Origin: a bacterium ADurb.Bin157
GTDB taxonomy: Bacteria; Muiribacteriota; Ozemobacteria; Ozemobacterales; Ozemobacteraceae
DNA length: 64,000 bases
Assembly: GCA_002070375.1 (NCBI GenBank)
Contig: MWDD01000013.1
Span: forward strand, 369-64,368
Direction: 5' to 3'
The translations under genes were made by a program, and so were the position numbers. Positions 1-64,000 of the stretch are shown here, piece after piece. Numbering within the stretch: position 1 is the stretch's first letter; each line of letters opens with the position of its first letter. The notes under the pieces were generated by a model. The model was given only the letters and a program-made list of their open reading frames with translations. It made no database searches and was not told the DNA's origin.

Positions 1-1024
1 CGTCAATAGAAACAACTACTCCTGCAGCATCGGCTTCTATAGCTGCTTTAGGCATTCCGTAAACAACGGAAGTCGCTTGATTCTGAGCAATTGTAAAGCC
101 GCCGGCCTGCTGTATTTTTTTTAACCCCAGAGCACCGTCTGAACCCATTCCTGTTAAAATAACGCCCGTAGCCTTGGCACCAAAAACTGATGCGGCAGAA
201 GAAAATAAAGTGTCAATGCATGGGGCAAAGGCCTCATTATTTGGGTTTCCGGGAGTAATGACAAACCGGTAGGTTCCCTCATTTGTGCGCTCTATTTCGG
301 TTTGGTTGTCTCCCGGACAAACATAAGCAACTGAGTTTTGAACTATTTCGCCATCTGAAGCCTCTTTTACGCGGATTGCACAAAGACTGTTCATCCTCGA
401 AGCGAATGCCGAAGTAAAAGCTTGAGGCATATGCTGAGCAATTATGATTGGTGCACGAACCAAAGGATTTATTCCGGAAAGAATTTTTTGAACAGCCGGG
501 GGGCCTCCGGTTGAAGCTCCAATAAAAATGGCTCGTCTTATGTATTGTTCTATTTTAGAACCTTCAGAAGCAAAATTTCTTTTTGCGGCTAAAAAATCCA
601 GTTTCAGATGTCTTGGTTTACTGCCGGCCGCTGCACTAATTTTTGCTGTCAATTCGTCTTTTAAACTCAGAATAGAAGCGCTAAGCGTAGACCCAGGCTT
701 GGGAATATAATCTACCGCGCCCAAATCCAATGCATCTAAGGTTATTTTTGCACCCTCGTTAGTTAATGAACTAACCATCAAAACAGGTGTCGGACAAACA
801 CGCATAATTTCTTTCAAAGCCTGTAAACCGTCCATCACAGGCATTTCTATGTCCATGGTAACTACATCCGGTTTCAGTCTGAGAACAATTTCAATCGCTT
901 CAACACCGTTTGAAGCACTTCCGACGATTTCTATTGAAGGATCAGACTTGATCATGCGCTCAATAGCCGTGCGCATAAAAGCCGAATCGTCCACAACAAC
1001 AACTTTAATCTTTTTTTCTGTCAT
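1..1024 (-). CDS. cheB: Chemotaxis response regulator protein-glutamate methylesterase CheB. Partial: N-terminus at 1024, C-terminus runs off the window start.
   Basis: Reverse translation reads MTEKKIKVVVVDDSAFMRTAIERMIKSDPSIEIVGSASNGVEA... (REC domain), then the CheB methylesterase motifs GASTGGP and a Gly-rich C-terminal region. The minus-strand ATG at about 1024 is followed by the cheR stop at 1043. Confidence 0.8.
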   Translation of the reverse strand, partial: MTEKKIKVVVVDDSAFMRTAIERMIKSDPSIEIVGSASNGVEAIEIVLRLKPDVVTMDIEMPVMDGLQALKEIMRVCPTPVLMVSSLTNEGAKITLDALDLGAVDYIPKPGSTLSASILSLKDELTAKISAAAGSKPRHLKLDFLAAKRNFASEGSKIEQYIRRAIFIGASTGGPPAVQKILSGINPLVRAPIIIAQHMPQAFTSAFASRMNSLCAIRVKEASDGEIVQNSVAYVCPGDNQTEIERTNEGTYRFVITPGNPNNEAFAPCIDTLFSSAASVFGAKATGVILTGMGSDGALGLKKIQQAGGFTIAQNQATSVVYGMPKAAIEADAAGVVVSID

Positions 1025-1042
1025 TTTACTTACTTATTTCAT

Positions 1043-1903
1043 TTATTTTTTTTTCAAAACATAGGTGTTCTTGTAATTAATTATTTCAAATTTCGAGTTA
1101 TCAGATGGTAAACATTCCGTTTCGCCCAACAATAACAGCCCGCCGGGATTCAAGTATTCATAAAAAACCTCTAAAAGTCTTGTCTTCAAATCATCCTTGA
1201 AATATATCAACACATTACGACACATAATTATATCTGACCAATTCAGTTTTTTCAAATCATTTCCCTGATTTAGGTTTAACTTATCAAAAACTACACGCTC
1301 TGCAAACTTTTTGTCTATAACGAAATTGCCAAAATCATTGAAAACTCCGAATTTTTCCGGAAAGATTTTTTCGAAACCGCTGAATTTATCCCTTACCGAA
1401 CGAACAGAGAAGATTCCTTTCCTCGCTGCCTCTAAATTGAGAGAATTTATATCACCCGCTTTTATTATGTATTCTGCCCAAGGATATTGGTTTTTAAAGT
1501 TTTTTAATAAAATCGAAACAGAATAAGGTTCTTCACCTCTTGAGCAACCTGCACTCCAAATTCTTAGCGGCATATTGATTTTTGCGGGATCACTAAAAAA
1601 ACTCGGAAAATACTCATAATACAAATACTCAAATTGATTTGGGTTTCTAAAAAAATAACTTTCACTCACAGTAAGTGCCGCAATTAAATCTTCCATTACA
1701 AAAGTAAAGTTTTCACCCTGCTTAAGCATACTTATATATTCGTCAACACCGGAAATAGCATATTTTTCTATCTGCAATGTTATTTTTCGCACAACCTGTT
1801 TCAAAAACAGACGATCAAGAACAATTCCGGAAAAATCTGCAACCATTTCGGCTATTTTACCAATATGATTATCATTGATATTGATAACAGAGCTTAAGTG
1901 CAT
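1043..1903 (-). CDS. cheR: Chemotaxis protein methyltransferase CheR
   Basis: 286 aa. Contains the CheR SAM-MTase motifs ETYFFRNPNQFEYL and IWSAGCSRGEEPYS. Adjacent to cheB. Confidence 0.85.
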   Translation of the reverse strand: MHLSSVININDNHIGKIAEMVADFSGIVLDRLFLKQVVRKITLQIEKYAISGVDEYISMLKQGENFTFVMEDLIAALTVSESYFFRNPNQFEYLYYEYFPSFFSDPAKINMPLRIWSAGCSRGEEPYSVSILLKNFKNQYPWAEYIIKAGDINSLNLEAARKGIFSVRSVRDKFSGFEKIFPEKFGVFNDFGNFVIDKKFAERVVFDKLNLNQGNDLKKLNWSDIIMCRNVLIYFKDDLKTRLLEVFYEYLNPGGLLLLGETECLPSDNSKFEIINYKNTYVLKKK

Positions 1904-1906
1904 CTT

Positions 1907-2332
1907 TTACGCCTTATGATATGGTTCGTTATACATTATCGAAATGGCCCGATAAAGCTGCTCTGCCAACACAAGCAAAGCCAATTGATGATTCATTGTT
2001 AAAGGGGAAAGGGAAATAGATTCTTTGCCAATAAGCCGCATCCTAGGATCATGCCCCTCTGCCGCCCCAAGACAAAAAGTTACATTGTTGATTCCCGAGT
2101 GTATTTTTTTTTCCAACCATTTTGTAAACTCGTCAGTGCCCTTAAATTGAGCGTATTCATCAAGTAATACGACACACTCTTTACTTCCTGCTCTCTTAAC
2201 AAGCTCATCTTGATTTTTACAACAAATCAAATCAACAGAAAGCCTGCCATTGCATCTTTCAAGGTATTGATCAATTAATTTTTGATAGGGCTTATCAGAT
2301 ATTTTGCCCGGCATACATACTTCTATCTTCAT
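1907..2332 (-). CDS. rlmH: 23S rRNA (pseudouridine1915-N3)-methyltransferase RlmH (SPOUT family)
   Basis: 141 aa. The MKIEV...GK N-terminus and the C-terminal PLTMNHQLALLVLAEQLYRA match the RlmH signature. There is a 4-nt overlap with the upstream gene. Confidence 0.8.
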   Translation of the reverse strand: MKIEVCMPGKISDKPYQKLIDQYLERCNGRLSVDLICCKNQDELVKRAGSKECVVLLDEYAQFKGTDEFTKWLEKKIHSGINNVTFCLGAAEGHDPRMRLIGKESISLSPLTMNHQLALLVLAEQLYRAISIMYNEPYHKA

Positions 2333-3123
2333 GGATTTTGATTTATTAAAATCCTTTCACTGGCAAAATCTTGGGAAGCAACAACTATTTTTGTGTTTCG
2401 AAAATCGCTCTTAGAGTTTTCAAGAAAGGGAACCAAAGAACGCCTCGCTAAATCGGGGGTATTAGACTCTTGACTCAAATGCATCAAAACTAAACCGGCA
2501 GGCGGCTTATCCATTTTTGAAAGAACGCCGCGAACTCCTTCGTTGGGCAAATGACCGTTCGGGCCCTTTATTCTGTCTTTTAACCACGACGGGTAAGAAC
2601 AAAAACGCAACATTTCACTATCGTAATTACTTTCCAAACATAAAATATCAGACCCCTTTGAATGCTCTAATACTTCAGGAGTTACCCGCCCCAGATCTGT
2701 GGCAACCGACATTACATCGCCATTATGAGAAAACCTGAAACCTACGGGCTGATTAGCGTCATGCGGCACATTAAAGGCAACACAGTCACAACCGTTTACA
2801 CTTATATTTTTACCGGGATTAATCGCAATAGGATTCTTAATCTCAACACCTTTGCACTTTATCCCTGAAATAGTGCCATTTGTGGCATAAACGGGCAATT
2901 GTGGGTATTTATTCAATAAAACACGCAGACCTTTAACATGATCATCATGCTCATGCGTTATAAAAACCCCATTCAAATCGCTACCATCAATGTTTCGCTC
3001 CGCAAGGAAATCTGTTATTCGACGACAGGCAAATCCGACATCAAGAAGAAAACAGCTTTCACCAAGTTCAAGCAAAGCTGAATTTCCTTTGCTTCCGGAG
3101 CCGATAAAAGTTAAACCGATCAA
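2329..3123 (-). CDS. MBL-fold metallo-hydrolase (YycJ/WalJ-like)
   Basis: 264 aa with the HxHxDH motif (ITHEHDDHVKG) and a Gly-rich N-terminus (IGSGSKGNS). Confidence 0.75.
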   Translation of the reverse strand: MIGLTFIGSGSKGNSALLELGESCFLLDVGFACRRITDFLAERNIDGSDLNGVFITHEHDDHVKGLRVLLNKYPQLPVYATNGTISGIKCKGVEIKNPIAINPGKNISVNGCDCVAFNVPHDANQPVGFRFSHNGDVMSVATDLGRVTPEVLEHSKGSDILCLESNYDSEMLRFCSYPSWLKDRIKGPNGHLPNEGVRGVLSKMDKPPAGLVLMHLSQESNTPDLARRSLVPFLENSKSDFRNTKIVVASQDFASERILINQNP

Positions 3124-3294
3124 GTTACACTTCCTAGGTTTGAATTCTGTAATTATGCACAGATTTGCTTGCTCTTGTCAATGCTTAGAATACCTTGTTC
3201 GGAATTACAAGTTCAAACTCATAACTTATTCTTGTGTTTTAAAAAGCAATACCTTACAATATTAAATAACACTATACGGACATGGGAGGATAAA

Positions 3295-4098
3295 ATGTCA
3301 CTACTGCTTGACGCAATCAAATCTACAATTTCACAAGAAGTGTATAATTATCCGGTTAGTTGCGTTGCCACCGGCGCACATATGACAATGCTCAAATCTC
3401 AAAGACTGGGCACCTGCATGACTTTAAGCGACGACAGAGTATTTGAATTCAAAGAGCACCTGCCCGTATCTAACCTTGGAGAAATTGAAACTCTTGGGCT
3501 TGAGAAAATATTATCTTGGACAGATTCTCTTCAAGGGATTGAGCGCTCTTTTGGGGTAGCTGCCGTAAACGCCTCTATACCACTGAACGGCAAAAAATAT
3601 TTTTTGGGTAACGCTCTCGAGCTTGCTGCAAGTTTAGGAAAAAACAAAATTGTGTCAACTGTTGGACATTTTCCTCACACAGAAGCCATAAAACAAAGCG
3701 CTTCAGAATTTTACGTTCTTGAAAAACGTCCGCAAGAAGGTGATTATCCCGCAGAAGAAGCCGTAAACATAATTCCGAAATCTGATGTAGTAGCTATAAC
3801 AGGCGTAACCTGCCTAAACGACACTCTAGAAGGTCTTTTAAAATTTAAAAAACCGGGCTCAACAATAATAATCGTAGGACCATCGGTTCCACTGAGCCCG
3901 GCTCTGTTTGACTTCGGAGTAGACATCATCGGAGGTGCATGGGTAGAAGACGAACCCGATGTTTACAAGAAAATACTTCAAGGAGCCTCCCCAAGAAATA
4001 TGAAAGAATCGATGAGAACAGTATTATACCCCAAAGACCCCAATATTCTTTACGGATTCGAAGAAATCTCACCCATCATAAGAAAAGCCATTAAATAA
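3295..4098 (+). CDS. DUF4213/DUF364 family protein (Rossmann-like putative metal-chelation domain)
   Basis: The ORF track gives 3169-4098. The ATG at 3295 has a strong SD (GGGAGGATAAAATG). The sequence resembles DUF364-family proteins (PF04016). Confidence 0.5.
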   Translation: MSLLLDAIKSTISQEVYNYPVSCVATGAHMTMLKSQRLGTCMTLSDDRVFEFKEHLPVSNLGEIETLGLEKILSWTDSLQGIERSFGVAAVNASIPLNGKKYFLGNALELAASLGKNKIVSTVGHFPHTEAIKQSASEFYVLEKRPQEGDYPAEEAVNIIPKSDVVAITGVTCLNDTLEGLLKFKKPGSTIIIVGPSVPLSPALFDFGVDIIGGAWVEDEPDVYKKILQGASPRNMKESMRTVLYPKDPNILYGFEEISPIIRKAIK

Positions 4099-5146
4099 CG
4101 AGCGGCCTAAAATCCTCTTTTCCGGTAAGTCCGGCTATCATTTCGGCGAGCAACTCTATAATGTCGTTAATATCTTTTAGCGATGCCATTTCTACAGGAG
4201 AATGCATGTATCTTAGAGGCAGCGACACTAATGCCACGGGAACCCCGGTGTTTGCAAACATTATCTTGTCAGCGTCTGTGTAGGTTCTGTCCGGGGAAAG
4301 CTCTATTTGCAAACTCAGGTTTAATTTTTTGGCCGTATCTTCTATAATTTTATTAATTTTTCTGTTAACCGGGCTTCCAACCGAAATCACAGGACCTTTC
4401 TCAAAGAAAACTTTTGCGTGTGTACTTCCTTCTTCAGGCAAATCGGTATTAAAAGTCACGTCACAAGCAATGCCCAGGTTTGGAGATATTTTTGATGCTG
4501 CCGAATGCGCCCCGCGCATATTTGTTTCTTCTCCGGTTGTGCTAACAGCATACACACCGACAGCCAATTTTCTACTGCTTAGTTTACGCAAAATTTCAGC
4601 CACGATAAAAGAGCCGGTTTTGTTGTCAAGCCCCTTACAAACGAGCCTGTCTTTACCGATTATCTCAGGCTCGCTTTTATAAACAATATAATCGCCGACT
4701 CTGATTAATTTTTTCAACTCTTTATCGCTGTCGTATCCACAATCTATAAAATAGTCCTTACAAGAATGTTTTCCGTCGTCGCTTTTTCTTTCTTCTAAAT
4801 TAAAACCGATTACTCCGGGCACAGTTACGTTTGAGTACCCCCTGATTTCAACTTTTAGCCCGGGAATAAGTTTAGCATTTATACCTCCCGCCTTTACAAA
4901 AGAAACAAAACCCTTTTCATCTATATCGCTTACCATCATACTTATTTCATCACAATGCCCGGCAAGCATAATCTTAAACTTTGCTTTATTATTAAGCACG
5001 CCGATAGCATTACCGACTTCGTCGGTTGCAACTTCAGCAAAATCTTTAACATATTCTGCCCATATTTTTTGATATTCTGCCTCATCACCTGACGGAGAAT
5101 GCGTTTTTAAAAGTCTGAACAGAAATTCATTTGATTTTTTATCCAT
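4091..5146 (-). CDS. M42 family metallo-aminopeptidase (FrvX/CelM-like)
   Basis: 351 aa with the GHCDEISMMV motif typical of M42 glutamyl aminopeptidases. It overlaps convergently with the 3295-4098 gene by 8 nt. Confidence 0.75.
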   Translation of the reverse strand: MDKKSNEFLFRLLKTHSPSGDEAEYQKIWAEYVKDFAEVATDEVGNAIGVLNNKAKFKIMLAGHCDEISMMVSDIDEKGFVSFVKAGGINAKLIPGLKVEIRGYSNVTVPGVIGFNLEERKSDDGKHSCKDYFIDCGYDSDKELKKLIRVGDYIVYKSEPEIIGKDRLVCKGLDNKTGSFIVAEILRKLSSRKLAVGVYAVSTTGEETNMRGAHSAASKISPNLGIACDVTFNTDLPEEGSTHAKVFFEKGPVISVGSPVNRKINKIIEDTAKKLNLSLQIELSPDRTYTDADKIMFANTGVPVALVSLPLRYMHSPVEMASLKDINDIIELLAEMIAGLTGKEDFRPLVI

Positions 5147-5304
5147 TTATTTCAACCTCAATATTTAAACTAAAATAAATATCGACAACAAAAAAACTAA
5201 TGTTTGAATTTTATGAAAATAAATGAAACTTTTTTTAAACTAGTATAGTATGTTATGTAAGAGCAAACTAAAATTTAGAGAGTAACTTACACAAGGAGAC
5301 CCAA

Positions 5305-6186
5305 ATGAGACACTTTAAACACCTTGCTTTTTTGTTGATTATTTTATGCACAAGCCAACTTTTGGCTGTAAATTTCTCAAAAACGCTGGGCGATGCCGGC
5401 ATTGACGACGGCGGCTCATCGGCACCCGTTATACAAACAACAAAATCTGCTGCCGATCCAAGCGCAAACAAAGGTCTTGCCACCCTTTCAGGCAACGGAT
5501 TCGTAGGTGTATATTCTTCTCTGAATGTCAGAGATGCCGTTTGGGGCAACATAATCGGCAGTTTAACTAACAACGAACCGGTATCAATAATAGGGACCGA
5601 AGGCGACTGGTACAAAATCAGTTATCAAGGCGGCACAGGCTATGTACATGCCCGCTACATTTTCAACGCAAAAGACAAGCGCTACAGAGGGGATGAAGTT
5701 ACTTCCGCTAATCGTGGCGGTTCAGCCGAAGAAGTTATTCTCAATGTTCCCGGCACCGGAAGTTCACAAGCCAGAGTAGTAACTGCAGCGAATAGCTTGG
5801 TCAGCAAGTATTCCTCTCAAGGATCATTCCCTTATGCACCGGCAACTCAGGGCGGCTCACTCGGCTGCGCTCAAGTTGTGAGCACTGCTCTTAAAAACGC
5901 CGGGGTGCCCATAGGAGTTGATTTGTCCTGTATTTCCGTAAAAGGCAAACTCCAAAACATCGGCTATAAAACTGTTTCTGCTCCTCCGTTCCAAGCCGGA
6001 GACGTTATTTTTTGGTCGACATACGACAGAACCGGCGATGGCAGAAAAGACGCTGACACCCACATCGGTATTGTTATGACTTCAGGCAACAGTGCTCAAG
6101 CCATGAGTAACTCTTCGTCACAAAAACGCCCCAGAATACATTCAGCAACCTACGCACCGGTCACCACTGTCCTCAGAAAAGCATAA
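5305..6186 (+). CDS. Secreted cell-wall hydrolase: SH3b domain plus a papain-like (NlpC/P60 or CHAP) catalytic domain
   Basis: Signal peptide, an SH3b-like stretch (VYSSLNVRDAVWGNIIG...GDWYKISYQGGTGYVHARYI), a catalytic Cys context (GGSLGCAQVV) and a His context (DTHIGIVM). The SD AAGGAGA lies upstream. Confidence 0.6.
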   Translation: MRHFKHLAFLLIILCTSQLLAVNFSKTLGDAGIDDGGSSAPVIQTTKSAADPSANKGLATLSGNGFVGVYSSLNVRDAVWGNIIGSLTNNEPVSIIGTEGDWYKISYQGGTGYVHARYIFNAKDKRYRGDEVTSANRGGSAEEVILNVPGTGSSQARVVTAANSLVSKYSSQGSFPYAPATQGGSLGCAQVVSTALKNAGVPIGVDLSCISVKGKLQNIGYKTVSAPPFQAGDVIFWSTYDRTGDGRKDADTHIGIVMTSGNSAQAMSNSSSQKRPRIHSATYAPVTTVLRKA

Positions 6187-6196
6187 GGGATTTTAA

Positions 6197-7201
6197 ATGA
6201 ATAAGTCTTTAATTCTCGCACTGTTTTTTTCGGTCACCCTGGGATCAATCAGTTTCGGACAAATTTCCCTCGCCTACGGCGAGGGAAGCGAGAAACTGGC
6301 TTTTATAAACGAAAATCGTTTTCCAGGTCTTGAAGAGCCCGTTCCTTACGGGCCTTTGTCGTTTAGAATATCCGACAATCATTTCTGGGTCGCTGACAGT
6401 GTAGCAGGAAAAATTATTAAGGTTGACTTTAAAGGCAAAATCGTAAGAGAATTCGGTGCGCTTTCCACCGCAGCCAAAAAACCAAAGCCTGCTTTTAAAA
6501 ATGATCCTTGCCTTCAAATACTTATTGAAGACATTGCATTTGAAAAGGGTCCCTATGGGTCAGTTAAATCAGTTTGGGTAAGCGACAGTTTCGAAAACAA
6601 ACTCATAAAAATTGACACCACAGGAAAAATATTAAAAGAAATCAAGCACCCGGCATTCATACAACTCAGCAGAATAGAAATCGGACAAGGCGGACACATA
6701 TTTGTCGCCGACAAAGGCGCTCAAAAAATATTCATTTTTGACCACAAGTATAGTCTAATCGGAGCAGTTCACTGGGAATGGTCGGGCTTTGCAGTATCAG
6801 GTGCAGATGACAAGCTACATCGAGTTTTCTTTACCGAAGAATCCGGAAAACTTACATTAGTAACTACAGACACAAAAAATATAGTTTTACGAGAAATAGA
6901 GTTAGAACTCCCTATTCACTTAAACCCTGAGCTCTGGTGGGTCGACGAATTCAACGAAGATTTTGTGCTGACTTATACCCCAAAAACCGGTTTTGCAGGC
7001 AAATTTGTCGTTGTAAAAATCGGCTTCAACGGAAAAGTGAAACAACAATCAGAAATGGATGCTCCTATAGCTATGAATCGCTATATTGAACATTCAGACT
7101 TTGAAAAACTATGGATAGGCAAGGCCAACTTCAACGAAGCCCCCGAAGGAAAATTTGAAATCGTTCCTTTCAAATTTTCCGCAACGAACAACAGGAGGTA
7201 A
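6197..7201 (+). CDS. Secreted beta-propeller-like protein, paralog of the C-terminal half of the 12633-14135 protein
   Basis: Signal peptide. Repeated beta-strand motifs (FWVADSVAGKII, HIFVADKGAQKIFIFD). Clear aa and nt similarity to 13200-14135. Confidence 0.5.
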   Translation: MNKSLILALFFSVTLGSISFGQISLAYGEGSEKLAFINENRFPGLEEPVPYGPLSFRISDNHFWVADSVAGKIIKVDFKGKIVREFGALSTAAKKPKPAFKNDPCLQILIEDIAFEKGPYGSVKSVWVSDSFENKLIKIDTTGKILKEIKHPAFIQLSRIEIGQGGHIFVADKGAQKIFIFDHKYSLIGAVHWEWSGFAVSGADDKLHRVFFTEESGKLTLVTTDTKNIVLREIELELPIHLNPELWWVDEFNEDFVLTYTPKTGFAGKFVVVKIGFNGKVKQQSEMDAPIAMNRYIEHSDFEKLWIGKANFNEAPEGKFEIVPFKFSATNNRR

Positions 7202-7203
7202 TC

Positions 7204-7551
7204 ATGAAAAAGCTATCGATTTTCTTATCACTGTTTTTAATTTTATCATCAGTAGTGATTTACGCAGCAAAAGTCCCTACCCGCGGGAGGGTCTCGCCAA
7301 AAATAGGTGTAAACGTAAGAACAGGCCCCGGAACAAGCTATTCCAAAATCACTGCAATACCTTGTGGTCATGACCTTGAAATCATTGAGGTATCGGGCAA
7401 CTGGTATAAAATCGTTTACGGTTCGGTGACCGGTTATTCAATTGCTTCCGCGATAACAGTCACAGAGAGCAGAGAAGAAGATTCAGAAGACGACGATTCC
7501 GTAAGAAAGTTTTTGCCGACTTTGCTTTCTGTTGACCCGTCTACTCGATAA
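7204..7551 (+). CDS. Small secreted SH3b-domain protein
   Basis: 115 aa with a signal peptide and an SH3b-like motif (GVNVRTGPGTSYSKITAIPCGHDLEIIEVSGNWYKIVYG). Acidic C-terminal tail. The SD AGGAGG lies upstream. Confidence 0.55.
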   Translation: MKKLSIFLSLFLILSSVVIYAAKVPTRGRVSPKIGVNVRTGPGTSYSKITAIPCGHDLEIIEVSGNWYKIVYGSVTGYSIASAITVTESREEDSEDDDSVRKFLPTLLSVDPSTR

Positions 7552-7566
7552 TGCTAGAATAAACGT

Positions 7567-9711
7567 ATGTCTAAGCTGTCCACACAAATTAACTTGTCAC
7601 ACTCCCGAAAAGGCAGTGTAACAGTTATAGTCATAGGTATTTTTGTTGCACTGCTTGCAATGTTGGGAGGTTTTTTAAAATCTGCAACTCAACGGCAATA
7701 CACAACAAAAAAGCTTAACAAGGTTTTACTAGCCAGAGAATTTGCGACTTCTCTGGCTACTTTGTCTTGTCACAAATTAAAAGAAAAAGACTTAAAAACC
7801 CCTGACAGCAAACTTATACAGGCCCTTAAAAAACCTATAGAAGAGATGGCTGCAAAAGAGACGCAAGACATTTCGGCTTCTGATCTCAAGTCACTATTTG
7901 GTACTCTCATAGACGACCTAATAAAAGCAAACAATGATTTACAAAAACTTAATTACAAAATTAGTTGGTCAATAGACAAAAATGATTTTAGGCCGATATT
8001 AGCAGCATATCCACGTGAAAAAAAAGGTGTCATAAGACTTTTCGTATCTGTAAATTATCTTGCTCCGGGCTCAACCCAAAAAATAGAGGAAGATTATCTT
8101 TACTCAATAAAAGCTAAAGTCACATCTAATTTGGTTCCTGTGCTATCTAAATTCACCCTTTACATTGAAGATGCTCTTGGCACAGACGCAAATAGCGAAG
8201 AACGCTTTAACACGCTAAAAGTCGACTCTCGCGGACAGCTCAAAAACTCTTCGGAATATAAACCATGGATACTAAAAAATGGGCCGAACAAAGCCGAAAC
8301 AAACTATAAAAGCTATGCAGAAAAACCCATAGGAATAGTATACTTAGGCTCAAAAGATACTTCAGGCACCCCAAAACAAATAAACTTAGGACTTTCACGT
8401 TCCTGGAAAGAACCCGGAGAATGTTCCGAAGGCTTCCATTTATTGGCAGAAGGTCGAGGCGACGGGCTTTACACCGTTGAGAAACTTGACGAAATATATC
8501 AAATGAACTGGGAAATCGGGTTGGCCGATGACGAAGACGGAGATGCCAAGTTTTGGTTTGAGCTTATATACAGAGGCTTTTATAACATGTCTAAAGTCAG
8601 CTCTATATTGAAACTTTATGGCGCCGGCACCGGAGACAATGTTTCGCCTACTCTCGTCTTGGGAAACGTAAAATCCAGAACTTTATGCGCAAGGGCTTAC
8701 AAGGGTAACTTTGAGGGATCTCCGGAATATGGTCCTCTTCATTTTTTAACCGAACAAGAAATGTTTGACGACTCATCGGGGGCCTCAGAAGACACGCCAA
8801 GCACATATGAACACTACTGTTTTCAGCCTTTTTCCGGAAGTTATAAAAACAAATATGGCAGCCCCCTAACTTTTGAAATCTATCAAGAAAAATACTCAAG
8901 CACTCTCTGGGAAGTCCCATACAACCGTGGCCTGTTGTATATGGCCACAAACTTTCAAGACAGACACCCCGAAAACTCGGGCGCAATAGGACAAACAGAC
9001 CAACTGTACAAATTTGCGACCGGTTCTTCCCTAGACAAATCAGCGATGACAGCTGTTCCTGAGCCATTTAACAAAATATACAATATTGATTCATTAACTG
9101 ACATGAATGATTTTCTTGACCCTAAAAAAGTTTTTGCGGAAGAACAAAGATACTCTCACATCATAGACCTGACAAAATCAAAAACAACTCTGGAAAAAGA
9201 ACTAAAAAGACTGCATTTACTTGATGAACAAGAAACAAATCTGAATTTAAACGGTTGGATCTATATTAAGTCATCTGCTCCATTAACATTGCCCGCAAAA
9301 AGCCTGAATATAACGAGCAATGGAGGTCTTGTGCTTGAGAAAGGCAATATTTCAATCAGAGGACCTATAATTTCAAAAGGCGGAGATTTTATTCTACAAT
9401 TGATGGCCCTAGACGGAAATATAGAAATAGACACATCAGGAAACCTTAGCGTAGGCTTGACGGCAGCTTCAAAATCATCCGGTGACAATGGACAAGTTAA
9501 ACTGATAGGCGGTGCCACCGGCAACCAAATTACAGTCAAGGGAAATGTGGCAATGAAACAGATTAAGTCTGTTAAGGACCACATGGCAAGAGGGCTAAAG
9601 CTTGAGTATTTCTCTCCCCTGGCCGCGTTACCCAATAATATAAGCCCAACCAACAATGAAGAGCCTCTTTTAATGTATTCGTTGGGAAATAATGCGGAGC
9701 TTATTGAATAA
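7567..9711 (+). CDS. Giant PilX_N-like minor pilin / pilus tip-associated protein (714 aa)
   Basis: The N-terminus (HSRKG-SVTVIVIGIFVALLAMLGG) resembles the PilX N-terminal family: KG followed by a hydrophobic helix, with no Glu at +5. The large C-terminal region has beta-helix-like repeats (GGLVLEKGNISIRGPIISKGGDFIL). Two prepilin genes follow immediately. Confidence 0.5.
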   Translation: MSKLSTQINLSHSRKGSVTVIVIGIFVALLAMLGGFLKSATQRQYTTKKLNKVLLAREFATSLATLSCHKLKEKDLKTPDSKLIQALKKPIEEMAAKETQDISASDLKSLFGTLIDDLIKANNDLQKLNYKISWSIDKNDFRPILAAYPREKKGVIRLFVSVNYLAPGSTQKIEEDYLYSIKAKVTSNLVPVLSKFTLYIEDALGTDANSEERFNTLKVDSRGQLKNSSEYKPWILKNGPNKAETNYKSYAEKPIGIVYLGSKDTSGTPKQINLGLSRSWKEPGECSEGFHLLAEGRGDGLYTVEKLDEIYQMNWEIGLADDEDGDAKFWFELIYRGFYNMSKVSSILKLYGAGTGDNVSPTLVLGNVKSRTLCARAYKGNFEGSPEYGPLHFLTEQEMFDDSSGASEDTPSTYEHYCFQPFSGSYKNKYGSPLTFEIYQEKYSSTLWEVPYNRGLLYMATNFQDRHPENSGAIGQTDQLYKFATGSSLDKSAMTAVPEPFNKIYNIDSLTDMNDFLDPKKVFAEEQRYSHIIDLTKSKTTLEKELKRLHLLDEQETNLNLNGWIYIKSSAPLTLPAKSLNITSNGGLVLEKGNISIRGPIISKGGDFILQLMALDGNIEIDTSGNLSVGLTAASKSSGDNGQVKLIGGATGNQITVKGNVAMKQIKSVKDHMARGLKLEYFSPLAALPNNISPTNNEEPLLMYSLGNNAELIE

Positions 9712-10160
9712 TGCAGCAAATTTCAAACCCTTCCCGGGGATTCTCACTAACAGAAATCATGGTTGCCTGTTTAGCCCTTGGGATAATGCTTATCCCTGTT
9801 TTCATGATGTTTAGTCAAGGCTCAGCAGGAACAACGAAAAATCGAAATGATATACTTGCTCAGCAGCACGCAAGCAATCTTTTAGCGTATGCCACGTCTA
9901 TGAATTATGATGACACTTTTTTAAAAACCGGCTCGCAAGAAGTTAACGAGAAGAAGGTAAACAGCTCAGACGGAACAGAAATTGACTTAAGTATTTCAGA
10001 AGATATTTTCAAAAGATCAATGGAAATAAAAGAATATACTTTTCCCGGTTTTACTTACGCCTATAAACTTATAACTGTGTCGGTTAAATGGTCGCAAACA
10101 GGAGATAAAAAGACTGAAAACAATAGGGAAATTAAAATATCGGGACTCTTAAATAAGTGA
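9711..10160 (+). CDS. Prepilin-type (type IV pilin/pseudopilin-like) protein
   Basis: MQQISNPSRG|FSLTEIMVACL: a leader ending in Gly, then Phe, with Glu at +5. This is the N-methylation/cleavage motif. The start shares TAATG with the upstream stop. Confidence 0.7.
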   Translation: MQQISNPSRGFSLTEIMVACLALGIMLIPVFMMFSQGSAGTTKNRNDILAQQHASNLLAYATSMNYDDTFLKTGSQEVNEKKVNSSDGTEIDLSISEDIFKRSMEIKEYTFPGFTYAYKLITVSVKWSQTGDKKTENNREIKISGLLNK

Positions 10161-10168
10161 CAAAAAAA

Positions 10169-10696
10169 ATGAAAAAAGGTCTTACTTTAATAGAAATTTG
10201 CATAGGTGTTGTCATTGTTTCATTGCTGATGGTAACAATAATGAAACTTCTTGGAACAGGCATGAGCGGTTCTCAAAAAGGCTTGTCTCATCTCGCAAAC
10301 ATGGAAGCGGCTAGCATACTTATGTCACAAATCGAATATGATCTTATGCGAGCCTATGAACTCACAGATCCTCCGGTAGGTGAAAAATCTATATCTGCAC
10401 GTTGGAAAATGCTTACAGACGAAACTATTCCCGACACAACCGCTACGGTCACATATCAAAATCTCGACGAAGCCGTTAAACGCACACTCATTGAAGATGG
10501 TTCAACATTAGAACACACATATTGCAGAGGTCTTAAAACTGTTATAAGCTTTGAAAAAGTAAGATTCACTGATCCAAAAACCGGTGGTGAAAAACAGGGT
10601 CTATGGATAAATCTTTCGGTTGCATCGCCTAAGAAAATTTCGGGTGAAACTGAAAAGTTTGAACTAAAACGACTTATTATGTGTAAAAATTTCTGA
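10169..10696 (+). CDS. Prepilin-type (pseudopilin-like) protein
   Basis: MKKG|LTLIEICIGVVIV is a classical short leader with Glu at +5. The ORF track starts at the GTG at 10157. The ATG at 10169 gives the canonical leader. Confidence 0.7.
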   Translation: MKKGLTLIEICIGVVIVSLLMVTIMKLLGTGMSGSQKGLSHLANMEAASILMSQIEYDLMRAYELTDPPVGEKSISARWKMLTDETIPDTTATVTYQNLDEAVKRTLIEDGSTLEHTYCRGLKTVISFEKVRFTDPKTGGEKQGLWINLSVASPKKISGETEKFELKRLIMCKNF

Positions 10697-10711
10697 TGAA
10701 ATTATATTAAA

Positions 10712-12640
10712 ATGTTTTTGTTTAAAAATCTTTCGCTGAAATTAAAAACCCTAAGAGTACTAATCCCCAAGAGAGACCTAATAATTCTTTTTATTATGTG
10801 GTTCTTACTTGGTTATTTTTTTATCTTTTATCCTATTTTAACAAAAAATATTGATTATGAAATTATAGATAAAAAAATCAAGGTTAAGTCTCAATTCTTA
10901 AAAGACAACTTCAAAACAGATATACTCTTAGTGTCTATTGACAGCGAAACACTTTCAGAAACAGAGCATAAATGGCCATGGCCACAAGAGCATTGGGCTA
11001 AGATCATTAATGACATTAAAGAGAAAGGTAAGCCAAAAGCAATAATATTAGACATCTATTTTCAGGAAAGCAAGACAGAAAAGCCCCCCGAAAGCTTTAT
11101 TAAAGCTGTCAAAGCCCAAAGCAACACAGGCCTTGTCGCAATTTATGAAGAAAATGAAACCACCTTTGGAAAACAGATACTTATATCGCCACCGATAAAA
11201 GAAATTGATGAAGCTGCCGCATTTACGGGAATTTCTCAACAACCTATTGATGATGACGGCAAAATTCGAACAATGATATTGCATGATAAAAGAATCAATT
11301 ATAAGCATATAGCTATAGAGCTTTTAAATAATTGTAAAATTGATATTCCTAATTTATCTGTTTTTTCTGATATTCAAACTCCGGTAGCTTTGCTCGACTT
11401 TCCTGTTTCTTACAGAGGCTTAAATCAAATTAGCATAAATGATTTAAAAAACGACGATCGCAATTACGAGTTTTTAAAAGACAGGATTGTCATAATCGGT
11501 GCCACCGCAAGCATCTTACATGATTATCATCAGACTTCTATAGGTTTGATAAGCGGCCCCGAAATAATATGTAATACTGTTGAAACACTGGGCAGTTCGT
11601 TTCTTCAACTTCTGGACGATAGTATTTCAAACAGAATAATACATTACTTAGCCGGAGTTCTGATTGTAATGTTATTCTATTCAGATCTATTTAAACAAAG
11701 CTCCAAACAAGTATTAATTATATGGCTGATGCTGCCGGTTTTTTTATTTTTTTATTCATACTTTCCCAAAGCGCATCCCCCGATTGAATTAACATGGCTC
11801 GGGTATACAGCTACAGCCGCATTATTTGTGCTAATGATTCGAATTATTGAATTGGCCGACATAAGAGAACAATTGACAGAAGCAAGTATTTGCAGCGATT
11901 TCCAAAAAGGTCTTTTTCCTGAAAAAGGCTTAACAGACGAAAGCGGCATTTCGTGCTACGGCACCTGCATACCATATCAAAACGCAGGAGGAGACTATTA
12001 CGACTTCTTTAAGCTCAAAAACGGCAATATCTTTTATATTTTATGCGATGTAAGCGGCCATGGGATTTCCGCAAGTATGATTACGACTGTTGTGAAAAGC
12101 TTAGTAGTCATAGAAACTACGAATGATAATTTTAATATAGACAGTCTTTTCAATAAAATAAACTATGCCGTTTTAAATTTAACAAAACGAAAAAAAATGG
12201 TAACGATTGTTGGGGGAATCATCAACACAAAAAATTATGAAGTTTCAATTTCTTCTGCCGGTCATATTCCGGCAATTTTAAAACACGGCAATGGTTTTGA
12301 AGAAATAGCTCTACCCGCATATCCTCTCGGAGTTTACTCCACCGAAAGATTAAAAAAGGCTCAAACAGTTATAAAATTAGAAAATTTTAATAAACTTTTT
12401 TTCTATTCAGACGGTATAATAGAGGCAAGAGATTGGAACAACCAAGAACTGGGCTTTGATTCATTCTATAATGAAATAAACAATCTTCCCGAGATCGCAA
12501 ACAGTGAAGAATGTATCAAAATATTACTGAATAAGTTAAAGGAACATACAAAAGGCCGCGATTTTGTTGACGATGTATCATTATTGGTAGTAAGCTGTAG
12601 ACGTAAAGACGCTAAAAAGGAGACAAAAGAGAGTGATTAA
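10712..12640 (+). CDS. CHASE2 sensor domain / PP2C (SpoIIE-type) Ser/Thr phosphatase membrane protein
   Basis: TM1, then an extracytoplasmic domain with the WPWP motif and the RIVIIGATASILHDYHQTSIGLISGPEIICNTVETL stretch of CHASE2, then three TMs, then PP2C motifs (GGDYYDFF, LCDVSGHGISASM, YSDGIIEAR). Confidence 0.7.
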   Translation: MFLFKNLSLKLKTLRVLIPKRDLIILFIMWFLLGYFFIFYPILTKNIDYEIIDKKIKVKSQFLKDNFKTDILLVSIDSETLSETEHKWPWPQEHWAKIINDIKEKGKPKAIILDIYFQESKTEKPPESFIKAVKAQSNTGLVAIYEENETTFGKQILISPPIKEIDEAAAFTGISQQPIDDDGKIRTMILHDKRINYKHIAIELLNNCKIDIPNLSVFSDIQTPVALLDFPVSYRGLNQISINDLKNDDRNYEFLKDRIVIIGATASILHDYHQTSIGLISGPEIICNTVETLGSSFLQLLDDSISNRIIHYLAGVLIVMLFYSDLFKQSSKQVLIIWLMLPVFLFFYSYFPKAHPPIELTWLGYTATAALFVLMIRIIELADIREQLTEASICSDFQKGLFPEKGLTDESGISCYGTCIPYQNAGGDYYDFFKLKNGNIFYILCDVSGHGISASMITTVVKSLVVIETTNDNFNIDSLFNKINYAVLNLTKRKKMVTIVGGIINTKNYEVSISSAGHIPAILKHGNGFEEIALPAYPLGVYSTERLKKAQTVIKLENFNKLFFYSDGIIEARDWNNQELGFDSFYNEINNLPEIANSEECIKILLNKLKEHTKGRDFVDDVSLLVVSCRRKDAKKETKESD

Positions 12641-14135
12641 ACAAAAACTGCTGTGGGTTATAATTGTTATCGGGTTCGGTTTACCATTTTTAATCGGTTG
12701 CGGAAATATCGAACCAATAGCCGAATTATCTGATGTACAGGGTACCGTCTCAGTAAAATCTAAGACTGCTCAAAACTTTTCGACCGGGATTGCAGGTAAC
12801 AAAATTTCTGCCGGCGACGTTGTAAAAACCGAAAGAGACTCGGAAGCCACAATTAAATTTTTAACCGATGAAACAGAGATTACTTTAAAAAGTAACACTT
12901 ACCTCGAAATTGATAAGGTTGCGGAATTTGAAATCAAACAAAAAAGCGGAATCGCCACATATAAAATCAGCCCTCAACAAAAGAATATAAAAATCACCAC
13001 CCCACAGGGTATGGCAACTGTTTTAGGAACAGTATTAACAATTGATGCCAAAGAAAATGAAACAACAGTTTCTGTTGAAAAGGGTAATGTTGATTTTACA
13101 AAAAAAGACGGTTCTAAAATCAATATTACCGAAGGAAGAATGTATTCTACAGGCTTTAAAGAAAACAAAGCCCGCAAAATACTCAAAACTCCGGTTTTAA
13201 AGCTTGGAACCGATGAAGTAGCGCTCTTCTACGGAGAAGGCAAAAACAAAGTAAGTTATATAAACGAAAACAAATACCCGGGGATTGAAGAACCGATTCC
13301 TTTCGGCCCTCTGTCTTTCAGAATAATCGACAATACTTTTTGGGTCGCCGACAGCGTAGCCGGAAAACTAATTCAACTGACTCGAGAAAATAAGCAGCTC
13401 AGAGAAATATCTGTAATACCATCCAATCAACCCAAACCCACGCCTGCATTTGAAAATGATCCTTGTCTGCAGGTTCTTATTGAAGACTTTGCGCCGGTAA
13501 GAGACGAAAACGGCACCGCCTATTCTTTCTGGGTTGCCGAAAGTATGGAAAACAGACTAATTAATGTAGACTTCACCGGAAAAATTCTTCACACCATAAC
13601 AAACCCCGACTTTAAGCAACTTTACAAGGTTGAAATTGGCAAAGGCGGACATCTTTTTGTAGCCGACAAAGGAGCTCAAAGAATCTTTATCTATGATAAA
13701 GAACTAAAATTTGTAGAAGCTGTAAGTTGGGAATGGTCCGGATTTGCTGTTTCAGGTGACGATGATGTTCTTTACAGAATATTTTTTACCCAAGAGACCG
13801 GTTTGCTCACACTCGTAGCTCAAAACAGAGAAAAGCAAATTTTGAGAGAAACCGAGCTCCTTTTGCCGATTCATTTGAATCCTGAACTTTGTTGGGTTGA
13901 CGAAAGCAAACAAGAATGCTTGATTACCTACACGCCAAAAACCGGATTTGCAGGCAAATTTATGGTGGCACTGGTGGGCTTTGACGGCACAGTAAGAAAA
14001 ACCACCGAAATGACTGCTCCCATAGCAATGAACAGATATATAGAAAGATACAATAACAAAGTATGGATTGCCGATGCTGATTTTAACACTGCTCCGGAAA
14101 CACTCTTTAAAATTAAACCTTTTAAACTGTATTAA
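12633..14135 (+). CDS. Lipoprotein with an N-terminal FecR-like domain and a C-terminal beta-propeller-like domain (paralog of 6197-7201)
   Basis: Lipobox LIGCGN. FecR-like beta-sandwich stretch (ISAGDVVKTERDSEATIKF...TLKSNTYLEI). The C-terminal 300 aa are collinear with 6197-7201. Confidence 0.55.
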   Translation: MIKQKLLWVIIVIGFGLPFLIGCGNIEPIAELSDVQGTVSVKSKTAQNFSTGIAGNKISAGDVVKTERDSEATIKFLTDETEITLKSNTYLEIDKVAEFEIKQKSGIATYKISPQQKNIKITTPQGMATVLGTVLTIDAKENETTVSVEKGNVDFTKKDGSKINITEGRMYSTGFKENKARKILKTPVLKLGTDEVALFYGEGKNKVSYINENKYPGIEEPIPFGPLSFRIIDNTFWVADSVAGKLIQLTRENKQLREISVIPSNQPKPTPAFENDPCLQVLIEDFAPVRDENGTAYSFWVAESMENRLINVDFTGKILHTITNPDFKQLYKVEIGKGGHLFVADKGAQRIFIYDKELKFVEAVSWEWSGFAVSGDDDVLYRIFFTQETGLLTLVAQNREKQILRETELLLPIHLNPELCWVDESKQECLITYTPKTGFAGKFMVALVGFDGTVRKTTEMTAPIAMNRYIERYNNKVWIADADFNTAPETLFKIKPFKLY

Positions 14136-14157
14136 TTACTAAATTTAATGTTAGAAT

Positions 14158-14198
14158 ATGGTTGCCCCAAAATATGGGCAACCATTTTTTTATGCTAA
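14158..14198 (+). terminator. Rho-independent terminator-like hairpin
   Basis: ATGGTTGCCC-caaaatat-GGGCAACCAT followed by TTTTTTT, immediately after the stop at 14135. It lies inside the 5' end of the ORF-track call 14162-16291. Confidence 0.55.
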
Positions 14199-16291
14199 CA
14201 CTAATACCCAAAAAAGGCGTTGCTCTTGCAGTAGCCATATCAATAAGCAGCATTTTGATGTTGCTCGCTGTTGCCATGTTTTCGTTTATCAATAACCAGC
14301 ATTTGGGAATAAATGCTATTGTTAATGGTGAAATTGCACATTTTTTAGCTGAAGCAGGCATAAATAGATGTATTCCGGAAATTAGAAATTCAATAAGCAG
14401 CGCATTGTCGACAAACCCCAACAACAAAAAACTCAGAGAAATACTATTAACACCGGGCAAAGTAAAAGATACCGATATAACAAAATTACTTGGAGGCTCC
14501 TGGAACAAAGAGCTGGAAAAGTTTGCGAAAGAAACTGATGAAACCGCAGCAATTGAAGTCAAGATTTGGCTCAGAGAATTAGAAAATTCCGAAACCGACA
14601 AAAAGGTTTGGGCTGACCCTATTGCACGAAGAGGATTCGTTGTGATCGAATCTGAAGGTCGTTACAAAACAGGAAAAAGAAAAATAGCAATAAAACGCCT
14701 AATCAACATAACAAACATACTTCCCGGATTTATGTCTAAATTTACTATGTTCTTAACTGAGGCAGGCAATAACGGAACAAAAAAATACAATATAATAAAG
14801 AATGATTACAAGGGAATGGTTACAGACGGCCCAAAGCCCCTGATTTTATATAATCATCTTACGCCTGAAACACCTTCGGCCAATTCTGATAATTGGAACT
14901 TTGATGAAGCCCTTAAAAGCGAACAAAATGAAGACATATGGAAAAACAGAGGCTGGATATGGATTGGCGGAGACAAGATAAGGCTTAATCTTTGCTCAGG
15001 CGCCGGAGATTTGGGTGAAATTTTTCATTTTTACGATGTCAGTAAAGTGAATGATTTTTCTCCCATAAGGTTTTCTACTCCTGAAAATCTTTTGCCTTCA
15101 TCATTTAAAAATATAAATAAAATACCCTGGGACAAAACAGCATCAATAATCAGAACCGTATCATATAAATTCGGACACAGTTTTGTATTAGACAGCTTTC
15201 ACGACAGAAGCAACCGTAAAAGTTCCGATGCCATGTATGAAGGCGGAATTCTATCAACAGAAGAATTGCATGAGCATGGCTCAAAATCATCGGTATTGCA
15301 TCTTTATGGCGATGCCCGCAAAGGCTTCCAATCGAGAACCAAGGTTTTTGGTAATGTATATTCGGCATTTATTCGTTTTTCAAATCTTGAAATAGAGCCT
15401 AAAGAACCGGATGTTTCAAACATCTTTAAGTCAGTTTTCCCCCCACCTTTATATCTTTTACGGTCAATAATTGAAAAAGATTACAGCAATTCAATCGATA
15501 TAAAAGAAATAAATCAAAGAATTTGTGGCGGTCCAATGTTAAAAACAGGCATGTTATTTAACAATTATTCAGAATATTCTTCCTTTATGAGCAAGATTAT
15601 TGAACAACCTTATGTTTATTCCTACAACAACATGCAAGAAATTTATACCAATAAACCTAATCGTCATTTTCCGCCATCTAAAACAATTTTATCTCTTGAT
15701 ACAGATTCTAACATCTCGCTTCGACGGGATAACCATACTTTTTTTGAGGGGAAACCCTCAGCTTCAACAGCACTACAAACTATTGAAAGTCGTGTTCACC
15801 TTGAAGTAGGAAATATAAAAGAGTTTTGGGACAAATTTTTAAATGAGGACCAAGAATTAGACCTAAATGCTGTTGTAAGAATCAAGAACAGTGAAAATCT
15901 CGATTTTGCAGTCCCCCCCTCCAACCTTCCTCAGCCTCTTAAAGTCAGAGGCGGCGGCGCAATTTTACTGGATCAGGGAAGCATAGATCTAAGAGGGGTT
16001 CTGTGTAATTCAGCAAATGAAGCTCTTACAATAGCCTCGACCTACGGCACAAACATATATTTTTCCTCAAACCTTCCTAATCATGTCAATATCATAGCGC
16101 CAAACGCAGAATTGTCTTACAGCTCAAAATTTATATTATTTGGCAGTCTTTGTGCAAAAAACATATACGTTGATAACCGTTTTCAGGGTGGGAAAATTTA
16201 TTTTAGACCTGAAACAGCCCCCGACTCAAGCTTTTCAGATTCTTTTTATAAAGTTTACGTGAGCACCAAGGATTCATATTGGAATGAATAG
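14192..16291 (+). CDS. Giant PilX_N-like minor pilin / pilus tip-associated protein, paralog 2 (about 700 aa)
   Basis: The likely start is MLTLIPKKG-VALAVAISISSILMLLAVAM (PilX_N-like), downstream of the hairpin. The ORF track starts at 14162. The C-terminus has beta-helix-like repeats (GGGAILLDQGSIDLRGVL...). Two prepilins follow. Confidence 0.5.
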   Translation: MLTLIPKKGVALAVAISISSILMLLAVAMFSFINNQHLGINAIVNGEIAHFLAEAGINRCIPEIRNSISSALSTNPNNKKLREILLTPGKVKDTDITKLLGGSWNKELEKFAKETDETAAIEVKIWLRELENSETDKKVWADPIARRGFVVIESEGRYKTGKRKIAIKRLINITNILPGFMSKFTMFLTEAGNNGTKKYNIIKNDYKGMVTDGPKPLILYNHLTPETPSANSDNWNFDEALKSEQNEDIWKNRGWIWIGGDKIRLNLCSGAGDLGEIFHFYDVSKVNDFSPIRFSTPENLLPSSFKNINKIPWDKTASIIRTVSYKFGHSFVLDSFHDRSNRKSSDAMYEGGILSTEELHEHGSKSSVLHLYGDARKGFQSRTKVFGNVYSAFIRFSNLEIEPKEPDVSNIFKSVFPPPLYLLRSIIEKDYSNSIDIKEINQRICGGPMLKTGMLFNNYSEYSSFMSKIIEQPYVYSYNNMQEIYTNKPNRHFPPSKTILSLDTDSNISLRRDNHTFFEGKPSASTALQTIESRVHLEVGNIKEFWDKFLNEDQELDLNAVVRIKNSENLDFAVPPSNLPQPLKVRGGGAILLDQGSIDLRGVLCNSANEALTIASTYGTNIYFSSNLPNHVNIIAPNAELSYSSKFILFGSLCAKNIYVDNRFQGGKIYFRPETAPDSSFSDSFYKVYVSTKDSYWNE

Positions 16292-16715
16292 CAAAAGCGG
16301 CATATCATTAATTGAAATAGTAGTTGCTATCGGTTTATTAGCAGCTGTTTTGGCTCCGGTATTTTTAATTTTTTCATCGGGCAACCGAAATATGGAAATG
16401 ACAGAGGCAGAGTTCAGAGCACATAATTGCGCTATAGAAATAATGGAACAAATCATTTCTCTTCCTTACAAACATATAAAATCCGGCACCTATACAAGCT
16501 CTGACGTTAAAAATGGCTTAAATTTCGCGAATTCTGCAATACTCTATAAAATCAGTGAAAACTATGAATCAGAACTCAAGGTAGAAGATATGAAAGAAAA
16601 GGGCAAAAGTATTTTTAAAAAAGTCAGCGTGAAAGTATCATATCAAGCGACCAAAAACTCTGCATCAAAGCGCAGCTTTACAATTAAAACTATGGTTGCA
16701 AATGAAACAAACTAA
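16284..16715 (+). CDS. Prepilin-type (pseudopilin-like) protein
   Basis: MNSKSG|ISLIEIVVAIGLL: leader ending in Gly, Glu at +5. Confidence 0.7.
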   Translation: MNSKSGISLIEIVVAIGLLAAVLAPVFLIFSSGNRNMEMTEAEFRAHNCAIEIMEQIISLPYKHIKSGTYTSSDVKNGLNFANSAILYKISENYESELKVEDMKEKGKSIFKKVSVKVSYQATKNSASKRSFTIKTMVANETN

Positions 16716-17238
16716 AAAAGCCTTCACATTGGTTGAAATTATAGTTGTGTCAGCAATATCCGCAGTTTTTATAACTACGGTTGTAATGCTGTTGATTAAT
16801 TTCAGAAAAGGTTATTCTAAAAGTGAATACAGCGGAATTCTTATGCAAGAAACAGCTCTTTTAATTGCTCACCTCAGAACTGATCTTAACAATGCGGTTG
16901 ACAAACAGATTTACACTTCAGAGAATCAGCTTATGTTTAACGCCTACAATAACAGCAAAGGAATAACAGAACCAATTGTTTACACCCTCGAAAAAGCCCC
17001 CCAAGGCCGTATATTAACAAGAAAAGAGGGTAACGGAAAAGCGCGCACAATTGTAAAAAGCAATGTTGCCTCATTGACATGGCAAACAAGTTTAGATGTA
17101 TATGAAACGAAGCCTGTTCCCGTAAAGAGATTAAGCATTGATTTAGATATTCTATTAGAAGCACCGAACATGCCTGAGAAAAGCTTTCGCCTTAGAAGTG
17201 CCATATTTCCGAATAGAGTGAATAAGCAAATCAATTAA
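16696..17238 (+). CDS. Prepilin-type (pseudopilin-like) protein
   Basis: MQMKQTKKA|FTLVEIIVVSAI: Ala rather than Gly at -1, Glu at +5. Confidence 0.65.
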   Translation: MQMKQTKKAFTLVEIIVVSAISAVFITTVVMLLINFRKGYSKSEYSGILMQETALLIAHLRTDLNNAVDKQIYTSENQLMFNAYNNSKGITEPIVYTLEKAPQGRILTRKEGNGKARTIVKSNVASLTWQTSLDVYETKPVPVKRLSIDLDILLEAPNMPEKSFRLRSAIFPNRVNKQIN

Positions 17239-17432
17239 TAATGAGGCGGCTTTTCGCAATGAGGTCTGTCCTCTTCAAGAGGGGAAAGAGGTATTTTCCC
17301 TTCTAAATGTGACAAATGCTTTTTCAAGCGATCTATTATTTGCTGTTGTTCAATAACTACATTATTTAAGTCTTCAATATATCTTTCGAGGTAAATAATT
17401 CTTTTTTCAATTTCAAATAATCTGTTTTCCAT
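17235..17432 (-). CDS. slyX: SlyX family protein
   Basis: MENRLFEIEKRIIYLERYIEDLN... is a coiled coil ending PPHY, as in SlyX. The ORF track extends to 17453 (MRQKRKK-). The start is uncertain. Confidence 0.55.
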   Translation of the reverse strand: MENRLFEIEKRIIYLERYIEDLNNVVIEQQQIIDRLKKHLSHLEGKIPLSPLEEDRPHCEKPPHY

Positions 17433-20400
17433 TTTTTTCCTTTTCTGCCTCATTAGCTACAAGGTTATTATTAAAAACCAAAATAACCAGCGTCATATCG
17501 TCTTCAGGGTCGTTATTCTCAGTATGAAGCTTGTATTTGTTATATATATTATTATAGAACAAAGCCGGATTAATATCATAAGAATCAGCTATAATCTTTT
17601 GGAATTGTGAGTATCCAAGGTCTTCACCCGCAGTATTTCTGGACTCAATTATTCCATCAGAATAAAAAATTACTGCATCGCCTTGTTCTAACTCAAATGA
17701 TTTTTCGGTATAGACAGTTTTTTTAAATGCTCCCAGTACCGGCGAAGCAAACTTAAGCTCTTCAACTTCATTAGTCTTCTTTCTGTAAATATATGGTGAA
17801 CAACCTCCTGCGTTTGCATAGAGTGCCTTCCCCTCTTCACTGTTAAATACCACATATTGGAATGTCATAATTTTTCTTTGCTGCTTATTTTTTGACTGCA
17901 AAATCAGTTGATGCAAGAGATTTAATATTTTTTCCGGTGAATTTTGATATTCCTCACTACACAGAATACCTGCTTTCGCCATAGCCATAATTAAGGCAGC
18001 ACCTATTCCGTGCCCGGCCACATCACCAATTAAAGCCGCAAAATATTTATCATTGATTTGAAAATAATCAAAATAGTCTCCTCCTATAGCGCTCATGGCA
18101 ATACTTTTTCCATATACGGCAAAAGAGTTATGGAAAAAACTTTCCTTGGGAAAAAGACTCTCTTGAACAACTTTCGCGGTTTCAACTTCAGCTAAGCCAA
18201 CCATTATGTTGTTAAATATATTTCCCACTTCTCCGAATTCATCTTTATCCAGATTAGTGATTCTATGTGAAAAATCTCTGTTTTCTATTGCTATTGCCCC
18301 TTTTTGCAACTCGCTTAAGGGTTCTAAAAAACTTTTTGCAAGTATTTGAGCCAAACTGATGGCTAAAACAGTATTTAATAGTACATACAGGGTCAGCTCT
18401 GTTTTCTGCTTTCCGATAATTTTTTCTGCATTTTTAATTGGATAAAGGCCTATCAGCCTGTAGGCATTTAAATACTCGCCGTTAAAAGCCACAATAACGT
18501 AATCTTGGCCATTATAATTAATAAATTCGATTTCTTCTGACTGTGATTTCCCTGTTTTTTTAACATAGTCAATAAGGACATCGTTTTCATCTTTAATATT
18601 TCCAAAAAATTCACGTGTCGCCAAATTATAGACAACAAGTTTAATATTATGTTCATTTCTGTTGGCATCAAATAAAGATGTTTTAAGAAAATCAGCTTGC
18701 AGGCGATTACCTAACCATAAACACACCAGTGCATAGTCTAATTTATCGGGCGTATGAACCGGCACAAACTTAAAATAAGTCATGTTTATATTTTTTTCAA
18801 AACCCCAAGGTTTAATATCATCAACATTAGTCATCAATCCATTTGTTATCTCAATAAAATTAAGCTGCAATAAAGATTCTGCCACGAGTTCTAACCTTGC
18901 GACCAAATGTCTCGGCAACTCTTTGCGATTCAAATCACCAATAATTTTTTTGGCAACTAAGTTGAGTAATTTTAATTCATCATAAGCATACTTCGATAAA
19001 GTTCTGTTAAATGTGCTTTTTTCTTTGTCGAGGACAGGGTTATCAATCGAGCCTTTGTAGTATATAAAACCGTCGCTTGAACCGACATAGCTGGTTTCGC
19101 TGCCAATTACATAAGATTTATCCACATACATATTATCAATCAAATATTTCATGGAATCGCTATTAAATTGTTTATCAAACCCATTTTTTTTAACGTGCTC
19201 TCCCCATTTTTTATAGAATTTATCTAAATCAAAACAAATATTCTTTAAAAACGATCTAAATTTTCTGTCATAGCTTTTCAAAGCATCATTTGTCATGTTC
19301 TGAGCCGATGAAATCAGCACATGTCTCTTATGAATATTATGCTCATTTGAAATCATGATCATGGCAACCAATGGAATTCCGGTTGAAAACCAAAAAAGGA
19401 AAGCGAGCTTTAACCTAATTGAAAACTTTCCGGGTATTTTGTAAACAATGCTTCTCCAAGTGTAAAATAAAAACGGTAACATTACTAAACCGTAAATTAC
19501 AGCACCAAACAGAGAATATAGGTTAATAATTTTATCAGAATATTTTCTTTTTACAGATGTAATGAATCTGAACTCGGGAGATATGTAGCTATAACCATAG
19601 TATCTGTCAGGATCTAAAACAAAATCGCTCTTCAATTTTTCGAAATTTTCAATTAGTGTATTATCAAAAATATCATCAAGACTTTTATTGTTAACCCAAA
19701 GATTCTTTTTATTATCTCGGCAATCCACTATTCCGACACTTATATCCGGATATGTGTTTTTAGAGTTTTTAACTATATATTTCAAAGATGTGAAATTTTT
19801 AAAAATATCATAATTAAAAAATATCAGAACCATAGCATTTTCTAATGCGTAAGCGGCGAAAGGAGGTTTTTGCATCGCACTGTCAGCCCAAGCCAGGGAA
19901 AAAGATACCGCGTCTCTTGTTCCAACTAATGCATCTTCGATTATCTGCGGCCCAAGTATTTTTTTACTGCGATCTAAATCTACTCTGCCCCTTAGTTTTG
20001 AATAATGTATTCCATTTGATGCAAAATATGGGGCATAATACAAAAGAATATCATGAACACTTTTCCACTCAGCCTCGTTGTATTCGGTCTCAAATGTTTT
20101 ATCCTGAATTTTTCCTGATGAATTCCAAACAATAAAGTCTATTTCATTATCAAAAGCTTTTTTTTGATTATGCATCCAAGTAATCAAAGGGCCTACCGTT
20201 ATATTTTTACTGCCTAGTTTTGCAAAGTTTTCATAAAAGAATCTACCAAAGAAATCCTCTTCATTTTTTGCCTGTTTAGCATTATTGATTAATTGTTGAT
20301 GACGCATTTTATAATCAAAAAGACTATTTTGTTCGTCCATAGTAAAGTATCTGTTTATAGCAAAAAATGACAAAACAGCCGGAATACCCACAAGGAATAT

Positions 20401-20469
20401 AGCCATGAGTATCCAAGCAACAAGGGACCTAATTGAATACGTATTATAGTTTTTATTTTTACTATTCAT
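17413..20469 (-). CDS. Membrane sensor phosphatase with two periplasmic domains, HAMP and a PP2C (SpoIIE) domain. Paralog 1.
   Basis: 1018 aa. Hydrophobic segments at about aa 17-38, 315-335, 350-370 and 690-710. HAMP-like linker (LSELQKGAIAIENRDFSHRI...EFGEVGNIFNNIM). PP2C motifs (GGDYFDYF, IGDVAGHGIGAALIMAM, YSDGIIESRN). Confidence 0.75.
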   Translation of the reverse strand: MNSKNKNYNTYSIRSLVAWILMAIFLVGIPAVLSFFAINRYFTMDEQNSLFDYKMRHQQLINNAKQAKNEEDFFGRFFYENFAKLGSKNITVGPLITWMHNQKKAFDNEIDFIVWNSSGKIQDKTFETEYNEAEWKSVHDILLYYAPYFASNGIHYSKLRGRVDLDRSKKILGPQIIEDALVGTRDAVSFSLAWADSAMQKPPFAAYALENAMVLIFFNYDIFKNFTSLKYIVKNSKNTYPDISVGIVDCRDNKKNLWVNNKSLDDIFDNTLIENFEKLKSDFVLDPDRYYGYSYISPEFRFITSVKRKYSDKIINLYSLFGAVIYGLVMLPFLFYTWRSIVYKIPGKFSIRLKLAFLFWFSTGIPLVAMIMISNEHNIHKRHVLISSAQNMTNDALKSYDRKFRSFLKNICFDLDKFYKKWGEHVKKNGFDKQFNSDSMKYLIDNMYVDKSYVIGSETSYVGSSDGFIYYKGSIDNPVLDKEKSTFNRTLSKYAYDELKLLNLVAKKIIGDLNRKELPRHLVARLELVAESLLQLNFIEITNGLMTNVDDIKPWGFEKNINMTYFKFVPVHTPDKLDYALVCLWLGNRLQADFLKTSLFDANRNEHNIKLVVYNLATREFFGNIKDENDVLIDYVKKTGKSQSEEIEFINYNGQDYVIVAFNGEYLNAYRLIGLYPIKNAEKIIGKQKTELTLYVLLNTVLAISLAQILAKSFLEPLSELQKGAIAIENRDFSHRITNLDKDEFGEVGNIFNNIMVGLAEVETAKVVQESLFPKESFFHNSFAVYGKSIAMSAIGGDYFDYFQINDKYFAALIGDVAGHGIGAALIMAMAKAGILCSEEYQNSPEKILNLLHQLILQSKNKQQRKIMTFQYVVFNSEEGKALYANAGGCSPYIYRKKTNEVEELKFASPVLGAFKKTVYTEKSFELEQGDAVIFYSDGIIESRNTAGEDLGYSQFQKIIADSYDINPALFYNNIYNKYKLHTENNDPEDDMTLVILVFNNNLVANEAEKEKNGKQII

Positions 20470-23371
20470 TATTAATAACCATTACAGTAAAGTCATCATC
20501 AGGTTTTGCAGACCATTCATCGTATTCAGCATAGATATTATTATAAAACTTTTCAGGGTTTCGATCATACAGTCTCGGCAATACTCTTTTCAGTCGTTCA
20601 AAAGTATATTCTTCTCCCTCTTCATTCTTGGCTTCGGCAATTCCGTCTGTATATAGAATCAGAGAGAGACCTCTTTCCAGAACAAAGTCTAAATTCTTAT
20701 ATCGAGCTTTTGGGCCTATTCCTAAGGGAGTTCCTATATGCTCAACAAATTCTGCGGAGTTATTTTTTGGATCAACAATAATTGGAAAGCAATGGCCTGC
20801 ATTAGCGAAACAAAAAGCATTTTTATGTGGCTCAACCGTAAAATATTGGAAAGTCATCATTCTTTTAAGCCTATCGTTTTTAATTGCAAAAAACATCTTA
20901 TGCAATCTTGTTGTCAGAAGTGAAGGGTCTGACTTTTCTTCTTCTGACGCTGTAATTACTCCCGCTTTAGCCATTGCCATCATTAAGCCGGCTCCAACTC
21001 CATGGCCGGCAACGTCTCCTATTAAAACCCCCCATTTTCCTTCATTAATTTTAACCACATCATAATAATCTCCGCCGAGGGTTGTCATCACTATATTTTG
21101 AGCATATACAGATAAGTTTTCGAGTTTAAATTGGTTTCCAGGCAAAAGACTTTCTTGAACAACCTTTGCCATCTCAAAATCTGCCAATCCTTCTATTACG
21201 CGATTAAAAACCTGGTTAACATGTCCAAATTCATCTTCGTCTGTTATCGGAATTCTATGTGTATACTGTTGATTTCCAACCGCAATAGTTCCTTGTCTTA
21301 AATTATTAATGGGTGTAATAAACTGATTTATCAGAACCTGGCCCAAAACAATTGTTAAAATCATACTAATAAAAGCGCACATCAATATAAAATCACGCAA
21401 ATTATCAACCCGATCCTTCAACTTTTCCATTGGATAAGTTGCAGCCAATAATATATTATTGAGATTTATGCCTCTTGAAATTACTGTCAAGTAATAGTTC
21501 ATCCCTATTCTGACAGGCAGAGTTTTTGATTCAGAAAAACTATTGAGTGTTTCCATATGTTTTAGCAAAACCGGAGAAAAAGTTTTAGAAGGCGACTTTC
21601 GGTGCCTTCCATCAAGAGAAGCGGTATAAAACTGTATATTTTTATCATCACCGGCATTTTTAATGTAATATCTGTCTACATACAATTGTTGAAATCTATT
21701 ATCATCCCACGACATATAGAGTAAATAATTATTTTTGTAAGTTTCTTTTTCACCAATCATAAATGTATATGAAAGTCTTTCACTGCTTCCCATATTCATT
21801 GTTTTTACTTGCCGAACATTTGTAAAAGATTTTCGCACCACGTCAGAGTTTTCAGGATCAAGAATTTTTGAAAACATATCTTCTGAGGGTTCAAAAGGGA
21901 AGCCATTTGAATAATTCAAAATAGCCTTGGCAAAAGCCTTATAAAAAGATAAATCTATTTTTTGATGTTTGCTTATGTCTCTGTAGGCATATAGTTGCTT
22001 GCTGTCACTGGCAAATAAAGCAAGTTCAGAAGGTTCAAAAGAGGCGGCAAAACTGCCAATTTCTTCTACAGATTCATCACTCAGAGTATTCGCTTTATTC
22101 TCTTTATTAATTTGATCGAGTTTTTCGTTAAGCTTATATGAAAACTCGTATTTTAAAGATTCAAATCTGCTATCAAAATCTCTGAGTTTTCTTGACAGAT
22201 TTGATTTGGTTTCTTCATAAATAGTTTCTTGAGCAACATTTAAATAATCGTATGCAATAAATCCCAGGATAGACAAAGGTATTAGATTTGCCAGCATAAA
22301 TATAAAAGTCACTTTCCAGGAAATTGATACAAAAGTGCTTCTGAAGTTTATTGTCAAATAGATTGTTGCGTATAAAATAAAAAGCAACACCATTATCTGG
22401 TAAAATTTAGTTGTATGCTTTACTTCTCTCGACCATATTTTCTCTTCTTTTGGATAGATACAAAACGCTCTGAGCTCAGGCTGCGGCATTGTCAAAAGAG
22501 CCAAAATCTCGTCGTCTTCATAGAATGATTCACCTGATTTTTCAAATTTTGCCAATGCCATTTTTAGTGAATTTTTGTATTCTATCGGAATTTTTGTTTT
22601 AGGCTCAGAATAATCATCCGAGGTTGAATAGCCGCAAACATAAGCTAATTCTTTATTATTTAAAGCCTTAATAATTTTTTTTAAAGTAAAATTAGATTCG
22701 GTAATAGCACGAGAAAAAAAACACATAAAGCTTACTTTAGAATCTAATCGATACCAGACATACGAATATTGGCCTCCTAAGTCGGTCAAGATAGGCCCTG
22801 CGTCTTCTCCCCTTAGGTATGGTTTTCTGAGATGATCCGGGATTATTATTTTACCAAGCAATTGTCTAATAATGTTAATATTTGATGAAACGCTTGCAAG
22901 CGCCGAAATATTTGACTTTGGATCATCGCTTATTGTAGCTACCACTTCTTTTAAAATTTCATAAACGCGCTTCATAGCATAATAAAAGGTTTTTTTATCT
23001 GTTAAGTCTCTGACCACTTCTCCGGATTCGTCCCAGACTATAAATTCCATAACATTGGGATAGTTTTGTCGAATATTATTAATAGCAGGTTTCAGATATT
23101 TCAAAGGCTCCGGTGATTTATTTGCTATATTTGAAATTTCGGTCAGTAAAAAATGAAAATATCTGCTGTTAGTGCTATATTTTTCAACATATTCCAGTTT
23201 ATTTTTCATTTTTTCTTGGGCTTGGTTTCTTTTTAAGGTTGTTGAAATTTCATATTGTCTGTCAAGCAAAGAAAAAATGATCAAACTTGGGAATAAGAAA
23301 TATGAAAAAAAGTAAACAAAACCTGTGAGAATCTTGTTCATTAGTTTATTGCAACCTATCTCTGATGCCAT
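20462..23371 (-). CDS. Membrane sensor phosphatase with two periplasmic domains, HAMP and PP2C. Paralog 2.
   Basis: 969 aa with the same architecture (IGDVAGHGVGAGLMMAMAKAG, YTDGIAEAKN). 8-nt overlap with the downstream paralog. Confidence 0.75.
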   Translation of the reverse strand: MASEIGCNKLMNKILTGFVYFFSYFLFPSLIIFSLLDRQYEISTTLKRNQAQEKMKNKLEYVEKYSTNSRYFHFLLTEISNIANKSPEPLKYLKPAINNIRQNYPNVMEFIVWDESGEVVRDLTDKKTFYYAMKRVYEILKEVVATISDDPKSNISALASVSSNINIIRQLLGKIIIPDHLRKPYLRGEDAGPILTDLGGQYSYVWYRLDSKVSFMCFFSRAITESNFTLKKIIKALNNKELAYVCGYSTSDDYSEPKTKIPIEYKNSLKMALAKFEKSGESFYEDDEILALLTMPQPELRAFCIYPKEEKIWSREVKHTTKFYQIMVLLFILYATIYLTINFRSTFVSISWKVTFIFMLANLIPLSILGFIAYDYLNVAQETIYEETKSNLSRKLRDFDSRFESLKYEFSYKLNEKLDQINKENKANTLSDESVEEIGSFAASFEPSELALFASDSKQLYAYRDISKHQKIDLSFYKAFAKAILNYSNGFPFEPSEDMFSKILDPENSDVVRKSFTNVRQVKTMNMGSSERLSYTFMIGEKETYKNNYLLYMSWDDNRFQQLYVDRYYIKNAGDDKNIQFYTASLDGRHRKSPSKTFSPVLLKHMETLNSFSESKTLPVRIGMNYYLTVISRGINLNNILLAATYPMEKLKDRVDNLRDFILMCAFISMILTIVLGQVLINQFITPINNLRQGTIAVGNQQYTHRIPITDEDEFGHVNQVFNRVIEGLADFEMAKVVQESLLPGNQFKLENLSVYAQNIVMTTLGGDYYDVVKINEGKWGVLIGDVAGHGVGAGLMMAMAKAGVITASEEEKSDPSLLTTRLHKMFFAIKNDRLKRMMTFQYFTVEPHKNAFCFANAGHCFPIIVDPKNNSAEFVEHIGTPLGIGPKARYKNLDFVLERGLSLILYTDGIAEAKNEEGEEYTFERLKRVLPRLYDRNPEKFYNNIYAEYDEWSAKPDDDFTVMVINNE

Positions 23372-23376
23372 ATTTT

Positions 23377-26286
23377 TTATTCCGGGTTAAAAACCGCAAC
23401 AATGATTGTTAAATCATCGCCGGCCGAAACACTTCCGATATATCCCAAATAAGCCTTATATATATTATTATAATAAATTTCAGCATTATTATCCCATGAA
23501 TCCAATAATATTTTCTTCATTCCGTCATAACCGAGTTCAATATCGGCTTCATTTCTGGATTCAACCAAGCCGTCAGTATAAAAGACAATGGCGTCACCCG
23601 GATTAAATTTAATATTTATCTCTTCATAAGTAGCCCTTTTAAAGGCTCCCAATGCTGCTCCCGCAAGGGTCAATTCTTCAGTCTTGTTTTCGTTTTTCCT
23701 AACAATTATCGGAGAACAGGCACCCGCATTACTGTATACTCCGGTCCCATCGGTAGAATTCAAACAAAGGTATTGAAAAGTCATAATTTTCTTTTGCTTT
23801 TTTGTTTTTGATTCCAATATTAGTTGATGTAATCTTAAAACCAGTTCTCTTGGTTTTTCCCAGTAGTTTTCAGATTGAATAATTCCGGCTTTTGCCATTG
23901 CCATGATAAGGGCGGCCCCCACCCCATGCCCGGCAACATCGCCGAGAAGTATTCCAAAATTATCGTTACTCACAGACAAATAATCAAAATAGTCTCCGCC
24001 TAATTGGCTTTTTGAGATGCTTTTTCCGTATACCGAAAAGTTTTTTGCAGAATAAACATTATCAGGAAGCAGCTGAGTTTGAATTGTACCTGCCACAGAC
24101 AATTCGTCAAGATCAACCATAACTTCGTTAAATATTTGTCCCATTGCTCCAAATTCATCATTCCCCAAATTGGGTAATCTATAATCAAAGTTATTGTTAG
24201 AAATGGCCATTGCCGCTTCTGTAATTGAAAACAATGGTTTTATAAACGAAGATGCCAAAATCTGAGATAGGGTTAATGTTAATAATAAACTCAAAACGGC
24301 AAAAACAATCAGCTGTTTTCTCTGTTTAGTAATAATTTTATCTATTTCTTTGAGCGGGAAAAGCCCCATCAGCTTAAATTCAGAGACGTGCTTTCCGTTA
24401 AAGCCTATTATTAAGTGGGGTTCACCGAGATAGTTAACAATCTTAAGCTCTTTGCTCGGATAAGAAGTCAGTGTTTGAGCAAAACCTCTTAAATCTTGAT
24501 TTTGATAGCTTTCAGGAGGAATAGCATAATCGCTGCTTTCGAAAGCAACTATTTTAATACCGATGTCATTTCTGTTTGCTTGAGGTATAGCCTCTTTTAA
24601 ATAGTCAAATTGAAGGTCTGTAGACTCATATCTCCCCATAATAAAGTAGTCTTGTTTGTCACTCGTGCTATCAAGTGCAAAGGTATCTATCACGCTCAAA
24701 AACACTGTTTGTCCGAAACCGAACATCAAAAACTTACCTCTTGAGCTTAATAGGTCATACAAAACATTGTAGGCGGATTTTCTTGTAACAGATTCCACAA
24801 GGAGCTCAATCTCAGTTTCGTCTTTTTCAGAAATTCTGGTATTGTTTATTTTAGCCAAAAAATATCTGCCAATTTTATTAATTACTTCGCCTTGTTTAAT
24901 ATCGTCTTCTTTAATTTTTTTATATTCGTACAAAACTTTTCGACCTTTGACAAAGGCAAGTTCAGAGGCAACTATATCACTGTCGCTGGCAACAAGGAGT
25001 GTTGTGTTGACAAATCCGCCTAAATCATCGTAAAAAGTACGCATGACCGGCATTGTCAGATTATTTTCACTAATATTTTTAATTAAACTTGTCTTTGCTT
25101 TTTCTTTTTGAACGAGTTTTTTAGCATATCTAAGTTCCATTTTTTCGTCCAGGTCTTGAATAAATTCAATTCCGAGATCTCTTTTTTCTCTTAACAAATC
25201 AGCACGTTTTTGCGCTAAATAATCCAAACCAATAAATAGCAAAACTAGTATTGGCAATGCATTTGCGAAAAAGAACAAAAATCTTAATTTCAATTTAATC
25301 GAAACCTTATCAGGCTTTTTGTCGATATAAACTCGCCAAGCATATCTTGCAAAACACACCGCATAAATTGTTAACAAAGCCAGCATAAAAGCGAAAATTA
25401 TGTATGTTTTTGTATTTTGCTCGCGGTTTTTACTAATATATCCGAGAAGTGTAATATCAGGCCTGATATACATAGGAAATACATAATAATTTTCTGTTTC
25501 TATATTTTGCGTTTTAATTTCTCTGTATTCTTTAAGCGAATTAATTAACTCAAGCGACACATTTTCTGCGTCCGGTTCATCCTTTTCATCAAACATCACA
25601 AAATTAACGTCTTTATCGCCTTTCCAATATTCATTTAAATAACCTCTGACCCCTGTTTTATTATAAAAACTCTCATAATCGATAAAAACAAATATTAGAT
25701 ATTTTCCGTTAATTGCCACCCAAAATATAGGTTTTTTAAAAGAGCTGTCAGGCCAGACCAAATACAGATCATCTTTTCCGTGACTTTTGTCTAAATGGTC
25801 AAAATTCAGCTGCGGACCTAATATTTTTCCGCATGTTCTAAGCTCTGCCAAAGAAAAATCAGATTTACTTGAGCGAAAGGCTTTAAATATAGTTGATACA
25901 ACGAGTCGCCAATCGTTTTTATCTTTAACAATTCCGGAGTCTTCGACAATTTGATTGGTATTGTTGGCAATCACATAATCAAACTCAAGAGTTTCTTTAA
26001 GCTTTTTTATTCGAGCTTTAATTTTATCTAGCTCAAAAGGCTCTCTCACATTCGGAGGTCTTAAAGCAGAGTTTAAAACAACACACCAAAATTGTTGAGG
26101 GTCAGAAAACTTTTTAATTTCACTGTAAAACTTTTTTATTTCTTCTGAGTTAGCCAATATATTTTTCTTATTTTGATTCTTAACAAAATACTTATATCCC
26201 CCAAAAGTCATTAAAAATGGAATTCCTACAAAGCATATTATTAAAGTTAACCAATAGAAAAATTTATTAAATGTTATTTTAATCAT
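23377..26286 (-). CDS. Membrane sensor phosphatase with two periplasmic domains, HAMP and PP2C. Paralog 3.
   Basis: 969 aa with the same architecture (LGDVAGHGVGAALIMAMAKAG, YTDGLVESRN). Confidence 0.75.
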   Translation of the reverse strand: MIKITFNKFFYWLTLIICFVGIPFLMTFGGYKYFVKNQNKKNILANSEEIKKFYSEIKKFSDPQQFWCVVLNSALRPPNVREPFELDKIKARIKKLKETLEFDYVIANNTNQIVEDSGIVKDKNDWRLVVSTIFKAFRSSKSDFSLAELRTCGKILGPQLNFDHLDKSHGKDDLYLVWPDSSFKKPIFWVAINGKYLIFVFIDYESFYNKTGVRGYLNEYWKGDKDVNFVMFDEKDEPDAENVSLELINSLKEYREIKTQNIETENYYVFPMYIRPDITLLGYISKNREQNTKTYIIFAFMLALLTIYAVCFARYAWRVYIDKKPDKVSIKLKLRFLFFFANALPILVLLFIGLDYLAQKRADLLREKRDLGIEFIQDLDEKMELRYAKKLVQKEKAKTSLIKNISENNLTMPVMRTFYDDLGGFVNTTLLVASDSDIVASELAFVKGRKVLYEYKKIKEDDIKQGEVINKIGRYFLAKINNTRISEKDETEIELLVESVTRKSAYNVLYDLLSSRGKFLMFGFGQTVFLSVIDTFALDSTSDKQDYFIMGRYESTDLQFDYLKEAIPQANRNDIGIKIVAFESSDYAIPPESYQNQDLRGFAQTLTSYPSKELKIVNYLGEPHLIIGFNGKHVSEFKLMGLFPLKEIDKIITKQRKQLIVFAVLSLLLTLTLSQILASSFIKPLFSITEAAMAISNNNFDYRLPNLGNDEFGAMGQIFNEVMVDLDELSVAGTIQTQLLPDNVYSAKNFSVYGKSISKSQLGGDYFDYLSVSNDNFGILLGDVAGHGVGAALIMAMAKAGIIQSENYWEKPRELVLRLHQLILESKTKKQKKIMTFQYLCLNSTDGTGVYSNAGACSPIIVRKNENKTEELTLAGAALGAFKRATYEEINIKFNPGDAIVFYTDGLVESRNEADIELGYDGMKKILLDSWDNNAEIYYNNIYKAYLGYIGSVSAGDDLTIIVAVFNPE

Positions 26287-29176
26287 ATTTAATTATTACC
26301 AATGTTAAATCGTCGCTACTGGTTGGAGACCAGTCTTTGTAAGCACCAAAAAGAGCCTCATAGTAAAGCTCTATGTTTTCATTATAGCTTTTTTTCAGCA
26401 ATTCAGAAAATCCGTTAAAGCCCAAGCTTTCTCCGTCGGTATTGGCTGCTTCAATGATTCCGTCAGTGTATAAAAACATTATATCGCCGGGGTTAAACAC
26501 ATCTTCTTTAGTCTCGAGCTTTGCTTTTTTAACAACCCCAAGCGGCATACTGCCCTCGAATTCTACAAAGCGTGTTTCATTACCGCCTTTTTTTACAATT
26601 ACCGGATAACAGTGACCGGCATTTGCTATTTTGTACATACCGGTTTGAGTATCTACGCTCAAATATAAAGTTGTCATCATTCTTCTAATTTTCATTTTAT
26701 TCAATGCTCTTATACATTCATGAATTTTAAGAAGAAGTTCTTCGGGTGTTTCTCTTTCTGTTTTAGCCATTATTACCGAAGCTTTTGCCGCTGCCATAAC
26801 AAGTGCGGCGGGAACACCATGGCCTGAAACATCTCCCATTAATATTCCGACATTCAAGTCGTCCAACTCGAAATAGTCGAAATAGTCGCCGCCTAATCTG
26901 GTCATTGTCACCGAACGTCCAAAGACCTTGAGCTTATTTTTGTTTAAATTTTCTTGTGGAAACAAGTTTTCTTGAACTGTTTTAGCAACTTCCAGCTCTT
27001 CAAGACTTTCTATTGCCGTGTTAAAAGCATTTCCAAGTAACCCGAATTCATCTTCCGAGTTAATTGGAATACGATGCCTGAAGTTTTGTTTAGCAATTGC
27101 AACTACTCCTTTTTGAATCTCAGAAACGGGATCCATAAATTGATTGGAAAGTCCGAGCGCTATTCCGGAAACAAGAATAATACTTAATAAAGCAAATATA
27201 ACCAATTTCAATAAAACATCATTAATCACAGATTCGATTTTATCAAGTGGAAATAATCCTACAAAGGCAACTTTATCAAGAATTTTACCGACAGTACCAT
27301 AGGCAAGATATCTTTTACCTTCATAAGTAACTTCTTCTTGTCTTATTTCCGATAAATTAACCGCCTGTCTTAACAAGACATCCAAAGATTGTTCTAATTC
27401 AAAAGTTTTACCGGTCTTAATGTAACTTGCTCCGTTAGAAATAATTCTTGCGAAGCATTTAATTTGGGCAAAATTGTTGCTTATATCGCTGATATTTTTC
27501 TTCAAATATTCTTCTTGTAAGCTCTCTATTTGCCAAATAACAGCTACCCCGTGCTTAAAAGCTTTATTCTCAAAGTTTCCTAAAAGGTTCCAATAATATT
27601 CAAAATTATCTTGAGCCATTTTTTCTGAGGTTATGCGTCTCATTTTATTAAGAAATTTATGTAAAACTACTTTTTGGAAAGCAAACATTTTTCCGGAATC
27701 ATCAATCCCGGGTTTAGCCAGCTTAAAAATATGTTGCGGCGAATAATCTTTAATAGCAAGGTAATCAATCAAATCTTTGAAAATGGCCTCTAAAAATACC
27801 GTTCCTTTTCTATTATTTCTTTTTGAATACTTAAATTCAGAATTGCTTATAAAACAGTCTTGTGCATTTAGTTTACCGGCCAAGTCAAAAATTTTCTGTA
27901 ATTCTTTTTCTCCATAGACGTTATTTTTTGCGTTAAGTTCATCTATAAGCTTATTAAGTTCGTTTGCGTATTCTGCTTTAATGTTTTCAAATTTATTATC
28001 AAAGTCTTCAAATAGTCCATATATGTCCTCGTAAGATGAATCAACCAAAAGGCTTCTCATTTGGCTCATGTATTCATATCCCGTAAAACCTAATATCAAT
28101 AAGGGCAACCCGTTTGCATAAACAAATAATAATGCAAGCTTCCAACGTATTGAAAAGAAAGAAGATTTTTTAAAAACCAGGTAATATACTAGTGTGCCAA
28201 TTAGTATAAGAATTAAGAGAACCAGTGTCATAACTGTATTGTATGCAGCTGAAGAATCAATATTCAGATATTCTTTGTTAATGTAGCAAAAGACTCTTGA
28301 AGCCGGTGTAAAAAGCTTAACCTGAATCAGATAATTATCAGTTTCCAGGTTTTTGTGCGAATAGTTTTCAAATTTAGCCAAAGCCACACGAATTTCGGGA
28401 ATAATTTTATTGTTTTTGCTATTTTTTTCAAACACATCCATAAAGCCGTATCGAACCGGAAATTCTTTGTCTGTGCTATTTCTATTCACTCCGTCAACAA
28501 GTTTTTTTAAGTAATCCAAAGAATTAATTGCAGAATCATTAATAAAAGCAAATAAACTTAATTCGTCTCCGATGCTATACCAAAAATAGGCCTTATCTGA
28601 CTTTGCTCCCGCTAACACACATTCTGCCAGATTCCCTGCCATCAAAGGCAGATTCAATTTTTCGGGAACAAGAAAGCCTCCAAGATATGTTCTGATTAAA
28701 TTCAATCTTTTAGAAACCAAATCAAGCGTCTCGGGATTACCCGGATAGTTTTCATGAGTGTCTTTTACCACAGCTTTAAAAACGTCATGAATGGTTCTGA
28801 TTATGTATCTATAGCCTTTTTCATCGGTAAGAGTTTCATCTATGTTTCCGGATTTATCCCAGACTACAAATGAAAAAGTTCCGGGGTTTCTCTTGTTGAG
28901 ATGCTCTAATGCGTCTTTTAAATAAGCTAATGGTTCAGGAGTTTTGTGTGCAATTTCGAATATTTTTTTTAAGAGGGCGTGATAGTAAAATTTGCTGTTA
29001 CTGTATCTGGTAATCTTCTCAATTTTTTTATCCAACTTTAAATAGGCGGCTTTTTTATTGACCTGAGAGCGCGTCTCAAGCATTGTTTCGAGGCCGACAT
29101 CAAGAAGAAGAAGGGGGAACAAAAAGAAGCAAAACAACACCCCGCCCCAAAAAAGATATGGCCACCTTCTTTTCAT
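26279..29176 (-). CDS. Membrane sensor phosphatase with two periplasmic domains, HAMP and PP2C. Paralog 4.
   Basis: The ORF track gives 26279-29245 with a TTG start. The probable start is the internal Met (MKRRWPYLFWGGVLFCFF...) just before TM1. PP2C motifs MGDVSGHGVPAALVMAAAKAS and YTDGIIEAAN. Confidence 0.7.
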   Translation of the reverse strand: MKRRWPYLFWGGVLFCFFLFPLLLLDVGLETMLETRSQVNKKAAYLKLDKKIEKITRYSNSKFYYHALLKKIFEIAHKTPEPLAYLKDALEHLNKRNPGTFSFVVWDKSGNIDETLTDEKGYRYIIRTIHDVFKAVVKDTHENYPGNPETLDLVSKRLNLIRTYLGGFLVPEKLNLPLMAGNLAECVLAGAKSDKAYFWYSIGDELSLFAFINDSAINSLDYLKKLVDGVNRNSTDKEFPVRYGFMDVFEKNSKNNKIIPEIRVALAKFENYSHKNLETDNYLIQVKLFTPASRVFCYINKEYLNIDSSAAYNTVMTLVLLILILIGTLVYYLVFKKSSFFSIRWKLALLFVYANGLPLLILGFTGYEYMSQMRSLLVDSSYEDIYGLFEDFDNKFENIKAEYANELNKLIDELNAKNNVYGEKELQKIFDLAGKLNAQDCFISNSEFKYSKRNNRKGTVFLEAIFKDLIDYLAIKDYSPQHIFKLAKPGIDDSGKMFAFQKVVLHKFLNKMRRITSEKMAQDNFEYYWNLLGNFENKAFKHGVAVIWQIESLQEEYLKKNISDISNNFAQIKCFARIISNGASYIKTGKTFELEQSLDVLLRQAVNLSEIRQEEVTYEGKRYLAYGTVGKILDKVAFVGLFPLDKIESVINDVLLKLVIFALLSIILVSGIALGLSNQFMDPVSEIQKGVVAIAKQNFRHRIPINSEDEFGLLGNAFNTAIESLEELEVAKTVQENLFPQENLNKNKLKVFGRSVTMTRLGGDYFDYFELDDLNVGILMGDVSGHGVPAALVMAAAKASVIMAKTERETPEELLLKIHECIRALNKMKIRRMMTTLYLSVDTQTGMYKIANAGHCYPVIVKKGGNETRFVEFEGSMPLGVVKKAKLETKEDVFNPGDIMFLYTDGIIEAANTDGESLGFNGFSELLKKSYNENIELYYEALFGAYKDWSPTSSDDLTLVIIKYD

Positions 29177-29258
29177 AATCACTCTACTATTTAATATCTC
29201 ACTCAACACACCCATTCTAACACATGTAATGGCTGTTAGCCACAAAACACTTAATTAG

Positions 29259-29267
29259 TGGTATAAT
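29259..29267 (+). promoter_or_regulatory. Extended -10 promoter element TGgTATAAT upstream of nnr
   Basis: TGGTATAAT lies about 30 nt upstream of the nnr ATG, in the divergent intergenic region. Confidence 0.4.
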
Positions 29268-29298
29268 AAATTTACAAACAGTGAGCAAAGGACATCAT

Positions 29299-30852
29299 AT
29301 GAGATTATTTACTTCAGAAGAAATGAAAATAGCCGAAACCCACGCCATAGAAAAAATAGGAATTCCGTCAATTGTATTAATGGAAAATGCCGGCATAAAG
29401 TCATTGCTAACAATAGAAAAGATTGTAAGCGGCATTAAGGGCAAACGCTTCACCATAATATGCGGGAAAGGCAACAATGGCGGCGATGGTCTTGTAATAG
29501 CGCGACATCTTCATAATAATGCGGTTCCGGTACACCTGTTTTTGTTATCTGAACCTGAAGAACTGTCACCGGATTCTGAAATTAATTGCAGAATTCTTAT
29601 AAAAAGCGGCCTATACCCCAGCGTAATAAAAGAAAAGAACGACATTGACAAACTCAGAGTAGCGATGGAGTTTTCCGAATGCATCATAGACTGTATTTAT
29701 GGCACAGGTATTAAGGACAATATAAAAGGTTTGGCAAGCGAAATCGTTAAAGCCGTAAATCTGAGCAGAGCAATAAAGATTAGTATAGACCTACCCTCAG
29801 GAGTATGCGGAACTACAGGCAAAGCATCCATTCCTTCTATAATTTCAAATTACACCATAACTCTCGGAACTCCAAAAATTGGTTTATTTATGTATCCCGG
29901 GCTAGCGCACGCAGGCGAAGTCTGGACCGCCGACATCGGAATTCCTTCTATCTCTAATTCACATCCTCAAGGAATGCATTATCTGATTGATGATGAATTA
30001 GCTTTTTCTCTTTTGCCATATCGTGACGAAAACATTCATAAGGGTCTTGCCGGAAAAGTTCTGGTTTTTGGAGGTTCCTCAGAGTATCAAGGAGCCGGAA
30101 TAATGGCTTCAGGCGGCGCCTTACGTTCCGGGGCCGGCATAATTAATCTAGCTCTTCCCGATTGTCTGATGGGTAAAATAATTTGCCAGATTCCCCCCGA
30201 GGTTATTGTAAGCTATTTACCTTCAAGAGATGGCGGCTTTTTTTTAAACGAATCAACAGCAATAAATCTTTGCTCAAAATACAATGCTATTCTTGTGGGT
30301 CCCGGTTGGGGCAGAGGAGAAGGAAGAAGGCAAACCTTAGAGCACATACTCAAGCATTATAGCGGGATTGTTGTAATTGACGCAGATGCATTAAACATAA
30401 TTTCTCAATCACCCGAATTGCTTGCAAACAGAAAATGCAGAATTATTATTACTCCCCATCACGCCGAAATGGCCAGATTGTGCAAAACAGACATAGAAGA
30501 CATTGCTAACAATCAAATTGCACGCGCCAAAGATTACGCCGCCGACAACAAAGTCACCGTAGTATTAAAATCATCTGTGACAGTTATTGCCGCTCCTAAC
30601 GGCAAAATATTTATAAACAGCGCGCCTAATAGCGGAATGGCAAAGGGCGGTTCAGGAGATCTTTTATCCGGTTTTATTGCCGGACTTGCCGCCACCGGCG
30701 GTTCGGAGCTTAATGCAGCTATAACAGGAGTATATATTATTTCAGAGGCGGGGAAAGAAGCTAAAGAACAATTGGGCTGCGATTCAATGAGTGTTTCTGA
30801 AGTATCGTTTCTTATTCCCAAGGTATTCTCAAAATTAAGGAATAAAAAATGA
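29299..30852 (+). CDS. nnr: Bifunctional NAD(P)H-hydrate repair enzyme Nnr (epimerase and ADP-dependent dehydratase)
   Basis: YjeF-N motif (GKGNNGGDGLVIARHL) and YjeF-C (GGSGDLLSGFIAGL). The ORF track starts at the GTG at 29281. The ATG at 29299 (MRLFTSEEMK) matches the usual start. Confidence 0.85.
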   Translation: MRLFTSEEMKIAETHAIEKIGIPSIVLMENAGIKSLLTIEKIVSGIKGKRFTIICGKGNNGGDGLVIARHLHNNAVPVHLFLLSEPEELSPDSEINCRILIKSGLYPSVIKEKNDIDKLRVAMEFSECIIDCIYGTGIKDNIKGLASEIVKAVNLSRAIKISIDLPSGVCGTTGKASIPSIISNYTITLGTPKIGLFMYPGLAHAGEVWTADIGIPSISNSHPQGMHYLIDDELAFSLLPYRDENIHKGLAGKVLVFGGSSEYQGAGIMASGGALRSGAGIINLALPDCLMGKIICQIPPEVIVSYLPSRDGGFFLNESTAINLCSKYNAILVGPGWGRGEGRRQTLEHILKHYSGIVVIDADALNIISQSPELLANRKCRIIITPHHAEMARLCKTDIEDIANNQIARAKDYAADNKVTVVLKSSVTVIAAPNGKIFINSAPNSGMAKGGSGDLLSGFIAGLAATGGSELNAAITGVYIISEAGKEAKEQLGCDSMSVSEVSFLIPKVFSKLRNKK

Positions 30853-31157
30853 GTATTTCTTGTATCAGTGAAAGCGAGCATGGGGCAATTTTACAAGTTT
30901 TGGCAGTTCCAAGATCATCAAGAACAGAAATTAGCGGCATACAGGAAAACAGATGCAAAATAAAAGTTAAAGCCCCCCCTGTAGACGGTGAAGCTAATGC
31001 GGCTATATGCAAGGCTTTAGCTAAGTATTTTGGGTTGCCTAAGTCATCAATAGTTCAACAAAAAGGACAGACCGGCAAGCAAAAAACCTTTTTACTGGCC
31101 GGTCTTAATATGTCAGAAGCTGAAGAAATACTCGAAAAAATATTATCTGAGCTATAA
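30849..31157 (+). CDS. yggU: DUF167 (YggU) family protein
   Basis: 102 aa with the YggU-like sequence AILQVLAVPRSSRTEI...IKVKAPPVDGEANAAICKALAK. 4-nt overlap with nnr. Confidence 0.7.
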   Translation: MSISCISESEHGAILQVLAVPRSSRTEISGIQENRCKIKVKAPPVDGEANAAICKALAKYFGLPKSSIVQQKGQTGKQKTFLLAGLNMSEAEEILEKILSEL

Positions 31158-31158
31158 A

Positions 31159-31812
31159 TCAGTCAAGAGAATTTTCGAGTACAGATTCACCGAATTTTCC
31201 GGGATTATATTTTCCTTTGTTTGTAGAAAGAGGAGATCTCAGAAAGCGTATGGCACGAATTCCGGCATCCCATGCTTCAGTTATGTCAGAGTCGGAATCG
31301 CCATAATATATTGATATACCGTTTTCTTTAATGAATTTGGCTTTTGTGACGTATCCTGTGAATATTGCCTTAGGTTGATTTTTTAATTTAAAAGCGCGAT
31401 GCAGGCATTCTGTCAATATTTCTTTCCCTTGAGGTTGTGGTCTTGCGGTAATAAAGAATATTTTATCACCACGTTTATTGTGCATTGCAATAAGCCTTGC
31501 CGCAGACTCTTTGTGCATACTGAATTTGTCGAATTCGCAGCTTAAATCTTCCCAAAACTGTTGATTGCTCAGTGGTTTGTCACCATATTTGTTGGTTCTA
31601 TTTTTTCCGTCGGTGTTATTAAAAGCATAATAGAATCCCGGCGAAGAAAACATAGCAGTGTCATCAACATCAAGGCCTATGGCAATGGGTTTATTAGGTA
31701 AAGACTTTTCAATTTCTTCAATAGAAATTGTCATATAGGGCAATTCTGCACCGAAAGCGGCAGTTGCGAGGAATAATACAAACATTAGAGGCAACATTCT
31801 TTTAAAATTCAT
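31159..31812 (-). CDS. aphA: Class B acid phosphatase / HAD subfamily IIIB (AphA-like), secreted
   Basis: Signal peptide. Collinear with E. coli AphA: GLDVDDTAMFSSPGFYY (DDT motif), IFFITARP, YYGDSDSDITEA. Confidence 0.7.
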   Translation of the reverse strand: MNFKRMLPLMFVLFLATAAFGAELPYMTISIEEIEKSLPNKPIAIGLDVDDTAMFSSPGFYYAFNNTDGKNRTNKYGDKPLSNQQFWEDLSCEFDKFSMHKESAARLIAMHNKRGDKIFFITARPQPQGKEILTECLHRAFKLKNQPKAIFTGYVTKAKFIKENGISIYYGDSDSDITEAWDAGIRAIRFLRSPLSTNKGKYNPGKFGESVLENSLD

Positions 31813-31841
31813 TCGATAGATTCTCCTTAAATTTTGTTTAA

Positions 31842-32360
31842 TTATTTATATTCGGCGGCGACATTTACAATCGCTTCAAACTCGTTTGATTCTAACCAAG
31901 CATCAATAAAAAAGACAGGATACTTTTGATTTTCAATTACCGCGTATCTGAAACATTTTTCACCCAGTCTGCCTTCGCCCGGCAATGGTTCTACTATTCC
32001 CTCTTTGAATCTATACTCGATTCTGTCAGCAACAAACCCCACGTATACAGCGTGCTTAATTGTTAACAACAAAAGTCTTGAGTTTTCATCAATAACATAA
32101 TTTTTTTCTAAGTTAATTCTGTCTCTAATGTTTACAACAGGGACAACCGTACCTCTAATATTAACCACTCCGACAAGGTAAGGTTCTCCCGGGACCGATA
32201 CAATAGCTCCGGGAATGACCACTTCAGTAATATCCACAACCGGAATAACAAAAGTTTTATTCCCGAATTTGAACATAAAGAACTTTTCCAGCCTTCCGTC
32301 TCCGGGATTTTCGCTGTTATTTTGAGCTATCCTTTTAAACAGTGGGATAATTTGTGACAT
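31842..32360 (-). CDS. cheW: CheW-like chemotaxis coupling protein
   Basis: 172 aa single CheW domain (FVIPVVDITEVV..., LVGVVNIRGTVVPVVNIRDR). Confidence 0.65.
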   Translation of the reverse strand: MSQIIPLFKRIAQNNSENPGDGRLEKFFMFKFGNKTFVIPVVDITEVVIPGAIVSVPGEPYLVGVVNIRGTVVPVVNIRDRINLEKNYVIDENSRLLLLTIKHAVYVGFVADRIEYRFKEGIVEPLPGEGRLGEKCFRYAVIENQKYPVFFIDAWLESNEFEAIVNVAAEYK

Positions 32361-32374
32361 GAGTTTCTCCGAGG

Positions 32375-32953
32375 TTAGCCTTTAATAAATTTAATAAACT
32401 TCTGCAAAGCACGCGATCTATGACTTATAGTATTTTTTTCTATATCTGTCAGCTCGGCAACAGAGCAATTATTTTTGGGAAGCCAAAAGACAGGGTCGTA
32501 TCCGAATCCGGCTTTTCCTGTTCTTTTGTTTGCAATTATACCTTCTAATGTTCCGGAAAATTCATGGGATTTTCCGGTAGCATCTATATACACAATAACA
32601 CACCTAAATCTGGCTGTTCTTTTTTCTGACGGGAGTTCTTTCAAGTCTTCCAGGAGCTTATTAATGTTCTTATTATGATCGACCGGTGTTCCGGCGAATC
32701 TTGCGGAATAAATTCCGGGTGCCCCGTTCAGAGCATCGACTTCCAAGCCCGAATCATCTGCCATAACAGGCTCTTTAACTATTTCAAACAACGCCCTTGC
32801 CTTTAAGAGGGCATTTTCTTCGTATGAGGCTCCGTTTTCTTCAACATCAGGAGGATTATTTAAATCAAAAAAGCTCTTAACCACTATTGGGGCCAATATT
32901 TTGCTGATTTCTTCGACTTTATGGGCATTTTTTGTTGCCACCCATATATTCAT
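32375..32953 (-). CDS. rdgB: Non-canonical purine NTP pyrophosphatase RdgB (Ham1 family, dITP/XTP pyrophosphatase)
   Basis: 192 aa with ATKNAHKVEE, DDSGLEVDALNGAPGIYSARFAG and GFGYDPVF. Confidence 0.85.
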   Translation of the reverse strand: MNIWVATKNAHKVEEISKILAPIVVKSFFDLNNPPDVEENGASYEENALLKARALFEIVKEPVMADDSGLEVDALNGAPGIYSARFAGTPVDHNKNINKLLEDLKELPSEKRTARFRCVIVYIDATGKSHEFSGTLEGIIANKRTGKAGFGYDPVFWLPKNNCSVAELTDIEKNTISHRSRALQKFIKFIKG

Positions 32954-33687
32954 TTCAAATTCTCCAAGGCCTGCTTTTGTAATTCAAAAAGTTTTTCGAG
33001 GCCTTTTTGGCCAATTTTAAGCATTTCATCAAGCTGTTTTCCGGTATATGTAGCTCCGTTTTCGGCAGTTCCCTGAACTTCAATAAAGCCGCCATTATTA
33101 GTCATAACGAGGTTCAAATCGGTTTCAGCGTGTGAATCTTCAGGATAATCAAGATCGAGCAACACTTCATTATCGCAAATTCCGACACTTACGGCGGCAA
33201 TTCTGTTGGTAATTGGGTTTTCTGTTAATTTTCCCTCTTCGGTTAATTTTTTTACCGCCATTTCAAGAGCGACCATTGCGCCGGTTATCGAAGCTGTTCT
33301 GGTGCCTCCGTCAGCTTGAATAACATCGCAATCAATCATAAGAGTTCTGGGGCCCAATTTTTGTAAATCAAGTGCAGCTCTCATTGATCTTCCGATTAGT
33401 CTTTGAATTTCATAAACTCTGCCCTTTACAGTCGCTTTACCGTATCCTGCTCTTTCATTTCTTACTAAGCCCGCAGCCGGCATTAATGCATATTCAGCAG
33501 TAATCCAACCTTGAGAGTTATTTTTTGCGGCAACATAAGGTGGCACTTTTTCTTCGACCTGAACAGTACATAATACTCTTGTGTCGCCGAAAGTAATTAG
33601 TACTGAGCCATGCGGATATTTCAGATATCCCGGTTCAATTGAAATCTTTCTCAGTTCATCATTTTTTCGACCATCATGCCTTAGCAT
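32950..33687 (-). CDS. rph: Ribonuclease PH
   Basis: 245 aa (RHDGRKNDELR, CDVIQADGGTRTASITGA). 4-nt overlap with rdgB. Confidence 0.9.
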   Translation of the reverse strand: MLRHDGRKNDELRKISIEPGYLKYPHGSVLITFGDTRVLCTVQVEEKVPPYVAAKNNSQGWITAEYALMPAAGLVRNERAGYGKATVKGRVYEIQRLIGRSMRAALDLQKLGPRTLMIDCDVIQADGGTRTASITGAMVALEMAVKKLTEEGKLTENPITNRIAAVSVGICDNEVLLDLDYPEDSHAETDLNLVMTNNGGFIEVQGTAENGATYTGKQLDEMLKIGQKGLEKLFELQKQALENLK

Positions 33688-33772
33688 AAGTAACCTCCGA
33701 CTGGTATTCTCGCAAGAATACCATTAAATATATGCTTTTCCAACATTTTTTTACTCATAATCAGTTTATATA

Positions 33773-33781
33773 TGTTAGAAT
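33773..33781 (+). promoter_or_regulatory. Extended -10 element TGTTAGAAT
   Basis: The same TGnTAGAATA motif occurs at 7552-7561 and 14149-14158. It is followed by the SD AAAGGAAG and the ATG at 33814. Confidence 0.4.
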
Positions 33782-33813
33782 ACTGTAGCAGTATGCGCAA
33801 AAGGAAGTATATT

Positions 33814-34236
33814 ATGTCTACAGTACAAGGAATAATTCAAAAAGGCATTGGGGAATCAAAAAATACCGTAAGAGAACAAATGCCATATTTTGAAAAGGCT
33901 TTTCCGGAAGTCTCAAATTGTTACCACGGGACAATCAATGTTTTGTTGGACAAACCTCTGGTAATATTGATTGCAGATCACACTACCGAAGCACTTCCCT
34001 GGCATCCGGCGTTCAAATTTGTAAAAGGCGGAGAAGTATTTAAATTTTTACGCATCAAACTGAGAGTTGAAGGTTTCGATAGTGTTGATGCTTGGATATA
34101 TAAAGCACAATTTTCTCCTTATCACGATAACCCCTATTATATCGAAATACTTGCTCCCCACATTGGTTTTACCGGCACTCCCCGCTGTTCTATCGAGGTT
34201 TACAGTTCATGTTGCGAAGGTCTAATAGTCGGTTAA
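33814..34236 (+). CDS. Hypothetical protein
   Basis: The ORF track gives 33772-34236. The probable start is MSTVQG at 33814, after the SD. No recognisable domain. Confidence 0.35.
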   Translation: MSTVQGIIQKGIGESKNTVREQMPYFEKAFPEVSNCYHGTINVLLDKPLVILIADHTTEALPWHPAFKFVKGGEVFKFLRIKLRVEGFDSVDAWIYKAQFSPYHDNPYYIEILAPHIGFTGTPRCSIEVYSSCCEGLIVG

Positions 34237-34619
34237 TTATAATTTTAATATTTTGCTTCTATTCTTGTTTTTGTTTTGCGCAAACAGTAAAACGTTATAT
34301 TATTTTTCCTAAAAAAGCCGGAGATCCTGCTTTAATTGACTATGCGTCTATTAAAGATTCATCTTCACTTAATTTTTCTTTTAAATATGAATCAGATCTT
34401 TCTAAGTTAATAATGCAAAAGTCATCTCGTGTTCTGAGCCAAAAAATAATTGAAGAGAACACTGCCACTTCTACCAATGATCTTTCTTCGTTTGTATTAT
34501 GGGAACAAATGTTAAATACGCGCAAAAAGTTAGACTCAGAAATAGAAGATAGTCTTAATACAAATATTTCTTCCGGTACAAATGAACTTCCATACAAAAA
34601 ACCGTTTCACAAAAAATGA
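34209..34619 (+). CDS. Hypothetical secreted protein
   Basis: 136 aa with a signal peptide (LIIILIFCFYSCFCFAQT) and a Ser/Asn-rich region. Followed by a bidirectional terminator. Confidence 0.4.
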   Translation: MLRRSNSRLIIILIFCFYSCFCFAQTVKRYIIFPKKAGDPALIDYASIKDSSSLNFSFKYESDLSKLIMQKSSRVLSQKIIEENTATSTNDLSSFVLWEQMLNTRKKLDSEIEDSLNTNISSGTNELPYKKPFHKK

Positions 34620-34634
34620 AACGGTTTTTTGTAT
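34606..34634. terminator. Bidirectional rho-independent terminator between convergent genes
   Basis: AAAAAACCGTTTCA-caaaaaa-TGAAACGGTTTTTTG: a 10-bp stem flanked by an A-run and a T-run. It serves the + gene ending at 34619 and lpxA (minus) ending at 34647. Confidence 0.65.
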
Positions 34635-34646
34635 GTTTGCAGGCAA

Positions 34647-35474
34647 TTATTCGCCGGTAGCAGATGTGGCTGAAGCAGTAATTTCAAATTTGGGAGTTCT
34701 TTTATAACAGCCTCTCGTTGCAGCCTTAACAAAATTATGAAAATCTTGTATCAAAGGATCTTTGGCATCTACGAGTTCTTCCCACTTTTCCATTATTTGC
34801 GAGACATTCATATCTGATCTGAAAAACACTTTATAAAGTTCTTTAATTGCAGATATTGACTCTTTAGAAACATTATTTCGTTTTAGGCCCACGGCATTAA
34901 GACCAACGACACGAGCGGGGTTTCCGTCTATTTTAATAAATGGAGGCACGTCTTTAACTATTTTAGTCATTCCGCCTATCATAACCATGCTTCCGATTTT
35001 GCAGAATTGGTGAACTCCCGTGAATCCGCCAAGGACAGCTCTGTCAAAGACTTCAACGTGTCCTGCCAAAGTAACTGCGTTTGACATGATTATATTGCTT
35101 CCGACTTTACAGTTATGTGCAATGTGTACATATGCCATTAGGAGATTATTATCGCCAATAATTGTATATTGGTCTTCTCCTTCTGCCATATGAACGGTGA
35201 CAAATTCTCTGAGGTGGTTGCCGTTTCCTATTTTTAGGAACGATCGCTCACCTTTAAACTTTAGATCTTGTGGTGGTGCGCCAATTACTACCGAAGGGTG
35301 TATCACGTTGTTTTCGCCTATGGTTGTATATCCATTTATATGCGAACAAGGGCCAACCTTTGTATTGGCACCAATTTCAACGTTTGGTCCTATTATTGCG
35401 TATGGACCTACCTGAACCGTAGGATGCAGCTTTGCACCTTCTGCAATTATTGCAGTTGGATGTATATTCATCAC
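34647..35474 (-). CDS. lpxA: Acyl-ACP--UDP-N-acetylglucosamine O-acyltransferase LpxA
   Basis: 275 aa. Left-handed beta-helix hexapeptide repeats. The N-terminus MMNIHPTAIIAEGAKLHPTVQVGPYAIIGPNVEIG is typical of LpxA. Confidence 0.85.
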   Translation of the reverse strand: MMNIHPTAIIAEGAKLHPTVQVGPYAIIGPNVEIGANTKVGPCSHINGYTTIGENNVIHPSVVIGAPPQDLKFKGERSFLKIGNGNHLREFVTVHMAEGEDQYTIIGDNNLLMAYVHIAHNCKVGSNIIMSNAVTLAGHVEVFDRAVLGGFTGVHQFCKIGSMVMIGGMTKIVKDVPPFIKIDGNPARVVGLNAVGLKRNNVSKESISAIKELYKVFFRSDMNVSQIMEKWEELVDAKDPLIQDFHNFVKAATRGCYKRTPKFEITASATSATGE

Positions 35475-35494
35475 AAACTCCTTACTTAGAGCAA

Positions 35495-36787
35495 TTAAAC
35501 CAACTGGAACATAAGTTCGCCGCCGGCAACAAGATCTCCGTCTACTCTGGCTTCAGCCTCGACCTTGCCTGTTGCTCCTCTGACTTTTGTAATTTTAATT
35601 GTAAAGTCAACCCTGTCTCCGGGGACAACCGGTTTTCTAAATCTGACTCTGTCTATACCACAAAAGAATGGTGTTTTACCTTTGTTTTCTTCTTGCGAAA
35701 GAAACAGGACTCCGGCCACCTGCGCCATAGCTTCTACGAGGAGAACACCGGGCATAATTGGCTTATGAGGATAATGACCATTAAAAAATTCTTCATTTGT
35801 AGTTACATTTTTATAACCGCAAATAGATTCACCGGGCACTAAAGACACGATTCTGTCAACTAGCAAGAATGGATATCTATGTGGTAAAACAGATTTAATT
35901 TCTTCTATATACATCATAACATCGGAGTCCTTTCTGATTGAAACCTGATTAAATTTTTCTTTTAATAATTTAGCAAACTTTGTATTAAAATCATGGCCGG
36001 ACTTTTCTGCAATTAAGTGCCCTTTAAGATTCGCACCCAAAAGCGAGAAGTCACCTATCAAATCTAAAATTTTATGCAAAACAAGCTCTTTTGCATCTCT
36101 TAAGCCGCCTTCGTTTCTTATTGTTCCATCGTTATTAATTACAATTGCGTTTTCTAAGCTTCCACCCCGCGCCAAGTCATTTGCCTTAAGCATCTCAAAT
36201 TCGTGTTCAAAACCGAATGTTCTTGATATTCCGATTCTCTTTAAATATTCTTCTTCATTAATTTCGACATGAATAGTTTGCGGCGCAATTATACTATCGG
36301 AATAAGCCAGAGTAAAAGTTACTTCAAATTTATCCGATGGCAAATAGGTCATTTTTTTGCCTTTTTCTTCCAAAAAAAGTTTATCTTTTAGAGAAATATA
36401 TACCTTAGGTTCTTCTTGCTCTTTTATACCGGCCTCAAGTATAGCCTTTACGTATTCACGTGCGCTCCCATCCATTACCGGGGGTTCCACATCATTCAAA
36501 TCAATAAACATGTTATCGATGCCAAGGCCTTTTAATGCAGAAAGCACGTGTTCAACAGTGTTTACCACGGCATCGTTTTCTTTTAATACTGTTCCTCTGT
36601 TTGTTGATATTACATTTTCAAGTGAGGCCTTAATTTTGGGTTTATTTGGTAAATCTGACCTGATAAAAACGACTCCGGTGTTTTCAGGAGCGGGCAAAAA
36701 CTTCATCACAACGGCTTTACCGGTATGAAGTCCTATTCCCTCAAAGAGAGCATTTTTATTAATAGTTCTTTGTTTATTGTTATTCAT
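35495..36787 (-). CDS. lpxC-fabZ: Bifunctional UDP-3-O-acyl-GlcNAc deacetylase / 3-hydroxyacyl-ACP dehydratase (LpxC-FabZ fusion)
   Basis: 430 aa. N-terminal LpxC (GIGLHTGKAVVMKFLPAP, HxxHD-type region). C-terminal FabZ hot-dog (LPHRYPFLLVDRI, FFNGHYPHKPIMPGVLLVEAMAQ). Confidence 0.85.
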   Translation of the reverse strand: MNNNKQRTINKNALFEGIGLHTGKAVVMKFLPAPENTGVVFIRSDLPNKPKIKASLENVISTNRGTVLKENDAVVNTVEHVLSALKGLGIDNMFIDLNDVEPPVMDGSAREYVKAILEAGIKEQEEPKVYISLKDKLFLEEKGKKMTYLPSDKFEVTFTLAYSDSIIAPQTIHVEINEEEYLKRIGISRTFGFEHEFEMLKANDLARGGSLENAIVINNDGTIRNEGGLRDAKELVLHKILDLIGDFSLLGANLKGHLIAEKSGHDFNTKFAKLLKEKFNQVSIRKDSDVMMYIEEIKSVLPHRYPFLLVDRIVSLVPGESICGYKNVTTNEEFFNGHYPHKPIMPGVLLVEAMAQVAGVLFLSQEENKGKTPFFCGIDRVRFRKPVVPGDRVDFTIKITKVRGATGKVEAEARVDGDLVAGGELMFQLV

Positions 36788-36790
36788 ATT

Positions 36791-37414
36791 TCAGTATGTG
36801 GCATAATAGCAAATGTTATATAGCTCTTCTTTTCCGTCCCTTTGTCCTATAACCAGGTCTAAACCGGGCATAGGCGTGAGCTTAATGCCATAAGTCGGAG
36901 TGTCGTGTTCATATTCTGCTCCGATGCTTATCAATGGGAAAATCATTTTTTCAGCCCCATAAAAAGATGTTTTAGTCGATTTGTAAGGGTCTTTGTAATA
37001 TCCGCCATGGATAGTGCATCCAAAAGTTTCAAAACTTTTTGTAGCACTGAAATAATAGATTCTTTTGTCTAAGATTTGCGTATTTACGTCTGAGGCTCCC
37101 CAGACTATCCCGGGCATTATTGTTCCCTCTTCTATTAGACGCACTTTACAGTTCAATAAATTTTTACCTTCGTGATCTCCGCTTAAATGTTTATAATATG
37201 ACAATTCAAGAAAATTATTCATAAGAGCCTGAGAGATGAGCATACCGGAATTACTGCTGTCATTAACGTAGCTATAAGATGATCTAACGCTACCGGTCGG
37301 CATTGCAAAGTTTGCAGACCCCATATATCTTGAATAGGTTGGTGTTTCAGCGAATGCGCCGCCTAAAATCATTAAGAATAAGAACAAAACGACTAATTTA
37401 TTTCTTGAAAGCAT
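36791..37414 (-). CDS. Hypothetical outer-membrane protein inserted in the lpx cluster
   Basis: 207 aa with a signal peptide, alternating hydrophobic beta-strand-like segments and a C-terminal aromatic residue (…YYATY). Confidence 0.4.
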   Translation of the reverse strand: MLSRNKLVVLFLFLMILGGAFAETPTYSRYMGSANFAMPTGSVRSSYSYVNDSSNSGMLISQALMNNFLELSYYKHLSGDHEGKNLLNCKVRLIEEGTIMPGIVWGASDVNTQILDKRIYYFSATKSFETFGCTIHGGYYKDPYKSTKTSFYGAEKMIFPLISIGAEYEHDTPTYGIKLTPMPGLDLVIGQRDGKEELYNICYYATY

Positions 37415-38448
37415 TACTTTTTTAATTCCTCCAGTTTTTTTTCGAGTTCACGAACCTTTTTAATTAAATCGGGTAATTGTCTTTGTGCTACCATTATTTT
37501 TCGTTCTTCAGAATGCGGTTTAAGGGGGAAACCCGAAACAAAGCTGTTAGGTTCAACATTGCCGGTGACAACTCCTCGTGCAGCCACAGTTGTACCTTTA
37601 CCTATTCTAAGGTGCCCGGTTGTTCCAACTTGCCCTGCTAATGTAACGTAATCTTCAAGAATTGTGCTTCCTGATAAACCTACTTGAGCGACGATAATAC
37701 ACTTTTTGCCAATTTCAACGTTGTGGGCAATGTGTATCATGTTATCAAGCTTTGTGCCCTCTCCGATTTTTGTTGTCTCCATTGTAGCGCGGTCGATTGT
37801 TACACAAGCGCCAATTTCGACGTTATCTTCTATCACAACGTTACCGACTTGAGGTACCTTAACGTGAACTCCTTTTTCCGGGGTAAAACCAAAACCATCG
37901 CTTCCTATTACTGCGTTTGCATGTATAATGCAGTTTGCGCCAATTTTACAATTATGCAACAATCGAACACCCGGATTCAAATGTGAGTTTTCTCCTACAA
38001 AGGCATTTCTACCTATGTAAGCCTGAGCATCTATGCGTGCACCGGCCTTAATTACCGCGCCATCGTCAACGACCGCCATAGGGCCTATTACAGCAGTTTT
38101 ATCAACTATTGCATTAGGGCTCACAAAGGCGTTTTCGTGAATATTATAATTATACTCAGCCGGCGGGTTAAAATAGTTAAGCGCCGCAACTAGCCCTAAG
38201 TAAGGGTTTTTTAACCTTATAGAAGGAATAGGCAAATCAGGGGCATCTTCAGGGGCAATAATTGCGACTGCTTTAGTAGTTTTAACTTCTTCGAGGTGGG
38301 CCGCATAATTTTTTGCTCCGGAAAGAAACGAGAGTTCATTTTCTTTCGCCAAATTAAGCGGAGCGATGTTTTCGGCGAAAATATTATCATCGCCCAGCAC
38401 TTTTCCGCCACAAAGATTTGCCAGCTCTTTCAAAGTGATAGATTTCAT
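37414..38448 (-). CDS. lpxD: UDP-3-O-acylglucosamine N-acyltransferase LpxD
   Basis: 344 aa. N-terminal LpxD domain (ITLKELANLCGG), hexapeptide repeats and a C-terminal coiled-coil tail. Confidence 0.85.
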   Translation of the reverse strand: MKSITLKELANLCGGKVLGDDNIFAENIAPLNLAKENELSFLSGAKNYAAHLEEVKTTKAVAIIAPEDAPDLPIPSIRLKNPYLGLVAALNYFNPPAEYNYNIHENAFVSPNAIVDKTAVIGPMAVVDDGAVIKAGARIDAQAYIGRNAFVGENSHLNPGVRLLHNCKIGANCIIHANAVIGSDGFGFTPEKGVHVKVPQVGNVVIEDNVEIGACVTIDRATMETTKIGEGTKLDNMIHIAHNVEIGKKCIIVAQVGLSGSTILEDYVTLAGQVGTTGHLRIGKGTTVAARGVVTGNVEPNSFVSGFPLKPHSEERKIMVAQRQLPDLIKKVRELEKKLEELKK

Positions 38449-38463
38449 TTTCCTTCATTTCCT

Positions 38464-38496
38464 TAAAAAAAATAGCAACCCTTGCCGAGTTGCTAT
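38464..38496 (-). terminator. Intercistronic hairpin plus U-run between skp and lpxD (minus strand)
   Basis: The minus-strand transcript reads ATAGCAACUCGGCAAGGGUUGCUAU followed by UUUUUUUU. On the plus strand the stem is ATAGCAACCCTTGCCGAGTTGCTAT. Confidence 0.5.
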
Positions 38497-38506
38497 TTTT
38501 ATTTTT

Positions 38507-39073
38507 TTATTTCCCGGCGTTCAAAGTTTTAATAACTTCGTCTGTCATGTCGTATACAATTTTTTCGTCGATCCAAAAAGTAGTTCCTTTTGCGAACACG
38601 GCCTTGAGTTTATTCTTTTTAGCCATTTCAGCCACAATAACATCTACCTTTAGTTCAATATCTTTTGCAAGTCCGCTCATTTCTTTTTCTTCGAGAGCAT
38701 ATAAAGCTCTCTGTGATTCTTCAAAGAATTTCTGCAAATCTCCGGATTTTTGTGCAAGTGATTTTCTCAAGTCAGCCAATTTAGTCTCAAGAGTCTTTGC
38801 TTCTTTATCTTTTTTGCTGTCTCTGAGGTCTTGTAATTGTTTTGCAACACTAACATATTCATCGTCGATTTTTTTAACATCTTCTTTTCTATTTTCGAGA
38901 TCTTTTTGCAACTCAGTTTTTTTAGTTTCTAATGTTTCTTTTGTTTTTTGAGTTACTTTATATTTACTAAAAATTTGTGATGTGTCTACAACGCCGAATT
39001 CATAAGCCGAAGCTAACACCGGGCAAGCGCATAGCGCTGCGACTACAAAGAAATTGATTATCTGTTTTCTCAT
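38507..39073 (-). CDS. skp: Periplasmic chaperone Skp (OmpH)
   Basis: 188 aa. Signal peptide, then a charged coiled-coil region rich in Lys and Glu (VDTSQIFSKYKVTQKTKETLETKKTELQKDLE). Confidence 0.75.
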   Translation of the reverse strand: MRKQIINFFVVAALCACPVLASAYEFGVVDTSQIFSKYKVTQKTKETLETKKTELQKDLENRKEDVKKIDDEYVSVAKQLQDLRDSKKDKEAKTLETKLADLRKSLAQKSGDLQKFFEESQRALYALEEKEMSGLAKDIELKVDVIVAEMAKKNKLKAVFAKGTTFWIDEKIVYDMTDEVIKTLNAGK

Positions 39074-39128
39074 AGGAAAATCTCCTTATTTTTGTGGCCT
39101 TAAGCCAAGTCAAAGAATATATCGGCAA

Positions 39129-40850
39129 TCAGAAAGAAGAACCGAAGTTAATGTAAGTATTTCCGCCGCTTCTGTCGTCTGCCTTTCCATAATCAATAGC
39201 TACGGGCCCCAAAGGAGTCTGCAGTCTAAATCCGATTCCTGCACCGCGTTTTTGGTCTTTTGAAATGCTGGTTAAGTCGTAGGCTGTTCCCCAGGCACTT
39301 CCTATGTCATAAAACGTTACAAAGTCAAAATTCTTGGCAAAATTGAATCGTAATTCGAAGTTAACATAGTAAATCTTCGTTCCCAAAAACTCTCTTTCTT
39401 CATATCCTCTTACAGTGCTGCTTCCGCCCACAGAGAACATGTCATACATAGGGATAAAGCCTTCGCCCACACTTGTGTCGCCATAAGCAGCTTGCACGGC
39501 AAAAACAGTTTTTTTGTTTTGGCTGAGGGGCAAATAGCGCCTAAAGGCTGCCATATATTTTGTATATTGATTTGCGCCCTTAAGAGCGCCGCCGGTTGTT
39601 TCTACCCAGAATGTATCATGAACACCGCCGGTTGTTCTAAATCTGTTGTCTCTGGTGTCTATATCAAGGATAGTTGCCAACGTTTGAAACTTTCCGTTTA
39701 CATAGTAATTTTTATTAGCTTCAACAGAGAGGTTGTTCGTTGGTTTAAGTTTAATATCTTCGTCTCTGAATCTGAAAGATAAATCAACGTCTCTTCTAAG
39801 TCTTTTACCTAAGGTCAGAGCGTATCCTTTTCTTCGTTCGTCGTATTCAGATATTGTGTTTCCTGCGTTATAGAGATTTCTTGTGTATTCTGTGTTATAA
39901 ACATCGAGCCCAAAGCTTTGCGGTTTATCATTAAACCAAGGGTCAAAATAACCTACTTCGTAGCTTTTAACTCCGCCGAACTCGGTTTTCATGTATATGC
40001 GCTTACCTTCGCCCTTAAAGTTATTTTGTGAAGCATTCACAAAACCAACCAAACCGTTAAGGGAAGAATAACCTGCGCCGACACCGGCTCTGCCTGTTTT
40101 TTGTTCTTGAAGGTGTATTACAAGAACAATTTCTTCGGGAGTTTTACCGGGCAGGTGATCTCTTCTGACTTCTTCAAAAAAGCCCAGATTATATAATCTT
40201 TGTAAGTCTCTGACAATTTTTTTATTATCGTAAATTTCGCCGGGCTTTACGCTTAATTCTCTTCTGACAACCTTTTCTTTGGTTTTTTTAAGTCCCTCGA
40301 TTTTAACTTCGGATAAAATACCTTCAGTTATTTCGATGTTAATTTTGCTTCCTTGGTCTTGAACAAAGGCATCGGAAACCTTAGAAAAGAGGTATCCTTC
40401 ACGCCCTAAGGCTTCGTTAACGTGCTGAATATCTTGCGCTAAGAGCTTGCTGTTAAAAACCGAACCGGTCTTGCTTTCCATGGCAGCCTTAAGAATGTCG
40501 TCATCTACTTTTGTGGCGCCCTTAATTTCTATTTCGCCAATAATAGCGTTTTCATCCACCTTAAACTCGACGAGTTTTCCGTTACCGGATGTTTTAACTT
40601 CTGCACCCACATAAGAAAAGTAGCCCATTTCACCTATGCGAGCGATGTCTTCTTGTACAGCCGAAGGCGTAAGCACGTCTCCAACTTTTATAGCACAATT
40701 AAGCAGAATAATTTCTTCTGATATCAAACGGTTACCCGTAACTTTAAGAGCAACGACGACATTACTTTCGTAAGCGAATACCCCGCAACATATCGACAAC
40801 ATAGCTAAAACCAAAAGAATTCGTGTTCTCACGACATAGGCCAACGTCAT
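39129..40850 (-). CDS. bamA: Omp85/BamA-family outer membrane protein assembly factor (short form, 573 aa)
   Basis: Signal peptide, POTRA-like repeats, a C-terminal D15/surface-antigen beta-barrel ending FGSSF, and the bamA-skp-lpxD-fabZ-lpxA synteny. Confidence 0.75.
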   Translation of the reverse strand: MTLAYVVRTRILLVLAMLSICCGVFAYESNVVVALKVTGNRLISEEIILLNCAIKVGDVLTPSAVQEDIARIGEMGYFSYVGAEVKTSGNGKLVEFKVDENAIIGEIEIKGATKVDDDILKAAMESKTGSVFNSKLLAQDIQHVNEALGREGYLFSKVSDAFVQDQGSKINIEITEGILSEVKIEGLKKTKEKVVRRELSVKPGEIYDNKKIVRDLQRLYNLGFFEEVRRDHLPGKTPEEIVLVIHLQEQKTGRAGVGAGYSSLNGLVGFVNASQNNFKGEGKRIYMKTEFGGVKSYEVGYFDPWFNDKPQSFGLDVYNTEYTRNLYNAGNTISEYDERRKGYALTLGKRLRRDVDLSFRFRDEDIKLKPTNNLSVEANKNYYVNGKFQTLATILDIDTRDNRFRTTGGVHDTFWVETTGGALKGANQYTKYMAAFRRYLPLSQNKKTVFAVQAAYGDTSVGEGFIPMYDMFSVGGSSTVRGYEEREFLGTKIYYVNFELRFNFAKNFDFVTFYDIGSAWGTAYDLTSISKDQKRGAGIGFRLQTPLGPVAIDYGKADDRSGGNTYINFGSSF

Positions 40851-40914
40851 TATAATCGTCCTTTAACAATCTTGTTTAGTGTACGGGGCATAATACTTTG
40901 ATTAATAATCATTG

Positions 40915-43407
40915 TCAATACCCATCAAAATCGTGTAGGCGATTATACTGCCTGTCTACGTTTCTGTAAACTTTTTTGAGAGTCTCTTCGTTCCTTTTAT
41001 CCGAGTCTAATACAGGAACATAAAAGGCTTTAACTTCTGATAATCCGGTAACATCTATTGCAGTTTTAACGCCGCCGGAGAATTCTGACTGCACCGTAGA
41101 AACTGTTTTACTCGACAGAGTCGATTTAACGAATGTTACTACTTTGTCAATAGTTGGGGCCGCCCCGTCATCATATTTTGCTCTTTCGAGGCCTGCTGCC
41201 AAAATTTCGGCTTTAGCAATGTTTTCCCAGCTATTTCCGAATTGGTTATAGGTTTTTGTATTTGCTTCTTTAACAATTGCCGACAAATTTTTGTCTATCT
41301 GTGCTTCGCTATAGCCTTGTCCGCGCATTTCATTCACTTTCATGTTAACGTATTCATTTCTGTATGCGCTGGGCTTAACCATTGAGCTTGAGTTATAAAC
41401 TTGTCTGACGATATTTTCTACCTCAGCTCTCTGCAATTCTTCTGTTGTGGTCGAGAACATTTTGTCTTTAAATGATGCGGCATCTCCGTATTTAAATTGA
41501 GTTTGCTTAAGCACCTGTCCATGTTCGTCTCGAACCACGACATATGTTTTTCCGTCGTCTCCTTCTTCAAGGGAGCCAAACAGTTCAGAGGTTTGCACGT
41601 CAAGCTTTTTTTCCATCTGCTCTATTTTTGCATTCGATTTTTCTGCGGCTTTAAAGTAACCTTTTGTTACTTCGTCTTGAGCCATTTCTCTTATTTCAGC
41701 GGGTGATTTACCGGCATTTTCTTCTTTTGAGGCCAAATTTTTCATTTTAAATTCGATATATGATTCTCTTCCGAGGGATTTAGCCAGTTCAGCCTCTCTG
41801 TTGAATTCAATTTCAGCCTCGACCTCTTTTTTAATTTCTTTAATCAACTCTTTGTTTTCGGGAGAATTTTGTGATGCAACAGCTTCGGCTTTTGCGGCGG
41901 TATAAGCATTTTTCAGATCACCCAATTCTTGGGAATAATCTCTGAGAGCTGCCGTGTATTCTCTTCTTGTTGCGAAATCAGAGGGTTTAGGCTTAAGTGA
42001 TTTTTTAATTTCGAGCTGTTGCCTGATATTATCAGCCTTTTTCCATTCTTCGCTTTCGCTCTCGTATGTACTCTGCACTTTTTTGGCTTTTTCTGCAGGC
42101 ATATCTATCAATCTTGTTTTTGCCAGAGAAACGCTTACCATAGCGAGCTGGGTAGAAGCATTAGAAATCATTGCGTTTTTCCCTGCATCAGACAATTTAA
42201 TTGACATGTAGGAGTTTTCTAATTCAGTAATTTTGGCTTCGTAATAGTTCCATGCGTTCGAGCCTTCTTCGTATCTTAATTGTTCTAATCTGTAATCTTC
42301 AATTTTTTTGATGATACTTTCTTTTTGTATTTGTGCAGACGCCGCTCCTGATGCAAATGCAAAAGGATTACTTATGACTGCGTTAGAAATTAAATTTGCT
42401 TTTGATGTTGTTCCGAACAGTTTGCTCGAGACTGTTTTAGCTAATTTTGTTTCTGCACCGAACCTGCCTGCGATCCCCCCCAGTATACCTGATATAGCGG
42501 CTGAAGCAAGGGCAGATTTTTCGTCTTGAATAAAATTATCAATAGTATACTTTTTTTTAGTAATTGTATCTAATTCTTCAAGGCAAGCCACCAACTCTGC
42601 CTCTTCTGACGATGTAAGAGTTCCTTTAAGGTAAAGGTTTTTGATTTTGCTTTTGAGCTCCGCTTCTTTTTCGTCGTAATTATAGTAGTGGTCATACCAA
42701 AGGTTAGTTACTCCGGCCTTTACAACGTTTGAGACAGTGCTTCCCGCGAAGCTTACGGCACCGGCTTTAACGGCAGACGTAACAATTGTTTTTGCCGTAA
42801 GAGGACCTATTGTTTGCAACATACCGCCTGTGAGCATATTAAATGGGGCCAAAGCACCGCTTATTGCGGCATTTATACTTACTTCTTTTAATATTTCGGA
42901 GTCAGGCTTTTTATTCTCTGCAGTTCTGAAAGAATTTTTTCTTTTTTCGTAAGCGTAAGTTATAATAGCAGAAGTGGCAGCACCGGCCAACACAGCCCCC
43001 ACGACTACCCAACCGAGGGGGCAGACCAATGCGGCAGAAAGAGCCATTACGGCCAATGTTGGCAATAAAGCCTTACCTACTGACCAAGCAATCTCTTCGA
43101 GTTTGCTCATTTCTTTGGCAATTTTTTCTTCTTCGGCCTTGGAAGCTTCCAGATCTTTCTCAATTGCTGTCTCGCTTATTTGAGCAGTCCCGGATTCTGT
43201 CTTATCTTCTGCCGTTGCTTGTTGATTTGTCTGAACAGAGAAGATGCTTTTTGCCGACTGATCAGCATGTACGGTCGCGACCGGAAGTGCATTATAAGCA
43301 ATATTATCGAATATACCGGGACTTACGCCTATAAGAGCGGCAATAAGAAGCAAACCCAGCAAACGGTGCAAAGCGTATTTTTTGTTAATATTTTTTGTTA
43401 TTTTCAT
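40915..43407 (-). CDS. Hypothetical 830-aa secreted/membrane protein: long coiled coils, a central TM hairpin and Gly/Ala-rich amphipathic segments
   Basis: Signal peptide (…VATVHA). Coiled-coil regions rich in Glu and Lys. Hydrophobic hairpin LLPTLAVMALSAALVCPLGWVVVGAVLAGAATSAIITYAY. Gly/Ala-rich amphipathic helices (AAISGILGGIAGRFGAE). No recognisable catalytic motif. Confidence 0.5.
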   Translation of the reverse strand: MKITKNINKKYALHRLLGLLLIAALIGVSPGIFDNIAYNALPVATVHADQSAKSIFSVQTNQQATAEDKTESGTAQISETAIEKDLEASKAEEEKIAKEMSKLEEIAWSVGKALLPTLAVMALSAALVCPLGWVVVGAVLAGAATSAIITYAYEKRKNSFRTAENKKPDSEILKEVSINAAISGALAPFNMLTGGMLQTIGPLTAKTIVTSAVKAGAVSFAGSTVSNVVKAGVTNLWYDHYYNYDEKEAELKSKIKNLYLKGTLTSSEEAELVACLEELDTITKKKYTIDNFIQDEKSALASAAISGILGGIAGRFGAETKLAKTVSSKLFGTTSKANLISNAVISNPFAFASGAASAQIQKESIIKKIEDYRLEQLRYEEGSNAWNYYEAKITELENSYMSIKLSDAGKNAMISNASTQLAMVSVSLAKTRLIDMPAEKAKKVQSTYESESEEWKKADNIRQQLEIKKSLKPKPSDFATRREYTAALRDYSQELGDLKNAYTAAKAEAVASQNSPENKELIKEIKKEVEAEIEFNREAELAKSLGRESYIEFKMKNLASKEENAGKSPAEIREMAQDEVTKGYFKAAEKSNAKIEQMEKKLDVQTSELFGSLEEGDDGKTYVVVRDEHGQVLKQTQFKYGDAASFKDKMFSTTTEELQRAEVENIVRQVYNSSSMVKPSAYRNEYVNMKVNEMRGQGYSEAQIDKNLSAIVKEANTKTYNQFGNSWENIAKAEILAAGLERAKYDDGAAPTIDKVVTFVKSTLSSKTVSTVQSEFSGGVKTAIDVTGLSEVKAFYVPVLDSDKRNEETLKKVYRNVDRQYNRLHDFDGY

Positions 43408-43601
43408 CGGTTATACTCCGTACATAGTCTATATTGTTTAAGAGTATAACAAAAAAGTGTAAAAATGTGAACTGCGCCCTCTAAAAGTTTCGTAAAATGA
43501 GCAATCTAAGGTCTGAAAGTATATAGAATTAGTTTTGTGCGCTTGCCTTATAATTAGGTCTGATGTATAATCAGAGACAAATTACAATACCGGAGCAGAA
43601 A

Positions 43602-44606
43602 ATGCCACAATTAAGAAAAGACCCGGTTACTAAAAGATGGGTAATTTTGTTGCATGAACAAAAAAAATTACCTGCAGATTTTAAAATAGAGCACGCTCCC
43701 AAACAAACAAACAAATGCCCATTTTGTCCCGGCAACGAAAACATGACTCCGGTTGAGCTGATGTCATACAGAAGCGAAAACACGCTTCCCAATGAGCCCG
43801 GCTGGCAAGTTAGGGTAATACCGAATCGGTTTCCCGCTCTTCAAATTGAGGGCGACTTAGACCGCATGGGGTTAGGCGTATACGACATGATGAACGGTGT
43901 CGGCGCTCATGAAGTAATTATCGAAAGCCCGAATCACGAAGACGGATTCCATAATTACAGTTCCGAGCAGATATCAAGGGTATTACACACTTATGTAGAG
44001 CGCTACAGAGATCTTTCACGCGACCGTCGGTTCAGATATATTTTAGTATTTAAAAACAACGGGTCAGCTGCCGGCGCAAGTTTAGATCACCCTCACTCTC
44101 AACTGATAGCGACTCCCATTATTCCCAAAAGGGTAATGGAAGAACTTGAAGGTGCCAAAACTTATTATTACTACAAAGAAAGATGCGTATTTTGCGACAT
44201 TATTCGTCAAGAACTAAGCCAAGGCGAGCGCATAATTCATGAGAACGAAAGTTTTGTTGCATTTGAACCTTTTGCCTCAAGGTTCCCGTTCGAGACTTGG
44301 ATAGCCCCCAAAGACCATAAAGACTGTTTCGGAGACATTGACAAAAGCGAAATTGACGGTTTGGCCGACATTATGCAGGCCACCATAAAAAAGCTCATAA
44401 AAACCTTAGACAACCCGCCGTTTAATTTTATAATTCATACCTCACCGTGCGGCGAGCACTGCACAGACTATTTTCACTGGCACATCGAAATAATGCCGCG
44501 CGTCACAAAAATAGCCGGGTTTGAATGGGGTTCGGGTTTTTATCTTAATCATATGTCACCTGAGCGCGCCGCTCGTTTTCTTATTAATCCAAATTACAAG
44601 GGATAA
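43602..44606 (+). CDS. GalT-like HIT-superfamily nucleotidyltransferase/phosphorylase (galactose-1-phosphate uridylyltransferase family). Paralog 1.
   Basis: CPFCPGNE Zn-site motif and the HxHxQ active-site motif (DHPHSQLIATP). The ORF track starts at 43563. The ATG at 43602 (MPQLRKDP) has the SD GGAG and aligns with the paralog's start. Confidence 0.65.
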   Translation: MPQLRKDPVTKRWVILLHEQKKLPADFKIEHAPKQTNKCPFCPGNENMTPVELMSYRSENTLPNEPGWQVRVIPNRFPALQIEGDLDRMGLGVYDMMNGVGAHEVIIESPNHEDGFHNYSSEQISRVLHTYVERYRDLSRDRRFRYILVFKNNGSAAGASLDHPHSQLIATPIIPKRVMEELEGAKTYYYYKERCVFCDIIRQELSQGERIIHENESFVAFEPFASRFPFETWIAPKDHKDCFGDIDKSEIDGLADIMQATIKKLIKTLDNPPFNFIIHTSPCGEHCTDYFHWHIEIMPRVTKIAGFEWGSGFYLNHMSPERAARFLINPNYKG

Positions 44607-44609
44607 AAC

Positions 44610-45611
44610 ATGCCACAGCTTAGAAAAGACCCCATTTTAAAACAATGGGTTATTATTTCTCCCGAAAGGGGAAAACGTCCTTCTGACTATAAAAAAACCA
44701 TTGAAGAACCGGACGATTCTGCTGAATGCCCGTTTTGCGAAGGAAAAGAGCATTTGACACCAAATGAGACTCTTTCTTTCAGAACGGCGGGCACCGACGC
44801 GAACAAAAAAGGCTGGTGGGTCAGAATTATTCCTGATTCAGAACCAATTCTGCGCCCCGAAGGTGAGCCCGGTCGTGAAGGTTTCGGAATGTTTGACGCT
44901 ATGAATTCAATCGGTGTTCACGAAGTTGTCATTGAATCACCGAACCACAACTCACGCATACACAACGCCACCAATGATCAGGTCAGAGAAATCATCTGGG
45001 CATATAAACAAAGGCTTCTTGAGATAAAAAAGAACCCAAGCTACAAACATTTTATGGTGGTAAAAAACAGCGGAGCAGGGCTGAGCAACTTTACTCACAG
45101 TCATTCTCACATCATTGCCACTCCGATTATTCCTAAGAGAGTCGAAGAAGAAATCGAAGGAGCCCGCGAATACTACCATTACCACGATCGCTGCCTATTT
45201 TGCGACATCGTTAAGCAAGAGCAAAAAGACCAAATGAGATTAGTTTACGAGAACGACCAATTTATTGTATTCTGCCCCTTTGCGTCTCGTTTTCCTTTTG
45301 AAATGCAGATTATGCCGAAAAGCCACCAACCGTTTTTTGAAATGATCGAAAACAATTTGGTTCAAACCTTTGCCGATGCTCTTCAGAACACTCTCAAGCG
45401 CCAAGAAGCGGTATTACCCGGTCAGCCCTACAACATGGTGTTGCACACTTCACCTTGCTCAGATTCTTACAAAGACTTTTATCACTGGCACGTGGAAATA
45501 ATACCTAAACTGACTAAGGTCGCGGGGTTTGAGTGGGGCTCAGGTTTTTATATTAACCCGACTACACCCGAAGACGCAGCAAAGGCACTCAGAGACATCG
45601 CCATAAAATGA
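44610..45611 (+). CDS. GalT-like HIT-superfamily nucleotidyltransferase/phosphorylase. Paralog 2.
   Basis: MPQLRKDPILKQWVI..., CPFCEGKE, and the motif HSHSHIIATP (HxHxH, HIT-like). About 45-50% identical to paralog 1. 3-nt spacing from paralog 1. Confidence 0.65.
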   Translation: MPQLRKDPILKQWVIISPERGKRPSDYKKTIEEPDDSAECPFCEGKEHLTPNETLSFRTAGTDANKKGWWVRIIPDSEPILRPEGEPGREGFGMFDAMNSIGVHEVVIESPNHNSRIHNATNDQVREIIWAYKQRLLEIKKNPSYKHFMVVKNSGAGLSNFTHSHSHIIATPIIPKRVEEEIEGAREYYHYHDRCLFCDIVKQEQKDQMRLVYENDQFIVFCPFASRFPFEMQIMPKSHQPFFEMIENNLVQTFADALQNTLKRQEAVLPGQPYNMVLHTSPCSDSYKDFYHWHVEIIPKLTKVAGFEWGSGFYINPTTPEDAAKALRDIAIK

Positions 45612-47350
45612 CCGACAAAAGTACGTTTCGTCGCTTATTGCCTTACTTTAAGCCTCATTTTTCAAAGCTTATTCTTTCTATAGTCAGCATGCTGACTGTT
45701 ACGGCCGTTCATTTGGCACGCCCGATGGTTTTGCGCGTTATCATCGACAAAGCCGTTCCTCAACAAAACATTGAGCTTGCGATAAAATACGCCGGTTTTT
45801 TTTTGGTTTTACTTGCTCTTGGGGCCTTTGCCATGACTTTGCGCGTGAGAATAATGGCGCGCATGGGCGCAGAAATTGTCGCAAAAATAAAGAGCGAAGT
45901 TTTTGAGCACATTCTAAGCCAGGGCGTTAGCTTTTTTGACAAAAACCAACCCGGTCGTCTGATTTCTCGAACTGAATCAGATGCAGACCAGATAAAAAGA
46001 ATGTTCACGCAAGATTCAATGCAAGTTTTTTCTTCAATTATGCTTGTAGTGGGCACCATTGTTTTTTTATTTATGGAAAATGTAACGGTAGGTTTTATAA
46101 CAATAGCCACCTTAGCGCTTATATCGCTGGTTATGTATAGTTACCTGTCATACGTTCAATCGATCATGACCGAAGTCAGGACTCAAAACAGTCTTTTAAC
46201 CGGCTACATAACGGAATACGTACAGGGTGTTCCTCTCATACAGCTTTACAGGCGGGAAAACGAAGTAAAAAAGCGGCTTCATGATTTTTCTAAAAAAAAG
46301 GGTGACTTAGACGTTTACGCCGGTTTCATAGATTACGCTATAGGCTCAACAACCTTCAGACTTATCAGCGAAGTCGGTCTTTTGGCTGTATTATTTTTCT
46401 ATTGCAGCAAAGAAATTTATGCCGGTGCCATGACAGTTGGCACAATGGTAATGTTCATCGAACTATTGAGGCAGTTTTTCAGACCTCTCGGCTTTATGGT
46501 CGAGGCGATATCATCTCTACAATCCGCATTAGCAGCCGGAGTCAGAGTCTTTGCCATATTAGACAGCAAACCCGCGATAATAAACGAAGGCTCGGTGTTG
46601 TCTGACGAAGAACTTACAAAAGATATCACCTTTAACAATGTCAGTTTTTCATATAATTCAGAACCGATTTTAAAAAATGTATCATTCAAAATCGAAAAGG
46701 GCAAAACTGTTGCAATAGTAGGTGCAAGCGGCTCAGGAAAAACCACTTGCGCGAATTTACTATTGCGTTTTTATGATACAAATTCGGGAAGCATATGTAT
46801 AGGTGATCGGAACATAAAAGAAATTAAGCCTGAAAACCTGTTAAAGAACACTGCTTTGGTCTTGCAAGAGATTTATCTTTTTCCCGGAACGATAATGCAA
46901 AACCTAAAAGCTTTTCGCAACGACATAGATGACGAATCTGTTATAAAGGCATCGCGTGAGATAGGCGCCCACAATTTTATCCAAAAATTGTCGAAAGGCT
47001 ACGAAACAGTTCTTTCCGAAAGGGGTTCCAACGTTTCATACGGAGAAAGGCAGTTACTTTCTTATACCAGAGCGTTGGTAAAAGATCCAAAACTATTGAT
47101 TTTGGACGAAGCCACATCTTCGGTCGATGCCATTACCGAAATGCAACTGCAAACAAGTATGAGTAAGTTAATGCAAAACAGAACCTCATTAGTTATAGCC
47201 CATCGACTTTCGACTATAAAGAATGCAGATAAAATTATCGTCTTAGAAAAAGGTGAAATAATCGAAAGCGGCACCCACGAAGAATTAATTAAGTTAGGCA
47301 AAAAATACTACGAATTGGTAAACGTTCAAAATGGCAACAAAGCACCCTAA
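45608..47350 (+). CDS. ABC transporter ATP-binding/permease (type I exporter, MsbA-like half-transporter)
   Basis: 580 aa. Six TMs, Walker A GASGSGKTT, signature LSYGERQLLS and Walker B LLILDEATS. Confidence 0.85.
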   Translation: MTDKSTFRRLLPYFKPHFSKLILSIVSMLTVTAVHLARPMVLRVIIDKAVPQQNIELAIKYAGFFLVLLALGAFAMTLRVRIMARMGAEIVAKIKSEVFEHILSQGVSFFDKNQPGRLISRTESDADQIKRMFTQDSMQVFSSIMLVVGTIVFLFMENVTVGFITIATLALISLVMYSYLSYVQSIMTEVRTQNSLLTGYITEYVQGVPLIQLYRRENEVKKRLHDFSKKKGDLDVYAGFIDYAIGSTTFRLISEVGLLAVLFFYCSKEIYAGAMTVGTMVMFIELLRQFFRPLGFMVEAISSLQSALAAGVRVFAILDSKPAIINEGSVLSDEELTKDITFNNVSFSYNSEPILKNVSFKIEKGKTVAIVGASGSGKTTCANLLLRFYDTNSGSICIGDRNIKEIKPENLLKNTALVLQEIYLFPGTIMQNLKAFRNDIDDESVIKASREIGAHNFIQKLSKGYETVLSERGSNVSYGERQLLSYTRALVKDPKLLILDEATSSVDAITEMQLQTSMSKLMQNRTSLVIAHRLSTIKNADKIIVLEKGEIIESGTHEELIKLGKKYYELVNVQNGNKAP

Positions 47351-49172
47351 AATTTATTACGTAAAGTGGATAGCCAAGCAATACAAAATGCATTGGAAGT
47401 TTGTTTTGCTGCTTGTTGCTTTAACTGTAATAACTGCGGTTTTAACGGTGGTTTTTCCTATATTGCTCAAACATATAATCGACAGTATTACCAATAACCT
47501 GTCATTATTTGAGAGCGGCAAAATCACGGTGCCCGAAGCAGAATCAGAGCGGAACAAACAGCTGCTTATCTTGTTATTTATGGGGTTAGGCCCTATTTTT
47601 AACGGCATATACCCGTGGCTTCGCCATAAAGGCAACGTAACTTTCGAGACCTTTCTGAGAGACAGTTTTTTTGCGAGCATACTCAAAAAGAACAGTAATT
47701 TCTTTTTAAAATTCAGAACGGGCGATTTGTCTGCAAGGCTTATTCATGACTTAAGTTCGCAATTTCAAGGGCTGCCCTGGCTTTGCTGTTCGGGCATATT
47801 CCGCGCGTTCAATTCAACGATTTTGATTATATTTTGCTTAGCGGCGATGTCAATGCTCAACCTTAAACTTACGCTGATAGCCTGTATACCACTTCCCATA
47901 ACTTTAGGAATTTTTATGTTATTAGACAAAAACATTTCAGAAAGTTTCAAAAAGGTTCACGATGGTGTATCTGAGGGCAATGATTTTTTAGAAGCGGCTT
48001 ATTCAGGCATAAAAATCATAAAATCTTTTAACTCACAAAATGCGCAATCGGCCGAATACGGCAAAATACTCAGCCGCAGAATCGAGTACGAAACTAGAGC
48101 TGAAAGTTTGTTTGGTAACTTTATGACATTGTTTGAGTTTTTAAACTATGTGGGCGAGATTTTTATACTTTTGTTTGGTGGCATAATGGTAATTAAGGGC
48201 GAAATGAGCATTGGCACTTATTACGCCTTTTTTAGTTATTTAGGGATGATTATTTTTCCTTTGATGGATATTCCGAGTATGTTTGTCAGCCTCAACGAAA
48301 GCAGCATTTCTATAGACAGGCTTGAAGCGATTAACGAAGACCCTTCACACGAATCGATAAGCGAGGGCACAGACCGCGAAAGAATTAACACTATCGACAG
48401 CATTGTTTTTAAAAACGTGAGTTTTGAGTTTCTAAAACCGTCAGATGCTCTTAAAGAGGGCGATGAAAAAGAGGCAAAAGCACCTTTTTCGCTCAAGAAC
48501 ATTAATTTAACTATAAAAAGGGGCGAAAAAGTGGCTATAGTGGGGCAAATTGGCTCCGGCAAGACCACTTTACTGAATCTTATAGCGCAAATGCTTTTGC
48601 CAAAGAATGGCGAAATTTTTGTGAACGGTATAAATGCAAATAGAATAGCGCTTTCTTCAATAAGGGATAAAATCGGGTATATACAGCAAGAGCCGCTGAT
48701 TTTTTCTGAAACGGTAAAAAATAACATTAGTTTTTGGCGCGACATACCCGACGAAAAGGTCTATTTATGCGCATCTATAGCGCAGCTAGATAAAGAGATC
48801 AAGCTGTTTGAGCACGGTTTTGACGAAGAGATTGGGCAAAGGGGTGTTAATATTTCTGGGGGTCAGCGGCAGCGTTTATCGATTGCCAGGGCGTTGGCTG
48901 GCTCTCCCGAGTTGCTTTTGACGGACGACATAACCGCAAGTCTGGACTCGGAAAACGAACAAAAGTTATGGAACGACCTAAACCGGGAATACCCGCACTT
49001 AACATGTGTTGTAATAACTCACCGTATATCGACGGCCGCCATGGCTGACAGAATTATAGTATTAAAAGACGGAACAATTGTTTCAGAAGGCACTCACAGT
49101 GATCTTAAAAACAATTGCGGGGTTTATCAAAATCTGTCGAACCCGGATGCAAAGTACGACGATATTATTTAA
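47331..49172 (+). CDS. ABC transporter ATP-binding/permease (second half of the heterodimeric exporter)
   Basis: 613 aa. TMD, Walker A GQIGSGKTT, signature ISGGQRQRLSIARAL and Walker B LLLTDD. Overlaps the upstream ABC gene by 20 nt. Confidence 0.85.
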   Translation: MATKHPKIYYVKWIAKQYKMHWKFVLLLVALTVITAVLTVVFPILLKHIIDSITNNLSLFESGKITVPEAESERNKQLLILLFMGLGPIFNGIYPWLRHKGNVTFETFLRDSFFASILKKNSNFFLKFRTGDLSARLIHDLSSQFQGLPWLCCSGIFRAFNSTILIIFCLAAMSMLNLKLTLIACIPLPITLGIFMLLDKNISESFKKVHDGVSEGNDFLEAAYSGIKIIKSFNSQNAQSAEYGKILSRRIEYETRAESLFGNFMTLFEFLNYVGEIFILLFGGIMVIKGEMSIGTYYAFFSYLGMIIFPLMDIPSMFVSLNESSISIDRLEAINEDPSHESISEGTDRERINTIDSIVFKNVSFEFLKPSDALKEGDEKEAKAPFSLKNINLTIKRGEKVAIVGQIGSGKTTLLNLIAQMLLPKNGEIFVNGINANRIALSSIRDKIGYIQQEPLIFSETVKNNISFWRDIPDEKVYLCASIAQLDKEIKLFEHGFDEEIGQRGVNISGGQRQRLSIARALAGSPELLLTDDITASLDSENEQKLWNDLNREYPHLTCVVITHRISTAAMADRIIVLKDGTIVSEGTHSDLKNNCGVYQNLSNPDAKYDDII

Positions 49173-49681
49173 TCGTCTGTTAAAACTTTTTCGTAAGCGA
49201 GTCTTTTAGCTTTGTCTTGCAGGTAAATGATGCCACAATAAGTGAAATTATTTTTAAGCAAAAATTTTTGCATCACAATATTATCTTCGTGAGTATCTAC
49301 CCTGAGTGATGTGCAGCTTTTGGATTTTGCGAATTTTTGGGCAAAATCAATTATTTGAGAGGCGGCACCGGTATTTTTGCATGATTCTTCAACAGCAATT
49401 CTGTGAATCGATATATATTTGTTGTCTGCAAGCCATTTTCCGTCATATATCTCAGAATAATTAATATCAGGCTCGACAACTAACGAAACGGTTGCGATTA
49501 TTTTGCCGTCTGCCTCAGCCACATGGCAATATCCCGCGTCTAAGTCTTTTTCGATAGTTTCTTTATTTGGGTATCCGTTCTGCCATTGGTTTATGTTGTT
49601 TTCTTCAAGCCATTTTTGCGCCTGCCCCACAATCGTTAATATTTGTTCTAAATCGTTTAATGAGGCTAATCTTATATTCAT
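49169..49681 (-). CDS. GNAT family N-acetyltransferase
   Basis: 170 aa with an acetyl-CoA binding region (IHRIAVEESCKNTGAASQII). Confidence 0.7.
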   Translation of the reverse strand: MNIRLASLNDLEQILTIVGQAQKWLEENNINQWQNGYPNKETIEKDLDAGYCHVAEADGKIIATVSLVVEPDINYSEIYDGKWLADNKYISIHRIAVEESCKNTGAASQIIDFAQKFAKSKSCTSLRVDTHEDNIVMQKFLLKNNFTYCGIIYLQDKAKRLAYEKVLTDD

Positions 49682-49682
49682 A

Positions 49683-50144
49683 TTACCTGTGAATGATCCG
49701 AGGGAAAAGCTTACCTTTTTCGACTATCAAAACTGCTACTGAAGCCGGCAATCCGCCTCTCGGGAAGGCCGGGCTGCCGGGATTTATCACAAGCAGGCCG
49801 TTTTCTTCGCTGATAGTTGAAATGTGCGTGTGTCCGTAAACCAAAACCTTTGTGTCTGCTTCTAGCGCATTTCTTGCCGTTGCGGGCTTATGTGCGGCTG
49901 TCAGCAATCCGATTCCGATGTTTACAGATATGTGTGAGGGAGTTTTTAAGTAGTATGAATCGCAGTTCCCGCGAACGGCGTAGACAGGCGCTATCTCTTT
50001 AAGCGCCTCGAGAACTTCGGGAGTTTCTACGTCACCGGCGTGTATAATTAAGTCAGATTTTAGGAAAGCCTCACGCACCCAATCAGGTATTTCGTAACCG
50101 CCTGCCCTTATGCTGTGGGTATCAGAAATAATACCTATTTTCAT
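49683..50144 (-). CDS. yfcE: Metallophosphoesterase of the YfcE/MJ0936 family
   Basis: 153 aa with the motifs MKIGIISDTH, IHAGDV, GNCD and GHTH. Confidence 0.75.
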   Translation of the reverse strand: MKIGIISDTHSIRAGGYEIPDWVREAFLKSDLIIHAGDVETPEVLEALKEIAPVYAVRGNCDSYYLKTPSHISVNIGIGLLTAAHKPATARNALEADTKVLVYGHTHISTISEENGLLVINPGSPAFPRGGLPASVAVLIVEKGKLFPRIIHR

Positions 50145-50245
50145 TAGCTGATTCCTGTTGTAAGTATTGACTATTAAGGCTAATTGTTCTATGTTTTAAC
50201 ATAATTATCATTGACGGACAACAAAAAAAGAGGCTACTATAAGTC

Positions 50246-50860
50246 ATGTCTAACACACCCGTGCCCGAAACCTTAAAAAAAAATCAAAAACCTGCGCCTG
50301 AAACAGAGACGGCGCCCAAGCCCCAAACTTCTTTCAGCGAAACCATGTTTTTTAGGCGTTTTGTAGCCACAGCAGCCGATTATGTAATTGTTTCCACTAT
50401 CTGCATGCTGTCATCTTTGCTTGTGTCATTCTTGTTTTCAGCTTTCAACGGAGATGTTTTCAAACTAACCTTTTTTATAATTGGCATTATCTGGGGGTTA
50501 GGCGGGGTATTATTGCTCATCAAAGACGGTCCTCATTCTATAACAGCCTTTGACTGCCGCACTCCCGGCAAGTATTTTCTTCACGTCAGAGTTATAAATA
50601 CACAAAAGCAACCTATAACTTACGAAATGTCAATAAAAAGAAACCTGGTTGTTGCTTCGAGCATTTTTTGTATAGCAGGCACCAATTTAATATTAAGCTT
50701 AAATTTGCCTGTGATAACCGACATATTAGTGTGGATTTCCTTAATTGCTTCTTTTGGTTGTTTAGGCTGGACTCTTTACGAAACCTATATGTTCTATAAA
50801 TCAACCGACGAACGCCGTCCGGGCGATTTACGAGCCAACACCTTCGTAGAATACTACTGA
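50246..50860 (+). CDS. RDD-family-like membrane protein
   Basis: 204 aa with a Pro/Glu-rich N-terminus, then FFRRFVATAADYVIV and three or four TMs. Confidence 0.4.
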   Translation: MSNTPVPETLKKNQKPAPETETAPKPQTSFSETMFFRRFVATAADYVIVSTICMLSSLLVSFLFSAFNGDVFKLTFFIIGIIWGLGGVLLLIKDGPHSITAFDCRTPGKYFLHVRVINTQKQPITYEMSIKRNLVVASSIFCIAGTNLILSLNLPVITDILVWISLIASFGCLGWTLYETYMFYKSTDERRPGDLRANTFVEYY

Positions 50861-50873
50861 CAGAGGGTAACCT

Positions 50874-51389
50874 TTGAATATAAAGCACATATTTTTGCTT
50901 TTACTTGCAATACTCAGTTTTTTGCTGGTAAATGTTTTTGTGCCCAAAGCTAACGAGCCGGGCAGTATATCATCATTTGAAGGCGTTATTCTTTCAAACA
51001 TGTCGGGGCATCAGTTCAGGCTTGCGGGGCAGTTTGCCGAAAAGCCGGTTTTATTTGTATTTTGGTCTGTAACCTGCGGCACTTGTATTGAGGAGATACC
51101 CTTTATAACTTCATTGCACAAAGAATTACATGACAAACTCACTGTTATAGGCATACATCCCGCAGGGTATCCGATGAAACAAATCAAAAGATTTTTACAC
51201 AAACACAAACCTGCTATTCCGTATACTCTTGCCATAGACAGTCAACAAACTCTTACAAAAACATACAACATCAGTGTTTTACCGAGACTTATACTGGTAA
51301 ACAGGCGTGGCGAAGTTCTTTATGATCATCTTGGTTACGCCGCCGAAAATGAAGGAGCAGTCAGAAGTGCCATATTATCGCATCTATAA
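50874..51389 (+). CDS. TlpA/ResA-like thiol:disulfide oxidoreductase (thioredoxin fold), secreted
   Basis: Signal anchor and CxxC motif (WSVTCGTCIEE). Confidence 0.65.
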   Translation: MNIKHIFLLLLAILSFLLVNVFVPKANEPGSISSFEGVILSNMSGHQFRLAGQFAEKPVLFVFWSVTCGTCIEEIPFITSLHKELHDKLTVIGIHPAGYPMKQIKRFLHKHKPAIPYTLAIDSQQTLTKTYNISVLPRLILVNRRGEVLYDHLGYAAENEGAVRSAILSHL

Positions 51390-51924
51390 ATGTTTTTTGG
51401 CAGTTATATTATTAACATTCTTTTCTTTGTCAGCAGCGAAAGGTGATGAAACACTCTTCAAAAAGATGCTTGAACCGGGGAGCAGCGCACCGGTAAACAA
51501 GCTTAAAGATGCAATGAGCAAAAGCGAATTTATTTTCCCTGAAAAAGGGAAATGGAATATCGTTTTTTATTGGTCATTATTTTGTCATTCATGTTTATCG
51601 GAGATCCCTGCCATACAGCGTCATTTGCCAGAGGATTCAGACTTTAACGTTTATTATGTATCTTTGGATTCATCGCGGATGGAAAAGGGGTTAGAGAATT
51701 TTGGGAAAAAGCGTCGTCTGACTCGGCCCATATTAATGGAAGAGTTGTATGAAGAGCGCTATTTAACGGCTGACCAGTGGGGTGTCTCTGCGACACCGGC
51801 AGTTTTTATAACCAACCCTGAGGGGAAAATTGCTTTTTCACACGCGGGGCCCATGGATATCGACAAATTTTTTGCTGATTTTGAGGTTATGAAGAACTTA
51901 GGATCGGAGCGGGAACAACAATGA
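51349..51924 (+). CDS. TlpA-like thioredoxin-fold protein, second copy
   Basis: CxxC motif WSLFCHSCLSE. The ORF track starts at 51307. The likely start is the ATG at 51349 or the TTG at 51397, ahead of the signal peptide (LAVILLTFFSLSAAKG). Confidence 0.55.
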   Translation: MKEQSEVPYYRIYKCFLAVILLTFFSLSAAKGDETLFKKMLEPGSSAPVNKLKDAMSKSEFIFPEKGKWNIVFYWSLFCHSCLSEIPAIQRHLPEDSDFNVYYVSLDSSRMEKGLENFGKKRRLTRPILMEELYEERYLTADQWGVSATPAVFITNPEGKIAFSHAGPMDIDKFFADFEVMKNLGSEREQQ

Positions 51925-52445
51925 AAAAGCGGTCTTTAAAACATTTTTTTATAATGCCTTCTTATCAAATCAGGCTTACGGCTTTTATGTGTTTGGTCAT
52001 TTTTATTGGGTTCATTTTACATGGCTGCCTTTTGTATTATATTGCGGGCAAGAATATTCAGAACGGTTTTTTTGCGGGAGCGAATGAAATGAGGCAGGTT
52101 TGGGACATTCTAAAGCCTGCTGTTATCGTGACAAACGGCGTAAGTTTTATTGTTATGAGTGTTTTTATGTTTTTAGTAGCGATATTTATATCTCACAAGC
52201 TTGCGGGGCCGATTTTAAAGATTTCGGGGCATTTAAAAAAGATAGCCTCAGGCAAACTGCCTTCTGCGACACTTAAATTAAGGGAACACGATGAGGGGCA
52301 GTTGCTTTGCGACACTGTGAACGAATTGCAAACCGGTTACAGAGCAACCTTTTTAAGCATTAAACAAGTAGCGGATTCTATGAAGGCACAGGATCCTGCA
52401 AAAAGCAAGTTAAACGAGATTTTATCGGAGATAGAATTTGAGTGA
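51921..52445 (+). CDS. Small membrane protein with a HAMP-like segment
   Basis: Two TMs (LTAFMCLVIFIGFILHGCLLYYI, VSFIVMSVFMFLVAIFISHKLAGPILKI), then an amphipathic helix. Confidence 0.4.
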   Translation: MKKRSLKHFFIMPSYQIRLTAFMCLVIFIGFILHGCLLYYIAGKNIQNGFFAGANEMRQVWDILKPAVIVTNGVSFIVMSVFMFLVAIFISHKLAGPILKISGHLKKIASGKLPSATLKLREHDEGQLLCDTVNELQTGYRATFLSIKQVADSMKAQDPAKSKLNEILSEIEFE

Positions 52446-53484
52446 AGTAAAGAAAACTGCATTTTTTTTAATTTGTTTTTTGGCAGGCATCGCGTCTTTC
52501 GGCAATGATGGCGAAGCCGAGAAAAATCTTGCCGAAAAGGGTTTGCCGAGTTATCACAAATATCTGAAACAAGCCGGGGACACGCAAAACTATGTTGGTT
52601 CTGAATCTTGCGCCAAATGTCATTCTGATATTTATGACGAATGGAAACTGAGTCAACACGCGCGAATGATAAGAAGCGTCGAAGAAATCAAACAGACTGT
52701 GCCGATTCCGTTTAATGAGCTTGAAGTCAGCGAAGACAAGATTATAATGGTTTTGGGTTCTCATTATGTTCACAGATTTGTGGCAGAGCATAACGGCAAA
52801 GCGGTAGTGTTGCCTAAAATATGGGATATACGTGAAAATCGCTGGCTTGAGACCTACGATTACGGATGGCAATCAAAAGAATACACAAAAGAATGCGCAG
52901 GTTGTCACACAACAGGTTTTTCGGCAGAAAATGAGTGTTTCACAGAGCCGGGAGTCGGATGCGAAGCTTGTCACGGACCCGGTGAGAAGCACATTAAAAC
53001 TCAGAATCCGAAAGACATTGCTTCTCGCCACAGTCTATCGCCTGAAAAACTTGAGATGGTATGTATTTCTTGTCATACATCGGGCATGGACAACAGCTAT
53101 ACTTACAGTTTTCCTGTCAGTTACAGGCCGGGCGACGATATTACGAAACATTTTTCGGGTTTGACGCCGAAACCGGGACAAACTGCCGAGAACTTTTCGG
53201 GTGACGAGAGTTATGAAGACCGTCTCAGACAGTGGACCTTTTTAAAGCCGAGGCTACTATTGGCAAGCGGCTTAACATGCGATTACTGCCTGAATTTCAG
53301 GAATGTAAAAAAGAAAAACGAAGGCGAATATTTGACATACAATCAATATTGCATGACTTGTCACTCAGACAAAGAGGATCACCCTGAGCAGTCTCCCGGC
53401 ACAGACTGCATTGTATGTCACAAGCCAAACCGCCATTTAAACGGCAGTTTATCTATTCACGACCACAAATTCAGGTTCGAGTGA
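52438..53484 (+). CDS. Multiheme c-type cytochrome (six CxxCH motifs)
   Basis: Signal peptide, then CAKCH, CAGCH, CEACH, CISCH, CMTCH and CIVCH, plus one CxxC without His. Confidence 0.75.
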   Translation: MSEVKKTAFFLICFLAGIASFGNDGEAEKNLAEKGLPSYHKYLKQAGDTQNYVGSESCAKCHSDIYDEWKLSQHARMIRSVEEIKQTVPIPFNELEVSEDKIIMVLGSHYVHRFVAEHNGKAVVLPKIWDIRENRWLETYDYGWQSKEYTKECAGCHTTGFSAENECFTEPGVGCEACHGPGEKHIKTQNPKDIASRHSLSPEKLEMVCISCHTSGMDNSYTYSFPVSYRPGDDITKHFSGLTPKPGQTAENFSGDESYEDRLRQWTFLKPRLLLASGLTCDYCLNFRNVKKKNEGEYLTYNQYCMTCHSDKEDHPEQSPGTDCIVCHKPNRHLNGSLSIHDHKFRFE

Positions 53485-54378
53485 TTTAAGTTCGGGTATT
53501 TTTTTCTGTTTTCGTGACAGAATCAAAATCAGTGCAACAAATATCAATCCTGTGCCGAGAAGTCCGAGGCTATTCAATTTTTCTTCAAACAAAACGTAAG
53601 ATATAATAGCCCCCGAGACCGGCTGTAAATAAATCAAGAAACCTGCCGTAGTAACCGGCACTATTTTGAGTGCGCTGTTCCAGAGAGCATAAGTAATAAC
53701 CGAATTCATAAGCACCAAATAAATCAAAATAGCCAGTGTTTTTGTCTGCCACACTCCAAAGCCATAAAATGCAGATTCTAGAATGGCCCCCGGTAAAAGC
53801 ATAGCAGAGCCGAGCATAAAGCTGTCTCGGCATGTTAATCGCCAATCATATTTTGCAGAAACCTTTTTACCTATAATGCTATACATTGCCCAAGCGAACT
53901 GAGGAACAACAACAATAATACTGCCTATCCAAAGTTTATAGCTTTCAATATTTACGTTATCGCTTAAATCTCCGCCTAACAATGCGCAGCCCGCTACAGC
54001 CAATATTATAGAAACGATGTGTAAAGGTTGAATTCTTTCTTTAAAGAAATAAGCTGCCAACAACACAGTAAAAAGTGGCGGTGTAGCGGATATAACAGAA
54101 GCTACGATTCCCGGAGCCCAAATTAAGCCATAATTCATTCCAAGTACAAGAACAAAAACTCCCCAGAATGCCAGTTTAATAAAGTCGGGTTTATCTTCTT
54201 TAGCTATTCCGCTAAGAGGGGCAGATTGTGTAAGTGCAACAAAAACCAGTCCTGCGAGGAAGAATCTCAAAAAGCCGAACACTAAAGGCGGGACGTCAGT
54301 CAATGCCAACTTTGTCAGAGGATAAGCCGCTCCCCAAACAAGTGCAGCGAAAGCTATTTTCACTATACCCCAAACCAT
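53449..54378 (-). CDS. DMT-superfamily (EamA) transporter
   Basis: 309 aa, about 10 TMs, duplicated EamA-like halves. Confidence 0.75.
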   Translation of the reverse strand: MVWGIVKIAFAALVWGAAYPLTKLALTDVPPLVFGFLRFFLAGLVFVALTQSAPLSGIAKEDKPDFIKLAFWGVFVLVLGMNYGLIWAPGIVASVISATPPLFTVLLAAYFFKERIQPLHIVSIILAVAGCALLGGDLSDNVNIESYKLWIGSIIVVVPQFAWAMYSIIGKKVSAKYDWRLTCRDSFMLGSAMLLPGAILESAFYGFGVWQTKTLAILIYLVLMNSVITYALWNSALKIVPVTTAGFLIYLQPVSGAIISYVLFEEKLNSLGLLGTGLIFVALILILSRKQKKIPELKSLEPEFVVVNR

Positions 54379-54528
54379 TCTGTTTACCTCATAATTTTTT
54401 GTTGTTCAAATTTACCAAAAAGCATTAAAAATAGCTATATAATAAAATTTGAGTAATTTTTGTTTGTTAATTATCTATAGCTGTGGTAGATTTTCAACAC
54501 TTTATGACTTATTTCCTTTCGAGGTTAT

Positions 54529-55626
54529 GTGATGAACAAAGAGATAATCAGGCTTATACCCGGGCCCGTAAGCGTGCCTAAGTCTATTTTAAAGACCTAT
54601 TCCGCAAATTACGCTTCCGCAGACATTGACACTGAATTTTTAGAGCTTTATAATCGCACCGAGAATAAAATTCAGCAAATACTTGGCACACAAAATAGCG
54701 TAATAATGCAAACCGGAGAAGGTATGCTAGGTCTTTGGGGAGCGCTTAAAAGCTGTTTAAAGCCCGGCTCTAAGGTTTTAGCTCTTTGTAACGGGGTGTT
54801 TGGCGACGGCATCGCGGACATGGCAGAAAGCATAGGTGCTGAGGTTAAACGTTTTTCTGTTGCTTATAACACCACACAAATAAACTACAACGAGTTTGAA
54901 AAAGCAGTAATCGATTTTGAGCCACTTATGATCACTGCTGTGCATTGCGAAACACCTTCGGGGATTTTAAATCCGCTCGAAGGAATTGCGAAAATCAAAG
55001 AAAAACACAATGTCCCACTTTTTTGTGTTGACTCTGTGGCAAGCGCGGGCGGGGCACCTGTAGATGCGGACAGATGCGCGATAGATCTTTGTCTTAATGG
55101 CAGTCAAAAATGTTTTTCCGCTCCGCCTGAAATGACCATGGTTTCTGTAAGCACCAAAGCTTGGGAAATCATTGAACAGGTTAATTACAAAGGCTACGAT
55201 GCTTTTTTGCCTTTTAAAAATGCGCAAAAGAATTTTTATTTTCCCAACACCATGTCCTGGCATGGTATTGCAGCGCTTGAGGTTGCTTCAGACTTGATTT
55301 TGAACGAAGGGCTTGAAAATGTTTATAAAAAGCATTTAGCAGCGCAGGAATTTTGCATAAACAAATTATCAGAGTTGGGGTTAGAGCTTTTTGCAGATAA
55401 AAACGCCGTTAAATCGCCGACTGTTACAGCTGTTATGCTTCCCGGAAACATTGACTTTGCAACCTTCAACCAAGCCTGTCTTTCTAAGGGAGTTGCTTTG
55501 GCCGGCAGTTACGGGCCCTTAGCCGGCAAAATATTCAGAATAGGTCACATGGGCTCTCAATCAGACTTGCGGCTACTTGAAGTTGGTATGGCAAGATTGG
55601 GCGAAGCAATAGCAGCTCTAAAATGA
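54529..55626 (+). CDS. Class V aminotransferase (PLP-dependent, serine-pyruvate / phosphoserine aminotransferase-like)
   Basis: 365 aa (IPGPVSVPKSIL..., a Lys-containing motif near NGSQKCFSAPP). Confidence 0.7.
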   Translation: MMNKEIIRLIPGPVSVPKSILKTYSANYASADIDTEFLELYNRTENKIQQILGTQNSVIMQTGEGMLGLWGALKSCLKPGSKVLALCNGVFGDGIADMAESIGAEVKRFSVAYNTTQINYNEFEKAVIDFEPLMITAVHCETPSGILNPLEGIAKIKEKHNVPLFCVDSVASAGGAPVDADRCAIDLCLNGSQKCFSAPPEMTMVSVSTKAWEIIEQVNYKGYDAFLPFKNAQKNFYFPNTMSWHGIAALEVASDLILNEGLENVYKKHLAAQEFCINKLSELGLELFADKNAVKSPTVTAVMLPGNIDFATFNQACLSKGVALAGSYGPLAGKIFRIGHMGSQSDLRLLEVGMARLGEAIAALK

Positions 55627-55691
55627 TAAACTTTTTACTGCTTTCATAGTATAATTAGCATATGATTATGAGTAATGAACGGAGCTAATTT

Positions 55692-57308
55692 ATGAAGGCA
55701 GTAAAATTTAATCGCATTAACACACAAGCAATTTTTGCAATTTTTTCTCTGTTACTGATCATTTCGCCTGTTTTAGGGCAAACCCCTTTTAGCGGCGCGC
55801 CAATAAGTGTCAATCAAAGCAGCGATTATAAATCTGAAACCACAGCCTCTGAAGATTTTTCAAACTCAGACTCGCCGTCTTATCTTGAGAATCTGACAGA
55901 AGAAGAATCCCGTTTATTGACTCTGGGTCTTTTGCCCGTATATTACCCCTCTCTAAAGCAATGCCTAGAGCAAAAAGAGCCTTTCACAGGCTCTAAGGGC
56001 GGCCTTAAAGCTTCTATAGATTTGTGTAAATCATATTACCCTCTTGCCAACGGGCATTTTTCAAGAAATTTTGGCAACCCTGAAAAAATGCTTGAATGGG
56101 CACGCCGCACCGAGAAAGACGAGAAACTCCGCAAATTGGTTTTGGCGAGTAAAGCGGGCGATGTTCTGCTAACAGGGCCCATAAAAGAAGAAGACATTAA
56201 CAAAAACCTTATCTGTTTAATGACCAAAGGCCCTTATTATCATGCTTCAATCGTTGTTGAAAGCACCCCGCCGGTTATAATTGAATCTGTCGGGGTTACG
56301 GGCTCGATCAGCGACCCTTATTCAAATAAAGTCAGAATGTCAATGTGGTATGAAGAGCTTAATTATTATTGTTTTGTAAAGCTCGTAAGACCCACCGAAA
56401 AAAAGAGCGACAAAGAAGCTCAAGAAATCATCAACAAAGCTCTGGGCTATTCCTATTTGCAATTAGGGCGCCCCTATGACTATTCTTTCACAGACAGCGA
56501 CGGGTCAAGCGCCTTTTATTGCAGCGAACTTGTGAGCAAAGCTTATGAATCCGGCGGCCTCGATATTGCTAACAAAAACGCCGAGCGGGATAAAATTGTA
56601 GTTGCCGTTCACGAAGTAATCGACGGCTTAAAACCCAAAGATAAAGTTAAGCTCTCTGACGACATTGTAAATTTTGCTCTGAGATACATCGAGAACCCCG
56701 ATTTTGATATGCTTCAAGACTTTATTGTGAATACCATCGTTCCAAGCTGTGAAGTTTTCTCAGAGATATTTCCTGACGAAAAATCTCTTGTTAAGCTTAA
56801 CAATGTTATAAATAAAGTAAGAGACGGGGATGCTTTTGACAATTTTTCAAAAGCATCGGGTGATTACAAGGCAAAAAAGGCAGCGGGCAAATTTGACGCA
56901 AAATTTGGGATTGGTTTTTTAAGAGAAAAGACAGCTCAAGTTGGCATTGCAGCGGGCTTTTTAAAAGACATGAACAATCTGGCCAATGATGCGGGCACCA
57001 ATTTACAAGAGACATTAATTTTAACCACAAAAATTTTACTGCCGTTGTATCAAAATTTGGGCACCTATGGCGAAATTTTGTCAGACTTGGGCAAAAACGG
57101 CGTGCAAATACCTCAAGGCGTGCAAACCATGCTTGAGATAATTGATTGGTCAGTAGAAAAACGCGAAGAAATCAGAAAATGGCCTATAATCGGTGAGCCC
57201 CTCTCGCAGCTTATGCCGGGCAGCGGCAACGGAAAAATCAGAACCGATTTTACCAGCCCGAGCGATATCGGCTATGGAGCCTCAGACTTTTCTTATACTT
57301 GGCCATAA
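55692..57308 (+). CDS. Secreted protein with a permuted papain-like (YiiX / peptidase C92-like) domain and a long C-terminal extension
   Basis: Signal peptide. His context YYHASIVVES and Cys context SSAFYCSELVSKAYE, resembling PF05708. Confidence 0.45.
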   Translation: MKAVKFNRINTQAIFAIFSLLLIISPVLGQTPFSGAPISVNQSSDYKSETTASEDFSNSDSPSYLENLTEEESRLLTLGLLPVYYPSLKQCLEQKEPFTGSKGGLKASIDLCKSYYPLANGHFSRNFGNPEKMLEWARRTEKDEKLRKLVLASKAGDVLLTGPIKEEDINKNLICLMTKGPYYHASIVVESTPPVIIESVGVTGSISDPYSNKVRMSMWYEELNYYCFVKLVRPTEKKSDKEAQEIINKALGYSYLQLGRPYDYSFTDSDGSSAFYCSELVSKAYESGGLDIANKNAERDKIVVAVHEVIDGLKPKDKVKLSDDIVNFALRYIENPDFDMLQDFIVNTIVPSCEVFSEIFPDEKSLVKLNNVINKVRDGDAFDNFSKASGDYKAKKAAGKFDAKFGIGFLREKTAQVGIAAGFLKDMNNLANDAGTNLQETLILTTKILLPLYQNLGTYGEILSDLGKNGVQIPQGVQTMLEIIDWSVEKREEIRKWPIIGEPLSQLMPGSGNGKIRTDFTSPSDIGYGASDFSYTWP

Positions 57309-58133
57309 ATTACCGAACATTTTAACTCGCAAAAACTGATCATCTAATGGGCGTGCAAAGGGAATAACAAAATGGTTTACTTTTGTTTCGCTCATTTGGT
57401 GCATTGTGTTGTAGCCGGCTCCCGAAAACACCGCAAAAGCTGTTTCAAATAGGTGATGCGCGTCAATTAAATCGTGGCATTGGTAGCTAAAAACATCGCT
57501 AATGCCCTTTTCTTGGCCTATAATTACAATATTTTTATCAATATTTTCGGTTTCGGCGATTTTTTCTGCAAATCTCACCAGCTGTTTAACTTCGCTTAGT
57601 TTTCCCGAATGGACCACCAGCAAACATTGTTTTGGCAATTCGACGATTGGAGCCCCCATCTTTGGGTAGGTTGGTCGCACCGTCGTCAGGTCAGCCCCCA
57701 TAGATTGTATCCATGCATATTGCTCTTCGCCTATCCTTTCGGCTAAGTTCACTTTTGTAAACTTTGGCAAACCGCCGTTCACCCGCTTCATATAATCGGC
57801 AAACTTAAGTATTCGCGCCGTGTATTCGCATTCTATCCCGAAGTCTGCGCTTAAATCTCTCAATTCGCCCAGCACACCGGCCGGAAAAGCGTCTATTATT
57901 ATTTTATCGGGTTTAATCTCATCAATAACCTCATATACCCATTTTTTTAAATGCGTGCTGTCAGCGCAGTCTTTATTTTCGGGCATAAAACACCCTGCCC
58001 CGTCGAGCTTAATCTTCCCGCTTCTGACCGCCTCGCAATTTGTTATAACATAGGGGCTGAGGCTTTCCCAAAGCGCAAGATGTCTATAAATATGACCTAA
58101 CCCGCCGCCCATGCAGTAGCAAAGAGTTTTCAA
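57282..58133 (-). CDS. Putative glycosyltransferase (MurG/GT28-like or PseG-like fold)
   Basis: 283 aa. The N-terminus CMGGGLGHIYR resembles a GT-B nucleotide-sugar binding loop. Weak assignment. Confidence 0.35.
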   Translation of the reverse strand: MKTLCYCMGGGLGHIYRHLALWESLSPYVITNCEAVRSGKIKLDGAGCFMPENKDCADSTHLKKWVYEVIDEIKPDKIIIDAFPAGVLGELRDLSADFGIECEYTARILKFADYMKRVNGGLPKFTKVNLAERIGEEQYAWIQSMGADLTTVRPTYPKMGAPIVELPKQCLLVVHSGKLSEVKQLVRFAEKIAETENIDKNIVIIGQEKGISDVFSYQCHDLIDAHHLFETAFAVFSGAGYNTMHQMSETKVNHFVIPFARPLDDQFLRVKMFGNLWPSIRKV

Positions 58134-58135
58134 GA

Positions 58136-58885
58136 TCAGTATCTCAGCAGTTCGTTAATAATAATTGCTCTAAGATCTGCCGGTATTTCGGTAAACAGCA
58201 CTATTCCGGGCGCCACAACATTTTTTGAGTCTTTGGTTATTATCACTTCTTCATTTTGTTCGTTTTTAACTTTAAGTTTTCCGTTATCGGGGTAAAACTT
58301 CACATCACCGATATTCTTGGCCTTGCGGTCTCTGATTTTGGACCTCTCAGGCGATGATTTAACAATTTCGAAAGCATTTTTGTTTTCTTCGTTATCGCTA
58401 ATTTTGACCTTATCTTCGTTTATTTTAACCTTCCAGAGCAGTTTATCAGAATCATCAAAAAGCTTAAAGCTGTCGCTTTTTCTTTTAACTTCCGCTATCA
58501 GCTGTTTATCGCTGTTATCTGCGGCCGTTTCTTTATACTTAAAATTGCCGGGCTTGTTCGAGCGCCCTTTAAAAACTCGCATTGTGCCATTGTCGTTAAG
58601 CGCGATTTTATCGTGATCGGCGTATTTTTTAAATGTTAATAGCGCCTTACCGTCAGGCGATTTAAAAACTACGGTTTGCTCGCCATTTTCTGCTTGTTCA
58701 CTCTCGGCGTCATCAAATGTTTTGCCTCTGACAGCATTTGCTTTTTCTTCAGCCTGTGCTGACCGCTCTGCTTGCTCGTTGTTCCCGCCGGATTTCGGCG
58801 TATCGCCGCCACAGCCTAATATCACGAAAACAGTAACCGCCAACAAAAAAATCAATGCAAAACTTTTGATTCTGAACGAACTCAT
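58136..58885 (-). CDS. Hypothetical lipoprotein (Lys/Glu-rich)
   Basis: Lipobox ILGCGG. No recognisable domain. Confidence 0.45.
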   Translation of the reverse strand: MSSFRIKSFALIFLLAVTVFVILGCGGDTPKSGGNNEQAERSAQAEEKANAVRGKTFDDAESEQAENGEQTVVFKSPDGKALLTFKKYADHDKIALNDNGTMRVFKGRSNKPGNFKYKETAADNSDKQLIAEVKRKSDSFKLFDDSDKLLWKVKINEDKVKISDNEENKNAFEIVKSSPERSKIRDRKAKNIGDVKFYPDNGKLKVKNEQNEEVIITKDSKNVVAPGIVLFTEIPADLRAIIINELLRY

Positions 58886-58897
58886 ATTATTTTTCCT

Positions 58898-60034
58898 TTA
58901 TAAACTTTTAAACAGGTCGCAATAGCTCTGTATTTCGATTTCAGCGGAAAATTCTTCACAAATATGCTTTTGCAAAATTTTACCTACCCTATCGCGGTCT
59001 TCTTTGGTCATCGCCGCTGCTACAGCCAAAGCTTCTATGCATCCGGCCGCGTTTCCGGGGAAAAAGGTAAGCGATGCCTGGGCAGCCGGCAAAACCTCTG
59101 CTATACCGCCTGTCTGTGCGGCAATCATAGGAACGCCCAATGCCCCTGCCTCTAACAACACATTCGGCATTCCGTCGTAATGTGAGGGCAACGCCACAAA
59201 GTCGCACGCGGGATAAACTCGTAACAGTTCGAAACGATCCATGAAGGGCAGAAATACGATATCAAAAAACTCTTCCCGCTCTTTTATCCAATCATTAACG
59301 CTCTTTTCAACATCTCCCACAACGATAAGGCTGAACTTTTCATTAAAGCCTGATTTGAGCATGTTTTCCAAAAAAAACACAACGCCTTTCTTTTCTTTGA
59401 TTTGCCCGATTATTCCGATTGTTGCGCGGCCAAGTCTGAAATTATCACGTCTGAAAGCCTCTGCCGCGACCAAATCTGAGGGATCGTAAAACCAATTTTC
59501 GCAAGATATGCCATTACAAATTTTAACGGCATTTGCCATGGGGAACATCAGTTCAAGCTTGTCTCGGGCTTCGCTGCTAAGCACAGAAACAGCATCGGAG
59601 GCGATAACAGCGTCTAACAGCAGCGGCCGTTTATTTGGTGTAAAAACGCTTAAATCAAAATCATTTCCGCGCAGCATAACTACGGCTTTAAGCTTGAGCC
59701 AAGCCTTAAATACCGGTAGCGCGATCATGGGCAATGTGCCGCCAAAAGCAAGTAAATGGGTGTGTTTTAAATCATTGCTCGGGTCAGATAAGTAGTTATA
59801 AAGGCAATTTAGTGCATGCGGCACCGAATCGCTAACGGGAACCGTTATCAAATTACCGTTTTGCTGCACAACCATTTTAAAAGAGGTTGCTCCGGCGCAA
59901 AAATACGCCACATCAACATAAAGGCCATTTTTTCTCAAGCCGTCGACTATTCTGTCACAAGATTGAGCCATCCCCCCTCGGCGAGGCGGGTAGTTTTCGG
60001 TTAAGCAGAGTATTTTAATCGACATATTTCGCAT
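58898..60034 (-). CDS. Glycosyltransferase family 4 (GT-B, group 1)
   Basis: 378 aa. N-terminal GT4 donor-side domain and a C-terminal EX7E-like region (PSHYDGMPNVLLEAGALGVP). Confidence 0.7.
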   Translation of the reverse strand: MRNMSIKILCLTENYPPRRGGMAQSCDRIVDGLRKNGLYVDVAYFCAGATSFKMVVQQNGNLITVPVSDSVPHALNCLYNYLSDPSNDLKHTHLLAFGGTLPMIALPVFKAWLKLKAVVMLRGNDFDLSVFTPNKRPLLLDAVIASDAVSVLSSEARDKLELMFPMANAVKICNGISCENWFYDPSDLVAAEAFRRDNFRLGRATIGIIGQIKEKKGVVFFLENMLKSGFNEKFSLIVVGDVEKSVNDWIKEREEFFDIVFLPFMDRFELLRVYPACDFVALPSHYDGMPNVLLEAGALGVPMIAAQTGGIAEVLPAAQASLTFFPGNAAGCIEALAVAAAMTKEDRDRVGKILQKHICEEFSAEIEIQSYCDLFKSL

Positions 60035-60043
60035 GTGTTTTTA

Positions 60044-60424
60044 TCAGCTGTCAAAGACGCTTTGGTCGTCGAAAGCCTCGGCCGGCGAATCATCGCCTTC
60101 GTCTGCGGTGTCAAAAGATCTTATATCGCTTTCGTCGAATCCGTCTATTGACAGATCAGAAATGCCGCTGTACATAGGCTGATAGTCTGAATCATTGTAG
60201 AATCGTCGCCGATACCCAAAGCACCAGACCGGGCCGTAGTAATAGTCGTCGGCTGTTTTACCAAATTCAGCCACACAGTCTAAGCAGCATGGGGCACCGG
60301 TTTCGGGGTGTCCTCGCATATGCCGCGCGCACACGTTTTTATTGCATATTGAGCACGTATGGTTTGTAGGGTTTTCACAATCTCTTAAGATAAAAAAGCC
60401 GGTTTTTACTTCGCATTTAGGCAT
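60044..60424 (-). CDS. Small Cys-rich protein with an acidic disordered tail
   Basis: 126 aa. Nine Cys in the first 55 aa (CEVK…C…C..C…CARH…CCLDC). C-terminal D/E/S-rich tail. Confidence 0.45.
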   Translation of the reverse strand: MPKCEVKTGFFILRDCENPTNHTCSICNKNVCARHMRGHPETGAPCCLDCVAEFGKTADDYYYGPVWCFGYRRRFYNDSDYQPMYSGISDLSIDGFDESDIRSFDTADEGDDSPAEAFDDQSVFDS

Positions 60425-61322
60425 GTTGTTTTCCTTTTCTTGCCGGCGACACGCTCATCATAAGTTTGCCAATGAGGGTAAGAGAAGCTTCCGGTATAAG
60501 CATTCCGTTATCTTTTTCGCAACGTATTGCCCGAGTCACAGTCAAACGCTGTTTTTTGTCGGATTCTTTAAGTTTAAGATTGTCATTTTTTCTGTTATTG
60601 GGGTTAAAATCAGGGGTTAAGGTAAATCTTTTACGGGCAAAATCTATAGAAACCGATACAATTTGCTTAACTTTTCGTTTATATTTTGTTTTAATTTTGT
60701 TGGATCTTGAATAATCAGTTTTTTTTCTGACATTAAGATTAGCAGTTATTTGTGTATCGAGGCAGGCTCCGTTTATGAGTTGAGCGCGAATCACAAGCCA
60801 TTTATGCATATATTTATTGTAAACAACCTTGGGATACTTCATAAAACCGGGGTCTTGATTGATTTCTTCTTTATGGTGCTCTTTGGCCTCATGGGTTGAA
60901 AAGTCGCCCATAACGAACATAGGCTCATCTTCGGCCATGTCTTGAGACAAAATGTTAATAAACGGAACGGCAAAATGCCATAAATTGTCGTCAAGATCAT
61001 ATCTTTTAATGAAAGCAAAAGTGGCCCAAAATAAAAAAGCGAACAGTAAGGCAGAACCGAAGCCGCCGAACATAACCTCGGGCGAGTCGACATATATGGC
61101 AAGGGCAAACCCTCCGATAATCGACAAAACAATCATGACAATAAACAGAACTTTTAGTTTTGGTTTTAAAGCATTGAGCAGCAAATCGAATTTAGTGATG
61201 GGCTTAAGAAAATCTAAGGTTTTGTTCGGCAGCTGATTTAGCTGAATTTTTTTATTTACGACAAAGTGTTTTTGTTCGTTATTTAGAGCGGAATAAGCCG
61301 ACAAAGCATCGAATAGAATCAT
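60417..61322 (-). CDS. Hypothetical membrane protein
   Basis: 301 aa with two or three central TMs (LFIVMIVLSIIGGFALAIYV, GSALLFAFLFWATFAFI). Confidence 0.45.
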   Translation of the reverse strand: MILFDALSAYSALNNEQKHFVVNKKIQLNQLPNKTLDFLKPITKFDLLLNALKPKLKVLFIVMIVLSIIGGFALAIYVDSPEVMFGGFGSALLFAFLFWATFAFIKRYDLDDNLWHFAVPFINILSQDMAEDEPMFVMGDFSTHEAKEHHKEEINQDPGFMKYPKVVYNKYMHKWLVIRAQLINGACLDTQITANLNVRKKTDYSRSNKIKTKYKRKVKQIVSVSIDFARKRFTLTPDFNPNNRKNDNLKLKESDKKQRLTVTRAIRCEKDNGMLIPEASLTLIGKLMMSVSPARKGKQHA

Positions 61323-61341
61323 ATAAAGTTATGGTTTCCTC

Positions 61342-62538
61342 TCATTTATTTCTATGATTATGCACGGCTCTTTCATAAACTTTCTCAAGTTTATTTAAAG
61401 AGTGTTCCCACGTGAGATTCTCTTTAATATATTTATACGCCTCTTCGCCTATTTCAGTCAACCTTTGGGGATTCATAACCAAAAGTCTTATTGCGCGGGC
61501 TAATTCTGAGGGTCTGTCCGGTCTGATTAAGATTCCGGTTTTATTATTCCGGATAATTTCTCTTGTTACAGGCAGATCTGCGGCCAACACCGTTTTTTTT
61601 GCGGCCATGGATTCGGTAATTTTTATCGGAGAGCACCCCTGAATGAGGTTTCGTTCGCATTCGGTCAGGGGGGCCACCGAGAACATAGCTCCTGAAAGCC
61701 AGTCTATAACTTCTTTTTGTGGCAATCTGAGGTTCCAAATTATTTTATCTTCGAGTTCCCATATTTTAGCGAGTTTCATTAAGTATTTTATTCGGGCTTT
61801 ACTTCCCGAAACGCACATAACGAGTTTTATTTCTGTCAGGTCTCGCAATAACTTCATGGCTTTAAGCAAAATTTCGACACCTTGCCAGGCCTGCACCGCG
61901 CCGATGTAGATTATGTATTTTTCGGGCGCCGACTGTGGTTTTACGGCGGTTTCTACAGCATTAATGCCGGCGCCGTTAGGTATTACCGTAATTTTATCTT
62001 CATTTTGTCCCAGGTTAATTAAGTTATTCTTTATAATCTGTGATGGACAAACTATTTCGTCACAGTTATCGAGGCAAAATTTTTCGTAACTTTTTATTTT
62101 TTTCAAGGTTGCGGGCAATATGGCGGAATAGCGCACAGGCAGTTCAATTGAGGGCAGTGCGTTGACTTCATAAATTATGGGGCACTTTTTGCGCAACGTA
62201 AGAATCAGGGGGACACCGCTCCAGGGGTCTCTGAAATGGGCGATTTGAAGGGCATCGCATTCTTGGGCTTTTGCATGGACGAATTGAGCGAACTCTAGCG
62301 CCCTTTCCAAAAAATTACGGGATTTAAGAGAGCATCTTTTGATTTGCGCGTCATCTTCGATTTGCCATCTGGGCATTGTTTCGTCGCCGAGGGCCAGCAG
62401 GAGGCCGCTTTTGTATTTGGCGAACATTCGCGCGCTGAACTCTCTGATATGCACCGCAGCCCCTTTTGGTGCGGGGTAGGCATCGAATGAGGCGTATATA
62501 GAGATTATTTTATTTTCGGTGATGTCGTGCCTCGGCAT
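61342..62538 (-). CDS. Glycosyltransferase family 4
   Basis: 398 aa, GT-B fold, C-terminal motif region (SPIKITESMAAKKTVLAADLP). Confidence 0.7.
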   Translation of the reverse strand: MPRHDITENKIISIYASFDAYPAPKGAAVHIREFSARMFAKYKSGLLLALGDETMPRWQIEDDAQIKRCSLKSRNFLERALEFAQFVHAKAQECDALQIAHFRDPWSGVPLILTLRKKCPIIYEVNALPSIELPVRYSAILPATLKKIKSYEKFCLDNCDEIVCPSQIIKNNLINLGQNEDKITVIPNGAGINAVETAVKPQSAPEKYIIYIGAVQAWQGVEILLKAMKLLRDLTEIKLVMCVSGSKARIKYLMKLAKIWELEDKIIWNLRLPQKEVIDWLSGAMFSVAPLTECERNLIQGCSPIKITESMAAKKTVLAADLPVTREIIRNNKTGILIRPDRPSELARAIRLLVMNPQRLTEIGEEAYKYIKENLTWEHSLNKLEKVYERAVHNHRNK

Positions 62539-62543
62539 ACGAG

Positions 62544-62987
62544 TTATGCGAAAAACTCGATCGGCAGCTTAAACACAGCTTTATGCACTTGTTGAGGTGC
62601 TTCAACGGCGACGCATGGCATATGAGCTTCGTTCGGGAAAAGAACCAAAGCATCGTTTTCTTTTAGCAAATGCTCTTTTCCGCCGTTTGGGGCAGTATAG
62701 AATTCGATATCTTTATCTGCGCAATAAGGCGTAGACACAGTGTTTTTGAGTTCTTCAACGGGTCTTACAATAATAATTTCCGTTCCGGACAAAATCATTT
62801 GAACATCAACAAATTTCTTGTGCGCTTCGAATCGGCGTTCAGTGCGCTTTTGGGTAATATATGTTTCAACATTTACGTATGCGCCGTCGTGCAAGTCATG
62901 CCGCCCGTTCAACAGGGCTTTTACATCTGTTTCAGCAATAAGTTTATAGACTTTAGGGAACTTGGTTTTTAGTGAAGTTATATTCAT
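62544..62987 (-). CDS. YhcH/YjgK/YiaL family protein (DUF386)
   Basis: 147 aa double-stranded beta-helix protein, similar to the EbgC/YhcH family. Confidence 0.6.
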   Translation of the reverse strand: MNITSLKTKFPKVYKLIAETDVKALLNGRHDLHDGAYVNVETYITQKRTERRFEAHKKFVDVQMILSGTEIIIVRPVEELKNTVSTPYCADKDIEFYTAPNGGKEHLLKENDALVLFPNEAHMPCVAVEAPQQVHKAVFKLPIEFFA

Positions 62988-63439
62988 GAAATTTTACGAT
63001 CTATTCAATATTTCGCTTTCGGTTAAGATCAAAGATGCTCTCTTCTTTTAGCAGCTATTTCTCATTATTCACGGTCATTTTAGCATATCGTTTACTAAAA
63101 CGCAAAACGTGAAGCCACTTCTCAAACGTCATACTTTACCTCCCAATTTTGCTTATTCACACGCAAAAAAATGAGCCTCTAAACATGAATTTTTTTTTTG
63201 CAAAAATGGGACAAACAATTTAAAAAAAATCACCTAAAAACGAAAAATCCCAAAAAACGTGGCAACAGCACCAACAATCCAAATGCCAAATATTACAACC
63301 ATATGGTTGAACCAAACCTTCGTAGGTCCGGGCAACTTGCCCGGACCAAAGTGCCTTGGGCTAATAATGTTAACAACGTCGAAAGGCTGAATGAGGTGTG
63401 GTATATTATTTTAAATGTCAACGTTACAATTCGGGGAAA

Positions 63440-63937
63440 ATGATTATGGAAAACTTTGTTAAAGCTACATTTGATGATGCTGCAGAGCTTGCCGGTTTGG
63501 CTGAAATAATATGGCGCGAGCATTATACGCCTATAATCGGCAAAGAGCAGGTTGAATACATGCTTGAAAACTTTCAGAGCCGCGAAGTTATAGGCTCACA
63601 GATAAATGAAGATGAACAAAGTTATTACCTGATTAAACTAAAAGGCGAAACTATCGGATATTTTTCCATCAAGCCACAAAACAACATGCTTTTTTTAAGC
63701 AAAATTTATATCTTAAAGGCTCACCGAAACAAGGGAATCGGCAAAACAGTGTTTCATTTTATAACCCACGAAGCGCGCACACTAGGCTTGAACGGTATTT
63801 ACCTAACCGTTAACAAAAACAACAAAAACAGCATAAAAGCATACGAAAATATGGGCTTAAAAATAGAATCGTCCGCTGTCACCGACATCGGCAACGGCTA
63901 CGTAATGGACGACTATATAATGGTTTACAGGCAATAA
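63440..63937 (+). CDS. GNAT family N-acetyltransferase
   Basis: The ORF track gives 63398-63937. The ATG at 63440 follows the SD GGGGA. GNAT motif ILKAHRNKGIGKTV. Confidence 0.65.
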   Translation: MIMENFVKATFDDAAELAGLAEIIWREHYTPIIGKEQVEYMLENFQSREVIGSQINEDEQSYYLIKLKGETIGYFSIKPQNNMLFLSKIYILKAHRNKGIGKTVFHFITHEARTLGLNGIYLTVNKNNKNSIKAYENMGLKIESSAVTDIGNGYVMDDYIMVYRQ

Positions 63938-63962
63938 AAAACCCGCTTATTAAGCGGGTTTC
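63938..63962. terminator. Hairpin terminator shared by the GNAT gene (+) and the tRNA (-)
   Basis: AAAAAACCCGCTTA-ttaa-GCGGGTTT. On the minus strand it is followed by a U-run, right after the tRNA 3' end. Confidence 0.6.
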
Positions 63963-64000
63963 GGTGGAGCTGATCGGGATCGAACCGACGACCTTTTGAA
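63963..64000 (-). tRNA. tRNA, 3' portion only (T-arm and acceptor). Identity undetermined.
   Basis: The minus strand reads ...GGTCGTCGGTTCGATCCCGATCAGCTCCA-CC: a T-stem/loop (GTCGG-TTCGATC-CCGAT), a 7-nt acceptor 3' strand and a discriminator A. The gene runs off the window end. Confidence 0.6.

Follow-up and report, generated by a model that had tools for sequence, protein, structure and literature searches.

Two sets of genes resembling minor pilins stand one behind the other in the 64-kb window examined here (the whole 64,000-nucleotide stretch of DNA that was analysed), which comes from a bacterium of the phylum Riflebacteria, each headed by a giant protein of about 700 residues. They raise the question of what such sets might build in a window in which we found no filament machine. 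The initial annotation described two collinear modules on the + strand, A and B, and both this arrangement and all of its ORF coordinates were confirmed. Its interpretations of how the modules arose and of what they encode fared less evenly, as described below.

Gene content of the two modules

5305..6186, + strand: exported protein, SH3b plus a C-terminal Cys-His domain resembling CHAP/NlpC-P60 (SH3_3 E 1.6e-11)
6197..7201, + strand: propeller A, a secreted, NHL-type, six-bladed beta-propeller (Pfam NHL 25.3 bits)
7204..7551, + strand: small exported SH3b-domain protein (SH3_3 E 1.3e-13, 51 bits)
7567..9711, + strand: giant A, 714 aa, predicted ComZ-like minor pilin of the K/PilX position with an ice-binding-protein-type beta-solenoid
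9711..10160, + strand: prepilin A1, PilV/GspI-like, 149 aa (motif RGFSLTEIMVA, Glu5)
10157..10696, + strand: prepilin A2, PilW/GspJ-like, 179 aa (motif KGLTLIEICIG, Glu5)
10712..12640, + strand: CHASE2 sensor carrying a PP2C (SpoIIE) phosphatase domain (CHASE2 E 6e-33, SpoIIE E 3e-27)
12633..14135, + strand: lipoprotein, fusion of FecR and an NHL propeller, propeller B (FecR 44.1 bits)
14158..14185, + strand: 10-bp hairpin with a 7-U tract 3' of it, from a terminator scan, in the gap upstream of giant B
14192..16291, + strand: giant B, a second predicted ComZ-like solenoid pilin (ORF open from 14162, 709 aa)
16284..16715, + strand: prepilin B1, PilV/GspI-like, 143 aa (motif SGISLIEIVVA, Glu5)
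16696..17238, + strand: prepilin B2, PilW/GspJ-like, 180 aa (motif KAFTLVEIIVV, Glu5)

The genes that had been assigned to Module A, at 6197-10696, are real, but synteny places its start one gene earlier, at 5305. A counterpart of this additional gene precedes the propeller gene in loci L001, L007 and L058, and L059 carries a LysM version of it; L007 belongs to a relative with 61-65% identity. Module A consists of six genes, namely the SH3b/CHAP-like gene, the NHL propeller and the small SH3b gene, followed by the giant and its two prepilins. From its sequence, the product of the first gene is a putative peptidoglycan binder and hydrolase: its Pfam matches to CHAP (E 0.0056) and NlpC_P60 (E 0.028) are both sub-threshold, and its matches in the PDB are SH3b domains (E 1.8e-11) and, weakly, the endolysin Lys2972 (E 0.013). 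The small SH3b gene is kept immediately 5' of giant A in L003, L007 and L058.

Propeller A has a hydrophobic N-terminal signal segment (a signal peptide) and exceeds the Pfam NHL cut-off of 20 bits, and the profile of its family (A7) matches the TRIM2/3 NHL propellers in the PDB at E 1e-14. Among its 69 homologues, four carry an organism name, and all four are Riflebacteria or a probably mis-binned metagenome-assembled genome. We also asked whether the propellers are PilY1-like and rejected this in view of their NHL type: they are about 330 aa long with a plain signal peptide, match only NHL and Phytase-like models in Pfam and not PF05567, and have NHL propellers as their PDB profile matches.

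The CHASE2-SpoIIE gene and the FecR gene that follows it form a conserved pair, found also in L007, L043, L055 and L058. The second member is indeed a FecR-propeller lipoprotein, as the initial annotation had it, with a FecR match (PF04773, cut-off 24 bits) at residues 62-153 and a lipobox, LIGC, read straight from the sequence. Propeller B forms its C-terminal 306 aa and is 58% identical to propeller A (E 6e-137), which bears out the proposed paralogy of the two propellers. The FecR-propeller fusion is limited to the small clade of the window, and in a neighbor-joining tree without support values the fused propellers are sister to the solo propellers of that same clade. Propeller B is a recent copy, gained by the FecR gene in this lineage.

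Giant proteins and their prepilin partners

A prepilin motif occurs in the four small proteins and in no other ORF of the window; two of them belong to each module, as had been proposed. Their N-termini show a short basic leader, Gly or Ala at -1 and a hydrophobic residue at +1, with Glu in position +5 and a stretch of about 20 hydrophobic residues. In terms of the N_methyl model (PF07963, cut-off 21.2 bits), only the Module B proteins reach the threshold: B2 scores 23.4 bits, and 20.3 bits against TIGR02532 (cut-off 16.3 bits), and B1 lies exactly at the cut-off with 21.2 bits, while A1 falls just under it with 20.6 bits and A2 is a weak, sub-cut-off match at 16.5 bits. The A1 and A2 families (A4 and A5) each have Glu5 in 39/39 members, with N_methyl matches at E <= 0.01 in 30/39 and 34/39, respectively. 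Other models place the proteins more loosely, with weak matches of A1 to PilV and GspH, of A2 to NF007848 ("prepilin peptidase-dependent protein") and of B2 to ComGF and HpsC; B1 matches XpsI (GspI) at E 3.6e-4. The small pilins of the two modules match each other at E 2e-8 and E 1e-3. Among type IV pilins of solved structure, the N-termini are matched by the J-like family profile and, weakly, by the I-like one. The prepilin-motif scan of the window revealed no FimT/GspH-like fourth core pilin in either set.

Each giant gene lies directly 5' of the gene for a 143-149-aa prepilin, whose ORF overlaps the giant's stop codon. In direct pairwise comparison, giants A and B are barely similar (E 2e-4). 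Their family profiles align by hhalign over 576 columns (probability 99.9, E 1.3e-32), and the two are 16-21% identical in a joint family alignment. The giants are thus full-length homologues at profile level only, and it is at this level that their supposed paralogy stands. Both have a basic leader, an invariant Gly and a single N-terminal hydrophobic segment, and both lack Glu5, as do GspK and PilX. For giant B, the start is probably the ATG at 14192, which gives the leader MLTLIPKKG and lies 3' of the conserved hairpin.

The giants had been called PilX_N-like, a description that the PilX_N model does not sustain: PF14341 matched neither window giant at E <= 0.1 and only 2/53 members of the giant family, with a best E of 0.019, which is noise level. 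T2SSK (PF03934) likewise left the window giants unmatched and found 1/53 family members at E 0.082, again at noise level. Pfam and NCBIfam as a whole returned no match for the giants, and neither giant family gave a hit when its sequence profile was searched against the PDB. The giants are instead assigned to the pilins by their N-terminal motif, together with the predicted fold, and not by an HMM.

The structural models of the giants are confident, with a first helix of 58-64 residues. They combine a prepilin-like N-terminus without Glu5 and a predicted pilin fold, as in GspK-type pilins, with a predicted triangular beta-solenoid of the ice-binding-protein type (DUF3494-like), as in ComZ. When the predicted models were compared as whole proteins with PDB structures, ComZ came out first or close to first for both giants. 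Secondary structure follows the order of a long helix, three long strands, the solenoid and a last strand at 702-706 or 696-704. Judged from this order only, the solenoid may be inserted in the pilin sheet, between the penultimate and last strands. At the level of single domains, it is ice-binding or adhesin-type solenoids, rather than pilins, that the fold matches most strongly. Together with the missing Glu5 and the lack of any pilin HMM match, this would suit a reading in which the giants are inner-membrane-anchored or periplasmic solenoid proteins, such as adhesins or envelope scaffolds, which have a plain signal anchor and merely adjoin pseudopilin genes. We consider this very unlikely. 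The assignment of the giants as minor pilins of the K/PilX position, each with two prepilin partners, is supported.

Conserved triads and a linked filament machine

The conserved unit is a triad consisting of the giant, a pilin of about 145 aa and a pilin of about 180 aa. It occurs throughout the Riflebacteria and in one Wallbacteria genome, with several copies per genome. We know of no cultured member of the Riflebacteria, and a literature search on this phylum and pili gave no relevant paper. The giant family, which comprises 1081 representatives when clustered at 50% and divides into at least three deep paralogue families, has no Pfam model and is annotated as "hypothetical protein"; the giant A and giant B families are each spread across the Riflebacteria. 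A triad was present at every giant-family locus with a downstream flank, including more than 45 species-representative loci, the giant A loci and the one Wallbacteria locus. Homologues of B1, 3' of giant B, and of B2 are present at nearly every locus. Of the four-gene unit for which a check of synteny had been suggested, the triad part is conserved; outside the window's lineage, the B unit does not include the propeller.

This distribution bears on how the two modules arose. The initial annotation saw an ancient duplication of a whole functional unit, and the collinear gene order, together with the presence of a paralogue of every component in the other module, would be expected if a complete unit of propeller, giant and two pilins had been duplicated once. 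However, divergence is unequal, with the propellers at 58% identity and the giants at 16-21%; the fused propellers are sister to solo propellers of their own clade; no propeller accompanies the giant B triads of about 45 other genomes; and the A and B triads are about 140 kb apart in one complete genome. These findings contradict a single block duplication, which is, in our judgement, extremely unlikely. The history is instead composite, in that the split between giants A and B is ancient while the propeller duplication and FecR fusion are recent.

A conserved association of the triad with a large sensor protein was also considered. It was dropped because the N-terminal sensor domains of the HAMP-PP2C proteins of the window and of the HAMP-cyclase proteins that L006 and L040 encode 3' of giant B are not demonstrably homologous; the two groups resemble each other in the TM2/HAMP region only.

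In agreement with the initial annotation, no pilus ATPase, platform protein, secretin, prepilin peptidase or major pilin was found in the 64-kb window. The Pfam scan covered 41 ORFs of at least 150 aa outside the cluster and omitted a few, such as 33772-34236 and 49683-50144 (about 155 aa), and phmmer searches with GspD to GspM and GspO of E. coli as queries, 11 proteins in all, gave no match in the window. In relatives, genes for an ATPase, a platform protein, a major pilin and a PilM-like protein lie next to giant B; the region upstream of L006 was reached by a metagenome scan with the PilM-like protein as query. Loci of the Ozemobacteraceae type run from a TPR gene through PilB/GspE, GspF, G, H, I, J, K and a PilM-like gene, then further to three more pilin-like genes, giant B, I and J, all within about 17 kb and on one strand except for two genes. 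A third giant paralogue lies divergent from this machine operon. A GspH-like gene is present in the operon itself, and neither a secretin nor a prepilin peptidase was seen beside it. L061 and L074 are among the loci with such a machine. The position of the B triad directly 3' of the machine operon in relatives offers an answer to the missing machinery in the window. The idea of a filament-tip cassette that relies on machinery encoded elsewhere is plausible in this light, and such dependence is supported by a link that comes from other lineages and concerns giant B.

What kind of machine this operon encodes is relevant to a further alternative, in which the triads supply a type II secretion pseudopilus, not a surface pilus, with different tips, each K-I-J-type cap selecting or pushing a particular cargo, and with the NHL propeller, the SH3b protein and the SH3b/CHAP-like hydrolase as that cargo. 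The operon has the classical type II order E-F-G-H-I-J-K-L/M-like, a GspG-like major subunit and no adjoining PilT, and the best NCBIfam match of its platform protein is GspF, at 316 bits. Furthermore, the pilin domains of the ComZ type resemble type II pseudopilins (PMC6561018), and three exported proteins consistently precede the Module A triad. On the other hand, the ATPase scores higher with PilB (642 bits) than with GspE (596 bits) and has an MshEN c-di-GMP-binding domain, which is typical of pilus ATPases; the cluster has no secretin; the giant B triads of most genomes have no co-encoded exported proteins; and a cap with a solenoid of about 700 aa is known only from surface pili, namely ComZ and cyanobacterial PilX. 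We regard secretion tips as an unlikely alternative.

A candidate tip complex and its known relatives

The reading we favor, to which we assign a probability of about 0.6, is that each module is a self-contained set of three minor pilins that forms the tip or priming complex of a type IV filament machine encoded outside the window. It draws on sequence motifs, predicted folds, homology and conserved gene order. Under this model, the giant, the PilV/GspI-like pilin and the PilW/GspJ-like pilin would enter the inner membrane via their N-terminal hydrophobic helices, and prepilin peptidase would cut all three after the conserved Gly. Their alpha-1 helices could then bundle into a heterotrimeric cap comparable with GspK-I-J and ComZ-PilA2, which would prime polymerization of the major (pseudo)pilin by a PilB/GspE-GspF machine that this organism presumably encodes elsewhere. 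The giant, without Glu5 and too bulky for the shaft, would come to lie at the distal tip, where its exposed beta-solenoid may act as a binding or "plug" element. As ancient paralogues, the A and B sets most likely would give one machine two tips or filament types. The accessory genes would not encode filament subunits; Module A may add exported peptidoglycan-binding and hydrolase-like proteins and the NHL propeller, and the CHASE2-PP2C and FecR pair could provide sensory or regulatory input.

The closest parallel is ComZ, a GspK-like pilin with an ice-binding-protein-like solenoid that binds the GspI-like PilA2 and has been argued to occupy the tip of the Thermus thermophilus competence pilus (PDB 6qvi; PMC6561018). 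As predicted for the giants, ComZ combines a hydrophobic helix at the N-terminus with a GspK-like pilin domain and a large triangular beta-solenoid, and its gene adjoins genes for GspI/PilV-like and PilW-like pilins. Sequence similarity between them is not detectable, however. Each giant exceeds ComZ in length by about 150 residues and has an additional region of mixed alpha/beta structure, at about residues 200-560. The genes here run in the order X-V-W, a PilA1/FimT-like gene is absent, and there are several paralogous sets per genome.

A second parallel comes from cyanobacteria, in which each of two distinct filaments is primed by its own minor-pilin set and the PilX solenoid has been proposed to be a tip plug (bioRxiv 10.64898/2026.02.12.705559). 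As may be the case in the giants, the PilX-position pilins of these sets, PilX_Com and the HpsA-like PilX_EPS, are interrupted by an ice-binding-protein-like solenoid. Further shared traits are co-evolving PilX-PilV pairs, at least two alternative sets per genome, which most likely serve one machine here as well, and the lack of a PilY1 homologue, and the HpsC pseudopilin model is faintly matched by the 180-aa pilin of the window. The cyanobacterial sets are four-membered (FimT-PilW-PilV-PilX), whereas those described here are three-membered and come from a different phylum, and the likeness shown is one of architecture. NHL propeller, SH3b, CHAP-like, FecR and CHASE2-PP2C accessories have not been described for them.

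Compared with GspK-GspI-GspJ (XcpX-V-W; PDB 3ci0, 5vtm), in which the GspK insertion is alpha-helical and about 100 residues long, the giants carry a predicted solenoid. Their genes are arranged K-I-J, not I-J-K, the T2SSK model fails to match, and the core operon does not include the triads, some of which have no linkage to it. In Myxococcus xanthus, as Treuner-Lange and colleagues reportedly found in 2020, three minor-pilin/PilY1 clusters supply several interchangeable priming or tip complexes for one type IV pilus machine. Those clusters, like Module A, encode a beta-propeller protein with minor pilins, but there PilY1 itself is the large tip protein and belongs to another propeller family, whereas the NHL protein here is small and separate.

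In view of these parallels, the suggestion of a previously undescribed surface structure was overstated, since the architecture matches ComZ and the cyanobacterial solenoid PilX sets. The gene sets are an unannotated variant of known priming sets with a solenoid tip pilin, not a new kind of machine. Even so, a large family of "hypothetical proteins" gains a name and a testable role, and the class of solenoid-bearing PilX/ComZ tip pilins is extended beyond Thermus and cyanobacteria. The triads also represent a natural system in which one filament machine is apparently served by several swappable three-protein tip sets. We found no description of a pilus system with the pairing seen in the A set, of cell-wall-binding and hydrolase-like proteins and an NHL propeller with minor pilins, and this pairing could hint at the ligand of the filament.

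A bolder extension, which we advance only as speculation and judge quite unlikely, is that the triads are interchangeable "warheads" of one c-di-GMP-controlled machine, expanded mainly in the Riflebacteria. The A type would then be a new functional class in which a solenoid tip, a dedicated exported NHL propeller, SH3b proteins and a CHAP-like cell-wall hydrolase could attach to and breach the peptidoglycan of other cells, in predatory or epibiotic contact, or could define cargo-specific tips of a secretion pseudopilus. The CHASE2-PP2C/FecR sensor might in that case switch between tips.

At the level of RNA, the window gave no hit to Rfam families or tRNA models. Terminator-like sites across the cluster were overall not above chance (13, with 10.7 expected), and of these we retained the conserved hairpin at 14158 alone. 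This hairpin has a predicted folding energy of -20.4 kcal/mol (z -4.27) and recurs in L055 and L007, where the loop varies and the stem is kept, L007 showing a single G-U change. In form it resembles an intrinsic terminator or attenuator.

Two pilin cassettes in one gene run

Twelve genes on the + strand of the window form one compact run (5305-17238) with gaps of at most 56 nt and four overlapping junctions, and every ORF named in the initial annotation was recovered at its coordinates.

Features of the gene run at 5305-17238
5305 (start of Module A), +, SH3b/CHAP-like protein, from the gene order common to the window and the related loci L001, L007 and L058
6197-7201, +, signal sequence and NHL-type beta-propeller (propeller A; Pfam NHL, 25.3 bits, cut-off 20)
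7204-7551, +, SH3b protein (E 1e-13)
7567-9711, +, giant A, 714 aa (nothing matched in Pfam or NCBIfam)
9711-10160, +, first prepilin-motif protein of Module A
10157-10696, +, second prepilin-motif protein of Module A
10712-12640, +, CHASE2 sensor fused to a PP2C (SpoIIE) phosphatase, between the modules (Pfam)
12633-14135, +, lipoprotein (lipobox LIGC) with FecR domain (44 bits) and propeller B
14162-16291, +, giant B, 709 aa (no family match)
16284-16715, +, first prepilin of Module B (prepilin motif)
16696-17238, +, second prepilin of Module B (above the N_methyl and TIGR02532 cut-offs)

When all ORFs of the window were scanned, the prepilin motif was confined to the four small proteins. 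Their homologues, from about 50 loci, have canonical class III signal peptides with an invariant Glu5 (39/39 sequences in each family), and N_methyl matches 30 of the 39 I-like and 34 of the 39 J-like family members. The J-like family profile matches type IV pilins of solved structure at their N-termini; the I-like profile does so weakly (E 0.007-0.3). Size and faint XpsI and PilV matches hint that the ~145-aa proteins are PilV/GspI-like; size and faint matches to ComGF, HpsC and the NF007848 "prepilin peptidase-dependent protein" hint that the ~180-aa proteins are PilW/GspJ-like.

The organism is a diderm, with LpxA/C/D, BamA and Skp encoded in the window, and the names that its homologues bear place it in Candidatus Riflebacteria (Rifleibacteriota). 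Four tandem paralogues occupy the - strand at 17413-29245 (969-1018 aa, 26-35% pairwise identity). Each combines four hydrophobic segments with a HAMP domain and ends in a PP2C (SpoIIE) phosphatase. The first of them runs tail to tail with the end of Module B, and at least three such genes stand at the same place in L007, a locus of the window's own clade that stops inside the third. A multihaem c-type cytochrome (52438-53484; Cytochrome_C554 and C7 matches), unrelated to the pilin finding, lies beside thioredoxin/peroxiredoxin-like genes.

Family and predicted fold of the giant proteins

Compared pairwise, giants A and B are scarcely similar (E 2e-4). Homologue searches returned 65 proteins for giant A and 91 for giant B; apart from a stray PF00496 entry on one partial protein of 431 aa, these carry no Pfam domain. 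An alignment of the two family profiles covers their full length (hhalign probability 99.9, E 1.3e-32, 576 columns), so the giants are true yet ancient paralogues. The joint family alignment gives them 16-21% identity, and each family is phylum-wide. At E <=1e-3 a joint profile recovered 1081 representatives of clusters built at 50% identity; at E <=1e-30 the number is 267. Most of the best 150 of the 1081 are full length (~700 aa).

AlphaFold2 models built from the family alignments are confident for both giant A (pLDDT 88.9, pTM 0.86) and giant B (pLDDT 87.5, pTM 0.82). Each model opens with a single helix of 58-64 residues, continues in long antiparallel strands and forms a regular beta-solenoid near residues 560-680 before one final strand. 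Foldseek ranked ComZ first, weakly, for giant B. ComZ has been described as a GspK-like pilin domain with an inserted ice-binding-protein-like solenoid; it binds the GspI-like pilin PilA2 and has been argued to cap the pilus (PMC6561018).

Each giant has one hydrophobic segment, at its N-terminus. In both families this end comprises a short basic leader, an invariant Gly and ~22 hydrophobic residues, with no Glu at +5, which is the pattern of GspK and PilX. The label "PilX_N-like" in the initial annotation therefore holds in spirit, for putative K/PilX-position pilins, but not by the HMM it named: PilX_N matched neither window giant and, of 53 family members, only 2 (best E 0.019). A system of this kind is already known from GspK-I-J, ComZ and the cyanobacterial PilX sets, whereas the extra region of ~300 residues is the giants' own and is new. 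Also new are the unannotated giant family itself, centred on Riflebacteria with several deep paralogue branches and one member found in Candidatus Wallbacteria, and three-member X-V-W sets without an H/FimT-like pilin.

The conserved triad and the history of its layout

A giant B profile scan of one genome per GTDB species yielded 48 loci, which lie in MAGs of Riflebacteria except for a few whose bin names are odd. Riflebacteria-type genes filed under Candidatus Avigastranaerophilus, Candidatus Methylomirabilis and Erysipelotrichia bin names (L015, L017, L024; proteins P0019, P0338) probably represent mis-binned or mislabelled MAG contigs. Every one of the 48 loci that has a downstream flank shows the order giant B, I-like, J-like prepilin. 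The corresponding order follows giant A in L001-L004, L007 and L058, and the Wallbacteria locus L056 has a giant-I-J triad too. The triad, rather than the four-gene module proposed initially, is therefore the conserved unit. The propeller is part of the A unit only.

The window, L001, L007 and L058 share the six-gene order SH3b/CHAP-like, propeller, SH3b, giant A, I, J (SH3b is missing in L001), and Module A therefore begins at 5305. These conserved A-type accessory genes, encoding the NHL propeller, SH3b and CHAP-like proteins, are a new element. In one MAG the propeller stands away from giant A, paired instead with a LysM version of Module A's first gene, and ~140 kb separate the A unit from the B triad in OZ223236, a complete genome. 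At locus L003 the giant A triad is flanked by two tandem GalT-like genes and a Peptidase_C92 gene (7480-9513 and 18467-20053); their window counterparts lie at 43563-45611 and 55692-57308, 30-40 kb from the giant A triad, a displacement that indicates rearrangement around the A unit.

The propeller profile (41 homologues) matches TRIM2/3 NHL propellers at E 1e-14, and propellers A and B are 58% identical across 306 aa (E 6e-137). Giant B has an adjacent propeller in the window's own clade alone (L007, L055), where it is fused to FecR; this lineage-specific fusion, adjoining the CHASE2-PP2C sensor, is likewise new. In a neighbour-joining tree without support values, the FecR-fused propellers are sister to the solo propellers of the same clade, which points to a recent propeller duplication, in contrast to the depth of the giants at 16-21% identity. 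The pairing of a CHASE2-PP2C gene with a FecR gene after it recurs elsewhere (L043, L058), and the window's A unit shares its upstream neighbours Lactamase_B, DUF364 and M42 peptidase with L001. The layout is best read as an ancestral A unit alongside which the CHASE2-PP2C/FecR pair and B triad arrived, with FecR later capturing a copy of the neighbouring propeller.

A stem-loop with a U-run lies just upstream of giant B (14158-14185; -20.4 kcal/mol, z -4.27), with homologues at L055 4457-4483 and L007 9885-9913. The 10-bp stem (6 G-C pairs) is kept in sequence among the three, with one G-U change in L007, while the loop differs in all three; the U-run follows in the window and L055. Its role may be that of a terminator or attenuator, or else of a site for processing or binding, and its presence suggests that transcription of the B triad can be uncoupled from that of the genes before it. 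The hairpin likely shifts the start of giant B to 14192.

The filament machine and a proposed mechanism

Pfam searches of 41 ORFs of at least 150 aa outside the cluster, which covered all such ORFs but a few of ~155 aa, turned up no assembly ATPase, platform protein, secretin, major pilin or prepilin peptidase in the 64-kb window, and phmmer with E. coli Gsp proteins gave no window match, in agreement with the initial view that pilus machinery is absent here. The accompanying idea, that the cassettes rely on machinery encoded elsewhere, is borne out by Ozemobacteraceae-type relatives (L006, L029, L036, L040, L046), where the B triad ends a PilB/GspE-GspF-G-H-I-J-K-PilM-like cluster with all but two genes on one strand. 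With the PilM-like protein as seed, a scan of metagenomes gave the full layout in many contigs: TPR, PilB/GspE, GspF, major pilin-like G, H, I, J, K and the 580-aa PilM-like protein (PilM_2, E 4e-5), then two small proteins, TPR, two opposite-strand genes, three pilin-like genes in I-J-K order, and giant B, I and J. We take the cassettes to belong to a type IV filament system that has its core genes elsewhere.

In Ozemobacteraceae-type loci the three small pilin-like genes (p213, p209, p248; L006 7994-10004 and homologues) directly precede giant B, so that three I/J/K-type sets lie within one 17-kb region. A third, more distant giant is divergent from the PilB/GspE operon, upstream of it, and giant-family genes therefore stand on both flanks of the machine.

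Third giant branch
L060/L061 1-2178, L065 103-2619, L069, L074, L079, L084, L087, L097, L099, -, giant paralogue of ~838 aa (838 aa beside the machine operon; hhalign)

It matches the joint giant profile (hhalign probability 98.9, E 2e-17) and shares the leader-Gly-hydrophobic N-terminus; the edges of these loci fall short of its own downstream genes.

The main rival reading makes the filament a secretion pseudopilus, with the co-encoded exported proteins as its cargo. The E-F-G-H-I-J-K gene order of the machine speaks for this, and the platform protein scores highest as GspF. The ATPase, however, is PilB/MshEN in character, scoring 642 bits as PilB and 596 as GspE and carrying an N-terminal MshEN-type c-di-GMP-binding domain (L061 4483-6252; 66.7 bits against a cut-off of 38), and no secretin was seen near the machine operon. 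The MshEN domain implies second-messenger control of filament assembly.

The motifs, predicted folds and homology are established, as are the fact that giant, I and J strictly occur together and the physical linkage of one giant family to a filament-machine operon. GspK-I-J, ComZ-PilA2 and the cyanobacterial sets serve as analogues from which a mechanism can be outlined. The giant, I and J would be cleaved by prepilin peptidase and assemble a cap via their alpha-1 helices, and this cap would prime polymerisation of the major subunit. The solenoid would remain at the distal tip as an adhesin or "plug", and the A and B sets might specify alternative tips or filament types. For cyanobacteria, a preprint (bioRxiv 10.64898/2026.02.12.705559, February 2026) reports solenoid PilX proteins and two core sets for two filaments, with no PilY1, exactly the logic proposed here by analogy.

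In most Rifleibacterium-type genomes the B triad has moved to another neighbourhood that is just as conserved. In ~25 species (L005, L008-L028, L039, L044, L049, L053) the fixed order is FBP aldolase, TPR and HEAT proteins, STAS, flagellin, triad, the conserved uncharacterised proteins d380 and d451, and HrpB, so that the B triad adjoins a flagellin gene, not pilus genes. The protein d380 (~380 aa, without a Pfam match; L005 13195-14337 and homologues, ~35 loci) comes straight after the giant B triad in Rifleibacterium-type and Ozemobacteraceae-type genomes alike. No homologue occurs in the window, and d380 may be an extra partner of the B set that was lost or relocated in the window's lineage. 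At the Wallbacteria locus L056, the neighbours of the triad on the opposite (-) strand (13172-19353) encode a GspG-like N_methyl protein of 325 aa (E 4e-9) and a protein of 1727 aa without a Pfam match, with TadE and Tad genes 8-10 kb upstream.

Follow-up and report, generated by a model that had tools for sequence, protein, structure and literature searches.

Giant putative K-type minor pilins encoded beside small prepilins form a family restricted to Candidatus Riflebacteria

The K subunits of type IV filaments lack a glutamate at position +5 (Glu5) and cap the HIJK complex; GspK and PilX, which have a Gly at position -1 and share operons with I/J-like pilins, are proposed to act in capping and priming (PMC9934059). 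Bulky beta-solenoids, proposed to serve as tip receptors or plugs, are borne by the K-class pilins ComZ (PMC6561018) and cyanobacterial PilX (bioRxiv 10.64898/2026.02.12.705559). ComZ, a large pilin-like protein of Thermus thermophilus competence pili, is encoded with small minor pilins, has its solenoid inserted into the pilin framework before the last pilin strand, and has been argued to fit the filament tip only (PMC6561018). The Glu5-less cyanobacterial PilX proteins, including PilX-EPS/HpsA, bear a beta-solenoid of triangular shape, in some cases joined by other domains of unknown function; this solenoid is a proposed substitute for the PilY1 plug/adhesin, and a single genome can hold several alternative sets for priming (bioRxiv 10.64898/2026.02.12.705559). 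In Streptococcus sanguinis, modules grafted onto pilins (PilB/PilC, PilA) are displayed by a tip complex; the vWA and lectin modules sit on Glu5 pilins, and PilA (7o5y) is a small, I-like pilin that lacks Glu5 and whose class III signal peptide is degenerate (PMC8179133, PMC9934059).

We analyzed a 64,000-nucleotide window from the bacterium ADurb.Bin157, where two cassettes combine a giant protein (A or B) with small prepilin-type proteins and exported accessory proteins. These genes are as follows (a slash marks the putative prepilin-peptidase site):

5305..7551, forward strand: three genes for exported accessory proteins, preceding A (Pfam, NCBIfam)
7567..9711, forward strand: protein A, a giant putative minor pilin of the PilX/GspK class (K-type), 714 aa, ORF read from ATG
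9711..10160, forward strand: 149-aa prepilin-type protein of about I-subunit size, RG/FSLTEIMVA, 1-nt overlap with the stop of A, N_methyl 20.6 bits
10157..10696, forward strand: 179-aa prepilin-type protein of about J-subunit size, KG/LTLIEICIG, 4-nt overlap with the 149-aa gene, PRK10557 at E 0.0024
12633..14135, forward strand: FecR-NHL protein upstream of B, 500 aa, Pfam FecR at E 2.9e-11
14174..16291, forward strand: protein B, an ORF coding for a divergent paralogue of A, 705 or 699 aa, leader ending PKKG/VALAV, N-terminal IAHFLAEAG motif
16284..16715, forward strand: 143-aa prepilin-type protein of about I-subunit size, SG/ISLIEIVVA, 8-nt overlap with B, N_methyl exactly at the gathering score (21.2 bits)
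16696..17238, forward strand: 180-aa prepilin-type protein of about J-subunit size, KA/FTLVEIIVV, 20-nt overlap with the 143-aa gene, N_methyl 23.4 bits, exceeding the 21.2 gathering score

Both A and B are real genes: open frames of this length (more than 700 codons) at a GC content of about 38%, with 65 homologues of A and 91 of B, are not chance occurrences. The frame of B is open from a TTG at 14162 and offers two plausible starts with a common end at 16291, namely ATG 14174 (705 aa) and ATG 14192 (699 aa, the choice of an earlier note on this DNA); a protein on record (P0209) is 705 aa long and 100% identical to B from ATG 14174. The pairwise BLASTP alignment of A and B is confined to the C-terminal solenoid part (22% identity, E 2e-4), and B is collinear with the whole family in two multiple alignments (A1 and A3). 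The two are distant paralogues of a single family, in which B has orthologues at 51% (P0140) and 41-43% identity (P0175, P0163, P0145).

The family comprises at least 646 clusters at 50% identity, as counted by matches to its profile, with only about 20% identity between subfamilies, and all its named members are hypothetical proteins of Candidatus Riflebacteria. A second database search for other phyla, run with a profile of divergent members, likewise returned B orthologues from Riflebacteria only, and a literature search on Riflebacteria or Ozemobacter pili gave nothing relevant. Neither A, B nor 33 relatives have a significant Pfam or NCBIfam match; specifically, N_methyl, TIGR02532, PilX_N and T2SSK do not match A or B at E <= 0.1, and N_methyl (PF07963) and TIGR02532 do not match the 33 relatives at E <= 1. 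One relative (P0178) aligns with positions 1-50 of the 51 in Pfam PilX_N (PF14341) at E 3.7e-4, its 20.8 bits lying below the gathering score of 25.5. In the scan of A, B and the 33 relatives, we dismissed as noise a match to DUF7305 (E 0.1), a domain of which we found no mention in the literature, and one to Tad/PF13400 (E 0.06). A relationship to TadG was rejected, with TadE/Tad matches at noise level and classical G/FxLxE pilins as neighbors. The only PDB sequence returned by the family profile, Slr1964 (E 0.17), was rejected as a relative. The earlier note's description of unusually large proteins belonging to an unnamed family thus holds, and the family is restricted to one phylum. What is new is the family and not the design, which was already known from ComZ and cyanobacterial PilX/HpsA.

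The N-termini of both proteins display the features of a class III signal peptide, with a basic leader, a Gly at -1 and about 20 hydrophobic residues: A begins SHSRKG/SVTVIVIGIFVALLAMLGGFLKS (boundary stretch RKG/SVTVIVIGIFVALLAMLGG) after the first leader residues and B begins MLTLIPKKG/VALAVAISISSILMLLAVAMF (boundary stretch KKG/VALAVAISISSILMLLAVA). The automatic rule finds a Gly at the boundary of basic leader and hydrophobic stretch in 136 of the 146 relatives with an intact N-terminus and inspection by eye adds six more (about 142/146, or about 97%); a K or R stands just before this Gly in 133 relatives, and the position is at least 90% conserved in alignment A1. At +5, A has Ile and B has Val, and none of 136 relatives has Glu there, which bears out the PilX-type N-terminus that had been proposed from the letters of this DNA. 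A missing Glu5 is expected of the K class only. Most A-type members have Ser or Asn at +1, an unusual residue there for a prepilin; divergent members have G/F, G/M or G/L and an A-x-x-x-AEAG motif about 35 residues downstream. In hhalign comparisons, the N-domain profile of the family reaches 11.5% probability (E 0.0026) with E. coli GspK and at most 1.2% with GspG, H, I and J. We predict from the sequence pattern that prepilin peptidase probably cleaves A at G16/S17.

The AlphaFold2 model of A (pLDDT 88, pTM 0.86; N-domain model pLDDT 86) divides the protein into four predicted parts: an N-terminal helix of 60 residues, a sheet of four strands, a mixed domain of 370 residues and about five coils of three short strands each. 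The segments are as follows, with the homologous C-terminal part of B:

7567..7614, forward strand: A residues 1-16, short basic leader ending R-K-G, with a putative prepilin-peptidase site G16/S17 at the conserved Gly
7612..7791, forward strand: A residues 16-75, continuous alpha1-like helix, its first ~20 residues hydrophobic and with no Glu at +5 (DSSP, AlphaFold2)
7855..8127, forward strand: A residues 97-187, putative pilin head with strands 97-102, 129-137, 152-165 and 172-187 and short helices between them (AlphaFold2)
8134..9246, forward strand: A residues 190-560, conserved mixed alpha/beta region with invariant or near-invariant columns, pLDDT mostly >85
9250..9606, forward strand: A residues 562-680, a G-N-[IV]-x-[IV] motif recurring over about five coils, each made of three short strands (DSSP strand triplets)
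15857..16231, forward strand: B residues ~555-680, C-terminal repeats (GGGAILLDQGSIDLRG...), homologous to A's solenoid by pairwise BLASTP and alignment A1

Residues 1-15 have pLDDT below 50, and the DSSP helix starts at residue 16 in the full model and at residue 14 in the N-domain model, ending at 75 in both. The mixed region displays conserved motifs (P-VLSKFTLYVEDA, PWVL-N-G, GLVYLGG, GE-FHFF and S-LKLYG...SPTLVLG-V) and has no significant neighbor in the PDB or BFVD. At residues 564-680, strand triplets with strands of 3-5 residues recur with a period of about 22-25 residues, and the C-terminus of A carries the segments NGGLVLEKGNISIRG, DGNIEID, NGQVKLIGG and KGNVAMK; five glycines (G587, G593, G617, G642 and G659) are each at least 90% conserved. 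From this predicted secondary structure, the coils at residues 562-680 can be read as a beta-solenoid. The claim of beta-helix-like C-termini is supported by the strand triplets and conserved glycines for a stretch of about 120-150 residues, the extent of the regular solenoid, and not for the whole C-terminal 500. A terminal strand follows at 702-706, with E698 and L702 conserved; mean-field DCA (260 sequences, Neff 185) for a return of the C-terminal strand to the pilin sheet gave gap artefacts as its top pairs and was abandoned.

Foldseek returned no match at E <= 0.001 for the full model of A against the PDB and BFVD or for the N-domain model against the PDB, and ComZ and GspK are absent from the top 50 PDB matches of either model. 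The best pilin-type match of the N-domain, which is not significant (E 0.17, TM 0.45), is the S. sanguinis minor pilin PilA (7o5y), itself a tip minor pilin without Glu5. Among the top weak matches of the full model, which all lie at E ~1, are bitopic proteins resembling VirB8/DotI/TraM.

The gene neighborhood, which the earlier note had not used, provides the strongest support for its interpretation, which as a whole stands in part. In every locus examined, canonical Glu5 prepilin genes lie directly 3' of the big gene, often overlapping it, with an N-terminal signature of G or A before the putative cleavage site and [FLIVM]-[ST]-[LF]-x-E after it. Two such genes are present in eight loci, comprising both window cassettes and six of eight related loci (L003, L006, L007, L008, L009 and L010), and a single one in both copies of the P0013 locus (L001/L002); across loci the partners measure 131-162 aa and 179-208 aa. 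In the window, the 149-aa protein has weak PilV, GspH and ComGE matches and hhalign probabilities of 78-93% against GspG/H/I/J and 1% against GspK; the 143-aa protein is 31% identical to it and matches XpsI (E 3.6e-4), and the 180-aa protein exceeds the TIGR02532 score (20.3 against 16.3) with weak ComGF and HpsC (E 0.005) matches. As a set, the small neighbors reach 52-93% against GspG/H/I/J and at most 1% against GspK, the opposite of the family N-domain profile. Size and these weak matches suggest which of them are I-like and which J-like, so that the cassette order would be K-I-J, against the usual I-J-K, and no H-type pilin is present. A regular-expression search for additional prepilin N-termini across the window recovered three of the four known small genes and nothing new. 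We found no filament-machinery gene (ATPase, platform protein, secretin or prepilin peptidase) and no major-pilin gene in the window or, to a distance of 10 kb, at ten related loci.

Of the three accessory proteins encoded upstream of A, one (293 aa) has SH3_3 and weakly matches CHAP/NlpC-P60, one (334 aa) has NHL repeats and one (115 aa) is a small SH3 protein, an arrangement that recurs in two relatives (L001, L003), with SH3/LysM/SLT variants in two others (L007, L008). Over its C-terminal 306 aa, the FecR-NHL protein upstream of B shares 58% identity with the NHL protein of the A cassette (BLASTP). SpoIIE/STAS and ECF-sigma/FecR regulators neighbor the cassettes.

Set against the described systems, A and B are like ComZ in joining a predicted pilin framework to a large beta-solenoid and in being encoded with small minor pilins, but they are larger, have the extra ~370-residue mixed domain and stand first in the cassette, and no sequence or Foldseek similarity to ComZ was detected. 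They recall cyanobacterial PilX as Glu5-less, K-class candidates with a bulky solenoid and several sets per genome; they differ in phylum, in the missing H-type (FimT/FimU) pilin, in the co-encoded peptidoglycan-binding/hydrolase and NHL genes, and in having no NCBIfam HpsA or other sequence match, the HpsC match of the 180-aa neighbor being the only, weak, link. We treat the relation to either as an analogy. With GspK/PilX they share the lack of Glu5, the Gly at -1 and the operon with I/J-like pilins, although they are more than twice the size, lack a GspK-type alpha-domain, do not match T2SSK (PF03934) or PilX_N, and have the order K-I-J. The grafting of a module onto a pilin for display by a tip complex would be common to the S. 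sanguinis pilins, except that in A and B the Glu5-less subunit carries the module. A likeness to PilY1 had also been suggested; PilY1/PilC may be a functional analogue as a tip plug/adhesin, and here an NHL-repeat protein is co-encoded, but PilY1 is a non-pilin with a C-terminal beta-propeller, whereas A and B have a pilin-like N-terminus, no propeller and no Pfam match, and we rejected a relationship to it.

Taken together, A and B are probably minor pilins of the K type (PilX/GspK class), and the type IV filament to which they belong would be a type IV pilus or else a T2SS-like pseudopilus. We posit that they would enter the inner membrane via their class III signal sequence and probably be cut by prepilin peptidase after the conserved Gly, whereupon alpha1 would bundle with the two downstream, I/J-like Glu5 pilins into an assembly-priming complex that ends up at the tip. 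Without Glu5 and with a bulky extension of ~500 residues, they could only cap the filament; as terminal caps, they would display this extension (the mixed domain and the ~5-coil beta-solenoid) at the tip, where it may act as a plug and/or binding module. We infer filament incorporation, tip location and adhesive function in this way, and the adhesin and sensing roles put forward earlier are likewise putative. The two window cassettes, along with others across Riflebacteria genomes, would then supply alternative tips for one machine.

We consider it unlikely that A and B are instead uncleaved bitopic inner-membrane proteins whose hydrophobic segment is an ordinary signal anchor and whose periplasmic part serves as an assembly or regulatory partner of the two pseudopilins or of the operon's cell-wall-binding proteins. 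Their failure to match any pilin model, the E ~1 matches to VirB8/DotI/TraM-like proteins, the atypical Ser/Asn at +1 and the SH3, LysM and peptidoglycan-hydrolase genes in the operon are all consistent with such an anchor, but a plain anchor offers no rationale for a near-universal K/R-preceded Gly at the hydrophobic edge, and the divergent members with G/F, G/M or G/L and a PilX_N-like AEAG motif, the predicted continuous 60-residue helix resembling pilin alpha1 and the strict coupling of the big gene to Glu5 pilin genes argue against it. Also unlikely is that the K-type subunits belong to a T2SS-like secretion pseudopilus as opposed to a surface pilus, with the giant K as a cargo-contacting piston tip that pushes, for example, the co-encoded SH3-NlpC/P60, SLT or NHL proteins through a secretin. 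The lack of GspC/D/E/F/L/M genes near any cassette, in the window or the related loci, and the differing accessory genes between subfamilies speak against this, and we know of no T2SS GspK with a tip module of ~500 residues; in its favor, several subfamilies co-encode exported peptidoglycan-binding/hydrolase and NHL proteins, the small proteins weakly match XpsI, GspH and HpsC, and the GspK-I-J logic fits a T2SS equally (PMC9934059). That the family is a lineage-specific envelope protein unrelated to type IV filaments, its K-pilin likeness and neighborhood being coincidental, draws on the statistical weakness of the pilin homology everywhere, but prepilin-gene adjacency is kept across subfamilies with only about 20% identity, which renders such a coincidence very unlikely and this explanation highly improbable.

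A more speculative proposal, which we rate as improbable, is that the cassette of peptidoglycan hydrolase/binding proteins, NHL protein, giant Glu5-less cap and two small pilins constitutes a contact-dependent weapon or feeding device, in which alternative pilus tips with a structurally novel ~500-residue module, modelled confidently by AlphaFold2 and lacking a PDB neighbor, could dock onto other cells and position the cell-wall hydrolase. If true, it would give type IV filaments a role not yet described for them.

Under the preferred K-type pilin reading, the Riflebacteria, an uncultured diderm phylum, would join Thermus and the cyanobacteria in making filament tips out of one oversized pilin without Glu5 rather than PilX paired with PilY1, which would suggest either that the design is common or that it evolved more than once. 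The results provide an annotation rule for naming several hundred "hypothetical proteins" and, in the middle domain of A, a confident AlphaFold2 prediction with no solved structural neighbor. As a large, unannotated family (at least 646 clusters) with several divergent paralogous cassettes per genome, these proteins would offer a natural collection of interchangeable tip modules with which to study how specificity arises in type IV filaments.

The two large reading frames that the earlier note had singled out are both present: A at 7567-9711 (+), encoding 714 aa, and its divergent paralogue B, which is open from 14162, likely starts at an ATG at 14174 or 14192 (705 or 699 aa) and ends at 16291 (+). 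In public assemblies, B has an identical counterpart of 705 aa, and A has one of 714 aa with 99% identity. In pairwise BLASTP, A and B share ~22% identity over their C-terminal ~170 residues (E 2e-4) and a second, short block of similarity around the motif LSKFT, and a single family alignment places them collinearly. With A as the query, 65 proteins were matched; a profile built from divergent members matched 91 B-type orthologues. B has full-length orthologues of its own with 41-51% identity. When 1.84 billion cluster representatives were searched with a profile, 646 proteins were recovered at E <= 1e-3 (425 at E <= 1e-10), and the best 150 of the 646 are almost all 600-830 aa long, the others being shorter fragments. 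Named sources are nearly all Candidatus Riflebacteria, Rifleibacteriota or Ozemobacteraceae, and the source name is 'hypothetical protein' in every case. None of the family proteins found has a fitting precomputed Pfam domain, and Pfam and NCBIfam scans of A, B and 31 relatives returned nothing above noise. Since one MAG features at least two more divergent paralogues (HQM08_14470, HQM08_25620), genomes carry several copies.

Genomic context is the strongest evidence for reading A and B as pilins. Between 5305 and 17238 lie eleven genes, all on the forward strand, with gaps of at most 56 nt and several overlapping stop and start codons. In cassettes A and B, the large gene is followed by two small genes with classical prepilin-type N-termini (arrow, putative cleavage site):

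149-aa gene directly after A, 1-nt overlap (+), RG↓FSLTEIMVA
179-aa gene after the 149-aa gene, 4-nt overlap (+), KG↓LTLIEICIG
143-aa gene directly after B, 8-nt overlap (+), SG↓ISLIEIVVA
180-aa gene after the 143-aa gene, 20-nt overlap (+), KA↓FTLVEIIVV

N_methyl and TIGR02532 are at or over threshold for two of these four proteins, among which there are also weak matches to PilV, XpsI, ComGE, ComGF, PpdB and HpsC. Of the eight related loci fetched, six repeat this trio (L003, L006, L007, L008, L009, L010) and span subfamilies sharing only about 20% identity: the big gene is followed by one of ~131-162 aa and then one of ~184-208 aa, both with G/A↓x-[ST]-[LF]-x-E. L001 and L002, two copies of the locus of relative P0013, have only one small gene after the big gene. 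Neither the window nor the 10 kb around the relatives' genes contained an ATPase, a platform protein, a secretin, a prepilin peptidase, a major pilin or an H-type pilin.

The N-terminus of A reads MSKLSTQINLSHSRKG↓SVTVIVIGIFVALLAMLGGFLKS, and that of B (MGNHFF)MLTLIPKKG↓VALAVAISISSILMLLAVAMF. Across 146 full-length relatives with intact N-termini, a Gly sits where the basic leader meets the hydrophobic stretch in 136 by an automatic rule and in six more by eye, with Ala in its place in two; K or R directly precedes it in 133, and Glu at +5 (Glu5) occurs in 0 of the 136. Divergent subfamilies display F, M, L or I directly after the Gly and, ~35 residues further on, an A-x-x-[LI]-A-E-A-G motif (IAHFLAEAG in B), and the N-terminus of P0178, one of these members, aligns with Pfam PilX_N over positions 1-50 of 51 (E 3.7e-4; 20.8 bits, below the gathering score of 25.5). 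In hhalign comparisons, the family N-domain profile pairs a segment R/K-G-hydrophobic-...-LAxE with the E. coli GspK N-terminus (E 0.0026, probability 11.5%), with lower scores for GspG, H, I and J (probability <= 1.2%), whereas profiles of the small neighbours show the opposite pattern (52-93% against G/H/I/J, <= 1% against K). As single numbers, these sequence scores are no proof, yet they all point the same way.

The AlphaFold2 model of A (33-sequence alignment; pLDDT 88.2, pTM 0.86) predicts the following:

Residues 1-15, disordered leader
Residues 16-75, one continuous helix
Residues 97-102, 129-137, 152-165 and 172-187, four strands, accompanied by short helices
Residues 190-560, mixed alpha/beta region with the most conserved motifs of the family alignment
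Residues 564-680, strands of 3-5 residues in triplets, repeating every ~22-25 residues, ~five coils
Residues 702-706, last strand, at the model end

A separate model of residues 1-200 has the same helix and sheet (pLDDT 85.7). We read the predicted strand triplets as a triangular beta-solenoid. The beta-helix-like C-terminal module of the earlier note is borne out by sequence repeats and predicted secondary structure, but extends over ~120-150 residues, not 500. Foldseek searches of the full model (ma00fa0c1f8f7) against PDB and BFVD gave no neighbor with E <= 0.001, and the 1-200 model gave no significant neighbor in PDB; the best pilin-type match (E 0.17, target TM 0.45), to Streptococcus sanguinis PilA (7o5y), a minor pilin without Glu5, is suggestive only. 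The mixed alpha/beta region may adopt a fold for which no structure has been solved, or one missed by Foldseek.

In type IV filaments, the minor pilins H, I, J and K form a complex that primes assembly and is finally located at the tip, with the Glu5-lacking K subunit capping it (PMC9934059). The A/B family displays the K signature in that Gly is at -1, Glu5 is lacking and Glu5-bearing partners of I/J size are co-encoded. Judged by analogy in function and architecture, the closest known proteins are ComZ of Thermus thermophilus, a large, DNA-binding K-class pilin with a beta-solenoid argued to fit at the tip only (PMC6561018), and cyanobacterial PilX/HpsA. A triangular solenoid, which is proposed to replace PilY1 as plug or adhesin, is present in every cyanobacterial PilX homologue, the very large HpsA-like PilX-EPS proteins included (bioRxiv 10.64898/2026.02.12.705559). 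NCBIfam, PDB sequences and Foldseek provided no sequence or structural link of A/B to either. A and B differ from both in an extra 370-residue domain lacking a solved neighbor, and their cassettes have the order K-I-J rather than the usual I-J-K, with no co-encoded H subunit. Because of the K signature and the precedent of large solenoid-bearing K-class pilins, we interpret A and B as cap pilins of the K type, which would be cleaved and incorporated into a filament. As the family is new and phylum-restricted while its design is already known, we regard it as a known design newly realized.

That A and B are instead uncleaved signal-anchored periplasmic proteins appears rather unlikely, being disfavored by the conserved Gly and the PilX_N-like motifs. 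A merely coincidental resemblance to pilins is highly improbable in view of the conserved adjacency to small prepilin genes. The genes upstream of the trios are more variable and repeatedly encode exported cell-wall-binding or hydrolase proteins in different subfamilies (window 5305-7551; L001, L003, L007, L008), with SH3_3, LysM, SLT_3 lytic transglycosylase, a weak CHAP/NlpC-P60 match and Peptidase_C39-like types; these are candidates for envelope remodeling or cargo. If such co-encoded wall hydrolases were cargo, A and B could act as T2SS-like pistons, an unlikely variant of the same mechanism as the K-type cap.

A-type cassettes additionally have an NHL-repeat protein upstream. The duplicated cassettes of the window diverged very unevenly: the NHL-repeat proteins upstream of A (6197-7201) and B (12633-14135) retain 58% identity over 306 aa, against ~22% for A-B and 20-31% for the small pilin pairs. 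The second NHL copy gained an N-terminal FecR domain, matched by FecR genes that, with ECF-type sigma factor and zf-HC2 anti-sigma genes, flank cassettes of relatives (L006 5302-5901; L007 13217-16679; L010 196-819). A CHASE2-SpoIIE protein (10712-12640, +) lies between the cassettes, and directly downstream of cassette B is a tandem array of four paralogous membrane proteins (969-1018 aa; 17413-29245, -; mutual identity 26-35%). Three were scanned and contain HAMP and SpoIIE/PP2C phosphatase domains, and the fourth (23377-26286, -) aligns with them over its full length. Together with STAS-domain genes near the cassettes of L001, L009 and L010, these hint at partner-switching regulation.

The B-type cassette of other Riflebacteria is closely preceded by a flagellin gene and a STAS gene (L009 8540-9328; L010 8562-9347), and its small pilins are followed by two or three conserved unannotated genes (380-451 aa) that are absent from the window. 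The L007 cassette is directly flanked by two tandem GalT-like (GalP_UDP_transf) paralogues and a Peptidase_C92-like protein (7480-9513; 18467-20053), whose counterparts in the window (43563-45611; 55692-57308) are 34-46 kb from cassette A; hence, the region was rearranged between genomes. The window has a low GC content (33-44%) and comes from the chromosome of a diderm bacterium, with lpxA, lpxC-fabZ, lpxD and bamA at 34.6-40.8 kb; immediately upstream of this envelope-biogenesis cluster is an 830-aa exported protein (40915-43407, -) without a Pfam match.

As K-type caps, A and B would display their module of ~500 residues at the filament tip, whether of a type IV pilus or of a pseudopilus, where it may bind a ligand. 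Alternative tips for a machinery encoded elsewhere would then come from the two cassettes and from additional paralogues at other sites of the genome.

Follow-up and report, generated by a model that had tools for sequence, protein, structure and literature searches.

Four consecutive minus-strand genes in the window (the whole 64-kb stretch of DNA that was analysed) encode sensor phosphatases of two ancient subfamilies, A and B, which form a strictly ordered two-gene unit that is present there in duplicate. The four genes are thus arranged A-B-A-B and were designated A1, B1, A2, and B2. The A-B unit is almost confined to the candidate phylum Riflebacteria, and its fixed order suggests that the two proteins act jointly as a single sensor with two subunits. 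On balance, we favour a reading in which A and B form a heterodimeric HAMP-PP2C sensor phosphatase, two such sensors are encoded in the window, and the substrate phosphoprotein is encoded elsewhere.

The four-gene array and its products

The initial annotation had described four minus-strand ORFs with two 8-nt overlaps, and the ORF list together with direct reading of the sequence placed them at exactly the same positions. The array and its immediate flanks consist of the following features:

29281-30852, plus strand: nnr/yjeF (Pfam)
29246..29280, no strand: intergenic region between A1 and the divergent nnr (yjeF), the sole non-coding gap upstream of the four-gene block
26279..29245, minus strand: A1 (A-type, cassette 1), 988 aa from TTG; HAMP at aa 699-750, PP2C at aa 797-987
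23377..26286, minus strand: B1 (B-type, cassette 1), 969 aa; HAMP at aa 677-722, PP2C at aa 774-964
20462..23371, minus strand: A2 (A-type, cassette 2), 969 aa; HAMP at aa 680-729, PP2C at aa 777-966
17413..20469, minus strand: B2 (B-type, cassette 2), 1018 aa; HAMP at aa 710-754, PP2C at aa 807-997
17235..17432, minus strand: slyX-like gene, 65 aa, coiled-coil (Pfam SlyX, 61 bits); 20-nt overlap with the 3' end of B2

The start codon of A1 is uncertain, as ATG codons at 29215 and 29176 are plausible in addition to the TTG at 29245, and a gene caller assigned 978 aa to its counterpart on a 99%-identical contig (L001). Within each cassette, the stop codon of A overlaps the ATG of B by 8 nt; these overlaps read ATGATTAA for A1/B1 (26279-26286) and ATGAATAG for A2/B2 (20462-20469). 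A gap of 5 nt (23372-23376) was read directly between the B1 stop and the A2 start. The slyX-like gene is probably the last gene of the operon, and the array also ends in a slyX-like gene in L001, L026, L021, L014, and L079. Since no other non-coding gap precedes the four genes, the 35 nt at 29246..29280 are presumed to contain their promoter. A scan for consensus promoters did no better than chance (56 promoter-like sites vs. 50 expected), and a terminator scan was uninformative (14 terminator-like sites vs. about 8 expected).

Pfam detected HAMP (PF00672; 30-41 bits, cutoff 25) and SpoIIE/PP2C (PF07228; 111-131 bits, cutoff 25) domains in all four proteins, with the HAMP match beginning within a few residues of TM4 in each case. 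Hydropathy analysis revealed four hydrophobic segments per protein at homologous positions; four TM segments combined with a cytoplasmic HAMP-PP2C imply that two loops, one of about 280 aa and the other of 285-320 aa, are extracytoplasmic. Based on hydropathy and on AF2 models built from shallow alignments (10 and 23 sequences), the predicted order is a cytoplasmic N-terminus, TM1, loop 1, a TM2-TM3 hairpin, loop 2, TM4, HAMP, a helical linker, and PP2C. The turn of the TM2-TM3 hairpin is predicted to be short, basic, and cytoplasmic. The HAMP-PP2C architecture with two periplasmic domains that had been proposed at the outset was therefore borne out for all four proteins by Pfam and the analysis of TM segments.

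The motifs GGDYxD, GDVxGHG, DG, and DDxT are invariant across the four window proteins, and across the family the catalytic Asp/Gly motifs show conservation of 90% or more in A as well as in B. Both subunit types are accordingly predicted, from these intact motifs, to be catalytically complete PPM/PP2C (SpoIIE-type) Ser/Thr phosphatases. Loss of a catalytic Asp had been raised as a possibility, but all Asp motifs are present in the four proteins and a pseudo-phosphatase assignment was ruled out. The full-length AF2 model of A2 had a pLDDT of 80.6, and a Foldseek search with it returned the PP2C domains of P. aeruginosa RssB, Rv1364c, SiaA, RsbX, and SpoIIE (E 1e-8 to 1e-13).

The N-terminal ~680 aa of the four proteins gave no Pfam match. 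Across paralogs and relatives, this sensor region (aa 1 to about 680) matched neither the Cache models (dCache_1, sCache, and related models) nor any other Pfam model, and it had no sequence relative in the PDB. Both loops are tentatively predicted by modelling to adopt a Cache/PAS-like fold, and loops 1 and 2 are internal duplicates that arose from duplication of a TM-plus-sensor unit.

Pairwise identity of the four proteins was 21-30% overall. By region, it was 11-29% in loop 1, 12-20% in loop 2, 31-44% in TM4 plus HAMP, and 37-52% in PP2C, in agreement with an earlier description of diverged sensor regions beside conserved PP2C cores. As synonymous sites are saturated at this level of identity, per-domain identities and comparisons of ortholog sets were used in place of dN/dS. 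DNA repeats across the region were only 26-62 nt long with 63-85% identity, and mapped to motif-coding stretches. These values bear on whether the array was duplicated during assembly or by a tandem event that took place very recently in one lineage, an explanation that has nothing to recommend it except the equal gene sizes and head-to-tail order. The low protein identity and the short, weak DNA repeats argue against an artefact, and near-identical copies, which the initial annotation had named as a warning sign, were absent. In addition, the same array occurs on the independent contig L001 (99% identity) and, with the same A-B-A-B-slyX order and conserved flanking synteny, in a more distant relative (L079, ~53% identity). 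Orthologs of cassette 1 with 45-47% identity occupy the first position of their arrays in at least eight other genomes, and cassette 2 is closest to the second cassettes of those same arrays. Because both cassettes of the window are matched in other genomes by cassettes at equivalent places in the array, the duplication is old. An artefact or recent event is thus refuted by low identity, independent contigs, and distant orthologs, and we regard it as scarcely conceivable.

Two subfamilies in a fixed-order unit

Relatives of the array were poorly recovered by word-indexed protein searches, which returned 8 sequences with a single A-type query and 9 with a 10-sequence profile. A B-type query and an exhaustive search, which covered 1.84 billion representative proteins, were needed; the latter yielded about 600 family clusters at 50% identity, with about 400 cluster representatives at E of 1e-10 or better. 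Its best 150 matches separated cleanly by type (89 A, 60 B, and 1 S, S being the singleton type), and almost all of these were 935-1020 aa, the length of the full architecture, or shorter. When 10 relatives were scanned with Pfam, all full-length ones possessed HAMP and SpoIIE domains; the shorter ones ended after HAMP and were fragment-like. Full-length relatives were located in Riflebacteria MAGs, and an affiliation with Leptospira, considered on account of the low GC and numerous PP2C genes, was discarded. When 124 full-length family members from 75 loci were clustered, 52 were assigned to A, 52 to B, and 16 to the S type, whose members occur singly. In each array, that of the window included, A and B alternated with A upstream.

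A was found directly upstream of B in all 43 non-redundant cassettes from Riflebacteria MAGs, and the same order held in six more cassettes on three independent metagenome contigs (49/49 in total). In 41 of the 43 MAG cassettes, the ATG of B was positioned between -20 and +13 nt relative to the stop of A, with modes at -4 nt (15 cassettes) and -8 nt (7 cassettes). Junctions from B to the next A ranged from -65 to +283 nt or contained kb-scale insertions. The numbers of A and B genes per MAG were equal within one, reaching 6 A plus 7 B. Matrices of A-A and B-B distances were strongly correlated (Mantel r = 0.959; permutation maximum 0.17), which indicates that cassettes duplicate as units, and the nearest-neighbour cassette was the same for A and for B in 34 of 43 cases. 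The initial annotation had proposed repeated tandem duplication; descent of four equivalent paralogs from one gene in this way is not supported, as there are two ancient subfamilies and the A-B pair is the unit of duplication.

The two subfamilies also differ in which sensor loop is conserved. In 97-100% of comparisons, A showed the higher conservation in loop 1, and in 89-93%, B showed the higher conservation in loop 2. Constraint is therefore reciprocal, with loop 1 held in A and loop 2 held in B.

Proposed pairing of A and B and its alternatives

HAMP acts as a dimeric four-helix bundle. In the heterodimer that we favour, the two A-then-B cassettes and the slyX-like gene would be transcribed as one operon, and translational coupling may supply A and B in roughly 1:1 amounts. 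Contacts between the subunits would lie in the TM bundle, in the HAMP four-helix bundle, between the crossing helices of the linker, and at an alpha-helical interface of the PP2C domains, as has been demonstrated or predicted for homodimeric RsbU, SiaA, and other HAMP-PPM proteins. The resulting complex would display four non-equivalent extracytoplasmic sensor modules. Ligand signals would pass via HAMP and the linker to the phosphatase dimer, turning it on or off, and the dimer would dephosphorylate a pSer/pThr protein encoded elsewhere, the likeliest candidates being an anti-sigma antagonist of the STAS type or a switch protein resembling SiaC. If A and B share one complex, the locus encodes two sensors rather than four, and these two may have different ligand specificities. 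Sensing of many distinct cues by the array, as originally suggested, is plausible.

A bolder version of this reading, to which we assign a little under an even chance, holds that the heterodimer is obligate, that labour is divided among its Cache-like modules, and that the unit has been amplified to seven or more cassettes per genome as the main input system of one Riflebacteria lineage. Under such a division, the conserved loop 1 of A and loop 2 of B may serve a shared ligand, a co-receptor, or an interface, leaving loop 1 of B and loop 2 of A free to diversify.

The main competing explanation is that the window encodes four independent homodimeric sensor phosphatases, with A and B being old lineages that are kept adjacent, co-expressed, and feed the same pathway without forming a mixed complex. 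Two inputs converging on one phospho-substrate would be an example. Known HAMP-PP2C and PPM sensors are homodimeric, full catalytic motifs are retained in both A and B, and the S-type relatives stand alone, so the fold presumably works without a heterologous partner. Moreover, comparison of A with B revealed no position with opposite class-fixed residues at ≥85% in both subfamilies, i.e., no fixed complementary residues. A search for complementary or opposite charges in HAMP, the linker, and PP2C alpha1 gave partial tendencies only (A2 positions 727, 730, 736, and 764) and no interface evidence. The Mantel correlation is explicable by co-inheritance alone; together with the conserved order it proves co-inheritance of the pair, not contact, and two co-regulated homodimers would give the same signal. 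On the other hand, the absence of a single exception to the A-then-B order in 49 cassettes is hard to explain by functional convergence alone. The 4- and 8-nt start/stop overlaps are prevalent within pairs and not between pairs, A and B counts per genome are near 1:1, and the relaxation of loop 1 in B and of loop 2 in A resembles a division of labour inside one complex. Taken together, we consider independent homodimers a credible explanation, with a probability of about a third.

The reciprocal loop constraint could also be accommodated if one member of the pair works as the phosphatase and the other serves mainly as a co-sensor or scaffold with dispensable, pseudo-enzyme-like activity. PP2C and HAMP are indeed better conserved in B than in A (mean PP2C identity of 48% vs. 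38-39%). This arrangement is improbable, however, given that the metal-binding and catalytic motifs are conserved at 90% or more in both subfamilies and do not vary among the window proteins.

Possible partners, known systems, and significance

The initial annotation counted a CHASE2-PP2C gene as a fifth SpoIIE-type gene and reported that partner-switching genes were absent nearby. Pfam confirmed the former, which gives five such genes within 18.5 kb:

10712..12640, plus strand: CHASE2-SpoIIE phosphatase gene (Pfam); context only, outside the A/B family

This gene belongs to a different operon on the plus strand, together with FecR and pseudopilin-like genes, and its product did not match the sensor profile of the A/B family. 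The absence of partner-switching genes likewise stood, as Pfam scans of the 64-kb window (essentially all non-nested ORFs ≥90 aa) detected no STAS, HATPase_c_2 (RsbW), or sigma-factor gene, and thus no RsbU-type partner-switching module at the locus. The same scans revealed no siaB, siaC, or siaD genes in the window. Analysis of neighbouring genes across related loci found no gene family consistently beside the cassettes, so guilt by association gives no substrate. A STAS gene lay within 10 kb at only 1 of about 35 A-B loci (L028), and STAS or RsbW-like genes were close to some S-type singleton loci. STAS proteins and an RsbW-like (HATPase_c_2) kinase are encoded in other Riflebacteria, within 4-6 kb of some family members.

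Among characterized proteins, P. aeruginosa SiaA resembles the window proteins in being membrane-anchored and in combining a sensor region with HAMP and PP2C, and its PP2C domain (PDB 6K4E) was among their best structural and sequence matches. Among named models, NCBIfam SiaA scored highest for three of the four proteins; scores for this equivalog (NF038263) were 45-58 bits against a cutoff of 700, with only the C-terminal, PP2C-containing part of the model matched. For SpoIIE sensu stricto (TIGR02865, equivalog), no score exceeded 39 bits (cutoff 490.8). The SiaA PP2C domain dimerizes with itself through alpha-helices, both in the crystal and in solution, and SiaA acts on a small switch protein and not directly on a sigma factor (PMC7647112). 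SiaA differs from the window proteins in having two TM segments, one periplasmic region, and a single gene for a homodimer, as opposed to four TM segments, two putatively Cache-like loops, and an obligate A/B gene pair. Furthermore, the SiaA operon carries the kinase SiaB, the substrate SiaC, and the cyclase SiaD, whereas the window cassettes have no kinase or substrate gene nearby.

The periplasmic domain of Chlamydia trachomatis RsbU is Cache/PAS-like, and we know of no paired paralog described for this protein. One report describes it as a TM sensor phosphatase with an extracytoplasmic sensor and a cytoplasmic PP2C that controls an RsbV/RsbW partner switch (PMC11619594), features in which it resembles the window proteins. 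It differs from them in that one gene encodes it, it has only one periplasmic domain, and its RsbV and RsbW partners are known. B. subtilis RsbU and RsbP share the SpoIIE/PPM catalytic fold with the window proteins, but they are cytoplasmic, homodimeric, and regulated by RsbT and RsbQ, and lack both a membrane or extracytoplasmic sensor and A/B pairing. An "exchangeable toolkit" has been proposed for PPM phosphatases, in which a sensor-domain dimer controls a phosphatase dimer via crossing helical linkers; dimers are the active or predicted form of RsbU and HAMP-PPM proteins, and the latter are explicitly predicted to follow the crossing-linker mechanism (PMC12143880). The dCache and sCache sensors TlpB, KinD, WalK, CitA, and dCache chemoreceptors have 5-12% identity to the window sensor regions. 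Known Cache receptors carry one loop between two TM helices, in contrast to the two separate sensor loops within one polypeptide of the window proteins.

Heterodimeric ABC exporters offer an analogy, as their adjacent paralogous half-transporter genes have a fixed order, overlap, and are co-inherited, like the A/B pair. They belong to an unrelated protein family and serve only as a precedent for inferring heterodimers from gene arrangement. The window itself contains such a pair:

45608-47350 and 47331-49172: adjacent ABC half-transporter genes

The literature searched on Riflebacteria with phosphatase, and on PP2C heterodimers or paralogs, contained nothing relevant.

HAMP-linked PP2C sensor phosphatases are widespread, and very few have been studied. 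To our knowledge, every one of these is a single-gene homodimer, and an A/B heterodimer, if true, would be the first RsbU/SiaA-class sensor phosphatase to be heteromeric. Our analysis defines a phylum-restricted family with three unusual features: two separately inserted, putatively Cache-like loops per polypeptide, a constant A-to-B pairing, and amplification of the pair as a unit. For annotation, a heterodimer would mean that A and B genes should be counted and named as pairs, and that gene count is no guide to the number of signal inputs. If A and B do form a heterodimer, they would provide a natural system for asymmetric signalling via HAMP and the PP2C dimer switch, in which sensor repertoires grow through duplication of a two-gene module. 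These results point to PP2C-based signalling as a major input route in uncultured Riflebacteria.

Genes and domain organization of the array

Four minus-strand ORFs proposed in the initial annotation were recovered at exactly their coordinates. They belong to subfamilies A and B of one family of HAMP-PP2C membrane sensor phosphatases and lie in the order A-B-A-B, forming two A-then-B cassettes.

26279-29245, minus strand, A1 (cassette 1), ORF of 988 aa measured from a TTG start
23377-26286, minus strand, B1 (cassette 1), ORF of 969 aa
20462-23371, minus strand, A2 (cassette 2), ORF of 969 aa
17413-20469, minus strand, B2 (cassette 2), ORF of 1018 aa

Alternative ATG starts for A1 occur at 29215 and 29176, of which 29215 was chosen by the gene caller on a 99%-identical related contig, L001. 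The two 8-nt overlaps predicted earlier were both present when the sequence was read directly, as ATGATTAA at 26279-26286 (A1/B1) and ATGAATAG at 20462-20469 (A2/B2). Both are located within A-B pairs, and the junction between the pairs (B1-A2) is a 5-nt gap. Identity among the four proteins was 21-30% overall, ranging from 11-29% in sensor loop 1 and 12-20% in sensor loop 2 to 31-44% in TM4 plus HAMP and 37-52% in PP2C. DNA-level repeats were confined to short motif-coding stretches and assembly duplication was therefore excluded.

A 65-aa slyX-like coiled-coil gene (17235-17432, minus strand) directly follows the last B gene. It occupies the same spot in L001 and in the related loci L026 (1436-1630), L021 (7643-7837), L014 (21974-22165) and L079 (18857-19051), usually overlapping the stop of the last B gene. 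Apart from L001, which is the window's own lineage, four distinct lineages carry it at 48-89% identity. The product may act as a small accessory subunit, or the gene may be just a passenger conserved in the operon.

HAMP and SpoIIE/PP2C domains scored above Pfam thresholds in all four proteins, identifying them as HAMP-containing SpoIIE-type PPM phosphatases, and the Pfam scan found no match in the first ~680 residues of any of them. The PP2C domain is nearest to those of P. aeruginosa RssB, Rv1364c, SiaA, RsbX and SpoIIE. Its metal-binding motifs are invariant across the four, ruling out pseudo-phosphatases with a missing catalytic Asp, and the catalytic motifs are retained throughout both subfamilies. 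Hydropathy analysis found four TM segments in each protein, at positions that correspond among the four, with a short, Lys/Arg-rich TM2-TM3 turn. Because HAMP and PP2C are cytoplasmic, the two loops of ~280 and 285-320 aa (loop 1, TM1-TM2; loop 2, TM3-TM4) were assigned to the outside of the membrane. AF2 models of full-length A2 (pLDDT 80.6) and of the B1 sensor region (pLDDT 83.6, pTM 0.61) were reasonably confident, and in them each loop opens with a long helix that runs on from the preceding TM and leads into alpha/beta modules. Profile-profile comparison aligned TM1 plus loop 1 with TM3 plus loop 2 (94% probability, E = 1e-7, 274 columns), indicating that a TM-plus-sensor unit was duplicated internally to give the dual-loop topology. 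One protein from the sensor-region search, P0115 (1415 aa), carries a Sel1-repeat N-terminal extension before the dual-loop sensor, HAMP and PP2C.

The A-B pair and a putative heterodimer

All family ORFs were extracted from 75 related loci, and on clustering the 124 full-length members fell into three groups: 52 of type A, 52 of type B and 16 of type S. A and B alternate in every array, the A gene invariably lying upstream of its B on the same strand. Measured from the A stop, the B ATG lay at -20 to +13 nt in 41 of 43 non-redundant cassettes, most often -4 (15 cassettes) or -8 (7 cassettes); B-to-next-A junctions measured -65 to +283 nt or were split by kb-scale insertions such as lexA-dinB. 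Six extra cassettes, on three metagenome contigs that had played no part in building the A/B/S classification, were likewise all A→B, and counts of A and B per MAG were equal within one (maximum, 6 A plus 7 B). Cassette 1 clusters with the cassettes that come first in the arrays of at least eight other genomes (45-47% identity) and cassette 2 is nearest to the second cassettes of those arrays (37-41%); the A-B-A-B arrangement itself is old.

Distance matrices for A-A and B-B over the cassettes were strongly correlated (Mantel r = 0.959; permutation maximum 0.17), and in 34 of 43 cassettes A and B had the same nearest-neighbour cassette. It follows that each pair duplicates and diverges as one unit, with no shuffling of partners. 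Of the initial proposal of tandem duplication and divergence, the diverged sensor regions are borne out, but repeated duplication of a single gene is not supported; the duplicating unit is the A→B pair. The loops are under reciprocal constraint: in 97-100% of pairwise comparisons loop 1 showed the higher conservation in A, and in 89-93% loop 2 showed the higher conservation in B, both family-wide and inside the cassette 1 ortholog group.

On balance, we consider it somewhat more likely than not that A and B together form one sensor phosphatase as a heterodimer, a proposal drawn from comparative genomics: the subfamily split, an invariant gene order with tight coupling, joint duplication of the pair, the near 1:1 ratio in genomes, intact catalytic motifs in both subunits and reciprocal loop constraint. 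It is quite possible, if somewhat doubtful, that they instead form two co-inherited, independent homodimers feeding one pathway; co-inheritance by itself accounts for the Mantel signal, and no fixed complementary residues were found between A and B, but homodimers sit less easily with an A→B order that has no exceptions, with overlaps placed inside the pairs and with the reciprocal relaxation of the loops. HAMP domains work as dimeric four-helix bundles. In the heterodimer, A and B would join through this bundle and a PP2C helical interface, ligand would drive switching of the phosphatase dimer, and the dimer would dephosphorylate a pSer/pThr switch protein encoded elsewhere. Such a PP2C interface was seen in the SiaA homodimer (PMC7647112), and a general proposal for RsbU-like and HAMP-PPM proteins invokes dimer assembly of this kind (PMC12143880).

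Distribution, S-type genes and neighbourhoods

Members of the family are rare, and their taxonomic range is narrow. When one genome per species was scanned, nearly all full-length relatives came from MAGs that carry the label Candidatus Riflebacteria, Rifleibacteriota or Ozemobacteraceae, with a few in unlabelled or probably mislabelled MAGs; matches in other phyla were limited to the PP2C part. The best genome match was 46% identical and the window's own lineage is thus absent from those species representatives. Full-length A-B arrays also appear under non-Riflebacteria labels in L010, L030 (Candidatus Avigastranaerophilus) and L036 (Erysipelotrichia), MAGs that have probably been mis-binned or wrongly labelled, since the distribution is otherwise strict. 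An exhaustive HMMER search of 1.84 billion representative proteins with the sensor region alone returned 596 matches at E ≤1e-3 and 201 at E ≤1e-30; almost all of the best 150 were 935-1020 aa or shorter. Among ten of those proteins scanned with Pfam, every full-length one combined HAMP with SpoIIE, and the shorter proteins ended after HAMP, as expected of fragments. Within this sample, then, the sensor module goes with this single output.

S, the third subfamily, shares the same architecture (L031, L032, L040, L042, L045, L047-L050, L052, L055, L056, L067). Its genes were solitary in the 75 loci, and S was the only type seen in the sample's Ozemobacter-type (Ozemobacter sibiricus-like) MAGs. 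The ancestral, homodimeric state may be what S represents. Riflebacteria do encode STAS proteins and an RsbW-like kinase, and these lie close to certain family members, for the most part S-type singletons; in L032, L047 and L049 a STAS or RsbW-like gene is within 4-6 kb of the S gene.

L001 and L079 (~53% identical) share the window's array and neighbourhood: lpxD, lpxC-fabZ, lpxA, rph, ham1, cheW, HAD phosphatase and DUF167 genes flank one end of the array, and slyX, pseudopilin-like genes and FecR flank the opposite end. No gene family was consistently linked to the cassettes among neighbours across related loci. lexA lies between or right after cassettes in L002 (7808-9612, with the IMS-family gene dinB beside it), L005, L007, L009, L011 and L080 (13073-13696), an odd position for the SOS regulator; inter-cassette gaps in L005, L007, L009 and L011 are ~2.3 kb. 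Downstream of one cassette lineage lies a conserved block that encodes FHA-GAF-GGDEF and DUF2325 proteins, an ECF sigma factor and a protein of ~330-340 aa (L002 15983-20719, L080 14205-18905, L022, L024, L025, L036). The block is not present in the window, and its genes are candidate downstream outputs, via c-di-GMP or the ECF sigma factor, for that lineage.

Other window genes and comparison with known systems

As the initial annotation had stated, no partner-switching component is nearby: a Pfam scan of nearly all non-nested ORFs of ≥90 aa across the entire 64-kb window found no STAS protein, RsbW-type kinase or sigma factor. The CHASE2-SpoIIE gene was confirmed at 10712-12640. This gene and a FecR gene are flanked by two weakly paralogous three-gene modules (7567-10696 and 14162-17238, plus strand), each encoding a ~710-aa protein without a Pfam match and two small proteins whose N-termini bear prepilin-type methylation motifs (BLASTP E = 2e-4 for the large proteins, 1e-3 for the 179/180-aa proteins). 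They look like a duplicated pseudopilin-associated system beside a sensor phosphatase. Further adjacent paralog pairs in the window are two overlapping ABC half-transporter genes (45608-47350 and 47331-49172, plus strand), probably encoding a heterodimeric exporter, and, upstream of them, two tandem GalT/HIT-like genes (43563-44606 and 44610-45611, plus strand). An LpxC-FabZ fusion gene (35495-36787, minus strand), also found in L079, lies in an lpxD, lpxC/fabZ, lpxA, ompH, bamA cluster. Orphan cheW (31842-32360, minus strand; its position beside ham1 and rph is kept in L079) and orphan cheR (1043-1903, minus strand) were the only chemotaxis genes within the window.

In working principle the A/B proteins are closest to SiaA and chlamydial RsbU, but by NCBIfam they are neither SiaA nor SpoIIE equivalogs, and no partner-switching module is encoded locally with the array. 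Literature on Riflebacteria phosphatases and on PP2C heterodimers or paralogs yielded no description of dual loops, A→B pairing or cassette amplification. Set against described systems, the new features are three: the predicted, internally duplicated dual Cache-like loop topology, the obligate pairing of A→B genes, and amplification by whole cassettes, restricted to one candidate phylum.
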